Source: Azolla caroliniana | Taxonomy: Eukaryota > Plantae > Polypodiophyta | Assembly (NCBI GenBank): GCA_043228905.1 | Contig: JBHGNT010000011.1 | Span: forward strand, 2,480,001 to 2,544,000 | Direction: 5' to 3' | DNA length: 64,000 nt | Shown: positions 1 through 64,000 of the stretch, piece by piece | Layout: every line of letters begins with the position of its first letter | Position numbering within the stretch: the stretch's first letter is position 1 | The notes under the pieces: model-generated | The model's database searches: none | Seen by the model: only the letters and a program-made list of their open reading frames with translations | Told to the model about the DNA's origin: nothing | Program-made: the position numbers and the translations under genes

Positions 1-113
1 TGTTCAATTGAGGATTCCAAGCTTCCCAATCAACACTATGAAATTGAGATCTCAGAATATCCAAAAAAACCAAAACCCAAGCACAATTACTTTTTGAAGT
101 AAGAACCCCTTAC

Positions 114-3100
114 AAGGCAGTCATTGAGATGCAGAAGCTCAGGTTCACTGGAATTGGTCCATCCAGCTGATTATCGGATAAATTTCTGCAGGTTTGTAAT
201 AGATGAGAACATACATCACAAGTATAGCCAATGGGCACTTCTCATAATGTATTTGCATGGAATCGATCTACAAAAGTTGTCATTTGGTATGCATGCTTAC
301 AGTTCCCAGAGATTCTGCAGTTGACCAAACTCTGATGGGATTTTCCCAGTGAGGTTATTGTCATAGAGCTGCCTGAAAGTCCATGAATGGAGAAGAGTTT
401 ATATTCATTAACTCTACTTGGGAATATATGTTTTATACCAAATTATCCAAAGAAATATAGTTCTTACAAGTACTCGAGCTGAGTCATATTCCCAAGCTCA
501 GGTGGAATGGATCCAGTGAGATAATTTCCGTGCAAGTATCTGATAATAGAATATGATACAGAAGATGCTTCAAAGCCCCGTCAAATACCTACTCCAATAG
601 ATGATTCAAGTCTGGTTTAACTTACAGAAACCTCGTGAAGGTCAGGTTCCCCAGTATAATTGGAATGGAACCCGAGAGCTGGTTATAACTCAAGTCCCTA
701 GAATAGACATAGAAAAATTGTTAATATAAGGTGAGCCTTCACTAGTATGCCACACTGGTATCTTAATATAAGGTCATGCAAATAATCTCATCTCAGTGAC
801 ACATTCAATGGCTGTGGAACATGAATATTCATAAAAACTATCTACACACTTACAAAACTGCCAATGCTTGCATTAGACCGATAACACTTGGGATCTTGCC
901 AGTGAGCTTATTCCCTTGCAATGCTCTGTAATCAAACATCAACATCATCTACAATGTTTCTTCAACTTAAACACCAATCCAAATTGAAGTGTCCATTAAT
1001 GTCTGGGCTTCATGCATCATGAAATACAACATACTCCATGCAGTTGAGATTAAAAAACCATGCATCATATGCAATGTGCTCCATGAAGTTGAGATCAAAC
1101 AGCATGCATTCATTATATACAGCATGCTCCATGTAGTTGAGATCAAACAACATTTGTTATATACAACATACTCCATACAGTTGAGATCAAACAACATACA
1201 TTATATATCTTTGTAATAAGCCCTGTTTTGGCATTTGTATTAGCAGTCATAAATTTTCAAACTTACAGTGTGGCCACTTGAAGGAATCCGATATTGTAAG
1301 GAATGCTCCCGGAGAAATCATTGGATGCTAAATCCCTGTAGTTTTACAACAAAAATGCCTTGATGATGAGCCTGGTTAAGTCCTTGTTCAACAGTGTATG
1401 CAAGAGGCACATAAGTGTGAGACTTACAATACTTGCAAACTAGTGCAGTTTCCGATGGTTGCAGGGATTTCACCAGTCAGATTGTTTCCTGCAACATCAC
1501 TGTGAAGGCCTCTCTCTGCATTAGTAACGGATTTCCAGAAACTTGTTGGAAGGTTAAGTGAGATATTAACATTTGAAAAATGCAAACTTGAATCATCATT
1601 ATATGCAAATAGGTGAGATGCATTCATGCATTATACATTGATAAATGTGAAATGCAGCATTCCTATCATCATTACATACAACAGTGAATGAATCTCATGT
1701 TCTAAATGTATAAATAATGTAAGACATCAGTTCACAAAACCGCAAAACACACTAGAATCATGGTTACATACAAATAGATTAGACTGGTGAGTCTCCATAT
1801 ATCTGGTGACAGGCCGCCCGATAAGAAGTTATTCCGCAGCCCTCTATGTATAAAGAAAAGACTTTGAAGCTTAAGATTCTGAGTTTTTTTTTATGAATGG
1901 AAGCTCAGGATATGACTGAGGGAAAAGAATGATGTTTAGATCATAGAAACTCACATATATTGTAGAACTTCACTCCAATAAATCACCGATGGTATCTCAC
2001 CAGTTAACTGATTGTCCGCAAGATCTCTGCACCGCATAGGAGAGATACATTATACTATGCAATCAAGAGTACAAAGAGAGACAAGGCGATCAATTACGCA
2101 CAACATATTGAGGCTGGGCAGCTGAGACAAAGTCGAAGGAATGGATCCAGCAAGCCTGTTGTTCTTCATAATGCTGCATTCATTACAGTCATTCACAACA
2201 CAAAGAACTAAATTTACCAAGCATCATGATAATTTGCTCCTAATCCTCTTAATAATAGTATAAAGCATCATGATAATTTTTTTCTCCACTGTTATAGGTA
2301 TAATTTCTCCTCTGATAATAATATTATTGAGCAACACCGTGCACAGCATAGAAATAGTGTAGTTACAATGACTGTAGCACTTTGAGCTTGGAAAGAGAAA
2401 ATGGTATATTGCCCTCGATTTCATTGTATGAAAGATCACTGCAAGGAAGAGAAACACATAATCAAAGACTTCCAAGGAATGAATATACATGTGATGAGTG
2501 TAAGTTTTGTTTATTTCATGTTTTTACTTACAGCTCTTCGAGGCTGCTACAGAAGCCAATCTCATCTGGGACCTGCCCCACTATCCTATTGTGGCTCAAG
2601 TTCCTGAGAAAGATAATTTACCCCTAATTAACCATCAGAGCACAATCACTATCAGTGACCATTCAATTCTGAAGAATCAAGGCTTTTACACAGATCTCAA
2701 GCTGTTCAACATTCCGATCGAAGGGGATATTTCTCCACTAAGGCAGAGGTTTGAAAGGTCCCTGTGATAATCCATACCCACACAACACAATCAAGAGAAG
2801 CATTTATACATACATATACATAGATACAAGGATGACTTAAGTCAAGCCTAATGAGATATTGTAGATTTAAGTAATTAGTTCTCCCATGTGATAAATACAT
2901 ACCCACATTAACGCGTGCAATTTCACAGAAAAAGAGAGAGGTAAGAAGTATGATCAAGTGAAGCCTACTGAAGGATATGGGTGATTATACAAGGAAACAT
3001 TGCAGTTAATCTTACAACTGCACAACCGCAAGAGTCTTGTTATCACAGGTCACTCCTTGCCAAAGGCAACAGTTGATTTGTGTGGATGCATCCCATGAAT

Positions 3101-4276
3101 AGAGCTCATTATTTGGATCTTTGAAAGCACTCTTCATGTCCAGCAATGCTTGCTCTGCAGCCCATCACAAAAGCAAAATGGAGAGAATTCAGACAGAAAT
3201 CGATAGGATATATTTTGAAACATATGCATGCTTGCGATAATCATAATGGGTATAGAAAAACAATGAGAAATGTTTTCAATATCCATTGTATGTGATATCT
3301 GCAAGGGAAAATCAAAGGTTTTTTGTGCTCAATACCTATGAATGTGATAGAGCAAGAGGCAAAACAATTGCCCATTGTTTATTTTCCATTATAGATATCA
3401 CATACAATGGATATTGAAAATATTGCTCATTGTTTTCTGCTATATGTTTTATACACTCAGTACTCATCATGCATGTCTGTTACATTCTTTTTTCAAAGAA
3501 GAAAATTGTTTGTGAAACAAGGTTTTAAAGCAATGTATGTGTCAATAATAAGCAAGTAAGAAGGAAACAGTGATTGCTGCCTTTCAATCATTCCTTCAAC
3601 GATATTGAGCTACAAAAATTGTAGTTAAGAGCTAATAAATTTGTAGCTAAACACACTACACACAGACACTAAACAAAAGTATAGTTCAAAACACACATCC
3701 CCCACCCTTCCCCCCAAAAAAAGCAACTAAAAGAACATGTCTGTTTAATAATTTAATAGATGAATTAAACTAGTTGGCTAATTGTTTTTACTTTACTTTA
3801 TTGTGAGCTTCAATCTAATGTGATATAAATAAAGAAATGGATTCATTCATTATATATACATATACATATATATATTCCATTCAAGACTTATTTAATTCTA
3901 GTATAAGCATTAATGGCATTCTCGTTTAATTCATCTCCCATTTTCATTTAATTATAAGTTTAGTTTAAGCCTTCATGGTAATGGAAGTATTATTTAAGTT
4001 CAAGTTTAAATTTCAGTATCAAAGAAGGCTAATGCAGGTATTAAAACATTGAAGTCTAACTATAATTATATGGCTCAATGTTCTGTTTATTTCTTTGTTA
4101 CTCTGTTTTTATCTTCACAGAACAAGAAAACAAAATAGAGGCCTCCCCCCCCAAAAAAAGGGACCTTGTGAAATGCCATCTTGACAATAACATGAGGGCA
4201 AGATGATGAAGAGGAAGAAGAAGGAGATGAAAATGGAGGAGGAAGTGGAGGAGGGGAGAGGTCTGCAGCTTTCCAT
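114..4276 (-). CDS. ERECTA: ERECTA-family LRR receptor-like kinase, exons 1-15 (3' part lies off the left edge)
   Basis: GT-AG exons read by hand: 4165-4276 (signal peptide MESCRPLPSSTSSSIFISFFFLFIILPSCYCQDGISQ), 3016-3154 (LRRNT, SWDASTQINCCLWQGVTCDN), then one-LRR exons 2690-2761, 2532-2603, 2367-2438, 2102-2173, 1955-2026, 1772-1843, 1428-1499, 1267-1335 (69 bp, IPYNIGFLQVATL), 854-925 (LQGNKLTGKIPSVIGLMQALAVL), 626-697, 468-539 (YLHGNYLTGSIPPELGNMT), 301-372, 114-185. The 72-bp exons and the GFLQVATL and GLMQALAVL motifs are characteristic of ER/ERL. ER versus ERL orthology is not resolvable. Confidence 0.93.
1030..1208. repeat. ~45-bp tandem repeat (4 copies) in an ERECTA intron
   Basis: Core ctccatgNagttgagatcaaaca recurs at about 1033, 1079, 1127 and 1171. 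Confidence 0.8.
3254..3438. repeat. Inverted repeat (46-47-bp arms, ~92-bp loop), MITE-like, in ERECTA intron 1
   Basis: 3254-3300 (agaaaaacaatgagaaatgttttcaatatccattgtatgtgatatct) is the reverse complement of 3393-3438 with about 3 differences. Confidence 0.8.
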
Positions 4277-4384
4277 GGGAGCTTCAGCATGAACTAGCTA
4301 GTGGGAAGAAGAAACAGCACAATGCAGGATAGGTATATGACTAAAGATGGAAGGCATCTTATCTAGCTAGTTCCAGGATGGATG

Positions 4385-4420
<36 letters not shown>

Positions 4421-4633
4421 AAAGAAAGAAGGAGACAGAGTATCTAAGTTTTGCATCAAGGTTGAGTCAAAAGAGCCCACAGAAAGAAGAAGAAGAAGGA
4501 GAAGAAGAAGATGCAGAGGCGTCAGGAAACAGAGGGAGTGATTGCCCATGTGTCTTTAATTGACTTCCAGTGCAATTGCAGAGAAAGAAAGAAAGATATA
4601 TTAATGTCTTCTAAGGCCAAATTTGGCCCATGA

Positions 4634-5130
4634 TAGAGAGAGAGTGTGTGTGTGTATGTGTATGTGTGTCTGTAATTTGAATGGAGAGAGAGAGAGAGAG
4701 AGAGATAGTGTGTGTGTAGGAATGGAGAGAGAGAGAGAGAGAGTGTGTGTGTGTGTGTAGGAATGGAGAGAGAGAGAGAGAGAGAGTGTGTGTGTGTGTA
4801 TGTGTTTAAAAGGAATAGAGAGAGAGTGTGTGTGTGTGTACTATGTAGTAGGAATAGAGAGAGAGAGAGTGTGTGTGTGTGTACTATGTAGTAGGAATAG
4901 AGAGAGAGAGAGAGAGAGAGTGTGTGTGTGTACTATGTAGTAGGAATAGAGAGAGAGAGAGTGTGTGTGTGTGTGTATGTGTGTCTGTAATTTGAATGGA
5001 GAGATAGAGAGTGTGTCTATGTAGTAGGAATAGAGAGAGAGTGTGTGTGTGTAGTAGGAATAGAGAGAGAGAGAGTGTGTGTGTGTGTAGTAAGAATAGA
5101 GAGAGAGAGAGAGAGTGTGTGTGTGTGTTT
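4634..5130. repeat. Compound (GA)n/(GT)n minisatellite upstream of ERECTA
   Basis: Repeated unit gtaggaat[a/g]-(ga)n-(gt)n, roughly 10 copies. Confidence 0.9.
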
Positions 5131-5686
5131 GAAATAGGAATGGTGAGAGTGTGTGAGTGTGTATATGTAACTTTGTAAGAGTGAGATTGAGAGAGAGAGA
5201 AATTGAGACATGGAGTAGCTGAAGCATAAGAAGTGCATTAACGTCTCTGAGGGAAGGCCTATGCGACTCGTCCCATTTGGCGTGCTGTCAAAACCAACAA
5301 GGACATTATATAGCCTATAGCGCCTTGATGTCTCCTTAAAGCTCATTTTATTATAGCCTCCTGGACAGTTGTTCGAGAAATGAAGATTAACAAGCCTTAA
5401 ACCAAGTTAAAAGTTGGAAAAGAGATAGATAAGAGATACTAGCCGAGAGAGTTTGAATGGAGCGTGCGAGGGAGAGTGCATGCGAACACTAGACCAATGC
5501 CATGATGCTAGATTATCGTGGCCAAAAATGGGCTTATAAGATTGGAAGAGATTACATCGTAAAGAGAGAAGAGAGTCTATGGATAGATAGCGAGATGTGA
5601 TTGATGGATAGTTTTATGAGATTGACCCACATTGTTGTGCACTCATTTGAGTTGCTAAAAGCTTGAGATAAAGAGAGAGAATGTGT

Positions 5687-5722
<36 letters not shown>

Positions 5723-8538
5723 ATGAACTTCCTAGAAAGGAAATGAAATGACAGATATATTAACGTTTTCGAAAGGCCAAAAAGAACCCAAGAGACTTAA
5801 AAAAATTACACCCATGCAAGACCTGATACAATTTCTGATAACGAGGAAAGTGTAGACAAAACAAACTCTAACCTAGGTAAATAGAAAAGGAATGGGAATG
5901 GATAATACATCAACCAGGGGGAGACACAAAGCTTCATAGAGAGAGAGGAAGAATGAGAGGCAGATACAGAGCTTCCAAGAGAGGGGGGAGGAATTTCATG
6001 GAGATTTGATTAGTTTGTTTCCCAAATGTCACGTAAGAATCTCCTGGTAGGCATGCAAGGTGTGATCTCGCAATGGAGGTGGCAATGGTAAAGATGGAGA
6101 TGGAGTTTTGTTAAATGAGTGATCATGTCATCGTGAAGGGTTGGATTCTCCCAATGTTTTTTCTTTTGTGTTACAAGTTCTGTTGTGCATGGGTAGAGGA
6201 AGGGATCGCATGTTCCGTGATGCATGCCACCACACATAATAAGGAAGAACAAGAACCATGGGGCAAAACACTCACACAAGGGTACATGGCATCATATTCT
6301 TAGAGGTTACCGTGTCTCGAGCCATGTGTGCATGGCAAGAGATGAAGAGCGAGGGGGTCTCTGTCTCTTCCATAATTTTGCATCACTAATCACACATCAA
6401 ACTCCTCAAGCTTTTTTTTTTGGCTTTTTTTGCCTTCTTGTGTGACAATGTATGCTTTGGGGAGAGAAATGCATTCATCACTCAATCCATCAACCCTTCT
6501 CTCTCTATATTCTCTTGAGATTCCTTTTGTAGCATGGAGTTTTGTTTGAACCTCTAGGCTCTCTCTCTCTCTCTCTCTAGATCCTATAGCCCACTCTAGA
6601 TTCTCTCTGTGTCTCCCTCACCCTAGATTCTTGCTCTAGACTCTCTCTCTCTCTCTCTCTAGTGACTTGTCACTCTACCCATGTCTTTCTTTTGGTGGGG
6701 ATGGATGGATGGAGTGTACACCTAAACTTTAGGATAGTAGGCACTTCATTGAAAGTCATCCCTTTTTAACTTACTTCATTCAACCTCCCACTTCACCTTC
6801 TATCTATCTCCCACTCACTCACTCACCCTTTCTTCTTTTTTAAGCTATGCTAATCACGCCTTTAGCCTTTTGAGTTCCTTGGTAAATTAGGGGTTAGAGT
6901 TGCCTTGAAAGTTTAATATCTAAGGTCTAGGGTTGGTTGGCATATTCTAGGTGTTTAACTTTGGTTGCCATAGAAGGATTTAGGGGGTTTGTTCTCAATC
7001 AACCCCCGAATCCTCTCTCTCACTCATAGATCATATTTGACCTCCGAAGATGATAATAAAATCTATCTTTCTATCTCTTTCTGGGTAGGATTTTGGTCAT
7101 CATGTGTTCATATGCTCATGAATAAGGTGTCATGACCCAATTTGTTTTAGAACTTCCTCTCAATAAAGTTATAATTTATTGTTTTGAGAAGCCTAGTTTG
7201 AAAAGCTTATATAAAGCCTATGTTTCTAAGAAAAACTAGCTTGAAAAGTTATACTAAAGTCTATAAGGTAAATAAGAAGAGATATTTGTGCTTTATGTAT
7301 TGATGAAGGTAGCATTATATTTATGGTGCTTGTCAATATTGATTATTTTCTTTACATTATTAAATTTTCGCGACGACATTGCAAACAAAAGGAAAATGAT
7401 ACTTGCCATTAAACTCAAGAACAAATCTTTAGGGTCACTTAGACTCTCTTTCAACCTGTTGTTTTCTCAAGCAAGGCATGATATTATTGTTTCAAATTTC
7501 AAAAGCGATGTCGAAAACATGATTCTTTCGCAATCTAACATTTGCATATATGAGGATATAAATAATGGCTTTCAAGCACATATATTCCTAGTATATTATA
7601 TGTGTGGGTGTGGGTGTGTACATATACATACATACTCTTTCAAGCTATATTTCATGATTTTCCATTGGTCAAATCAAAATAGAAAATGAGCGTTCATAAC
7701 AAAAGGGAGCACATTTGTATACTATTGCTTGGTGTTTGCTAGCGTATGGACAATAGAAATATCCAAGAAATTCAATATTAAAATGTGTACAAGGTAAACT
7801 TTCTATCTAAATCATGCCACAATAACACACAACAACAAAGATTGGTTTCCTCACCATTTTCTAATAGTTGGACGATCCTAATTACGTTGTGTTCATGCTT
7901 GGAAGCTCAAGATTAAAATGCATCCGGGCTAAACTTTTTATCTAAAAAACTTTTTATCTAAATCGTGCCACAATGAAACATAGCAACAACGATTGGTTTC
8001 TTCACAATTCTCTAACAATTGGATTGTTCTCTATCCATTGAAAAGGGAAAGGGTAATATACTGATGAAATGAATGTACATTGTTTGGCCTATATATATGC
8101 ATGCATATTTGTCTATGATTCCCTTCCTTAATTGATTGAATGGACATGTTGCTGAAGTTAAGATAACCATGATACAGACAACCATCATATTTCAACATCT
8201 CACTTTTCTTACATGCATCAATGAAAGGCTATTTTGTACTCATATCAAAATGTTCATGAGTATATTTTTCCCAATGTTGTTTATATGGATATTGAGCAAT
8301 TTTGTTATTGTTAAGGTTTAGCCATGATTTATTTTTAGCTAAGTTTATAGCATAAAACTCAATGCAATTATTGACCCACCAAACAAAAAGAAAATACCAG
8401 GAAAGAAGTAACACACGATCAGAACAAGTAATAACTTATGGTAAAAATATATGTTGAAGATATTGCACATGATCAAAACAAAGTAATTTAATATATAGTG
8501 TAACAAGTATCATTGTAGAAAAATAGATGCAGTGGTTA

Positions 8539-8574
<36 letters not shown>

Positions 8575-11500
8575 TGTGTATGTATATATATGTATTGCTA
8601 ATAGGGCATAGAAATGATTGTTTCATTCTTCTAATACTGATCGTACAATCATCATGTACTATATAAAGATGATTGAGTTAGTGCAATAAAGTGGTTCACA
8701 TCAACAATCAAATTTGCAATCTTCAACACTGATTGGACCAATTAAAGCCCACAATTCATAGGTTATGCAAAGCGAGCTTAAAAAGATCTCAGATAGTTCT
8801 AACACTAAGTTGTTTCCAACCCAAGGTAGGGGACCTACCTAGAAAAGAGGAACCCAGAGTTTGGAAAGGGGATCTCTACCCCCTTTAGTGGGTCGAAACT
8901 TGTACATAGCCATGACAAAGGAATTGTCCCCCTAGGGCAAGGAAATTAGTCCCCCCTAGCAATTACTGGTGTAGACTTTTGAAGGATGAGTACAGAACCC
9001 TTGATAAAAAGGAATGAGTTGGCATCAAATTGCATAGTTTGTGTGAAGATTACTATAGCTTGATTAGGTATATGACTTAAACATGATGTAAAATCTATAC
9101 CACAAAAAACACCTTAATGCTTGATAACCATTATATTGATATATTGACTCTATCATGAACTGTTATAGTTAATACCAATGCATTCACGAGATTATAAACT
9201 TTGTAATGTTGATGCCATTCTATGGAGATTAAGATTGCTATATTGCACATGGGCTTAACGAGACGTAACAATCATAAACCAATAATGTTATGTGGTTGCT
9301 AGGTGGGACCTAATTAGTATGGCTTCACTTGAGTAATGTGCAACATATTCTGAGGGAATTAGCATAGTTGTCTCCTTTGCCTTAAAGATCATCGTATCAA
9401 TTGTGCCCTCCTATATGAGTTAGGTGAGCTTGAACATCAATTAAATGCATGTTTCCCATATGGAATCGTGAAATTGACATTAATATGATTTGAGCCATTA
9501 GAATGACTTAAGTATGGACATAATAAAAGAATATAGTTCTTAATTAGGTTCTCTTCATGTCAAAAGTAACACATGAGATCCTAGGACAAAGGCACCAATA
9601 CCAACATTATGATAACATAGTATAAAGTCACACATCTACCCCCAAGCCGTATGGAGTGCGAATTCGGGAACCAATAAATTGGCAAGTGCACATATGTGCT
9701 TGGAGAAAGGAAGCGCAATGATTAGCATGTTCTTTGAGCTCTTGTCCCGACTCCTCGCACTTCCTTTTCATAATGTGATTTTTGTCTTACCAAGAATCGA
9801 TCATAAGCATGTGTCATAACCCAACTCCACATGTTAATTAATTGAAAGCACATGTATTGGAAAGATAAAGGATAACTTGACCCCACAAGTTACAACTAGA
9901 TTTAACAACGACAATTGTGGTAATGCCACATCATCAATAGCATCTCAAACCTCCAGTGATATCTTTACCAATGATTGAAATTTGTGTCCTTGATTTTCTT
10001 GTTGCAAATATAAAGTAACCCTAATATCTATATTGCATGTCTATCATGCACATACAATTAGCATATCCATGATTACTAACAAAGCATATAATTGATCGAT
10101 GCTAATGTGGGCCCGATTTACATTTTCACCAATACAATTAAGGTCTAGAAAAAGTTAGATCATCATGCTTGTTTTATACACTCTCTTCAACAAACACATC
10201 CTTCAAAAGAATGGGAACTAGGGAACATGATACATCAATCAAGGTTTTGTGATCACAATCACACACACAATTTGTTGACATGGTTAAATGAGAAAATGTT
10301 GTCATCCAATGGGGTTATAGTTATAACTTATAAGTGACATGGGTAAAAAAATGTGCCTCATGTGATATACATTCCGAAGAAAGGGACCTAGCTAGGTAGG
10401 CGGTTTTAATACATATACATAACTTTTTGGGATAAACTTGCTAAGACTCTTTAACTAGCTAAAAGAACAAATACGCATGTCCTTCGGTTTAAACTTGAGG
10501 GAGAGAAAGTGAGATGCTCAACCTCTTTATCTAAAGGAAAAGTAGTTTAGCCATGTAACAATATTAATTGAATGCCAAACAGTAAATTGTTGTTATGTGG
10601 GGCATTGATGGGCCATTCTGGCGACTAAATTGGAGGTCACCTTACTTTCAAAGGCTAAAAAAGTACTTAGTGCATTCGAGTAAATGGTTGTTGACCAAAG
10701 TGTAAAAAGGATTCTTGAGTTGTACTTCCAATTGTATTTGCGTCATCTTATCGTATTGGAATTAAGATTAGAGATTTATTGTTTGTGATGGTTGAAATTT
10801 TTTATTCTATTTATTCTTAATGTTTTCAGGCTTGTGAGGTTCATGTGCGAAAAGTGTTTGTTCAAGGCTAATGAATTATAGAGTTAGTAAGAATGTCTCA
10901 AACTCTTTCTTGTGAATTCATTTGAAATGTCGCCCATGCATTCATCATTCAACTTCATTCAACCTTGTGGTTGATTATTTTGATCAACACTATTGCAATT
11001 TCTCCGATCGATAACTTTATATTGAAAAGTATTCACTCATTGGTAAGTTTTTGTACAAAAAACATTTTCTTTTTACATTTTTTATTGTTCATAGATAATT
11101 GTGCTCACAAGTTCTTTGATTATAAAGTTTTCGTTAATAATACAATGATTCAAAGAAAACAAAAACCCTCGATATGTATATGAATGAAACTTCACATTTA
11201 ATTTGGCTTTCACATGTGCTACTTAATATATTGTTGCATTTGTGTTAAAAAACTATTGATTGAGATGCTTGATAGGATGGTTTTTAAAGACACTTGCCCG
11301 CTATTAGGTAATAACATAATACATTTCGCCATTATATTGTGAGACTAATTCGTGGGTTCAACCACATGATTGATCCCACACATTCCGTGTAAAATTATAT
11401 AATGGGCCATGAGTTTGCTCCCATCACAAATGTTATGAACACTATCCATAACCTATTGTTTGGCTCCATATCTTGATATCTAAAGGATATGCCACCCAAT

Positions 11501-12456
11501 ATTTAATTTTCTTTTTTGTGTATGCCTAAAGGCTATATTAATAATGACAAATAGCAAGTGTGAGGACCATAACTCTATTACAATTGAGACTAAAAGATCT
11601 ATTATCGAAATGGAGCAAAAGATTCTTAAGGTTGATATAAATGCGTTGACATCAAGCAAAGATTCATAATTCATAAATAAATATGCATGCATTCCGATAC
11701 AATCTATTTTTTGTTGTCTTCCCTTTAAAGTTTCTACCATGTCAACTTGATTTGAGGTCGCTAAACTCTTCTCAAAACTTCCTCTTATCTTAATGTCACA
11801 TCTTGTTATCGATTACTTGTCAATGCCAATGTACTTTCTCTTTGTATTCCTTGCCCATTCTCATCATTCAAGAACATAAACCTTCTTCGTTTAATGTGCC
11901 ATACACATTCCATAACCTTATCCCAACCCTTAGCAACAATACATTAGTTGCTTGCCTCAAGATGGAACGTTTGGTCTCATCTCGTATGCACATATTCTAC
12001 CTTCTTTGTATTGATTGCCCTATGTCTCTGACTACTTTCACATGTATATATCTCCAGCAAGGCGTGTTTTTAAACACTCTCACACATTACACACATGTAC
12101 GTGTTTGAGATAGGGGATATGGGCAATGCATATGAAATTGACAAAGTGACAAATAGGCAAATAAATTATGAATAGATTTAAAAAAGTAGGTACAAAGTAA
12201 AAAGAGAGAAACCAATAGGATAAATAAGTTATAGTTTCAATGAAAAGCTATACCATAGCATTCATGAAGAATATCATACCACCCACATCAACATTATCAT
12301 ACCACCCACATAAGCACTATTTTGTACACAAAGTTCCCTCGAGTATCCCCCTCCCTCCAATTCCACTAAATAGTTTTCTAAACCGCAATGTGAAATTCTT
12401 TTTATAGCATGGAAGGAAGTGCATGATCGAAGTCAATCATTAACCAATGTTTTTGT

Positions 12457-13319
12457 TTTCCAAAAAAAAACTGTTTCCATTAGTTATAAAATTTTACAAA
12501 TGAGACGATTATGTACAAATCCTTGTAGGGATGCGATAGTTCCATCTTATGTGGATGCCCACTGACTCAAGAAAGGGAGAGGACAACCATTGTTGGATGA
12601 AGGCTATTCGTTGTCTTTCAACTCCATCGGAGCCGCCCTTGAGGCCATCATATTGGCTCTTTAGAGTGGCTACAATTTCACTCCATATCTCTTGCAGTAA
12701 CCTTGTTGGATGTGCAGTTTGGTTGGAAAAGACTCGTCTACACCGTTGTTTCCATAGAATCCAAAGAGTTATTGGGCTGACCAGTTCAAACACAACTTGA
12801 GATTTGTCATTAAGAGGAGTTGAGTGGACATTGCCGTTGGTGGAGAAAAAAACCTCTTGTGCTTTTATCACCAAAGTCATCCCCTCCTGATGCTCGTATC
12901 TGCCAACTGGGGTCTGCCATGATAGCCAACATATATTTTCCCAATTTGATTGAGCCTTGCACCTGGCATAATTGCAACAAGCGGCCAACCCCCCGCCATA
13001 TTCGATGGGACGTTGGGTAGTTCCACAGAGCGTGTCGTATTGATTCTACTACATGTGGGCACTCTACACAATTAAGAGAGCTAAGGTTCCCACATTGCCA
13101 TGCTCCCACTGGTAGGGACTTATGTATTAATAGCCATTGGAATGTGGTAATTCACCTCGCGTGTTATTGTTTCTAGATTTTCTGCCAAAACTTGGTGATA
13201 ATTGTGGGAGGAACTTGAAATGTGTGCCAGACCTTCAGAGCAACCGGCTCTCGGGCAGTTTGAGCAGCCAAAATGTGGCGACCCAATCTAGTTGTCCCTA
13301 AACCCTAAACCCTTGGTGA
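12457..13319 (-). mobile_element. 5'-truncated L1-type LINE remnant (3' end of ORF2)
   Basis: Minus-strand fragments CVECPHVVESIRHALW (zinc-knuckle region) and ITLWILWKQRCRRVF are typical of the plant L1 ORF2 C-terminus. A perfect 16-bp TSD TAACCAATGTTTTTGT lies at 12441-12456 and 13320-13335. Confidence 0.8.
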
Positions 13320-13961
13320 TAACCAATGTTTTTGTGGATCATGTTATTGTATTTAGAATTAATGTACGCACATTCCCCCTTGCAACACTAATAAAAATAG
13401 TAAAGTCCGACATAAAGAAAATCAGAAAACAATACAATGTAGGGGTTTTTTTGATTAATGATTTATAATTTCTTTTTCAATTTTTATGTCTTTAAACATA
13501 ACTATTCAATATTACTATAGAAGTATGTTGGCAATGATTATAATCATACCATATTATGGTAACAGAGCAAGGTAAGAAGTGAGTGTATCATGATAAATGT
13601 ACTTTGAGCCTTTTAAATGAAATGAGAGTAAAGGCCAGGGCACTGTATATCATTGTACTTTGTAGCAATAGATGAATAGATAAATTGGCAGTGCAAGTCC
13701 CGACAAAAATCTTCATATATGTGAACTCTCATTCTTTGTAGTATTGTCGTCAAACAAAGGCACAAATAGTTTTGAAGGTGGCATGGAAACAATTTTATAA
13801 TTTCATGTAAAAGCATAGAGGAAGATTTCCTAGTTAATAAAGCTACCTCAAAAACCAATAAGAGGATATTAATCTAGGTCCAATGACAACTTCTCGATTC
13901 TCTATCCATATTTGTGTTTTTATTATAATGCATTTTGGAGTACAACTTCTCATTGGTGGAT

Positions 13962-13987
13962 CTCACTCACTCACTCACTCTCTCACT

Positions 13988-14030
<43 letters not shown>

Positions 14031-14057
14031 CTTCTCTCTCTCTCTCTCTCTCTCTCT
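13962..14057. repeat. (TCAC)n-(CA)n-(CT)n compound microsatellite
   Basis: Directly visible. Confidence 0.9.
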
Positions 14058-14284
14058 GGTTGAGTCACAATTTTTCTGGCAAGATATTTCTTTCTTTTTG
14101 AGGTGAACATCTTGAGCTCCATGCCCTTGTCAGATTAATTTTTATTTAGGGATCATTATAAAATAGGAAAAAACTCTGAAACAACCAAAGGTTTTCCTTT
14201 ACTTCCAAAGATGGCCATGAGTTATTTCCTCAAACACCCTAGTCAACCCACAAAAGAGAGAAAATAGGGCTGGATAGGTATCCT

Positions 14285-14685
14285 ATTGCTTAAATAACAC
14301 ATATAATTGAGAGAAAAGGGATGGATCTGACCTTACGACCATATACTTGTCCTTTTGGGGATTGACCGAGGGTATCAAGGGGGATAACGGAAATTTAGGG
14401 GCACTTGGGAGAAGTAAATAGAAACTCGAAGGTATTTTATGGTTTTCCTCCCTTATATACAGACACGTAAATACAATATGTTTGCAAATGGTATTTTCCA
14501 TCAACTGTATTTTGTATATCTACATACGCATATCCGATTGCTTCAATAACACATATAATTGAGGGAAAAGGGATTAATCAACCATATAATTTTTTTTTCG
14601 AGGATTGATTAAGGGTATCAGATACGAAAATTCAGGGGCATTTGGTAGAAGTAAACAGAAACCCCAGGGTATTTGATGATTTTCT
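14285..14685. repeat. Degenerate direct duplication (~150-170 bp, period ~250 bp)
   Basis: aataacacatataattgagRgaaaagggat...gggtatca...gggca.ttgg.agaagtaaa.agaaac occurs at about 14293 and 14545. Confidence 0.65.
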
Positions 14686-17600
14686 AACATACACACACAC
14701 ACACATACATTATGCTTGCATAATTGTTATTGGTCTGTAAAATGTAATTATATATCTATATACACATATGTGCAGTATACATACAAAACTCCGCGCTTGG
14801 TTTATGAAATAAGAACAATCACATTAGAGTGTGTAGGTTTGTATCACATAAGTGTGAAATCAAGAGCTTAGACCTTACAAAATAGGACAGAGGACTACAA
14901 TGAAAAGACATAAGGGAAAAAGCAAAATACAAGAGGCAAAATGACAAGAGAAGGGTTTGTGAAACAATTCGATGTGACGTATAAGGAATTTGAAAGAGAG
15001 AGAAAATCTAAATATTTTTTTTTTACGAAAAGAGGATTGACAAGATAAAATTTACTCAGTCGCTATTTTAACGTACAAAAAGGAGAAAAGGAAATTTTAT
15101 TTATTTATTTATGCAGACATGTAAGTCCGTCTTATGCGTACATTACAAAGGTCCCTTTCATATGTATCAAACTATGAGAAATAGCTTGCATTGTCAAAGA
15201 GCTTTTGTCGGCGAAGCCTGTCTCTTGCTTGTCTACAGTACTCATTGTTGTCACTTATTACGACATAGGTTGTCACTAATTCTCACCATTGCCACTCATG
15301 ACTATGTCATAACCTTTCATGTGTCGTGAGGTGTAATAGATAACATGCTTTTGAATCAGAGGATTTATAACCATGAAGTTTTGATGGTTGCCAACTTGAA
15401 GGATAGATATTGTGTTCTGTGGCCTAGGTTGATATCATTAACTTTCCTAGTAAGTTGTGTCACAATTGGTAGATAGAGAGGTATATCAATTGAGGTAAAA
15501 ACTTTGCTTCGCCCCACCATACCTACATGGTGGGCATGTGCGCAGTTCGATTTCCATCAACTCATGATACAAAGAGACATAAGAGAATTGAGGCCTCTTT
15601 CTTATAAATAAAAATTACAAAGTCATGACGACAACTATTATTGCATAATGGGCTATTACAAGGGCACGAGTTCCACACCATAGTACGTAAAATTCGTGTT
15701 CGTTTAGCATAACATTCGTTTTCCTACGTTGGAAAACGAATGTGAATGTTATTCAAACATTCTTGTGTTTTTTTCCCCTTTTTTTGTGTTTTTTTATTTA
15801 CCTCATAATAAATAGTTAATCCAAAAGTATGGTATTTACCATTCTTCGAGGGTGTTTACCATACTCGAATGATTGAAACATTCACGAATGTGAATGCACA
15901 TATGGTACGTATGGTTCATACTATGTTCCACACATTTCTCAAAAACTTGCAAATGTATAAAGGCCAACAGATGGTGATGTGTAACAATTAATGGTAATTG
16001 TTTTTTGAATAAGGGAGTACATGTTAGGCTCACCACACCTAAGCGCTGAGGCATGTGGAGAGTTGGATTCTCATGGTGCAAGGGAAAATGATCCCATATT
16101 TAAAAAGCTTTTGCCATGTGTAAAGTACTTTAAGGAGGATGTATGATAGAAGTTGTATTCCTTTTCCTGAGCCATCAACATATAAGCTGGCAATAACCAA
16201 TTAATGGTACTAGTGACTGGAGGAATGCTATAAGCACATCATGTCAATACAACAAATGTTGTGAAGATAAAAGGTTACCAATGTTCTCTTGTTGATATAT
16301 TTTTCATAAGAACCCAAAAGGATTCTACGAGATATGAGAACTTGCACTAAAGTATATTGAAATGATAATAATGGTATAAATTTTGATAGACTAAGGCCTA
16401 CTTGAGAGCACACAATGCAATTTAAGCTTTCACCGAAACATGCTAGATAACCAATGCTAATTATCATATGGAAATAAAGTATGCGTAGACAAATATTCAA
16501 CATAGAATCAATGGAGAAATTAGATACTTATGTTTAAATAACAGAGCATTGAAGTGTGATTAAAACAAAGAGTTTGATAAAGCAAGGTCATATGCTCTGA
16601 AAGTAGGCACACATATAGCTTAGTGATAAATTGAAGTACTTACTACTAAGCCTCTCTCTCTTAGGGTAGTTGACATCAAATAAATCGCTCTCTCTTTGGG
16701 TAGTTGACAATTGTTCACATCAACACCCCCTCACATAATTTACATGTACCAAACAAAAGTTTCAAATTCTTCTTTATCTTTTAAATATACAATATCAAAC
16801 TCCTAAAATTGTCTAGTTGGCCAAATTCAACATCGTCCTCTTGTGAGTTCCCACATCATTCTATTGCATGGCTTCCCCCATTATCTTACTCATTTTTGTG
16901 TGTTGGTATTTTCCCCATTAGGTGTGAACAACACTCTACATGTGTAAATTCAAAGTAAAAGGGGGTACATTAAATATGGTAGATGAGTTATTGAGCCTTA
17001 GATTGTATTGTAGGGTTAGCTCACCCATTGAGCTACACATATATTGTTTTCTATGTGTTGCATGTCATGAGTTCGAGATCTCATTGGAAGAGGAGTTATG
17101 TGTAAGGTGGCAACAATTATACAAGGTTTATGACTACTCCATGAATGGAGTAAATGATGTCAACATGGAACTCTTTGTGGGTTGAAGCCATGGTCACTAA
17201 TAATATCAAACAAGAAGCTCAACAGGATGAAGGACACATTATGGAAGTTCTAAATTACAACCATGATGGATTTGTATGAGGTCATGGAAATTATACTTAT
17301 ATTGGATGTTGACTTGGTGAGAACCACAAACAAAAGAACTTGACATTCATGTTCACTCTACTTGATAGTGAATTGCTTGCATGGAAAAGATATAATGCAA
17401 ACACAAAGTATGCAAATTTAGTAGGGACAACCAATTTTCTGCTATTGAGCGGACAAGCTCAACCGGATTTGGATCCGGATCGGCTGAACAAGCCAAAGCC
17501 GGATCAGAGTCTGGAATGGAGAACCGGATTGGTGTCTGGATGGTATCTGGAACCAGGAGCCAGATCAAATTGTAACCGATAGGCCATTAGACGCCTACGA

Positions 17601-18265
17601 ATCTAGCCTAGTATGTAGGCATATTTTTAGGAGTCAGTGTCAGTCGCTCGTATGAGCATTGAAGTACTTGTTAGTACTTCTGTCAGTCCTTTTAAGGACT
17701 TGTATAAAAAGTGCTTACTAAGCACATTGTATGTACAGAGTGTTATTGTTTTGAATTGGGTTTATTGTTATGCTCTCTCTATCTCTCCCGTGTAAGGTTT
17801 CCATTAAACCCGTGTCTTTATATTTTGTTGCAATCTGGCTGAGCCAAATTTGTCTTAGCTTCCGCATATTTACTTTTACATGGTATCAGAGCGCGAGGGT
17901 TGAGAACCTTTGCAACCGACAAGCGATTTCCGAAGACAAACCCTAACACCCGGTAAAGAACAGACAAAGGTTAGAATGGACAGAGGAATGGCGAGCTCGC
18001 TCCTGACGGAGAAGCTCGACAGATCCAACTACGTATCTTGGACGTACAAGATGCAACCGTACCTGCTCAGGCACAGTTACTGGAGTTATGTCGACAGAGC
18101 TAATGATATGGCACACAAGGACTTCCCGACTTGGGAACAAGCAGCAAGCAAAGTTATGTACTGCGTCGCATCCAGTGTCGGCGATCAACTGCTGAGCCAT
18201 ATCCGGGACGCGAAGACACCGAAGGAAGCTTGGGGAAACATGAAGAAGGTCTTTGCTGCAAGCAC

Positions 18266-19065
18266 TAGGGATCGCCAATGGTTTGGTTTAGGCTTAGCCG
18301 GTTTGTCCTGATCCAAGCCAAACCGTCTAAGCCTAAACCGTTTACGAGATCTCAAACTTGAGTTGAGTTGAGCCGAGCTGGTTCACAAACCGGTTTAGGC
18401 TAAACCGGTTTGTGAACAAGTTTGGTAAACGGCTTGGAAACCGGTTTCCAAACCGGCTTGGAAACCGGTTTAGAAACCTCCCTCTCTCTCTCTCTCTCAG
18501 ATGATCCACTATATACTATATAGTATACATTGTACAAGCTCTCCCTCCCACTCTCTCTCACGTCTGTGGTCTCGACTCTCTCCCTCTCTCTTTCTCCCCC
18601 CTCTGTGTAGTCTCTCTCTCTCTCTCTCTCCTCTATGTAGTTCCTCTCTCTCTCTCTCCCCTTTGTGTAGTCTCTCTCTCTCTCTCTCCTTATATGTTGT
18701 CTCCCTCCCTCCCTCCCTCCCTCCCTCTCTCTTTCCTCTCTCCCTCTCTCTCTCTCTCTTTCCTCTCTCCCTCTCTCCCTCCCTCTCTCTCTGTGTAGTT
18801 CTCCCTCACTCCCTCACTCCCTCTCCCATCGTCTGTTTAGTCTCCCTCACTCTCACTCTCACTCTCTCTCTTTCCCCTTGTCTGTTGTCTCTCTCCCCCT
18901 CTCTCTAAAGTTTATAAATGGCTTAAACGGTTTAGCCGGCTTGAGCCGGTTTGGCGAGGCTCAAGCCAAGCCGAGCCGAGCCTCTAAGCCGCTAAGCCGC
19001 TAAGCTGTTTTCAAGCCGGCTAAGCCAAACGGTTTAGGCTTGAGCCGAGCAGTTGCCGATCCCTA
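18266..19065. mobile_element. Non-autonomous hAT (Ac/Ds-like) element
   Basis: TIRs TAGGGATCGCCAA / TTGCCGATCCCTA (12/13 match). 8-bp TSD GCAAGCAC / GCAAGCAA (1 mismatch). Subterminal AAACCG/AAGCCG repeats and a CT-rich interior. Confidence 0.85.
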
Positions 19066-19074
19066 GCAAGCAAC

Positions 19075-19830
19075 ATGGCAGCACCTGATGATATGGCACC
19101 TGATGCAACACACAGGGACTTCCCGACTTGGGAACAAGAGGCAAGCAAAGTTATGTACAACGTCGCGTCCAATGTCGGCGATCAGCTGTTGAGCCATATC
19201 CAGGACGCCAAGACACCGAAGGAAGCTTGGGGAAACCTGAAGAAGGTCTTTGCTGCAAGCACCATGGCAACACCTAATGACACGACACCTGATGCGACAC
19301 ACAAGGACTTCCCAACTTGGGAACAAGCGGCAAGCAAAGTTATGTACTGCGTCGCGTCTAGTGTCGACGATCAACTGCTGAGCCATATCCGGGATGCCAA
19401 GACACCGAAGGAAGCTTAGGGAAACCTGAAGAAGGTCTTTGCTGCAAGCACCATGGCAACACCTAATGACATGACACCTGATGCGGCACACAAGGTCTTC
19501 CCAACTTGGGAACAAGCGGCAAGCAAAGTTATGTACTGCGTCGCGTCTAGTGTCGGCGATCAACTGCTGAGCCATATCCGGGACGCCAAGACACCGAAGG
19601 AAGCTTGGGGAAACCTGAAGGTCTTTGCTGCAAGCACCATGGCAACACCTAATGACACGGCACCTGATGCGGCACACAAGGACTTCCCAACTTGGGAACA
19701 AGCGGCAAAGCAAAGTTATGTACTGCGTCGCGTCTAGTGTCGGCGATCAGCTGTTGAGCCATATCCGGGACGCCAAGACACCAAAGGAAGCTTGGGGAAA
19801 CTTGAAGAAGGTCTTTGCTGCAAGCACCAC
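19075..19830 (+). repeat. 189-bp tandem repeat of a gag segment (4 copies here plus a partial first copy before the hAT insertion)
   Basis: 63-codon unit MATPND..PDATHKDFPTWEQAASKVMYCVASSVGDQLLSHIRDAKTPKEAWGNLKKVFAAST starts at 19075, 19264, 19453 and 19639. Confidence 0.9.
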
Positions 19831-20639
19831 GGCTCGGAAGCTGCAACTCCGACAAGAGTTGAGCAATGTTCGACAGAAGGACATGTCGGTGGCCAACTAT
19901 ACAACCCCCCGGATCAAAGACATCTGCGACTCATTTGCCTCTATCAACGTAACCGCTGAGGAAGATGAGATGGTGCAGGTTTGTCTTGGGGGCCTGACGT
20001 CAAAGTTCGGAGTATTTGGGACGGCGGTCTGTACAAGGGAGAATACACCCTCGTTTTTTGACTTACAGTCAATGCTCTTGGTAGAGGAGAACCACCTGGG
20101 TGCATCGATGAGCACACACACCGACAATAGGATGCTGTACACAGAGGCGGATCGGCAAGTGGTGGAAGCGGCTGACAAGAGCAGAATTGGAGGCACAAAG
20201 ATGGTGCTGACAGCAATTCCGGACCCTCCAGAAATAGGGGGAGTCAAAGCGGCGCCAGAAGTCTACAACGGAAACTGTCAGAACAAAGCAAGTGATTGAA
20301 TGATTGAAGGAAGGTATAAGAGAATAGAGGAACAGAGGAGAATGGATTGATAAGAGAAGAGTGGATTTATTAGAATAGAATGAGTACAAGGATGAGTCGG
20401 ATACAAGGTAGGCTTGGAGCTAAAGACTGGTGTTGATTCAAACTGATTTGATATGATCTATTTGTCTCTATTTATAGGTTTCTATAGAATAGCTTAGAGA
20501 TTTCTAGAATGTTCTAGAATGTTCTGGACCTAGAATATTCTAGGATGTTCTAGAAGATTTCTAGAATGTTCTAGAAAGTTCTAGAAGTTTCTCTGATACA
20601 ATAATCACTATGAAAAGTAACCTTATCATTTTACATCTT

Positions 20640-20712
20640 GATAGGTTACCTTAATGGTTAGGCTTTGAATTTTGTAATACGAAGTCCTGGGTTCAAGTCT
20701 AGGTGAAGCTCA
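20640..20712 (+). promoter_or_regulatory. tRNA-like Pol III A/B-box cassette in the chromovirus LTR (antisense to the element); second copy at about 34959-35017
   Basis: A-box-like TACCTTAATGG 20647-20657 and B-box-like GGTTCAAGTCT 20690-20700, 32 nt apart. Stem CCTGG/CTAGG surrounds GTTCAAGT. Confidence 0.55.
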
Positions 20713-20859
20713 ATGTTCACGGATTCATGACACTATCCCTCCTCTTAAAACAACGAGTGGAAGGAGTTGTTAACAATGCATGGATGGGTTTGTTGGGATA
20801 ATGACGATGGAAATCGTCAATAAGGGTTGAGCATTAAAAACATTATCGATAGGTGTTCC

Positions 20860-23390
20860 CATGTGCGATCGCTCGGGGTATACCCTAGCCAATCAACTAG
20901 ATAATACAACTTTACTGCACACAATCTTAGAATCAAGAATGGAGGCTACCTCGTACTCTGGGCCATTAGCAAGTTGGAGAGGAGGTGGCGGCGACAACAC
21001 GACACGATTGGGATTCGAGCTGGTGTGGCAAGGTTCCAAAAGAGAGTTGTGAAAGAATGGATGAAGCCACAACTTTGTAGGAAGATCAAGACGGAATGTT
21101 GCATCATTAATGACCGTTCCGTGATGACAAAAGGACCCAAGCATTTATAATCTAGATTATCACATGGTCGAGTAGTCTTTATGTGACGGCGTAACAACCA
21201 TATCCGATCACAAACCTTGAATGGAGACGAAAGACGATGTCGATCTGCGTGGGCCTTATGTTGGGTTTGAGCTTTCTGAAGATGTGAAGACAACTCAGAC
21301 TGGAGGTGTTGCAGTCGGTGGAGGTGCTGCTCTGCACTAGGGTTTGGTGAGATCATTGGAATGTCCAAGAGACACCATTGAGGATGGTTGCCAGTATAGA
21401 CATAGAAAGGTGTGACCTTGGTAGAAGAGTGTATGGTGTTATTGTACGCAAACTCTGCAAGATGCAATATATGACTGGGCCAATCATCTTGTTCATAACT
21501 AATGAAATATTGAAGATACTGCTCAAGTGTTGGATTTGTGCGCTCTATTTGGCCATTAGTTTCGGGATGATATGCTGAAGAGGGTTTGCAAGAGATTCGG
21601 AACCCGTTACATAGGTGCTTCCAAAAGTGAAAGATAAATTGCGAACCACGATCACTAATTATGTCGTTTGGAAGACCATGATGGCGAAATACTTCACACA
21701 TAATGATATCTGTTGTTTCTTGACTAGTGATTCTCTTTACGCAGGGCAAAAAATGTGCCAGCTTGGTAAATCGATCCACTACGGTTAAAATAGCATCAAA
21801 ACCCTGTGAAGGTGGCAGATATGTAATGAAATCCATAGAAATTGATTGCCATAGGATGATGCTTAGGCATTTTGGCTCGACAACATGTGTCACATGTGCG
21901 AACATAATCTTCAAAACATTGTTGTAAATGAGGCCACCAAAATGATCGCTTCACTAGCTCCATGGTCTTGGCAATACCAAAGTGTCCGACCATACGTGCA
22001 TCATGATAATGCTCCAACACTCGAAGGCATGGTGATCCATCAGGGACATAAGGGAGGTTCTTGTAGAAAAGTAAGTTATCTTGCCATGTGAACTCCTTAT
22101 AGTGTCGAGATGTCCCTGGAAATGCATGATTTGGACCAAGGTGGGTGAAGACATCCTTAGCAAAATCATCAGAGTGAAGTTGTTGTCGAATACCATCAAG
22201 AAGACTTGAATCCAGTGGCGTGGCACAAAGCGTGGTTGCTTGTAGTTTTGCTGGACCAAGGAGAACTTGCTTTTGATTGTCGAAAGCTGGATCTCCAGGG
22301 CGAAGTGCCAAATATGAGCGTCAAGATAGAGCATCTACTTGCCCTTGTTGTTTCCTTGGGCGGAAAATGATCTTGAAATCAAAACGAGTTAATGCGCCCA
22401 CCGAGCTTGTCGCCTATTTAGCACTCGAGCCATCTGAAAATATGTAAGATTTTTGTGGTCACTATAAATGATGATTTGATGAGGCAAACCTTCCAAGAAA
22501 TGTGGCCATTGCGCAAAAGAGTCGACCAAGCTAGTAACTCTTTGTCATGCACCTCATAGTTGATCCCGCAACATTAAATTTTCTTGAGTGAAACGCGACT
22601 GGATGCAACTGCCCATCTTCACCTGGCTGTGATAGGATGCTCCCCAATGCAAAGTTGGATGCATCTGCCTCAATGGTAAATGGCTTTTCTGGATCAACAT
22701 GAGCTAAGACAAGAGCTGATGTGAATGCCTCTTTCAACTGAGTAAAGACTTTGTCTGCTTCAGGAGTCCAAACAAATGCTTGATTTTTCTTGGTGAGTTG
22801 AGTGAGCGGCAATACAATCTTCAAATAATTCCATATGAATTTGTGGTAGAAGTTGGCAAATCCAAGGAAACACTGGACATCATGGACAGAACTTGGAGTA
22901 TGCCATTCCAATATTGTTTGAATTTTCCCTGGATCCATGAAGATACCTTTGGATGAAATGGTATAACCCAAGAACTGAACTTCTTTGCAATCAAAACTAC
23001 ACTTCTCCAGTTTGGCATAAAGACCATACTCTCTTAAGCGTTGCAGTACCTTCCACACATGTATATCATACTCCGCATGTGTTCGAGAGTAAATCAATAG
23101 ATCAACTAAATAGATGATGAGAAAGATATCAGGAAAATCTCGGAAAATGTCATTTGCCATATGTTGAAACACGGCGGGAGCATTTGTGAGCCCAAAAGAC
23201 ATTATTGTATACTCGAAATGGCCATACCGAGTGCGAAATGCAGTCTTCCACTCATCTCCCGGTTGAATACAGACAAGATTAGATGCACCCCTTAGATGAA
23301 TCTTGGTAAAATGCTTTGCCCCACCAATGCGCTCTAAAAGACTAGAAATTAAAGGTAGAGCATACCTATTTCTTATTGTGACTTTATTTA
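20860..23390 (-). pseudogene. Chromovirus pol remnant (RT-RNaseH-IN-chromodomain), frameshifted
   Basis: Motifs MSFGLTNAPAVFQ, YLVD (decayed YLDD), EADASNFALG, WQSISMDFI, SAYHPETNGQIER, GPF, EYEVASILDS. Confidence 0.9.
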
Positions 23391-25080
23391 TGTTGGGAAA
23401 TCGGTCCCTCCAAATGGGATCTGGTTATGAATGAAGAGAACCCAGTGAGAACCGAAAGAGAAGACATATTTGTAAATATGTTATGAGTAAGCCTATTGAG
23501 GCTATATTTGTAAATATCCCTAAGTTCATATAAGTATATATATGACTTAGGGCAATCACTTAACGTGTTGTTGTCATATTGTTGTAACTGTTGTAAAGAG
23601 AGTGAGTGAGTGTGAGATATAGAGAAATACTCTATTGTAACCGCCGATTGGTGTAGATATAGAGCTCGAGGTCGTTGCCTCCGAGGCTTTGAGTGTACCT
23701 TTCTCATATAGTGATAGTTGGAGTTTGTGGGCTCCCATGGTTTTTTTCCCATTTAGGGTGTTCCACGTAAACATCCTGTGTATTTCCTTGTGTACTCTCC
23801 ATTTCCCATTTCTGTGTTTCATTTCAAGTGAAGTGTTCAAGACTCGGTTGTGGTCGAGCTATTCTCATCAAACTAGTATCCGAACAAACAACACAGGAAA
23901 TGGAAGAATCATTCGGCGGCATGTTCAAGCTCACCGGCTCCAACTACTTAGTGTGGAAGTCGAAGATGAGGGATATGCTGGTGGTTAAAGATCTTTGGTT
24001 GCCGGTTAAGTTCGGGGACAAGAGACCGGACAAGATCGACACCATAGTGTGGGAGGTGATGCACATGAAGACGACGACATACATCCGGTGCTTCATCGAC
24101 ATGAGCCTGTACAACAACTTCAATGAAGAGAGCAAGGTTCATGAACTCTGGGAGAAGATCGACATCATGTTCCAGAACGAGAATGCTGTTAATCGGGTTT
24201 CGGTATTCCGGAGGCTAGTGAGGCTTCGGTACCAGGATGGCTCCAATATGGCGGAGCACATGAATGCCTTCCAGGGGCTGATACACCAAGCAACCTCGTT
24301 GGAAGTCCTCTTGCCGATGAGGTACTCGCATTACTCTTGCTCGGTTCCCTCCTGGATAGTTCGGAGACGCTAGTTGTCACGTTGGGCAACGCCGGGCCGG
24401 AAGGAAAACAGTTGTCCCTAGCAAGGGTAAAATCAAGCTTGCTAGATGAAGAAGCTCGCCGGTGTCGTGCCTTTCGGCTCCGGATCGTTGCGTAAGTCGG
24501 GTGGGAACCGCCGAGGTTTTGGACTAGGAGAAAGAAGAATATGAGATGAGGCTAGTAATGGATAGATTATTAGAAAGAGAGATAGAAATTTCGTGAATCC
24601 CACGAGTGTATTGTAATCGATTAATCAATATTTAGATAAGAATATGTATTTAGATTGAAAGAAAGATATAAGAAACTTGTGAATCCCACAAGTATAGATT
24701 ATATTATTTTCGTGAATCCCACGATTATATTAATCGGTTGGTGTTTTCGGAAATATATCCAATTTCCAAATATTTCACACACCTATTACATTGTGCTCCC
24801 CATCCTTATGTAGTGATGGGAGAGACTAAGCATAGCTACATGCTTTTTTTTTCTAATATGTTCATGCACACTAAATGTGCATGTAATGCTTTTCTAATCC
24901 TTGCTTTTATTTGCTAAATATAGTGCTCATGCACGCTAGATGTGCATGAGTCACTTTTTAGTTGCTTGCGTTTTTCTATAAAATATTCACGCACTCTAAA
25001 AATACATGATTTACCTTTTTAATAAAGGTAGGCGCAAATAAAGCACTTATAGTTATTAAATCTATTTGTAGAACACTAAA

Positions 25081-25152
25081 GATAAGGTAGCATAATGGTA
25101 AAGTTGAGGTTTGGCTACGTGGAGGTACAAGGTTTGAATCTTGCCCTATGCA
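25081..25152 (+). promoter_or_regulatory. tRNA-like Pol III A/B-box cassette in the 3' LTR of the gag-only element (B-box C>T mutated)
   Basis: A-box TAGCATAATGG 25088-25098; B-box GGTTTGAATCT 25131-25141. Confidence 0.55.
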
Positions 25153-25206
25153 CGTGATAAATATCTTGATTTTCTTATTTTATTTATTTATATGTAATTA
25201 AATCGG

Positions 25207-27231
25207 TTATATTATTTTTACTTTTTCACGTAGTGTACGAAATACACTACGACACTCGCCCCCTCCGAACCCGCACATCCTCCGGTATGTGCCGAAGTTG
25301 CCGATACTCGTTGTCTCCCCTTCATCCTCCGTTTGTCCCGCTATGTCAACTTTGTCTCTCCATTTTGAATAGACCCATTCTTTCCACGCGAACCATTGTC
25401 GCCATCCGATCCACCATATTCTTTGTTCTCTCTCGTCATATTCTTGGCCCTTGTCATTCGTGGTAGTGTCTTTTACTGGCCTCTTTCTTGTCTTCATCAA
25501 CCTTGACTTTTTTCCGGATCGCTCTCGTCCGATCAACTTTCGGTTTGATCGGCTTCCGATCGGATTCGTATTCGGCCGAATCGGAATCGGTTGTTCAGTT
25601 TTGATTGAGTCAGTCTCCTTCCGGCCCGGTTTCGATCTATCGGTTTCAGTTTCGGTTGGCTTTCTTTTCCTCGTTTTCACCAGCCTCGACCGGTCCAACC
25701 TCCGGTTGAGTCGGATTAGCTTCTTTTCGGATCGGTCTCGTCCGATCGGCTTTCGGCTAGGTCGGCTTCCATCCATATTTGCGTTCGACCAAGTCCGACT
25801 CGGTCGATCGGTTTTGACCGAGTTGACCCCTTTTCGGGTCGGCTTTCTTTCGGGTCGTCTTTCGGCCGAATCCTCATTCGCCCGGTTCGGCTTTCGTTTG
25901 TGTCGTCTTTCGGCCGAATCCTCTTTTACCCGGTTCGGCTTTCTTTCGGATCGGAATCCCGTCCAGATCACCTTCCATCCTAATTGGCTTCCGACTTTAC
26001 CTTTCTTGCCGCCACCTCCCGTCTCTCCGGTCTCACGTTGCTTCTCAAACACAACTGCCGAAGTCTCTAGGATTAGTGGGTAGGAATCCTCGGTATTATC
26101 ATCCTCTGTCATTTCAACCATAGCCTCCTTCTCGGCTATCTCTCCGTCGTATGAATCGGCTTCGACCTTTGTTTTCTCTCCACCACCTTCCGTCTCTTCG
26201 GTCTCACGTTGCCTTTCGAACGCAACCGCCGGAGTCTCTGGAATCAGCGGTGGAGAAATCTCGATATGGCCATCCGCCATTGATTCGTCCATAGCCACCT
26301 TCGATTCGATGTCATCTTTCTTGGTGACCTCCTCAATCAAGTCCTCCTTGCTCTCTTTCACTGCATCAATTATGGAAACATCAATTATGCTTACCCCTTT
26401 TTCACCTGATGTTTCGGACACTTGTATTCCGAAATCTTCTTCTACACTTGGGTTATCGGCCTTATCCTTCGCCGTCGTTCTTTCGCAAGACAAGAGGGTA
26501 GCTTGTTTTACACCCTCTTCCGTCGCACCATCATGTTGTATTTCGGCCTTCATATCGGCTCCATCGTTTGTCTTCAATCGACCATCCTTCATTGGCCATG
26601 TCGTTGACAAGATTCTCATCTTCCTCTCATCATGTCTCCGGCATACCCTTTGGACTTCGGCCCAATCTTCGGTAAGACCATTCGTACCTTCATCGTCTTC
26701 GAGTTCGATCCCGATGTCCATCCTTTCTTTTCGATCGATCGATTTTACGAACATTAGGACTTTATCCTCTCCCACCAATCGTTGTTCCCACTCCGAGAGT
26801 TGAGCAAGACGATGCTCGAACTCTAGGAATGCTTGTGTTGCACTTCGGTGGGTCTTCTCCGATGCCACCCATTCGTCAAACTCGCGTCGATCTCGTCCTT
26901 TCGATCTCTTGTAGTCATATGCCTCTCGTAAAGCTTCTTCAAAGGACCCCCATGTTGGATTTTGTTGCCGTATCTTGTAGATTCTTTCTTGTAACTCATC
27001 CGTGGCTACCCGACTGAAGGATATCACTTGCAATCCTTCCGGTATCCCACATCGTATCATCTCCGCCTTGTAGTCACGTAGATAGCATGACACATCGTTT
27101 CCGTTGAATTGTCCATTTCGTTGTACGAGCCGCTTTACTGCTCCCGTGATCTCCGACATCACTCGTTGTTCTTGTAGCATCCGCTCGAACATCATCATCA
27201 TCATGTTCATCGCCTCTTGTTGATTCTCCAT
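25207..27231 (-). CDS. Gag-like protein (674 aa from the first ATG): capsid-like N-terminus, acidic region, Arg/Lys-rich region, Trp-rich segment
   Basis: Uninterrupted ORF. Its N-terminus aligns by eye to Gag of element F (GQFNGNDVSCYLRDYKAEM ~ GRFDGKDATKYLAYYGAEM; VLMFVKSIDRKER ~ VLLFVKSVDERDR; GLTEDWAEV ~ GLTTDWAAV). The stop lies within the 3' LTR. Confidence 0.8.
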   Translation of the reverse strand: MENQQEAMNMMMMMFERMLQEQRVMSEITGAVKRLVQRNGQFNGNDVSCYLRDYKAEMIRCGIPEGLQVISFSRVATDELQERIYKIRQQNPTWGSFEEALREAYDYKRSKGRDRREFDEWVASEKTHRSATQAFLEFEHRLAQLSEWEQRLVGEDKVLMFVKSIDRKERMDIGIELEDDEGTNGLTEDWAEVQRVCRRHDERKMRILSTTWPMKDGRLKTNDGADMKAEIQHDGATEEGVKQATLLSCERTTAKDKADNPSVEEDFGIQVSETSGEKGVSIIDVSIIDAVKESKEDLIEEVTKKDDIESKVAMDESMADGHIEISPPLIPETPAVAFERQRETEETEGGGEKTKVEADSYDGEIAEKEAMVEMTEDDNTEDSYPLILETSAVVFEKQRETGETGGGGKKGKVGSQLGWKVIWTGFRSERKPNRVKEDSAERRHKRKPNRANEDSAERRPERKPTRKGVNSVKTDRPSRTWSNANMDGSRPSRKPIGRDRSEKKLIRLNRRLDRSRLVKTRKRKPTETETDRSKPGRKETDSIKTEQPIPIRPNTNPIGSRSNRKLIGRERSGKKSRLMKTRKRPVKDTTTNDKGQEYDEREQRIWWIGWRQWFAWKEWVYSKWRDKVDIAGQTEDEGETTSIGNFGTYRRMCGFGGGECRSVFRTLREKVKII

Positions 27232-27887
27232 CTCCTTGCCACCCGCCTTCACGTCGGGTTCACCAACTGTGTCGTGCCTTTCGGCTCCGGATCGTTGCGT
27301 AAGTCGGGTGGGAACTGCCGAGGTTTTGGACTAGGAGAAAGAAGAATATGAGATGAGGCTAGTAATGGATAGATTATTAGAAAGAGAGATAGAAATTTCG
27401 TGAATCCCACGAGTGTATTGTAATCGATTAATCAATATTTAGATAAGAATATGTATTTAGATTGAAAGAAAGATATAAGAAACTTGTGAATCCCACAAGT
27501 ATAGATTATATTATTTTCGTGAATCCCACGATTATATTAATCGGTTGGTGTTTTCGGAAATATATCCAATTTCCAAATATTTCACACACCTATTACATTG
27601 TGCTCCCCATCCTTATGTAGTGATGGGAGAGACTAAGCATAGCTACATGCTTTTTTTTTCTAATATGTTCATGCACACTAAATGTGCATGTAATGCTTTT
27701 CTAATCCTTGCTTTTATTTGCTAAATATAGTGCTCATGCACGCTAGATGTGCATGAGTCACTTTTTAGTTGCTTGCGTTTTTCTATAAAATATTCACGCA
27801 CTCTAAAAATACATGATTTACCTTTTTAATAAAGGTAGGCGCAAATAAAGCACTTATAGTTATTAAATCTATTTGTAGAACACTAAA

Positions 27888-27960
27888 GATAAGGTAGCAT
27901 AATGGTAAAGTTGAGGTTTGGCTACGTGGAGGTACAAGGTTCGAATCTTGCCCTATGCAC
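27888..27960 (+). promoter_or_regulatory. tRNA-like Pol III A/B-box cassette in the 5' LTR of the gag-only element
   Basis: A-box TAGCATAATGG 27895-27905 fits TRGCNNARYGG. B-box GGTTCGAATCT 27938-27948. Spacing is 32 nt, and a T-run lies about 20 nt downstream. Confidence 0.65.
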
Positions 27961-29787
27961 GTGATAAATATCTTGATTTTCTTATTTTATTTATTTATAT
28001 GTAATTAAATCGGTTATATTATTTTTACTTTTTCACGTAGTGTACGAAATACACTACGACACCGGAACTGATCCAAAGGCCTTGATCATGGAAGATGAAC
28101 ACAACCGGGGAAGAGGCTTGTATCGGAGTCCCCAAAACCAGGACAAGTCGGGGATGAGGTCGAAGTCAAGGGGGAGGCCTACTTGCTTCTATTGTGGAAA
28201 ACCAAGGCACTTCCAAAAGAACTGTCGGCATTTCCAGAAAGAGAAAGGAACTGACAATGCCGATTCGAAGAAGGGCTTGGACCGAACTGGTTCGGACCAG
28301 AAAGGGTTGGATCGGAAGGGAACGCCGGCGACCACGACAAGTGAAGAAGAACTGATGCTCATCACCGAGGAGAATGAGTTAAACCTTGTCGGCGATGAGA
28401 CAATGTGAGTTGTCGATTCCAGAGCGTCGTTTCACCTGACATCGGAACGGAAATGCTTCTCATCCTACACAACCGATGATAATGGTTGTGTCCGGATGGG
28501 GAATGAAGGTACATGCCGAATTGTCAGCATAGGAGATGTGTTGTTGATGACATCAACTGGATGCAAGTTGCTGTTGAAGGATGTCCGACACGTTCTGGAG
28601 GTTTGATTGAACCTGATATCAGCTGGTCGGCTAGATGATGAAGGCAGAACGAAGTCATGAAGTTCAACAAAGGGAGCCTAATAGTAGCTCGATCCCAGAA
28701 GGTCAACACACTGTACCTGATGCATGCCCGGATATGCCGGGAAGAAGTGAACATAGCATCCGACATTGCCCGTGAGTTGTGGCACAAAAGATTGTGTCAC
28801 ATGAGTGAGAAGGGGATGCAGAGGCTTGCTGAAGACAATCTCATTCCGGTGAAGGACGTGCAACTTGAGAAGTGCACCGATTGCTTGGCCGACAAGCAAA
28901 ACCGAACCTCCTTTTGGTCAAGACCACCGATGAGACGGAATGCACCACTTGAGCTGGTGCATACCGATGTGTGTCAAGTGGACACAAAGTCACATGAGGG
29001 ATCGCAGTACTTTGTGACGTTCATAGATGACCACAGTCAGAAGCTGTGGGTCTCACCACTGAAGACAAAGGATCAAGTGTTATCTATCTTCAAGGATCTC
29101 CACGCGAGAGTGGAAAGAGAAACCGGTTGGAAGCTGAAGGCGGTTCGAGCAAATAACAGAGGAGAATACTGGGGGCAGTTTGAGGAGTATTGCCGGTTGA
29201 AGGGAATATGACTCGAATTTACCGTGCCAAAGACGTCGGAACTAAACGGGCTAGCCGAAAGGATGAACCGGACCGTGATGGAGAGAGTCCGGAGCATGCT
29301 GGCACATGCAGAGTTACCCAAGAAGTTTTGGGCTGAGGCACTGACGACGGCGACCTATGTGATAAATAGATCACCCTCAGTACTTGGGAGGAGACTCACC
29401 TCAGAAAGTATGGACCAGTAAAGATGTATCTTACTGGCATATGAAGGTGTTCAGGTGTCTCGCTTATGTGCATGTGGCAAAGGACAAGAGAGCAAAGCTG
29501 GATCCAAAGTCTCGGCCATGCATATTCCTTGGATATGGCGATGATGAGTTCGGTTACTGGGTGAAGGATCTAGTCGACAAAAAGGTGTTCTGGAGTCGGG
29601 ACATAGTCTTCATGGAAGACATGACCATTGCTGACTGGGAGTCAGAGAAGAAGGTGATGAACTCCGGATCATCCAATGAAAACCGGTTTGAGGACACAAG
29701 GACCTACCCGGTTGAAAAGCGGATGTTAGCTGGTAATTGGATGACACTCGACGAACTTGCCGGATATGGACAGGAGACCGAACTGAC

Positions 29788-29848
29788 CGAAGAAGAAGAA
29801 GAAGAAAAAGAAGAAGAAGAAGAAGAAGAAGAAGAAGAAGAAGAAGAC
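29788..29848 (+). repeat. (GAA)n expansion encoding poly-Glu in the B1 IN-RT linker
   Basis: About 19 GAA units, versus EEEVEE in the homologous B2 region. Confidence 0.9.
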
Positions 29849-31386
29849 ACTGGAACCGGTCAAGACCCCGAATCGGATGAGGATGAAGAACAAATAGAGG
29901 AACTGGCAGTCAGAAACCAAGGACGAAGATACCCTCTTCGAGAGAGAAGAGCCCCTCGGAGATTTCCGGATGTAGAGCATGTGTTGCTAACCGATGAGGG
30001 GGAGCCAGAAAGCTTCGAAGAAGCAAAGAAAAACACCCACAACCGCAAGTGGTTGAGTGCCATTCAGAACGAGATGGATTCCTTGCATGAGAACCACATG
30101 TATGAACTGATGGAGTTGCCAAAAGGGAAGAGAGCACTCTGGAACAAGTGGGTGTACAAGATGAAACCGGGAGATGCCGGAAATCCACCAAGGTATAAGG
30201 CCCGAATCGTGGTGAAGGGCTTACAACAGAAGAAAGGAGTGGATTTCGATGAGATCTTTGTCCCGATAGTAAAGATGACATCCATTCGGACGGTATTGGG
30301 CATAGCGGCAAGCATGGACCTCGAGGTAGAGCAACTGGACGTTAAGATGACATTCCTCCATTGTGACCTCGAAGAGGAGATCTACATGTATCAACCGGAA
30401 GGATTTGAGAAGAAAGCGAAGGAGCACTTGGTGTGCTGGCTGAAGAAGAGTCTATACGGACTGAAGCAAGCTTCCCGACAATGGTACCAGAAGCTCGACT
30501 CCTTCATGACCGACCAAGGGTACCACAAAACACAAGCCGATCACTGCGTGTTTGTGAAGAAATTTGACGGAGGAGATTTCCTGATACTCCTCCTATATGT
30601 GGATGATATGCTGATCGTCGGACGAGACCAAGACAAGATTCCGATGCAGAAGAAGGCCCTTAACCAGACCTTCTCAATGAAAGACTTGGGACCGGTAAGA
30701 AAAATATTGGGTATGCACATCATCCGGGACTGGTCGAAGAAGTTGTTGTGGTTGTCATAGGAGAAGTACGTGACAAAGGTGCTTCAACGGTTCAACATGT
30801 TGGAGGCGAAACTGGTCGGATCGACACTTCCGGCAAATTGCAAGCTATCCGGAAAACAAAGTCTGAGGAAAAAGGCGGAGAAGATGGATATGATGAAGAT
30901 ACCATATGCCTCTACCATCGGAAGCTTGATGTACGCGATGGTATGTACCTGGCCGGATATCAGATATGCAGTCGGAGTGGTGAGCTGGTTCATGAGCAAT
31001 CCCGGAAGAGAGCATTGGAATGCGGTCAAGTGGATACTCCGGTATTTGAAAGGCACGTCGAGTATGTGCCTCCGGTTCGGCTCCGGTAATCCCCAACTTG
31101 ATGGATTCACGGATTCGGATATGTTGGCTGATGTGGATACCAACCGGTCTACGTCCGGATATGTCATGACTTATCCAGGGGGAGCTGTTTCGTGGCAGTT
31201 GAGGCTGCAGAAGACGGTTGCGTTGTCAACCACGGAGGCAGAGTACATGGTAGCTGTAGAAATTGGCAAGGAGATAATCGGGAAGAAGGACTTCATCGGA
31301 GAGCTAGGGATCCAACAAGAGGTATACCGGCTCTATTGCGACAATCAAAGTGCCATCCACCTTGCAAAGAATGCGGCCTACCATTC

Positions 31387-31975
31387 TGACGGGAACTGCA
31401 CACTCCCTATACGCAACACTCGGCCACAACCGAGCTTAGAATCATACACAGAAAACGGGAAATAAATGCACGACACAGTGAAGAGAAGAGTACACAGGAT
31501 GTTTACGTGGAAAACCCAAACTAGGGAAAAAACCACGGCAGCCCATAGGCTGCAAACTATCACTATGTTACAGTATACAATAGTAAAGCACCGAGGCAAC
31601 AACCTCGAGCTCTCTATCTTCGCCACAGGCGGCGGTTACAACAAAGGCAACGACCTCTTCCTCTCTCTCTCTCTCTGTGTACACAGTTATGTGCTCTGAT
31701 CTCGTGCAGACAAGAATAACAACAACAACAACTACCTCAAAAAGGTTTGCCCTAAGTCATATTTATACTAATATGACTTTTCGGCTATTTACAAATATAG
31801 CCATGATGGACTCTCAGAAACATATTTACGAATATGTCTCTTCATCCGGTGAGCACTCCTCACCGGGTCTGCACCATCCGGCTCTCCGTAGCCGGGTACT
31901 CGTCATACGGTTTCGGCCGAGTATGTTCAACACTGTTCTTCTCTCTTCCCATCCGGAGGGACCTGTCTCCCAACA
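31387..31975 (-). mobile_element. Solo LTR of Copia family B (B2-like) inserted in B1 RNase H
   Basis: TG..CA ends, homology to LTR 44252-44968, TSD CATTC (31382-86 / 31976-80). Confidence 0.92.
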
Positions 31976-32442
31976 CATTCCTGGATGAAACATATCCAGG
32001 GGCGGTACCACTGGATCCAGGAGAGAGTAGAAGATCAAGAGTTCGTGTTGACGAAGATCCACACGGAGGAGAACGGGTCGGATATGCTGACCAAGGTGTT
32101 GACAACCGACAAGCTGGACGTGTGCCGAAATCGGATCGGGCTGACGAGACATCCCATGCCGGAGTGAAGGGGGAGATTGTTGGGAAATTGGTCCCTCCGG
32201 ATGGGATCCGGTTATGAATGAAGAGGACCCGATGAGAATCGCAAGAGAAGACATATTTGTAAATATTTTCTAAGTAAGCTTATTGAGGCTACATTTGTAA
32301 ATAGCCCTAAGTTCATATAAGTATATATAGGACTTAGGGCAATCCCTTAACGTGTTGTTGTCATATTGTTGTAACTATTATAAAGAGAGTGAGTGAGTGT
32401 GAGATTCCGTGCAATATTCCGTGCAATATTCTCGTCAATTTA

Positions 32443-33337
32443 ATCCTTGACAATCCACGGCCAAACGAAGTGAGCCGTCCTTTTTCTTCATAAAAAAGAT
32501 AGGAGCACCGACTGGAGACTTTGAATATCGAATAAACCCACTTGCAAGATTCTCGTCGATGTATCCTCAAAGAACCTCAAGCTCCGTTGGTGACAGATTG
32601 TAGATCAGACCCCATGGTGGCTCTTTTCCTGGCTGTAGATCAATGGGATAATCGTATGGCCGATGCTTTGGAAGTACACTAGCTTTGACATTGTCGAAGA
32701 CATCAACATATTCTTGGTACTTTTTAGGAATGTAGACCTCTGACTTCCCTTGAGTGTCACTAGAAGGTGCAACTGATATGGCAAATAAGAATAGATCTTC
32801 TTTTGCTCCTTCTTGGCATAATTGTTGTAGGGTGATGGTTGAAATCTGATGAAGAGGAACAACGTGTTTGGTAGATGGTGAATTGGTAACACTATGTCTT
32901 TCAAGAGGAGGATCCTGGGTTCGACCCTTGACTACTATGTTTCCTTTTGAAGGGCACCTAATTTCTCGTCGTTTCCAATCAATTCTTGGGTTGTGTAGCT
33001 TGAACCATGGCAAACCAAGCACTATTGGATGCTCAGGGCTACGGATTATGTTAAAGGAAACTACACATCCCAGATCACCTAAGAGTATGTGTATCGGCTC
33101 AGAATCCTCAAATATCTTTCTAGAAGCTATGGGACGTCCCTCAATCACTACTACAGAAATTGGGCAAGGAAGTTTATGCAAGGGTATTTGATGTTTTCGG
33201 GAAAAATCTCTATCCATGAAACAAGAATTGGCTTCGGTATCTAAGAGAGCTGGGACATGAAGTTGAAAACTTGGTGTCCTAACTTGTACTTGGGCAGAGA
33301 AAACTCTACTAACATGCTTGGAAGAGATGGAACCCAC
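32443..33337 (-). pseudogene. Chromovirus protease and RT N-terminus remnant
   Basis: ALLDTEANSCFMD (decayed D[S/T]GA), IVLGLPWFKLHNPRIDW, LPKHRPYDYPIDL. Confidence 0.85.
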
Positions 33338-33393
33338 ACTAGGCTATACAGATCTAGGATTGTCCAACCAAAGGGCTCCGATTTTGACCGGAC

Positions 33394-34551
33394 TTATTCG
33401 TTTGACTCCTCTTCTAATTGGCTTAGGACCTCAAACTTATTGGATAGAGTTGGATTACTAGAATCACTAGTTGGCACAGTTTCAATGATGCTAGACTCAT
33501 TTCCATTATCGTAGTTAATGTGATGTACCTGACGTCTCGGTCTGTGTGGGCAATGAATGATAATATGTCTTGGACCTCCACAATATAAGCATAGTCGATT
33601 TGCTCGACGACGTTGTTTCTCTTCATCCGATAACGGTCCTCGTCGCCGGGTCATATCAATCTCCATCGGTGTCAGGCTATCCATTGGTGTTGGGCTACGT
33701 GCTTGCCGTGGAGTTGGGACGGGGCTATATTGTTGCCTTGGAGATTGTGCCGTCAGTGATGCATAAGTTGGCTTAAATGTTGATCTTGTTTGTTGCTGTT
33801 GTCGCTCAGACCGACGCTCAGAAAGCCGATTATCACACCATATTGCTCGGCTAATAGCTTTTGTAAGGGATTTTGGATCCTTAGGGAAGGTAAGAAGTAA
33901 ATCTTTTACATCTCCACAGCGGCCTGAACGAAACTGCTCCATTAGGGCTTGTTCGTCCCAAGGAATATCACTTGCAATGAGACGAAAATTGGCTGCATAC
34001 GTTGATGCTGGTTGATCCCCTTGTCGTAGTGTGTGAATCTTGTTGATTGCCGTTCTTACACTATATGTGTCTTCGAAGCAAGCCTTAAACTCTTTGATAA
34101 ATTCTTCAAAGTTGTTAAGTAGGGGAGAATTTGCTTCTAGTAATGGAGCATACCATGACAATGTTGTGCCAGTCAATAAAGTGCCCACTAACCCGACTCG
34201 AGATGAATCCGTTGGATAATGCGTGGGATGCATCTGGATCACCAACCGCACTTGATTTATAAAACCCCGAAAATGTGCTTTGGAACCATCGAATTTAGCT
34301 GGGAGGCTGATTTTGGGTTCCTTAAGAACTCCTTGACTGTCGACTTTTAGTTGTTGTAAAGCTACTATTGCCAACTCTAATCGTTGAACCCTTTGTGTAA
34401 ACTCGTCGTGTATTTGTTGCTTCTCTACAGAAACCTTATGTAGATCTTCAAGTAGTCGTTGATTCTCTAGCTCTAGTGATGCAAACTTGCTTTTGAGATT
34501 CTCCATTTCTGCAACAAGGGCAAGGTATTCTTGTGGGTTGCTAGTAGCCAT
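33394..34551 (-). CDS. Chromovirus Gag (385 aa)
   Basis: LPAKFDGS, LRQGDQPASTYAANF, PMEID, LCLYCGGPRHIIIHC zinc knuckle. Confidence 0.88.
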   Translation of the reverse strand: MATSNPQEYLALVAEMENLKSKFASLELENQRLLEDLHKVSVEKQQIHDEFTQRVQRLELAIVALQQLKVDSQGVLKEPKISLPAKFDGSKAHFRGFINQVRLVIQMHPTHYPTDSSRVGLVGTLLTGTTLSWYAPLLEANSPLLNNFEEFIKEFKACFEDTYSVRTAINKIHTLRQGDQPASTYAANFRLIASDIPWDEQALMEQFRSGRCGDVKDLLLTFPKDPKSLTKAISRAIWCDNRLSERRSERQQQQTRSTFKPTYASLTAQSPRQQYSPVPTPRQARSPTPMDSLTPMEIDMTRRRGPLSDEEKQRRRANRLCLYCGGPRHIIIHCPHRPRRQVHHINYDNGNESSIIETVPTSDSSNPTLSNKFEVLSQLEEESNE

Positions 34552-35017
34552 GGGTACTAAGTAGTGTTTGTGAAAGAGGGTAAAGGAGAAGAAGTTCGAA
34601 TCAAATTGTCAGAACAAAGCAATAGATTCAACGATTGAAGGAAGGTATAAGAGAATAGAAGAAGAGAGGAGAATAGATTGATAAGAGAAGAGTGAGTTTA
34701 TTAGAATAGGAGTACAAGGATGAGTTGGATACAAGGTAGGCTTGGAGCTGAAGACTGGTGTTGATTCAAATTGATATGATATGATCTATTTGTCTCTATT
34801 TATAGGTTTCTATAGAATAACTTAGAGATTTCTAAAATGTTTTGGACCTAGAATATTTTAGGATGTTCCAGAAGATTTCTAGAATGTTCTAGAAAGTTCT
34901 AGAAGTTTCTTTGATACAATAATCACTATGAAAAGTAGCCTTTATCATTTCACGTCTTGATAGGTTATCTTAATGGTTAGGCTTCGAATTTCGTAATACG
35001 AAGTCTTGGGTTCAAGT

Positions 35018-35213
35018 TGTCGAATACGAGTGTATAATGGCCGTATTCACACTATCCCTTTGGACAACCCAAGTTTGGGTTATTTCTGTAAATAGCATAA
35101 AGGGCAGTTGCCCTAGGATAGTCACTATATAAAGTGACTTTGTAACCTTTAGTCGTGGTGGTTGTCATTTTGTAACTGTTGCTATTAAGAAATAAACTAT
35201 TTCTTTGTGCCTA

Positions 35214-35248
<35 letters not shown>

Positions 35249-37680
35249 CTTGTTTCATTCTCATACACAGGTCCTTCAACATCACAGATGTTGTTTGTTC
35301 TTCCGCACAGACGACCTTGTCCCCAACATTTGGTATCAGAGCTTTGGAGGTTCTTCAACCTGCTGCCGGCCATCATAGTACACCACACAACATTCTGTTT
35401 CTGTTTTTCTTGAAGAACAGAGAAGAGAGAAGACAAACAAGAAGTCTACATCTCACTGTGTTAAATCACTAATTGGAGTAAGCTAGCCGATTGTACTCTG
35501 CTCCTATGATTGTAACCACTTGAGATTGGTCTCCTGGCAACAACCAAATTTGTGCTTCATTCAGCTGATCGACATTTGGGAGGATCAGTTGGATCCGTCT
35601 CTCTCATCGCTGCAGTCATCCGAAGCAGAATCGGCCCAAACAATCGGTTTATTGTAATCGGTATTCGGCATACAATCGGAAGCTAACCGGGCTCACTCCG
35701 ACTCGACAACATTCGGGAAGACCAGCCGGCTCTGTCTCTCAAGTTATCGGAGTCAGTCCGAGCAAGTTCAGCAACAAGTATCCGAAACCAAACCGACTCG
35801 GGTTCAAAACCGACTAGAACGATATTGAGTGAACCAACCAACTGCAACCCACTAAGGTTCCTAGTCAACTCTGAACAAAGTTTTACCAACCGAAACCGAA
35901 TTAGATGGCATCAACATCCGGCTCATCGGAGATGAGTCTAATGACGTTCGACGGTTCGAACTTCAACTTCTGGAAGGAACAAATGCAGGACTTTCTCATA
36001 GAAAAGGGTCAGATAGACCCGATTGAGAATGAAAATCCTCCAGAAGCATACAAGGCAAACGAGTGGCTAAAGATGGACAAAATCGTCCGCGCCACGATTC
36101 GGATGCACTTGTCAGAGTCAGTGTACTTCACAGTGCAATCATGCACGACAACTTTTGAACTTTGGAAAACACTGTCGGAAACTTATGAAAAGAAGGTCAC
36201 CGCAACGAAGATGTATCTGATCCGGCGCCTCTACAAGTTGTGGATGAAAGAATCCGATTCGGTTCAGGCACACCTCAATGAGTATGAAAGCCTAAGCTCC
36301 CAAATATCGTCTCAGGGGATGACAATAGAGGATAAACTCAGAGCAATGATACTCATGAGTAGTCTCCCCTCTTCTTGGGAAACTTTCATCACAACTGTGT
36401 GCAATGCTTCAACAACTGCCATTAAGTACTCTGAAATCATGAGCGCAATCCTGACTGAAGCAGCTCGGAGAAAGTCTTTCGCCAAAGACTCGGCAGATGA
36501 AGCTTACGTAGTACAAGGTTCGACCGACCGATCGAACAACCGGGGAAGAAGTTCTTCCCGACCGCCTAACAATCAACGAAGTCGGAGCAAGTCCTGGGAC
36601 AACCGAATCTGCAACTATTGCAAGAAACCGGGACACATCAAAGCCGACTACGGGGCACTCAAAGAAAAAACCGACAAAGCTCAAAGAGCGGATCAGAAGA
36701 GTAGCCGGAATGAGGAGGTCAACTACGTCGGCTCTTCAACCAAAATTTTGACAACTGACCCGAACATACTGTCCATAGAGAACCCAGTCGAATTAGAAGT
36801 TCTGCTTATGACTGAGGAATCGAGCACATGGCTCCTGGACTCGGGCGCATCGTATCATGTGAAACCTCACCGATCTTAGTTTTGGCAATACTCGGACCGG
36901 CACTCCGACTCAGTTTGAGTCGGGAACTCGCAACACTGTGCCATAATTGGAATCGGCACTGTAGAGCTCAACCTTCCGGGTGGCTCTACACTCGTACTAC
37001 ACAACATCCAACACGTTCCTGAGCTTTCAAGACCCTTGATCTCAGTCAAACAACTTGACGAAGCTGGCATTCGTGCCGGGTTCTCGTCAGGAGGGTGGAC
37101 ACTCCACAAAGGGAACCTCCTGCTTGCTCGAGGACCAAAGGTACATTCCTTGTACCCTTTATATGTCACAATCAAAGAGGGTGACCTATTTTTGGTTGAT
37201 ATCCCTGTGTCATCGTTATGGCACAGACGACTTGGACACCTCAGCAAGGCCGGCATAACGCACCTATCTAGAGCCGGTTACATTCCCAAGCTCTCCTTCT
37301 CGGATCACCAATTCTGCGAGCATTGCCAGTACGGCAAATAGGTAGCCACATCACACCCGGCATGAGCACCAAGAGAATTGAGTCCCCTCGATTTTGTCCA
37401 CTCGGACGTCTGTGGCCCGATGTCACATCAGTCACTCGGCGGTGCTTCGTACTTCGTCAGTTTTATTGATGACTCGACTCGGAAGGTGTGGGCTTACCCC
37501 ATTAGAACCAAAGATCGGGTGTTCTCGATCTTCTCCGAATGGCTTGCAATGGTTGAAAACCAGACCGGTCAGAAACTAAAATGTCTCCAAACCGATAATG
37601 GAGGAGAATTCAAGTCTGACGAATTCGTCAAATTTTGCTGGGAACGCGGCATTCGACGTGAATATACGGCACCCTATTAT
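35018..37680 (+). mobile_element. Ty1/Copia family C element (5' LTR, gag, PR, partial IN)
   Basis: LTR 35018-35328, PBS TGGTATCAGAGC 35331-35342, gag-PR ORF 35905-36879 (CNYCKKPGH, WLLDSGAS), LWHRRLGH, VHSDVCGP, TDNGGEF. Cut at 37681. Confidence 0.9.
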
Positions 37681-37751
37681 TGTCAATTTTAGGGTTAACA
37701 TTTATGATGATTGGTGATAAGCATTCAGATATTGATTATGACATTGATAGT
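37681..37751. mobile_element. Start of an unidentified insertion D (probable LTR), continuing at 63785-64000
   Basis: Begins with TG where the Copia C integrase breaks. It is split by element A2, with TSD ATAGT on both sides. Confidence 0.55.
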
Positions 37752-38675
37752 TGTTGAGAGACAAGCTCAACATCGGCCCGATCGGCTGAAGAAGCCGAGG
37801 ACCGGATCGGTTGGGACCGATCGGTTAGGCCGTTAGGAAAGATATTCCGTGAGGAATATATTTGGGAGTTAGTGTAAGAGCTCTTAATGAGCATTGAAGT
37901 ACTGTCAGTACTTCGATCAGTCCTCCTAGGACTTGTACAAAGTGTTCATTGAACACATATATGTTGTTGTTGTTTCTTTTTTAAAATATACACACACATT
38001 CTCTCCCGCGTATATTGTGTAAGCTCAAGCTCTCCATTAAACCTGAGTGTTCTTCCTTCTGTTCTGTCTTTATACTTGCTTCCGCACGGTACTTTCTACA
38101 TGGTATCAGAGCGCGAGGGTTGAGAACCTCTCTGCAGTCGACACAGCTTGACGAAGAAGAACAAGAGGAACGATGGATAGAGGCATGGCGAGCTCGCTTC
38201 CAACAGAACCAACTACGCGTCTTGGTCCTACAAGATGCACCAGTACCTGCTCGGGCACGGCTACTGGAGTTATGTCGAAGGAGCTAATGACGCGGCACCC
38301 GAATCGACACACAGAGACTTCCCGTCATGGGAGCAATCGGCGAGCAGGGTATTATACTTCTTCGCGTCGTGTGTGGGCGAACAACTATTGAGCTATGTTC
38401 GGGATGCAAAGACGCCGAAGGGTGCGTGGGAAAATCTGAAGCAGATTTTCGCCGCGAGCACCACAGCTAGGAAGCTTTAGCTCCGACAGGAGTTGAGCAA
38501 CCTACGACAATGCGACTTGTCGGTGGCGGACTATACTTCGAAGATCAAGGATATCTGCGACTCCCTCGCCTCCATAGAGGTGAACATCGAGGAGAGCGAG
38601 ATGGTCCAGATCGGTCTCGGAGGTTTGGCATCGAAGTTCGGAGCGATCCGAACGGCTGTGTGTACCCGGGAGAAT

Positions 38676-41600
38676 TGTAAAAAGTAGCGTGCGGAAGCAA
38701 GTATAAAGACAGAACAGAAGGGAGAACACTCAGGTTTAATGGAGAGCTTGAGCTTACACAGTATACGCGGGAGAGACCGAGAGAGTTTAAGAGAAGACAC
38801 CAAAGGGAGAATATATTATGAAAGACAAAAAACTATACATATATGTGTTCAATGAACACTTTGTACAAGCCCTAGAAGGACTGAGTGGAGTACTGACAGT
38901 ACTTCAATGCTCATTAAGAGCTCCTACACTAACTCCCAAATATATTCCTCACGGAATATCTTTCCTAACGGCCTAACCGATCGGTCCTAGCCGATCCGGC
39001 CCTCAGCTTCTTCAGCTGATCCGGCCGATGTTGAGCTTGTCTCTCAACACCCCCCCTCAAGCTCAACTTGAGGCTCTTCGGGATCTTCACAGCTCCGATT
39101 CCTCCTGGCTTCACGCCTCGCTCGCGCTCCTCGACCTGTTTGACTCTGCGCTCTTCGACCCTTACGGTCGGCTTTTCTACTCATGTGACCTTTATCAGCT
39201 CTTCTGCTGTTGCGGTGTCGACACTTTTTCTGCTTGGGCCTCGGTTGATTCAACGTGTGTTAATCAAACATCCGAACCGACTCGGCTACCTCCGATCGGT
39301 TTTCTCTCTTGTCCGAGTTGGCTGTCTCCAACTCGTCTTCGGTCTTCTCTCCCTCGATGGCGTCGTCTCCCCAATGCGTGGTTGGCTTCGGCTCTTTCCT
39401 TCGGCTGCTCCCCTTCTGTCCGCTTTTGGACTTTTCCGTGGGTCCGCCCTCGGCTTCTTCAGCCGATCCGAAGTCGAACTTGACAACCAAGTCAACAGCC
39501 GAGTCAGCCGACTCGGTATCACGGCCTCCGCTCCTTTCCTGCTGCTTTGCTTGGTCGTTCGGGACTGTTCTCCCCCTCAAGCTCGGCACATCGAGGTGAC
39601 GCAACCTGAGCGCACCTGAGAATTGCCACAACTTGTCCAGACCAAGAGGCTTTGTGAAGATGTCGGCAGTCTGCCGATCCGTCGTCACGTACTGAAGTTC
39701 GACTTCATCGGAAAGGACACGCTCACGGACGAAATGGTAATGCACCTCAATGTGCTTGGTTCGTGCGTGGAAAACGGGGTTCTTCGCGAGCTGGATGCTG
39801 CTGAGGTTGTCGCAGTAGATTGTCGTTGGATCTGACACCTCCTCTTGCAGGTCCTTAAGTAGCCGCTTCAACCATATGGCTTCGCATGTCGCGACAGTCG
39901 CTCCTCGGTACTCAGCTTCGGTGCTCGACAGGGAAACTGTTGGCTGCTTCTTACTGCTCCACGCGATCGCGGCACTCCCGAGGGAGAACGCGTATCCGGA
40001 CGTGGATCGGCGATCGGCGGCATTGCCAGCCCAATCAACATCGGTGTAGTCGACTAATCGCGCGGTTGCACCGGTCCGATATAGCAGTCCTCGGTCCTTA
40101 GTGCCGTTGACATACCGAAGTATGCGTTGCGCACACTGAAGGTGCTCCTCGGTAGGTCGCGCCATGAACTGACTGATCACTCCGACCGGATAACTGAGGT
40201 CGGGTCGGGTGATGGTCAAGTATATGAGGCTTCTGACAATTTGTCGGAACCTCGTCGGGTCCCATACCTTTCCCGTATCGGGACGAAGCTTGATGGTTCT
40301 GTCCAGAGCAGTCGAGACGGACTTACAGTCGGCCATCTCGAGTTTGAAGAGCATTCCCAGCACGTAATGACGTTGGCTGATCAATATGCCTTCGGGGGTA
40401 CGGATCACTTCGATCCCGAGGAAGTAATGAAGGTCCCCCAGATCCTTCATGTTGAACGATGCCGCAAGTTGGAGCTTCACGCGGTCGATTTCACCTAGGT
40501 CGGCGCCGGTGATGACCATGTCATCAACATATAGTAGAATACTAACCGGTCCGAGTCGACCTTTCCGGATGAACAGGGAAGAGTCTGATTTTGAAGTGAC
40601 GGCACCCATCCAACGCAGTTGTTGCGTGATCTTCGCGTTCCAGGCACGCGGGGCTTGCTTCAGTCCGTAAAGGGACTACTTCAGTCGGCATACTGCCGAG
40701 GAGTTTGTTCCGGAGGGAAATCCGGGGGGCTGTACCATGTACACCTGTTCCTCAAGGTCGCCTTGCAGGAACGCATTCTTTACATCCATCTGATGTAAGT
40801 GCCATCCCTTCACCGCAGCTACTGCGAGCAAAACACAGACGTTCGTCATTTTCGCGACCGGCGCAAACGTCTCATCGTAGTCGATGCCGTGTTTCTGCGC
40901 GTAGCCCTTTGCCACTAGCCGAGCCTTGTACCGGTTGACCGAGCCATCAGTGTTGTACTTGACCTTGTACACCCACCTACACCCGATCGGTTTTACCCCT
41001 CTTGGTGCGTCAACCAGGTCCCAGGTCTTGTTCTCCGCCAATGCATGCATCTCTTCCTCCATTGCGGCACGCCAATTCGCGTCTTTAGCCGCTTTTGCGT
41101 AGCTCTCCGGCTCACGCACTTCCGCTACACGGGTCATGTACGCATAATGATGCGCCATGTACTCGTTGTATTCGAATCGCAAAACAGGATTCTTCTGGTG
41201 GGTAGATCGGCGTAATCTCACATTAGCCGATGTCGAGGCCTTCTCGGTCGACGCGGTCTTCACCTTTAAAGACCCGTCACCTGTTCCCTCGGAGTCGGAC
41301 TCGCGTCGGTCTGACTCGTTCCTTTCCGTGCTGGAATCCGACACCTTCTTCTTATCTTTCGCTTTGTGCGTAAGCCGTCTCCTCGGCTTCCTGCGCGGGG
41401 AATGCACGGCCGAGTCTCCACTACTCGCCGGCTCTTCATCGGACTGGTCGTACCGACTCAGTCGTCCAATCAGTCCACTTAATCGGAGTGAAATCGGACT
41501 CTCTTCATGGGTCTCGATTTCGGGCTCATCCAGAGGCATCTCGGCCTTGCTGACCTCATCGTCAGAGCTCGGATTGGAGTTGAGGTTCGTCAAACACAAC

Positions 41601-44173
41601 GTCGCGGCTGACACACGCTTGTTTGGTGCGAGGGTTATAGCACTTATAACCCTTCTGCTCGTCGGAGTAACTGACCAAGATGCATTTCTCGGCCTTTGCG
41701 TCCAACTTCCTCCTTTTCTCCTTCGGTATATGCACATACGCAATGCTACCGAACACCCTCAAGTGTCGCAAGTTCGGCTTCGTTCCGAAGTATAGCTCGT
41801 GCGCCGACACTTTGTCTCCAATCCGGTTCTGGATGTATACCGCGGTCCTTACCGCCTCGGCCCAATAGAACTTGGGCAAGCTCTTCTCCTCCAGCATTGC
41901 CCGTGCTGCTTCCACAACTGACCGATTCTTCCTCTCGGCCACGCCGTTCTGCTCTGGCGTGTATCTACAACTTAATTCGCGCCGAATTCCCATTTGTTGT
42001 AGATAACCGTTGAATTGACCGGAAAAGTACTCTTTCCCGCCATCTGACCGCAGACACTTGATCTTTCGTCCCGTTTCCGTTTCCACGAACCCTTTGAGGT
42101 CCCGGAAACAGTCGAAGACTTCGCTCTTCCTCTCAATGAGGTAGATCCACGTGTGCCGCGTGTGGTCATCGATGAAGGAGACGAAATATCGGCTCCCGCC
42201 AAGACTAACGTTTTGTGCCGGCCCCCATACATCGGAGTGTATAAGGTCGAGCTTGTTCCGGCTCTGATTTCGCTCGTTGGGGAAAGGAAGTCGGTGTTGC
42301 TTCCCGAGCTGGCAGGCTTCACAAATTTGTGCCTTTTGGCCACTAAATTTGGGCAATCCGAACACTACCTGTTTCGATTGCAGATCTTGAAGCCGCTGGT
42401 GGTTGACGTGGCCTATCCGCTTGTGCCACAAGTCGATGTCCGACTCGGATTTTTGTCCCTTCGCGAACATTGCGGTGCCACCGTCAGTGGAGTCGAGGAT
42501 GAACATCCTCCCGTCTCTGCGCCCTTGCGCAATCACACGACCTTCTTCCTCAATGAAGCACCCGAGGTGTGTAAACCGAACCTCTATCCCTTGGTCGACG
42601 ATCTGTCCGACCGGGACCAAGTTTTTCGTGATCGTCGGAACGTGCAACATGTTCATGAGTTTCCCTTTCTGCCCGACATGGCTAAGGGGAACTTCTTCGA
42701 CATTCACGATCGGATGCGGAGTGTCGTCTCATGTTGCGGCTACTCCAGGTTGTATTGGTTTTTCAAGGTACGAGAACCACTCCTTATGGCTCGTCATGTG
42801 GTTTGACGCGCCAGAGTCTACGTACCACACCTCGTCCGATCTCGGGGTGCTCTGTTTCATTGAGTTTGCTTCGTGTCTCGACACGAAGGCAGACCCTTCT
42901 CCGGCTCTCCCGGAGTCTTCGGCGTAGTACGATCGCTGCCGATTTCCCTTGTCGGTATGTTTGGAGCCGTTTCTCTCCGAATCGACGCGCTTCTTCCAGC
43001 ACTCACTTTCCCTATGGCCTTTCTTGCCACAATACCAGCACTCCGCGATGGCCTTCCCTTGCCGGTTCTCATCGCTTCGACTCCCCCTGTTTCCGGAGTG
43101 TCCAAAGTTGCTGTCGGCATCACTTCGGTGCCTTCTTCCTTGATCTCGTTGGCCGCCTCCATTGCGCGCCGACTCGCCTCCTCCTCCACGTCCACGAGGC
43201 CTATCTCCCTCCGTGTACAACATTCTAATGTCCGTGTGCGTGCTTGTAGACGCACCCGCGTGGTTCTCCTCTACCAGGAGCATCGACTGTAAGTCGAAAA
43301 AGGACGGCGTATTCTCTCAGGTACACACAACCGTTCGGAACGCTCCGAACTTCGACGCCAAACCTCCGAGACAGATCTGGACCATCTCGCTCTCCTCGAC
43401 GTTCACCTCTATGGAGGCGAGGGAGTCGTAGATATCCTTGATCTTCGAGGTATAGTCCGCCACCGACAAGTCGCGTTGTCGTAGGTTGCTCAATTCTTGT
43501 CAGAGCTGAAGCTTCCTGGCTGTGGTGCTCGCGGCGAAAATCTTCTTCAGATTTTCCCATGCACCCTTCGGCGTCTTTGCATCCCGAACATAGCTCAATA
43601 GCTGTTTGCCCACACACGACGCGAAGAAGTATAATACCCTGCTCGCCGATTGCTCCCACGACGGAAAGTCTCTGTGTGTCGATTCGGGTGCCACGTCATT
43701 AGCTCCTTCGACATAACTACAGTAGCCGTGCCCGAGCAGGTACTGGTGCATCTTGTAGGACCAAGACGCGTAGTTGGTTCTGTCGAGCTTCTCTGGTTGA
43801 AGCGAGCTCGCCATGCCTCTATCCATCGTTCCTCTTGTTCTTCTTCGTCAAGCTGTGTCGGCTGCAGAGAGGTTCTCAACCCTCGCGCTCTGATACCATG
43901 TAAAAAGTAGCGTGCGGAAGCAAGTATGAAGACAGAACAGAAGGGAGAACACTCAGGTTTAATGGAGAGCTTGAGCTTACACAGTATACGCGGGAGAGAC
44001 CAAGAGAGTTTGAGAGAAGACACCAAAGGGAGAATATATTATGAAAGACAAAAAACTATACATATATGTGTTCAATAAACACTTTGTACAAGCCCTAGAA
44101 GGACTGAGTGGAGTACTGACAGTACTTCAATGCTCATTAAGAGCTCCTACACTAACTCCCAAATATATTCCTC
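38676..44173 (-). mobile_element. Copia family A element A3, near full length, inserted antisense in A2 gag
   Basis: 3' LTR 38676-39049, PPT 39050-39056, RH, RT (YVDD), IN, PR (WYVDSGAS), gag (CWYCGKKGHRESEC), PBS 43887-43898. 5' LTR 43899-44173 is truncated. Confidence 0.92.
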
Positions 44174-44336
44174 GTAGACTCTGGCGCGTCAAACCACATG
44201 ACGAGCCATAAGGAGTGGTTCTCGTACCTTGAAAAACCAATACAACCTGGATGTTGGGAGACAGGTCCCTCCGGATGGGAAGGGAGAAGAACAGTGCCGA
44301 CGAACAAACTCGGCCGAGGCCGATAGGCCAATGCCG

Positions 44337-44505
44337 AATCCGTATGAGGTGTACCCGGCTACGGAGAGCCGGATGGTGCAGGCCCGGTGTGAACCGGATG
44401 AGGAGTACCCGGCTACGGAGAGCCGGATGGTGCAGGCCCGGTGTGAACCGGATGAGGAGTGCCCGGCTACGGAGAGCCGGATGGTGCAGGCCCGGTATGA
44501 ACCGG
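44337..44505 (+). repeat. 54-bp tandem repeat in B2 U3 (3 copies here; 4 copies at about 55713-55935)
   Basis: Unit gaaccggatgaggagtacccggctacggagagccggatggtgcaggcccggtgt. Confidence 0.9.
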
Positions 44506-47181
44506 AGGAAGAGACATATTCGTAAATATGTTTTTGAGAGCCCATCGAGGCTATATTTGTAAATAGCCGAAAAGTCATATTAGTATAAATATGACTTAGG
44601 GCAAACTTTTAAATGTTGTTGTCATTCTTCCTTGTTGGTGCAAGAAGAAGAGAGAGCGCGTAACTGTACAGAGAGAGAGAGAGAGAGAGAACGAGGTCGT
44701 TGCCTCTGTTGTAACCGCCGCCTGTGGCGAAGATCGTGAGTCCGAGGTCGTTGCCTCCGTGCACTCACTGTTTTGTACATTCATACATAGTGACAGTTTG
44801 CAGCCTGTGGGTTTCCGTGGTTTTTCCCCTAGTTTGGGGTTTTTCCACGTTAACCTCCTGTGTACCATTTCTCTTCTTTGTGTCGTGTTCTATTTACCGT
44901 TTTCTGTGTATGAAAAGAATCTCGGTTGTGGCCGAGTCTTGCGCATAAGGAACGACAAGTTCCCGTCAAGTGGTATCAGAGCGAAATCGACACAGAAAAT
45001 GGATGAATCGTTTGGCGGCATGTTCAAGCTCACCGGCTCCAACTATTCAGTGTGGAAGTCGAAGATGAGGGACATGCTCGTTGTTAAAGACCTCTGGCTG
45101 CCGGTTCAGTTCGGGGACAAGAGACCGGACAAAATCGACGCCGCGATATGGGAGGTGATGCACATGAAGACAACGGCGTACATACGGTGCTTCATCGACA
45201 TGAGCCTATACAACAACTTCAACGAAGAGAGCAAGGCTCATGAGCTCTAGGAGAAGATCGGCATAATGTTCCAAAACAAAAATGCTATCAATCAGGTGTC
45301 GGTATTCCGGAAGCTAGTAAGACTCCGGTACCAAGATGGCTCCAGCATGGTGGAGCACATGAATGCCTTCCAGGGGCTGATCCACCAGGCAACGTCATTG
45401 GAAGTACCTCTTGCCGACGAGGTACTAGTGCTACTCCTGCTCGGTTCCCTCCCAGATAGCTGGGAGACGTTGGTTGTCACTTTGGGCAACGCCAGGCCGG
45501 AGGGAAAGCGGTTATCCCTAGCAAGAGTAAAGTCGAGCTTGCTAGATGAGGAGGCGCGTCGGAAGGATAAAGATACGAGCTCCGACTCCAAAGCGCTGCT
45601 TACCGAATCGGAATGCGGAAGACATAGAAACCGTAGTCCCCAGAACTGGGAGAAGTCGGGGACACGGTCAAAGTCAAGGGGGAGGCCCACTTGCTTCTAT
45701 TGCGGCAAGCCGGTTCAACTTGCGGCAAGCCGGCCATCCGACACTGCCGGTGAGCTGTGGCACAAGAGACTGTGTCATATGAGCGAGAAGGGGATGAAGA
45801 GGCTTGCAGACGACAACCTCATTCTAGTGAAGAATGTGCACTTGGAGAAGTGCACTGATTGTCTGGCCGGTAAGCAGAACCGGACCTCCTTCCGACCAAG
45901 GCCACCGATGAGACGTAATGCACCACTGGAGCTGGTGCATACGGATGTGTGTCAAGTAGACACGAAGTCACATGCCAGAGCGCAGTACTTCGTGACGTTC
46001 ATAGATGACCACACCCGGAAGCTGTGGGCCACACCACTGAAGACGAAGGACCAGGTGCTATCCGTCTTCTAAGAGCTCCACGCGAGAGTGGAAAGAGATA
46101 CCGGCCGGAAGCTGAAAGCGGTTCGAGCAGATAACGGAGGAGAATATCGGGGGCAGTTCGAGGAGTACTGCCGCTCGAAGGGAATCCGACTCGAATTTAC
46201 CGTGCCGAAGACGCCGGAACTAAACGGACTGGCCGAGTGGATGAACCGGACCATAATGGAGAGGGTCCGGAGTATGCTAGCGCATGCAAAACTACCCAAG
46301 AAGTTTTGGGCTGAGGCACTGTCGACGGCGACATACGTGATAAATAGATCACCCTCAGTACCCTTGGACGGAGACACGCCACAGAGAGTGTGGACCGGTA
46401 AGGAAGTATCCTACCGGCATCTGAAGGTGTTCGGGTGTCTCGCGTTGTCGTGAAGAAAACCGCCCACAAGAGGAATCGGAGGAACAAGGCGTGGGAAACG
46501 GCTCTACACACACGCGCGCCAAGAAGTACCTAAGGACGAAGCAGGTGCATGCGAGGATCCTAGGTGGGTAGATTCGGTTGGTATGCAGTTAATGCCAAAC
46601 GGCCTCTTGACGGGATATAAAAAGGAAGAGGAAGAATAGAACGGGGGATCTCGCGCGGAGAGGACGAAGTGCTGCCGAACCGATTTCGGAGCTCCTCTCT
46701 CACTCCTGCTTTCTCTGTCTTCTGCTCCCTCGCGTACCTGTGCAGGTTTCGAGGAGGCTTGCGCTGTTCCGTGGAACGCCCCCGAGTGCGTCCTGCAGCA
46801 CCTCCGACCTGTTTTCCCTTTCTGTGCGCCGCGTCATACAGGGGTCGGCATCTGTTCGCCGCCCTGTTCGTTTTCGTTATATCTATTCCGTGCCCCACCG
46901 TGGGTTGTAATACTTTAGTCTGTTATTTTCTTGCATTCATAAGTACATATCTTTCGTTGTTGCGTCCATCTGCGTCGGCGTTTATTTGTGATCTCTGTTT
47001 GTTGGGCCGTGTCCCTGTGCAATCTTCGGTTCTCTGTAATCGGGTCTCTCTCTCTTACCTCTCTCTCTCTTGCTCTTCGGTCCAAGACCCCCGTGGTCCC
47101 TCCTCCTTTCTGCGCGCAAGGGCGTAGCAACCCCGACATCTTGGTGAACCCGACGTGAAAGAGGCGGCAGAAGAGCAGGAA

Positions 47182-49308
47182 ATGAGGGGGTCGGATCTCG
47201 CAGAGGCCATGGCTTCGGCCGTGGATCGGATTGTAAACGCGCGCGAGAGCACCGGTGCCCTCGACAGAGCTATTGAGGCGGTCGTCGGCACGATCGGCCG
47301 GTTCGATGGGAAGGATGCCACGAAGTATTTGGCGTACTACGGTGCAGAGATGCTGATGCGGGACATTCCGGAAGAAAGGCGTCTTGCCGGATTTCCCCGA
47401 GTAGCGATGCCGAGCATCCATGCGGAGGTGCTCGAGGTGCGGACGGAGAGCCGTACCTGGGAGGAGTTCGAGGGTCGGCTCCTAGAGAAATACGGGCTGG
47501 ACGACGCGCTCCGGCTTTCGAAGCGAAGGTTCATGGAATGGGTGGAGTCCCCGGGGAAGGGAAGAAACGCGTCGGCGCTCCTCCGGGAGTTCGAGGAAAA
47601 CTTTGCGCGCCTCTCGGCGCTCGACCGAACCATCCTGGACACGAGCCGGGTCTTGTTGTTTGTCAAGTCGGTCGACGAGCGGGATCGGGAGCAAGTGGGC
47701 TTCTTGCTGGAAACCGAAGACGGGCTCACTACCGACTGGGCGGCTGTCAGGAAGGTCTGTGGCCGTTTCGACAAACGGCGAGAATGGGCGGATAACGGGG
47801 CGACCGGGTCGGGCTCGGTCGCAGCAAGGAAGCTCGAACCAGCGCCACAGGTGCGCAAGGAAGAGACCCGGGAGAGGTTGGAAACCGGTTCGGCTTCGAC
47901 CGGCGTAGTCAGAGGCTCAACCGGAGGAGCGGCGCTGGAGGAATTGACGAAGGCGATAAAGGACCTCCAAATCGCGCAGGCCCGAAGGGAAGGAGGCGAA
48001 CCGGCTCGTGACCGACGGCCGGCGGCAGGAAACAGGTGCATGTGGTGCGATGAAGTCGGCCACATTCGGAAGGACTGCGGCGACTTCGCGGAGGCGCTGA
48101 GGAACAGGGTGGTGTACCTGTGGGAAGGACGGGTGCATGCCAGCGACACCCGAAGGGCCCTGAGCCGAAACGACGGAAAAGGCGGTATGAAAAGGGTGAT
48201 GGAAGAGGCGGCGGCCCGACACGCGGAAACCGTCCACTACTCGGCGTCGGCCGGCATTCGAGTCGGGGGCGGCGAGGCCCGGGGGGAAAGCAAAGCCGGA
48301 TTCTGGCCGACGATGCTGGAAGGCCTTGCCGGTGCAGGGCTTAAAAGGGAGGAATCGGACCGTGCGGAGAAACGGGTACGGGAGATGACCGGGTGGAGCG
48401 ACCCGGTCGAGGAAAAGACGGGCTTCGTGGAAGCCGCTTGCCGGAACTACGAGGCTCTGGTAGAAGAGAAGCGGGTGGGGAAAACCGGGACGACCGGGCC
48501 CACACAACGATACGAGACCCGGTCCGGGCCACGACGGGACGAAGCCGGCGGGGCCGGTACGCGAGATAAACCCCAGAAGGGCGGGTACCGTCTGGGGACG
48601 GAGATAGAAAGAACCACGGACTTACGAAAGGTCCTAGAGGAACGGATCCTCGACAGCAAGGTGGAGCTGTCGTTACGAGAGGTGCTGGGAATCGCCAAGA
48701 AGGAGTTCCACGACTCCATCGTGGACTTGGTGAAACGGAAGAGGCTGTCGACGGAGACAGAACCGGAAAGACCGGTGGAAGTGCGGACGACGCACCTAGA
48801 CGACATGGCGCTGGGAGACGAGTGGGCGGAAAGCCACTATTCGAGACCACACTGGGCCCGAGCGACCACGGAAACCCCGGTAAAGATCGGCGATGTCCAG
48901 GAACCGGTGATAGCTTTGGTGGACCACGGATCGGAGATCAATTTGATGTCCATGGACTTCTATAAGAAGGGTAAATGGCCGATCAACACCAAGCACGGGT
49001 GGAAAATAAGGGCAGCAACGCGCGCCACCGAGGAACTGCACGGGGCCTGTCCGAATGTGCGAGTCAAGATTGGCGACGTCGAGATTGACCAGCACTTCTT
49101 CGTGCAGGAGACGTCTTCGCATCCGGTCATTCTGGGAGAGCCGTACATCACGGCGGCGCGAATGGAGACCAAAGTGCTGGACAATGGTTCGGCCTACGCG
49201 AGGGTCAAAAGCCAAGACGGGCGCCATTCGGTCCAGTTTCTGACGGTAAGGCCGAACCACGAACGTAACCGCGATTCCCTCGGTTCCGAAAGCCGAGAGG
49301 ATTTTTAG
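47182..49308 (+). CDS. Gag-protease polyprotein of element F
   Basis: Intact ORF with CMWCDEVGHIRKDC zinc knuckle and the aspartic protease motifs LVDHGSEINLM and VILGEPY. Confidence 0.9.
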   Translation: MRGSDLAEAMASAVDRIVNARESTGALDRAIEAVVGTIGRFDGKDATKYLAYYGAEMLMRDIPEERRLAGFPRVAMPSIHAEVLEVRTESRTWEEFEGRLLEKYGLDDALRLSKRRFMEWVESPGKGRNASALLREFEENFARLSALDRTILDTSRVLLFVKSVDERDREQVGFLLETEDGLTTDWAAVRKVCGRFDKRREWADNGATGSGSVAARKLEPAPQVRKEETRERLETGSASTGVVRGSTGGAALEELTKAIKDLQIAQARREGGEPARDRRPAAGNRCMWCDEVGHIRKDCGDFAEALRNRVVYLWEGRVHASDTRRALSRNDGKGGMKRVMEEAAARHAETVHYSASAGIRVGGGEARGESKAGFWPTMLEGLAGAGLKREESDRAEKRVREMTGWSDPVEEKTGFVEAACRNYEALVEEKRVGKTGTTGPTQRYETRSGPRRDEAGGAGTRDKPQKGGYRLGTEIERTTDLRKVLEERILDSKVELSLREVLGIAKKEFHDSIVDLVKRKRLSTETEPERPVEVRTTHLDDMALGDEWAESHYSRPHWARATTETPVKIGDVQEPVIALVDHGSEINLMSMDFYKKGKWPINTKHGWKIRAATRATEELHGACPNVRVKIGDVEIDQHFFVQETSSHPVILGEPYITAARMETKVLDNGSAYARVKSQDGRHSVQFLTVRPNHERNRDSLGSESREDF

Positions 49309-49367
49309 AGAGGACTGCCAAGGCGTGGGGCCGCGACAGTCCGGACAACCCGGGAAAACCCCACACC
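49299..49367 (+). promoter_or_regulatory. Candidate -1 ribosomal frameshift signal (G_GAT_TTT plus H-type pseudoknot)
   Basis: Heptamer 49299-49305 abuts the ORF1 stop. 6-nt spacer, stem GGACTG/CAGTCC, and loop GTGGGG complementary to CCCCAC 49359-49364. The -1 frame is open into pol. Confidence 0.7.
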
Positions 49368-52300
49368 TGTACGGTAAAACCGAAGAAACCTTGTACCATA
49401 GGTAGGGAATTTTTGTTCTCCGACAGCGGAGCGTGTACGATAGTCGGCATCGGCGGCCGAGAGAAGAAAAAGGCGGAGGGGAGACTTCGAGCGTGCGGAG
49501 TTCTCGGCCCTGACGAGGAAATCAACGGAGCCGTGGAGGCGGTCTCATTCGACGACACCTTGGGAATGCTGGGAAAGGTAGTCGAAGAAGGCCTTAACGA
49601 AGACCGGACGATACCGGTGTGTTCCGAGGAGATGTACGAAGCCATCGCGGACTTCGGCCAAGGGCTCGAGTCAGTTCGGACGGCCCACGTAAGCACCAAG
49701 TACAAGACTGTGGACCGGAAGGTAAGGCCAGTCGCGGCACCCTTACCGGAGGACAGCGCGTCGAGAATCAAAGGGGTTGCATCGGACCCTACTCTACGAG
49801 ATCCGGCCTGCATAGGACACACCTTCACAGACGGGACGCTCCGAGAGCTCAAAATCGGTGGGGGCGGGTTCCTACTGCCGGCGGAGGAAGACCGGTTTCG
49901 GAGAATGCTCGGAAGGCACGGGAAAGCCTTCGCATTCTCGCCGGAGGAAATCGGGTGCGTTGACCCGACGATCGTGGAGCCGATGGTGATATTCACGGTA
50001 CCGCATGTACCATGGAATCTCAAGCCAATCCCGGTTCCGAGAGCTCACATCCCGAAGTTGATGGGGCTGCTGAGGCAGAAAGTTGATATGGGAATTCTCG
50101 AGCCGTCGAGCGCCCCATATTCGAATCGATGGTTTACCGTACCGAAGAAAAACGGTTCGTTGCGCTTCATCTAGGACCTGCAGCCGGTCAATCGAGTGAC
50201 CATTCGGAACGCAGGGATCGGACCGACCATAGACGAGTTCGCGGAGGCCTTCGCCGGAAGGTCGATTTACTCGGTCGGGGATCTATACTCAGGGTACGAC
50301 CAGTTCCAGCTAGCCGTGGAGAGCAGAGACATTACGACGATGCGAACTCCCCTCGGCCTAGTTCGGATGTGTACACTGCCGCAAGGAGGGACCAACTCGG
50401 TGGCCCACATGGTGAATGCGATGAACAAGGTTCTGAGGGACTGTATCCCGGAGATCACCATGCCGTTTCTGGACGACATCCCGATCAAGGGATGCCCGGT
50501 GGAAGAAAGGGACGAGACGATCGGGCGGGACGGATGCCGGCGATTCGTGGTAACGCACATCGACGACTGCGAGAAGGTGCTACAAAGGCTAGAGGATGCG
50601 AGGCTCACCTTATCAGGGGAGAAGTCAGCATTCGGGAAGTCGGAAATCATGGTGGTCGGACATTTATGTGGACCATATGGCCGGAAACCGTCTCCGGCAA
50701 AGATAGAAGCCATCTCCACGATGAAGCCCGACTGCAGCTCGGTCACGGAAGTACGGAGATTCCTGGGGGCATGCGCGTTCTACCACATATGGATCCCGCA
50801 TTACGCACACGTCGCGGAGCCACTGTACGGGTTGCTGAAAAAGGGGAGAAGGTTCGAATGGCTAGACGAGCACGCGGAATCGGTCCGGAAGCTGAAAGAG
50901 GCCCTTGCAGCGGCACCGGCACTCCGGAAGGCGGTATACGGGAAGGGTACCCCGGTATTCATAACGGTGGATACCAGTCCGACCGGGATCGGATGGGTCG
51001 TGAACCAGGAAGACGAGGACGGCAATCGGTTTCCGATCCGATTCGGCGCGAAAGTCCTCAGTGAACGGCAGCGAGGATACGCCCAGATTAAACGCGAACT
51101 CTGGGGTATTGTTTCGGCGGTTAAGGTCGACAAAGACTACCTGATAGGGACAGAAGTGATCATCGAGACGGATTGCCTGCCGATTCTCGGTATGGTTTCC
51201 GGATGCGCGACTCCGGACCTGGCGATGCTCAGGTGGATAGCGTACATCAAGTCCCTGGACCCGGAAATACGACACATTTCCGGGAAAGACAACGCCATGG
51301 CCGACATGCTTTCGAGGGCGAGGTTCGACGACGAGGGCGGCATGGTTTCGGAAGACGAAGAAGTCGGCGTGGATTTCTTCGAGGCGGCATACATAACGAC
51401 CGACGAGATGAGCACTCCGGCGCTTAACGAGTTCGACGCGAGCAAGTACGACGGGGAGTGGCTGCAGATCGGCGGGTTTTTGAAGACAATGACGCCCGAT
51501 GCGTCATGGACGAAGGACGAGGCCAACCGGATCCGGAAGAAAGCATATCGATTCTTTCTCCGAGATGGGCATTTGTGGAAGCACCCGAGGAAGAGGAACG
51601 GCGTCCCGCTCCGGGTGGTGGCGATGAAGGAAGAACAGGAGGAGCTACTGGCGGCCCACCACGACAGCCCTTGGGCCGGACACCGTGGAACGTGGGCGAC
51701 ATTTGAGAAGCTGAAGGGGAAGTACTGGTGGCCGGGATTGTACCGGGACGTGCATCGGTTCGTGTCAACTTGCGAGAGTTGTCAGATGCACTCGATAGTC
51801 CGACACCGGGACGGGCTTCACCCTACGTACCCTCCGGCCATCCATTTCAAATGGATGGTAGATCTGGTGACGATGCCAATGGGGGCAGGACAGATGCGGT
51901 ACCTGGTCCTAGCGCGGGAGGATCTGACGAACCAGGTGGAAGGCCGGGCCCTTCCGAACAAAACGACCGCGGCCGTGTGCCGGTTCCTAATCGAGGACGT
52001 GATATGCCGGTACGGGTGCGTCGGGAAGATCGTGGCTGACCGAGGGGAGTTGGACGCCGAAGAAGCCGCGGAGCTGTTCGACCGGCTGGGAGTCAAGCTC
52101 TCGCTCACCACTGCGTACAATCCGGAGGCGAATGGAAAGGTGGAGCGCGGACACGGACCGATCGTCAAGGCGTTGGTTCGGGCATGCGGAAGCCGAATCG
52201 GTGACTGGCCGCGGCTGCTACCTTATGCTTTGTGGGCAGACCGGACCACGCACAGTTCGGTAACCGGGTACATGCCGACAGAGCTCATGTTCGGCCAGAA

Positions 52301-52796
52301 GCCGATCATGCCGATTGAACGGACGATCTCCTCGTGGGCAACGGTCGACTGGAGGGACGAGATGAGCCGGGAGGAGTTGTTGGCCGCGCGTATACGACAG
52401 CTCGAGCGGAGACCGGAGGACGTGGCACTGGCTACGGAGAAGCTCCGGGTGGCGAGGACAAAGAACAAAGCCCGGTTCGACCGAACGCACCGGCTACGAC
52501 CGAAGAAAATCGACGAAGGTGACTGGGTGCTCGTCTACGACAGCAGCCTCGACAACCAGCACCGAGCAACGCGGAAGTTCGCACGGAGATGGTTCGGGCC
52601 GTACACGGTACAGAGCGCCAACGACAACGGGACGTATCATCTGGCGGAACTCGATGGTACGAAAGTAGCGATACCCGTGGCCGGGAAGAGGATCAAAGCT
52701 TTCAAGAAGCGGCACGACGACGAACCCGACCCGATTCTCCTGGACAGCAGCGACGACCGATCCGAGGCCGAGGAAGGGCCGGCAGGCGAAGAGTAA
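49302..52796 (+). CDS. Pol (RT-RNaseH-integrase) of element F, with one premature stop at 50172-50174
   Basis: -1 frame relative to ORF1. LPQGGTNS and FLDD (RT), TVDTS (RH), HH-CC zinc finger, YNPEANGKVE, WFGPY. No chromodomain. TAG at 50172 probably derives from CAG. Confidence 0.9.
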
Positions 52797-55700
52797 AGGC
52801 GGGCCGGTTTTCTCCGTGCCAACTTAATTTGGCGCATGCCGGAGGATGCGCGGTTAGGTGGGGGCGGATGTCGTGAAGAAAACCGCCCACAAGAGGAATC
52901 GGAGGAACAAGGCGTGGGAAACGGCTCTACACACACGCGCGCCAAGAAGTACCTAAGGACGAAGCAGGTGCATGCGAGGATCCTAGGTGGGTAGATTCGG
53001 TTGGTATGCAGTTAATGCCAAACGGCCTCTTGACGGGATATAAAAAGGAAGAGGAAGAATAGAACGGGGGATCTCGCGCGGAGAGGACGAAGTGCTGCCG
53101 AACCGATTTCGGAGCTCCTCTCTCACTCCTGCTTTCTCTGTCTTCTGCTCCCTCGCGTACCTGTGCAGGTTTCGAGGAGGCTTGCGCTGTTCCGTGGAAC
53201 GCCCCCGAGTGCGTCCTGCAGCACCTCCGACCTGTTTTCCCTTTCTGTGCGCCGCGTCATACAGGGGTCGGCATCTGTTCGCCGCCCTGTTCGTTTTCGT
53301 TAGTATCTATTCCGTGCCCCACCGTGGGTTGTAATACTTTAGTCTGTTATTTTCTTGCATTCATAAGTACATATCTTTCGTTGTTGCGTCCATCTGCGTC
53401 GGCGTTTATTTGTGATCTCTGTTTGTTGGGCCGTGTCCCTGTGCAATCTTCGGTTCTCTGTAATCGGGTCTCTCTCTCTTACCTCTCTCTCTCTTGCTCT
53501 TCGGTCCAAGACCCCCGTGGTCCCTCCTCCTTTCTGCGCGCAAGGGCGTAGCAACCCCGACAGCGTACGTGCATGTAGCTAAGGACCGGAGAGGAAAGCT
53601 AGATCCAAAGACCCGGGCATGCATATTCCTCGGTTACGGTGACGATGAGTTCGGCTACCGAGTGTGGGACCCGGTTGACAAGAAGGTATTCCGGAGTCGA
53701 GATATTATCTTCATGGAGGACAAGACGCTCGCCGACTGGGAGTCAGAGAAGAAGATAATGAACTCCGAGTCGACTGGTAAGGATCGACTCTACGATGAGC
53801 AGACCCAACAGGCAAGAGACCGGTTAGCACTCGAGGAACCAGCCGGTTACGGTGAGGATACCGAACCGGCAGAAGAAGAAGTAGAGGAAGCTGAGACCGG
53901 AACCGGCCAAGACCCCGAATCGGATTCGGATGAAGAGCAAATGGAGGAGCCGGTTACCGAAGCCCGAAGACGTAGATATCCTCTCAGAGAGAGAAGGGCG
54001 CCCCAGAGATTTCTGGATGCAAAGCATGTTCTGCTGACTGATGAGGGGGAGCCGGAAAGCTTCGAAGAAGCGAAGGAAGACACCCAGAGCCGAAAATGGT
54101 TAAGTGCCATGCAGGATGAGATGGATTCCCTGCATGAGAACCATACGTACGAATTGGTGGAGTTGCCGAAAGGAAAGCGGGCACTCCGAAACAAGTGGGT
54201 GTACAAGTTGAAACCGGGAGATGCCGGCAACCCCCCGAGATACAAAGCCAGGATCGTGGTGAAGGGGTTCCAGCAAAAGAAGGGTGTGGACTTCGACGAG
54301 ATATTTGCCCTGGTAGTAAAGATGACGTCCATCCGGACTATGCTGAGTATAGCAGCAAGCATGGACCTCGAGGTAGAGCAGTTGGACGTGAAGACGACAT
54401 TCCTTCACGGCGACCTCAAAGAGGAGATCTACATGCAGCAACCGGAAGGATTTGTGGAGAAAGGAAAAGAGCACCTGGTATGCCGGTTGAAGAAGACCCT
54501 ATACGGACTGAAGCAGGCTCCCCGGCAATGGTATCGGAAGTTCGACTCCTTCATGACCGATCAAGGGTACCACAAGACGCAGGCCGATCACTGCGTGTTT
54601 GTGAAGAAGTTCGAAGGAGGTGACTTCTTAATACTCCTCCTATACGTGGATGACATGTTGATCGTCGGACGTGACCAAGTCAAAATACGGATGCTGAAGA
54701 AGGCTCTAAACCGGACCTTCTCAATGAAAGACTTGGGTCCGGCAAGACAGATGTTGGGGATGCACATCATCCGTAATAGGAAAGCGAAGCAATTATGCCT
54801 GTCACAGGAGAAGTACGGGACAAAGGTGCTTCACCGGTTCAACATGTCAGAAGCGAAACCGGTCGGATCGACACTTCCGGCAAACTGCAAGCTATCCGGT
54901 AAGCAAAGCCCGAGGACGAAAGCAGAGAAGGCGGATATGATGAAGATCCCATATGCCTCTGCCGTCGGGAGCTTGATGTACGCAATGGTTTGTACTCGAC
55001 TGGACATTGGATACGCAGTCGGAGTGGTGAGCCGGTTTATGAGCAATCCCGGCAAGGAGCACTAGAACGCGGTCAAGTGGATACTTCGGTATTTGAAGGG
55101 CACTTCAAATATGTGTCTCCGATTCGGCTCCGGAAAACCTCAACTGGACGGGCACCGATTCAGACATGTTGGCTGATGTGGATACCAGCCGGTCTACATC
55201 CGGGTATGTGATGACATATGCAAGGGGAGCTATTTCGTGGCAGTCGAGGCTGTAGAAGACGGTTGCATTGTCAACCACAGAGGCGGAGTACATGGCGGCT
55301 GTGGAAGCCGGCAAGGAAATATTATGGATGAAGGACTTCATCGGAGAGCTTGGTATACGGCAAGAGGAATACCGACTCTATTGCGACAGTCAAAGTGCCA
55401 TCCACCTTGCTAAAAATGCGGCCTACCATTCCCGGACGAAGCATATCCAGCGGAGGTATCACTGGATCCAGGAAAGAGTAGATGACCAGGAGTTCGCACT
55501 GACGAAGATCCACACGGCCGAGAACGGGTCAGATATGCTGACCAAAGTGCTGACACCCGACAAGCTGGATGCATGCCGGAAGAGAATCGGACTGGTAAGA
55601 CACCCCATGCCGCAGTGAAGGGGGAGTTTGTTGGGAGACAGGTTCCTCCGGATGGGAAGGGAGAAGAACAGTGGCGACGAACAAACTCGGCCGAGGCCGA

Positions 55701-58700
55701 TAGGCCAATGCCGAATCCGTATGAGGTGTACCCGGCTATGGAGAGTCGGATGGTGCTGGCCCGGTGTGAACCGGATGAGGAGTACCCGGCTACGGAGAGC
55801 CGGGTGGTGCAGGCCCGGTGTGAACCGGATGAGGAGTACCCGGCTACGGAGAGCCGGATGGTGCAGGCCCGGTGTGAACCGGATGAGGAGTGCCCGGCTA
55901 CGGAGAGCCGGATGGTGCAGGCCTAGTATGAACCGGAGGAAGAGACATATTCGTAAATATGTTTTTGAGAGCCCATCGAGGCTATATTTGTAACTAGCCG
56001 AAAAGTCATATTAGTATAAATATGACTTAGGGCAAACTTTTAAATGTTGTTGTCATTCTTCCTTGTTGGTGCAAGAAGAAGAGAGAGCGCGTAACTGTAC
56101 AGAGAGAGAACGAGGTCGTTGCCTCTGTTGTAACCGCAGCCTGTGGCGAAGATCGTGAGTCCGAGGTCGTTGCCTCCGTGCACTCACTGTTTTGTACATT
56201 CATACATAGTGATTGTTTGCAGCCGTGGTTTTTCCCCTAGTTTGGGGTTTTTCCACGTTAACCTCCTGTGTACCATTTCTCTTCTTTGTGTCGTGTTCTA
56301 TTTCCCGTTTTCTGTGTATGAAAAGAACCTCGGTTGTGGCCGAGTCTTGCGCATAAGGAACGACAAGTTCCCGTCACTGGAGTAGCCGCAACAGGAGACG
56401 ACACTCCGCATCCGATCGCGAATGTCGCAGAAATGGAAACTCATGAACGTGTTGCACGTTCCGACGATCACGAAAAACTTGGTCCCGGTCGGACAGATCG
56501 TCGACCAAGGGATGGAGTTTCGGTTTACACACCTCGGGTGCTTCATTGAGGAAGAAGGCCGTTTGATTGCGTAAGGGCGCAGAGACGGGAGGATGTTCAT
56601 CCTCGACTCCACTGACGGCGGCACCGCAATGTTCGCGAAGGGACAAAAAACCGAGTCGGACATCGACTTGTGGCACAAGCGGATAGGCCACGTCAACCAC
56701 CAACGGCTTCAAGATCTGCAATCGAAACGAGTAGTGTTCGGATTGCCCAAATTTAGTGGCCGAAAGGCACAAAATTGTGAAGCTTGCCAGCTCGGAAAGC
56801 AACACCGACTTCCCTTCCCAAAGGAGCGAAACCGGAGCCAGAACAAGCTCGACCTTATACACTCCGATGTATGGGGGCCGACACAAAACGTTAGTCTTGG
56901 CGGGAGCCGATATTTCGTCTCCTTCATCTACGACCACACACGGCACACGTGGATCTACCTTATTGAGAGGAAGAGCGAAGTCTTCGACTGTTTCCAGGAC
57001 CTCAAAGGGTTCGTGGAAACGGAAACGGGACGAAAGATCAAGTGCCTGCGGTCGCATGGCGGGAAAGAGTACTTTTCCGGTCAATTCAACGGTTACCTAC
57101 AACAAATGGGAATTCGCCGCGAATTCAGTTGTAGATACACGCCAGAGCAGAATGGCGTGGCCGAGAGGAAGAATCGGTCAGTTGTGGAAGCAGCACGGGC
57201 AATGTTGGAGGAGAAGAGCTTGCCCAAGTTCTACTGGGCCGAGGCGGTAAGGACCGCGGTATACATCCAGAACCGGATCGGAGACAAGGTGTCGACGCAC
57301 GAGCTATACTTCGGAACGAAGCCGAACTTACGACACTTGAGGGTGTTCGGTAGCATTGCGTATGTGCATATACCGAAGGAGAAAAGGAGGAAGCTGGACG
57401 CAAAGGCCGAGAAATGCATCTTGGTCGGTTACTCAGACGAGGAGAAGGGTTATAAGTGCTATAACCCTCGCACCAAACAAGCGTGTGTCAGCCGCGACGT
57501 TGTGTTAGACGAGTCCGCGTCTTGGTACCTGCCCCCGACTACGAACCCCAACTCCAATCCGAGCTCTGACGATGAGGTCAGCGAGGCCAAGATGCCTCCG
57601 GATGATCCCGAAATCGAGACCCGTGAAGACAGTCCGATTTCACTCCGTTTAAGTGGACCGATTGGACGACTGAGTCGGCATGACCAATACGATGAAGAGC
57701 CGGCGAGTAGTGGAGATTCGGCCGTGCATTCCCCGCGCAGGAAGCCGAGGAGACGGCTTACACACAAAGAGAAAGGGAAGAAGAAGGTGTTGGATTCCGG
57801 CACGGATTGGAACGAGTCAGACCGATGCGAGTCCAACTCCGGGGGGACCGGTGACGGGTCTTTAAGGGTGAAGACCGCGTCGACCGAGAAGGCCTCGACA
57901 TCGGCTAATGTGAGATTACACCGATCTACCCGCCAGAAGAATCCTGTTTTGCGGTTCGAATACAACGAGTACATGGCGCACCATTATGCGTACATGACCC
58001 GTGTAGTGGAAGTGCGTGAGCCGGAGAGCTACGCAGAAGCGGCTAAAGACGCGAATTGGCGTGCCGCGATGGAGGAAGAGATGCACGCATTAGCCGAGAA
58101 CGAGACCTGGGACCTGGTTGACGCACCAAGAGGGGTAAACCCTAAACCGATCGGGTGTAGGTGGGTGTACAAAGTCAAGTACAACACCGATGGCTCGGTC
58201 AACCGGTACAAGGCTCGGCTAGTGGCAAAGGTCTACGCACAGAAACACGGCATCGACTACGATGAGACATTTGCGCCGGTCGCGAAAATGACGACCGTCC
58301 GTGTTTTGCTCGCAGTAGCCGCGGCCAAGGGGTGGCACCTACATCAAATGGATGTAAAGAATGCGTTCCTGTAAGGTGACCTTGAGGAACAAGTGTACAT
58401 GGTACAACCCCCCGGATTTCCATCCGGAACGAACTCCTCGGCAGTATGCCGACTGAAGAAGTCCCTTTACGGACTAAAGCAAGCCCTGCGTGCCTGGAAC
58501 GCGAAGATCACGCAACATCTGCGTCGGATGGGCTTCGTCACATCAAAATCGGACTCTTCCCTGTCCATCCGGAAAGGTCGACTCGGACCGGTTAGTATTC
58601 TACTATATGTCGATGACTTGGTCATCACTGGCGCCGACCTAGGCGAAATCGACCGCGTGAAGCTCCAGCTTGCGGCATCGTTCGACATGAAGGATCTGGG

Positions 58701-61700
58701 GGACCTTCATTACTTCCTCGGGATCGAAGTGATCCGTACCCCCGAAGGCATATTGATCAGCCAACGTCATTACGTGCTGGGTATGCTCTTCAAACTCGGG
58801 ATGGTCGACTGTAAGTCCGTCTCAACTCCTCTGGACAGAACCATCAAGCTTCGTCCCGATACGGGAAAGGTATGCGACCCGACGAGGTTCCGACAAATTG
58901 TCGGAAGCCTCATATACTTGACCATCACCCGACCCGACCTCAGTTATCCGGTCGGAGTGATCAGTCAGTTCATGGCGTGACCTACCGAGGAGCACCTTTA
59001 GTGTGCGCAACGCATACTTCGGTATGTCAACGGCACTAAGGACCGGGGACTGCTATATCGGACCGGTGCGGCCGCGCGTTTTGTCGGCGACACCGATGCT
59101 GATTGGGTTGGCAATGCCGCCGATCACCGATCCACGTCCGGATATGCGTTCTCCCTCGGGAGTGCCGCGATCGCGTGGAGCAGTAAGAAGCAGCCAACAG
59201 TTGCCTTGTCGAGCACCGAAGCTGAGTACCGAGGAGCGGATGTTGCGACATGCGAAGCCATATGGTTGAAGCGGCTACTTAAGGACCTGCAAGAGGAGGT
59301 GTCAGATCCGACAACGATGTTCTGCGACAACCTCAGCAGCATCCAGCTCGCGAGGAACCCCGTTTTCCACGCACGAACCAAGCACATTAAGGTGCATTAC
59401 CATTTCATCCGTGAGCGTGTCCTTTCCGGTGAAGTCGAACTTCAGTACGTGCTGACGGATCGGCAGACTGCCGACATGTTCACAAAGCCTCTTAGTCTAG
59501 ACAAGTTGCGGCAATTCTCAGGTGCGCTCAGGTTGCGTCACCTCGATGTGCCGAGCTTGAGGGGGAGAACAGTCCCGAACGACCAAGCAAAGCAGTAGGA
59601 AAGGAGCGGAGGCCGCGATACCGAGTCGGCTGACTCGGCTGTTGACTCGGTTGTCGAGTTCGACTTCGGAATATATTTGGGAGTTAGTGTAGGAGCTCTT
59701 AATGAGCATTGAAGTACTGTCAGTACTCCACTCAGTCCTTCTAGGGCTTGTACAAAGTGTTCATTGAACACATATATGTATAGTTTTTTGTCTTTCATAA
59801 TATATTCTCCCTTTGGTGTCTTCTCTCAAACTCTCTCGGTCTCTCCCGCGTATACTATGTAAGCTCAAGCTCTCCATTAAACCTGAGTGTTCTCCCTTCT
59901 GTTCTGTCTTTATACTTGATTCCGCACACTACTTTTTACAATTCTCCCGGGTACACACAGCCGTTCGAAACGCTCCGAACTTCGATGCCAAACCTCCGAG
60001 ACAGATCGGGACCATCTCGCTCTCCTTGATGTTCAACTCTATGGAGGCGAGGGAGTCGCAGATATCCTTGATCTTCGAGGTATAGTCCGCCACCGACAAG
60101 TCGCATTGTCGTAGGTTGCTCAACTCTTGTCGGAGCTGAAGCTTACTGGCTGTGGTGCTCGCGGCGAAAATCTGCTTCAGATTTTCCCACGCACCCTTCG
60201 GCGTCTTTGCATCCCGAACATAGCTCAATAGTTGTTCGCCCACACACGACGCGAAGAAGTATAATACCCTGCTCGCCGATTGCTCCCATGACGGGAAGTC
60301 TCTGTGTGTCGATTCGGGTGCCGCGTTATTAGCTCCTTCGACATAACTCCAGTAGTCGTGGCCGAGCAGGTACTGGTGCATCTTGTAGCACCAAGACGCG
60401 TAGTTGGTTCTGTCGAGCTTCTCTGTTGGAAGCGAGCTCGCCATGCCTCTATCCATCGTTCCTCTTGTTCTTCTTCGTCAAGCTGTGTCGGCTGCAGAGA
60501 GGTTCTCAACCCTCGCGCTCTGATACCATGTAGAAAGTACCGTGCGGAAGCAAGTATAAAGACAGAACAGAAGGAAGAACACTCAGGTTTAATGGAGAGC
60601 TTGAGCTTACACAGTATACGCGGGAGAGAATGTGTGTGTATAGTTTAAAAAAGAAACAACAACAACATATATGTGTTCAATGAACACTTTGTACAAGTCC
60701 TAGGAGGACTGATCGAAGTACTGACAGTACTTCAATGCTCATTAAGAGCTCTTACACTAACTCCCAAATATATTCCTCACGGAATATCTTTCCTAACGGC
60801 CTAACCGATCGGTCCCAACCGATCCGGTCCTCGGCTTCTTCAGTCGACCGGGCCGATGTTGAGCTTGTCTCTCAACAACTACCAATGTCATAATCAATAT
60901 CTGAATGCTTATCACCAATCATCATAAATGTTAACCCTAAAATTGACAACAATAGGGTGCCGTATATTCACGTCGAATGCCGCGTTCCCAGCAAAATTTG
61001 ACGAATTCGTCAGACTTGAATTCTCCTCCATTATTGGTTTGGAGACATTTTAGTTTCTGACCGGTCTGGTTTTCAACCATTGCAAGCCATTCGGAGAAGA
61101 TCGAGAACACCCGATCTTTGGTTCTAATGGGGTAAGCCCACACCTTCTGAGTCGAGTTATGAATAAAATTGACGAAGTACGAAGCACCGCCGAGAGACTG
61201 ATGTGGCATCGGGCCACAGACGTCCGAGTGGACAAAATTGAGGGGACTCAATTCTCTTGGTGCTCATGCCGGGTGTGATGTGGCTACCTATTTGCCGTAC
61301 TGGCAATGCTCGCAGAATTGGTGATCCGAGAAGGAGAGCTTGGGAATGTAACCGGCTCTAGATAGGTGCGTTATGCCGGCCTTGCTGAGGTGTCCAAGTC
61401 GTCTGTGCCATAACGATGACAGAGGGATATCAACTAAAAATAGGTCACCCTCTTTGATTGTGACATATAAAGGGTACAAGGAATGTACCTTTGGTCCTCG
61501 AGCAAGCAGGAGGTTCCCTTTGTGGAGTGTCCACCCTCCTGACGAGAACCCGGCATGAATGCCAGCTTCGTCAAGTTGTTTGACTGAGATCAAGGGTCTT
61601 GAAAGCTCAGGAACGTGTTGGATGTTGTGTAGTACGAGTGTAGAGCCACCCGGAAGTTTGAGCTCTACGGTGCCGATTCCAATTATGGCACAATGTTGCG

Positions 61701-64000
61701 AGTTCCCGACTCAAACTGAGTCGGAGTGCCGGTCCGAGTATTGCCAAAACTGAGATCGGTGAGGTTTCACATGATACAATGCGCCCGAGTCCAGGAGCCA
61801 TGTGCTCGATTCCTCAGTCATAAGCAGAACTTCTAATTCGATTGGGTTCTCTATGGACTGTATGTTCGGGTCGGTTGTCAAGGTGTTGCACGTTCTGACG
61901 ATCACGAAAAACTTGGTCCCGGTCGGACAGATCGTCGACCAAGTAATGGAGGTTTGGTTTACACACATCGGGTGCTTCATTGAGGAAGAAGGCCGTGTGA
62001 TTGTGTAAGGGCGCAGAGACAAGAGGATGTTCATCCTCGACTCCACTGACGGCGGCACCGCAATGTTCGCGAAGGGACAAAAAACCGAGTCGGACATCGA
62101 CTTGTGGCACAAGCGGATAGGCCACGTCAACCACCAACGGCTTCAAGATCTGCAATCGAAACGAGTAGTGTTCGGATTGCCCAAATTTAGTGGCCGAAAG
62201 GCACAAAATTGTGAAGCCTGCCAGCTCGGAAAGCAACACCAACTTCCCTTCCCAAAGGAGCGAAACTGGAGCCAGAACAAGCTCGACCTTATACACTCCG
62301 ATGTATGGGGGCTGGCACAAAACGTTAGTTTTGGCGGGAGCCGATATTTCGTCTCCTTCATCGACGACCACACGCGGCACACGTGGATCTACCTTATTGT
62401 GAGGAAGAGCGAAGTCTTCGACTATTTCCGGGACCTCAAAGGGTTCGTGGAAACGGAAACGGGACGAAAGATCAAGTGCCTGCGGTCGGATGGCGGGAAA
62501 GAGTACTTTTCCGGTCAATTCAACGGTTACCTACAACAAATGGGAATTCACCGTGAATTCAGTTGTAGATACACACCAGAGCAAAACGGCATGGCCGAGA
62601 GGAAGAATCGGTCAATTGTGGAAGCAGCACGGGCAATGCTGGAGGAGAAGAGCTTGCCCAAGTTCTATTGGGCCGAGGCGGTAAGGACCGCGGTATACAT
62701 CCAGAACCGGATTGGAGACAAAGTGTCGGCGCACGAGCTATATTTCAGAACGAAGTCGAACTTGCGACACTTGAGGGTGTTCGGTAGCATTGCGTATGTG
62801 CATATACCGAAGGAGACTGCCGACATCTTCACAAAGCCTCTTGGTTTTGACAAGTTGCGGCAATTCTCAGGTGCGCTCGGGTTGCGTCACCTCGAGGTGC
62901 CGAACTTGAGGGAGAGAACAGTCCCGAACGACCAAGCAAGGCAGCAGGAAAGGAGCGGAGACCGCGACACCGAGTCGGTTGAGAAGTTCGACTTCGGATC
63001 CTCTGAAGAAGCTGAGGGTGGACCCGCGGAAAAGTCCGGAAGCGGACAGAAGGGGAGCAACCGAAGGAGAGAGCCGAAGCCAACCACGCATGGGGGAGAT
63101 GACGCCATCGAGGGCGAGAAGACTGAAGACAAGTTGGAGACAGCCAACTTGGACGAGAGCGAAAACCGATCGGAGGTAGCCGAGTCGGTTCGGATGTTTG
63201 ATTCAGACACGTTGAATCAACCGAGGCCCAAGCGGAAGAAAAGGCAGCAGAAGAAGTGTCAACACTACAACAGCAGAAGAGCTGATAAGGGCCACATGAG
63301 CAGACAAGCCGACCGGAAGGGTCGAAGCGCGCGGAGTTGAACAGGTCGAGGAGCGCGAGCGAGGCGTGAAGCCAGGAGGAACCGGAGTTGTGAAGATCCC
63401 AAAGAGCCTCAAGTTGAGCTAGAAGTGGAGTGTTGAGAGACAAGCTCAACATCGGCCGGATCGGCTAAAGAAGCCGAGGACCGGATCGGTTGGGACCGAT
63501 TGGTTAGGCTGTTAGGAAAGATATTCCGTAAGGAATATATTTGGGAGTTAGTGTAAGAGCTCTTAATGAGCATTGAAGTACTGTCAGTACTTCGGTCAGT
63601 CCTCCTAGGACTTGTACAAAGTGTTCATTGAACACATATATGTTGTTGTTGTTTCTTTTTTAAAATATACACACACATTCTCTCCCGCGTATATTGTGTA
63701 AGCTCAAGCTCTCCATTAAACCTGAGTGTTCTTCCTTCTGTTCTGTCTTTATACTTGCTTCCGCACGGTACTTTCTACAATAGTGATGAAGATGGAAATG
63801 GTGATGGCGATAAGAATCATTGTGGGTGATAGCATGATGTGCATTGAGAAGCATTGTGGGGTGGGGGGTGGTGCCTAGAAAGGCTCCACCCCCCTCCCAA
63901 GGGGTTCAACGTAAAGGGGGAGAGAGATGAAAAGAGAGATAGATAGAGAGAAATGATTCATTCCTTCATTCATTCCCCATAAGGGGTTAAATAGTACAAG

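Follow-up and report, generated by a model that had tools for sequence, protein, structure and literature searches.

The long terminal repeats (LTRs) belonging to a 3.6-kb Gypsy retrotransposon in the window, that is, the whole stretch of 64,000 nucleotides analyzed here, carry a tRNA remnant that has kept both internal promoter boxes and their spacing and has lost the tRNA shape. This cassette is a family trait that is present in two Gypsy lineages, one Phygy-like and the other a chromovirus, and it is oriented antisense to the element at the outer end of U3. Since boxes and spacing are kept and the tRNA shape is lost, the cassette is likely a landing site for the Pol III machinery and not a tRNA; our prediction from the sequence is that it is likely an accessory TFIIIC/Pol III site.

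The window consists of nested plant LTR retrotransposons. The host of the cassette occupies positions 24463-28061 on the minus strand and encodes gag without pol. Its parts, all on the minus strand, are (i) a 5' LTR of 792 bp (27270-28061; TGTCG...CGACA), (ii) a 3' LTR (24463-25254) that differs from the 5' LTR at only 2 of 794 aligned bases, (iii) an 18-nt primer binding site (27248-27265), which we take to be of the tRNA-Trp type, (iv) a polypurine tract that precedes the 3' LTR (25255-25272), (v) a gag-only open frame of 707 amino acids from stop to stop (25207-27330), and (vi) a TATA-like sequence at 27612-27619 (LTR position 443) that is probably the Pol II TATA box and at whose place the relatives L015 and L022 carry TATATAAG. 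The gag frame crosses the polypurine tract and enters the 3' LTR (25207-25254); since the terminal residues of P0130 and P0131 are almost identical to those of this frame, the run-on is a family trait. The target site duplication is CCGG, 4 bp of the NCGN type (24459-24462 and 28062-28065). An autonomous Gypsy element at 46446-53562 has a GCGT target duplication, the same primer site (47141-47158), and a Gag that aligns with that of the focal element at 33%; its RT, RNase H, and integrase lie within 50175-52796, no chromodomain match was obtained for it, and the nearest named Pol matches were from Riccia (60-63%). A preference for NCGN target sites is described as a Phygy trait, and such sites together with a short, coding-filled interior fit the focal host (PMC6317226, available portion). 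The NCGN site, the non-chromovirus Gypsy domain order, and the short interior thus suggest a Phygy-like element, a placement that, like that of the Tcn1-like chromovirus below, is made by traits.

Several further features of the window were recorded. Both Phygy-like elements (24462/28062 and 46446/53562) are young, with LTRs more than 99.7% alike, and both are inserted at NCGN sites in related Copia elements, inside the chromovirus. The focal LTR contains two CATGCAC..GTGCATG palindromes (27670-27690 and 27732-27758) and several GTGGGATTCAC hairpins (27397-27531), which are candidate cis elements; the segment 27727-27757 is the deepest U3 block in the public contigs X18 and X20, and one such palindrome is kept in the related locus L005. 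A 189-bp tandem array of about 4 units at 19066-19833 is derived from Copia gag-side sequence.

In the 5' LTR, the cassette body covers 27888-27958 on the plus strand according to the alignment with Rfam RF00005. Its A-box, TAGCATAATGG, at 27895-27905 (plus strand) has no mismatch to the consensus TRGYNYARTGG, and its intact B-box, GGTTCGAATCT, lies at 27938-27948 (plus strand) after a gap of 32 nt. The pair 27895/27938 is the only one in the window without mismatches, compared with 0.025 such pairs in simulated windows, and the strict box pattern turned up in 7 of 200 simulations; these patterns were composed after the focal site had been seen. Consensus boxes at tRNA-like spacing, as reported in the first-pass annotation, are therefore borne out for the 5' LTR. 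The same annotation had placed them in both LTRs, but the second copy (25081-25151, plus strand) reads GGTTTGAATCT at the B-box as a result of a C-to-T change at 25135, one of the two LTR differences, so that the consensus B-box is present in one LTR only. Counted from the outer U3 end, the cassette occupies LTR positions 115-167, with the likely TATA box about 276-280 bp further inside, and it points away from the Pol II promoter, as had been proposed. The T run expected after the B-box was also found, in the form of two T4 runs at 27977-27980 and 27985-27988 (plus strand), about 20-30 nt past the B-box; they represent a candidate Pol III terminator, with a predicted RNA of some 85-95 nt.

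The shape of a tRNA was not recovered. The Rfam tRNA model scored 12.8 bits on 27888-27958 (gathering threshold, 29; E value, 3.5) and left the anticodon arm unaligned, ARAGORN called no tRNA at the cassette, and the cassette has neither the cloverleaf with an anticodon arm nor the 7-nt T-loop of a tRNA gene. The CAAG/CTTG stem noted earlier does exist, but it encloses an 8-nt loop in a T-arm that is one base short of the canonical length. Across the relatives, 58%, 56%, and 35% of the cells are paired in the acceptor, D, and anticodon stems, respectively, and the cloverleaf as a whole is 57% paired in 12 rows; the residual acceptor pairing once described is thus not kept, and the idea of a tRNA-mimic RNA finds no cloverleaf to build on. 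The fold of the cassette is no better than that of shuffled sequences (z-scores of -0.14 to -0.83). An Rfam scan of 10 related loci detected no cassette, and its sole match was a true tRNA-Leu gene in L021. This intact tRNA-Leu(CAA) gene (L021:73-156) is separated by about 470 bp from a Phygy-like insertion in which the cassettes are lost or broken, which is a single case.

The distribution of the cassette was examined in 31 metagenome loci (81 kb) that were chosen by Gag alignment alone, with the cassette ignored; these loci are short-read repeat contigs that stem from a few assemblies, and chimeras may be among them. This part of the Phygy-like U3 is reached by 15 of them, the other 16 ending short of it. 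Both boxes are present in 10 of the 15 (L002, L004, L005, L010, L013, L018, L020, L024, L026, and L029), whereas the cassette is damaged in three (L011, L021, and L022; in L021, both LTRs have lost it or carry it in broken form) and absent in two that belong to one family (L006 and L007). These numbers agree with the earlier view of a built-in LTR feature as opposed to a SINE present in a few copies, and no free cassette copy was found outside the LTRs of the window. Among the 31 loci, box pairs with up to 2 mismatches were antisense in 10 cases and sense in 1, and the gap measures 32 or 33 in each of the 10 antisense pairs; the simulated loci gave 0.63 pairs in all (maximum, 3), with gaps spread over 28-45. 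Two of the 10 antisense pairs, in L002 and L027, belong to second, chromovirus-looking cassettes located 11-16 nt from the LTR start, a lineage assigned by resemblance, since BLAST tied only L008 to the chromovirus LTR. In the window, the six Copia LTR stretches gave best box pairs with 3-6 mismatches, which is the chance level, and a box-like match at 32876-32927 was rejected (3 mismatches, 5.75 such matches expected, inside chromovirus coding DNA). Scans of viral contigs returned no exact cassette pattern and no match to the Gag, chromovirus RT, or Pol queries; 80 loci that matched a looser version of the boxes are presumably tRNAs of phages and were set aside.

The comparison with individual relatives indicates that the cassette is both recurrent and dispensable. 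L005 is an intact gag-pol element with uninterrupted frames for gag (702 codons) and pol (1168 codons). BLAST aligned its LTR with the focal LTR in a single block, which surrounds the B-box and measures 39 nt, and its A-box is in exact register (10/13 matches), with the following 16 nt matching at chance level (4/16). The cassette of L013 is a third, distinct sequence. There are thus at least three unrelated cassette sequences, every one antisense at the outer U3, and a FastTree phylogeny of 18 Gag rows, from which rows with fewer than 150 matched Gag residues were left out, placed the cassette-bearing LTRs in three Gag clades. With unrelated sequence, the boxes, gap, strand, and position are thus repeated in a second Phygy-like clade in addition to the chromovirus LTRs. 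No cassette is found in the fully covered LTRs of L006 and L007 (best, 4 mismatches) or in the LTRs of the autonomous element at 46446-53562 (best, 6 mismatches). L005 (597-640) and L006 (552-591) share the first 42 LTR bases and are unrelated throughout the U3/R beyond, indicating that U3 blocks were exchanged and that the LTRs are modular. In public contigs, the family occurs at high depth in four organisms, although depth does not equal copy number and these contigs are short-read assemblies of repeats; X21 yielded no contigs, which is not evidence of absence. The depth in X20 is 147,000-204,000 over 27935-27959 and 3,000-10,000 at either end and in the half with the A-box, so that the B-box block is about 20-fold deeper; in X1, 31 contigs diverge before 27927 but retain the A-box in register.

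The chromovirus spans approximately 20272-35018 and is self-primed; the site that follows its LTR pairs over 8-10 nt (12 by eye) with LTR sequence located about 30 nt past the TATA box. It has a chromodomain-like motif, which is frameshifted and was read by eye, and its RT relatives at 78-83% identity carry PF00385. Self-priming and a chromodomain are features of Tcn1 (PMC6317226, available portion), and the window chromovirus consequently appears to be Tcn1-like. The co-occurrence of the Phygy and Tcn1 types would suggest a moss-like host plant, with the nearest named Pol matches being those from Riccia given above. Cassettes with A- and B-boxes are located in its 3' LTR (about 20272-20732) at 20640-20710 (plus strand, antisense, 33 nt from the outer LTR end) and in its 5' LTR at 34959-35018 (plus strand), where the cassette is cut off at the B-box end by another LTR element. 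The box pairs 20647-20699 and 34966-35018 have the same gap, strand, and place as the focal pair, which upholds this much of the matching cassette announced in the first-pass annotation; the match does not extend to sequence, since BLAST detected no similarity of the chromovirus LTR cassette to the focal LTR, nor to the terminator, since there is no T4 run between the cassette and the LTR end. The element inserted at 35018, at the B-box end of the 5' LTR, has a Met-type primer site at about 35331, and the outer 35 nt of this 5' LTR were not found in the window. The self-priming site (34590-34606) is the complement of the T-loop/B-box word GTTCGAATC.

The position of the first T4 run and a hairpin around the B-box bear on whether the transcript itself is of importance. 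The first T4 run lies at +25 to +30 from the B-box in six Phygy-like LTRs (the focal LTR, L004, L005 with +25, L020, L024, and L029); the runs are at +7 and +27 in L026 and at +66 in L013. A 41-nt block around the B-box (27923-27963, plus strand), with an ACGT motif at either end, is identical to L005 at 38 of 39 positions and forms a hairpin with 89.9% of its cells paired in 12 rows. Together with the retention of the A-box alongside the B-box, these data would fit a Pol III RNA of about 90 nt, antisense to U3, that tunes expression or that feeds or soaks up small-RNA silencing. There is a precedent in foamy viruses, autonomous retroelements with A/B-box Pol III units and T terminators in U3, although these units make defined miRNA hairpins and have been described as dispensable in some conditions (PMC3993851, available portion); in the present case, we are dealing with a tRNA remnant whose RNA body lacks conservation. 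A function of the product is nevertheless unlikely, given that the RNA body varies among families, that the chromovirus-type cassettes have no T4 run inside the LTR, that the covariation in the hairpin is not above that of shuffles (151 of 500 shuffles reach it), and that the fold of the whole RNA does not exceed that of shuffles either.

A function in the genomic RNA was considered in two versions, namely, pairing of the U3 boxes with a host tRNA at its D- and T-loops, in the manner of Ty3, or a role of the 41-nt hairpin in packaging or strand transfer, as a signal held in common with the helper element. The Ty3 bipartite primer site is similar in that U3 sequence is complementary to the D and T arms of a tRNA, and both the antisense strand and the U3 position of the cassette correspond to it (PMC5371799, available portion). 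The parts retained are the complements of tRNA loops, and the hairpin can form on the genomic strand as well (-12.9 kcal/mol) and is the sole block in common with the autonomous L005. The U3 of HIV-1 likewise holds a stretch that resembles tRNA-Lys3. Several observations make this function quite unlikely. (i) A complete 18-nt primer site is already present in the element. (ii) The Ty3 site is specific to the primer tRNA (PMC5371799, available portion), whereas the 3' half of the focal cassette agrees with the primer end deduced from the 18-nt site at only 7 of 15 positions, with no run longer than 3, a comparison that covers the primer-end side only. (iii) A cassette is also present in the chromovirus, which is self-primed, and that cassette thus cannot serve a tRNA primer. 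(iv) The hairpin was not found in L013 or in the chromovirus types, and its covariation is at the shuffle level given above.

The boxes are more constrained than their surroundings. Non-CpG changes were counted against the focal copy in 10 related LTR segments, whose cells are not independent, and amounted to 3/68 in the B-box, 19/130 in the A-box, 64/270 in the spacer, 252/1432 in other U3 sequence, and 339/1912 in the remaining LTR. The non-CpG sites of the B-box are thus about 4 times as stable as other U3 sequence, and the Fisher tests against spacer and other U3 gave P values of 0.0001 and 0.003, respectively, again with nonindependent cells. The A-box is close to background in this count; its changes are almost all at degenerate positions, with 3 violations in 10 rows. 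No gap cells occur over 27888-27947 in 11 rows, compared with 90/638 upstream and 113/792 downstream, one row carries a 1-nt insertion, and no indel between the boxes reaches 12% in the public contigs. The conservation of the boxes, which had been suggested as a check of the initial proposal, is hence supported, although within the close family the cassette does not peak in 22-nt windows (identities of 0.75-0.83 compared with 0.70-0.97 over the rest of the LTR). The tRNA boxes could, in principle, ride along with a Pol II enhancer in which two ACGT cores that flank the B-box (27924-27927 and 27959-27962) are under constraint. ACGT is a bZIP/bHLH core, and both cores are kept in L005 and L010. 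This alternative is very improbable, as the CpGs of the cores are often lost, the pair is missing in the other cassette types, and the register of the A-box is left unexplained.

Constraint on the boxes is accompanied by rapid decay at CpG sites. Of 12 aligned rows, 6 have T in place of the B-box C, and the same change accounts for 26%, 37%, and 29% of the contig depth in X1, X18, and X20, respectively. At the palindromic B-box CpG (27942), C-to-T changes make up 26-37% of the depth and G-to-A changes are unlisted at the 12% threshold, a strand skew that could stem from transcription and that concerns few sites. Cassette CpGs were lost in 17/25 cases, compared with 31/100 elsewhere in the same LTRs (P = 0.001) or with 19/45 when the termini were excluded (P = 0.048). 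They therefore show no sign of shelter from methylation, and this mutational proxy, the only one available here, points away from the methylation dip anticipated at the B-box. The boxes thus seem to be kept in the copying lineages, and inserted copies appear to be methylated there and to decay. Faster CpG decay and three autonomous relatives without a cassette argue against an essential insulator.

The decay is also compatible with a passive relic in U3, derived from an old SINE head or a tRNA pseudogene, that has been carried and swapped among LTR families without benefit. We consider this rather unlikely. In its favor are the dispensability of the cassette in L006, L007, and the autonomous element of the window, the loss of the B-box C in a quarter to a third of the depth along with the other CpGs, and the block common to L005, which extends to bases outside the boxes, as expected of a recent exchange. 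An 8-bp direct repeat (27862 and 28004) and a T-rich tail flank the cassette in AT-rich DNA, where no SINE body region was seen; the expected level of such 8-mer repeats is similar to what is observed, according to a rough estimate and not a computed control. Passive carriage would, however, not account for an A-box that is held in register across a replaced spacer, for the stability of the non-CpG sites of the B-box, for the lack of indels between the boxes, or for the recurrence of unrelated cassette sequences in one orientation and place.

The reading that we favor, to which we assign somewhat less than an even chance, is that the boxes and the gap are kept as bound Pol III factors help the copying lineage in cis and not via the shape of an RNA. 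This in-cis promoter reading is derived from the fact that geometry and boxes are kept, that the RNA body is not, and that the terminator is kept only in Phygy-like families. TFIIIC would bind the A- and B-boxes and place TFIIIB on the inner side, Pol III would make a short outward transcript (about 90 nt in Phygy-like families), and occupancy would maintain an open boundary at a distance of about 280 bp from the Pol II TATA box, on its outer side. The cassette would be an accessory under this model, since relatives without it also transpose, and any benefit would be confined to a few young source copies, since most inserted copies lose the cassette to CpG decay. It was probably acquired in more than one capture event, with tRNA genes or SINE heads as the source, and probably moved between families via the exchange of U3 blocks. 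A more specific version can be put forward only tentatively and is doubtful at present: in a seedless plant, the Phygy-like and the Tcn1-like Gypsy lineages, which are unrelated to each other, may have repeatedly captured outward-pointing Pol III mini-genes at the LTR edge, and these may serve as a portable boundary of the tDNA type by which young copies stay transcribable in nested heterochromatin. Barriers that involve TFIIIB/TFIIIC are described for yeast, and insulators formed by tDNAs for animals, in PMC9540200, the available portion of which does not give a tDNA barrier in plants.

The closest known system is Helenus (TRIMp3), in which a tRNA-derived sequence with A- and B-boxes lies inside both LTRs (Kojima 2024, PMC10886601). 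As in the focal element, conservation in Helenus is limited to the two boxes, a working tRNA is unlikely, and a T-rich stretch often follows (PMC10886601). The suggestion that the cassette may be undescribed therefore does not hold for tRNA-derived LTR promoters as such; it holds in that the published cases are sense promoters of noncoding TRIMs. Helenus elements measure 311-1263 bp and have no coding capacity, whereas the elements analyzed here are 3.6-kb gag-coding and full gag-pol elements, and the Helenus cassette is in the sense orientation and is proposed to make genomic RNA, whereas the present one is antisense at the outer U3 (PMC10886601). In the accessible part of the Helenus supplement, we counted 212 sense and 14 antisense B-box words, with Helenus-1_SMo in the sense orientation (PMC10886601). 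The focal family thus departs from the definition of Helenus in two features, a TRIM of up to about 1 kb without coding capacity and a sense promoter. A cassette that is antisense at the outer U3 of elements with their own Pol II TATA box cannot make the template. Kojima also stated that tRNA-like parts occur in a fair number of Repbase LTRs, that only TRIMs below 1 kb were studied, and that autonomous partners are expected not to share long LTR sequence with Helenus TRIMs (PMC10886601). Cassandra and Ajax resemble the focal element in having an internal Pol III promoter in plant LTRs but, according to the available portions of the sources, differ in that this promoter is of the 5S type (A, IE, and C boxes), transcribes the element itself, and belongs to a noncoding TRIM (PMC10886601; bioRxiv 10.1101/2023.07.14.548913). 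The available portion of the Phygy and Tcn1 descriptions mentions no tRNA-like LTR cassette (PMC6317226). The cassette is new with respect to Helenus and Cassandra, since strand, position, and host element differ; in a partial search of the literature, we found no report of an antisense tRNA-type promoter in the U3 of coding or autonomous plant Gypsy elements, and prior notice is possible.

Pol III promoters in LTRs have been known as the engine of tiny noncoding elements. The cassettes described here are placed backwards in coding or autonomous elements that have a Pol II promoter and must therefore do something else or nothing. Natural controls are at hand in the relatives with and without a cassette (L005 and L006, respectively) and in the intact and C-to-T copies. 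If the cassettes are relics, thousands of tRNA-like decoys have been added to such genomes. If they are boundaries, they would provide a ready test of tDNA/TFIIIC barriers in plants and would represent a route by which retrotransposons resist silencing.
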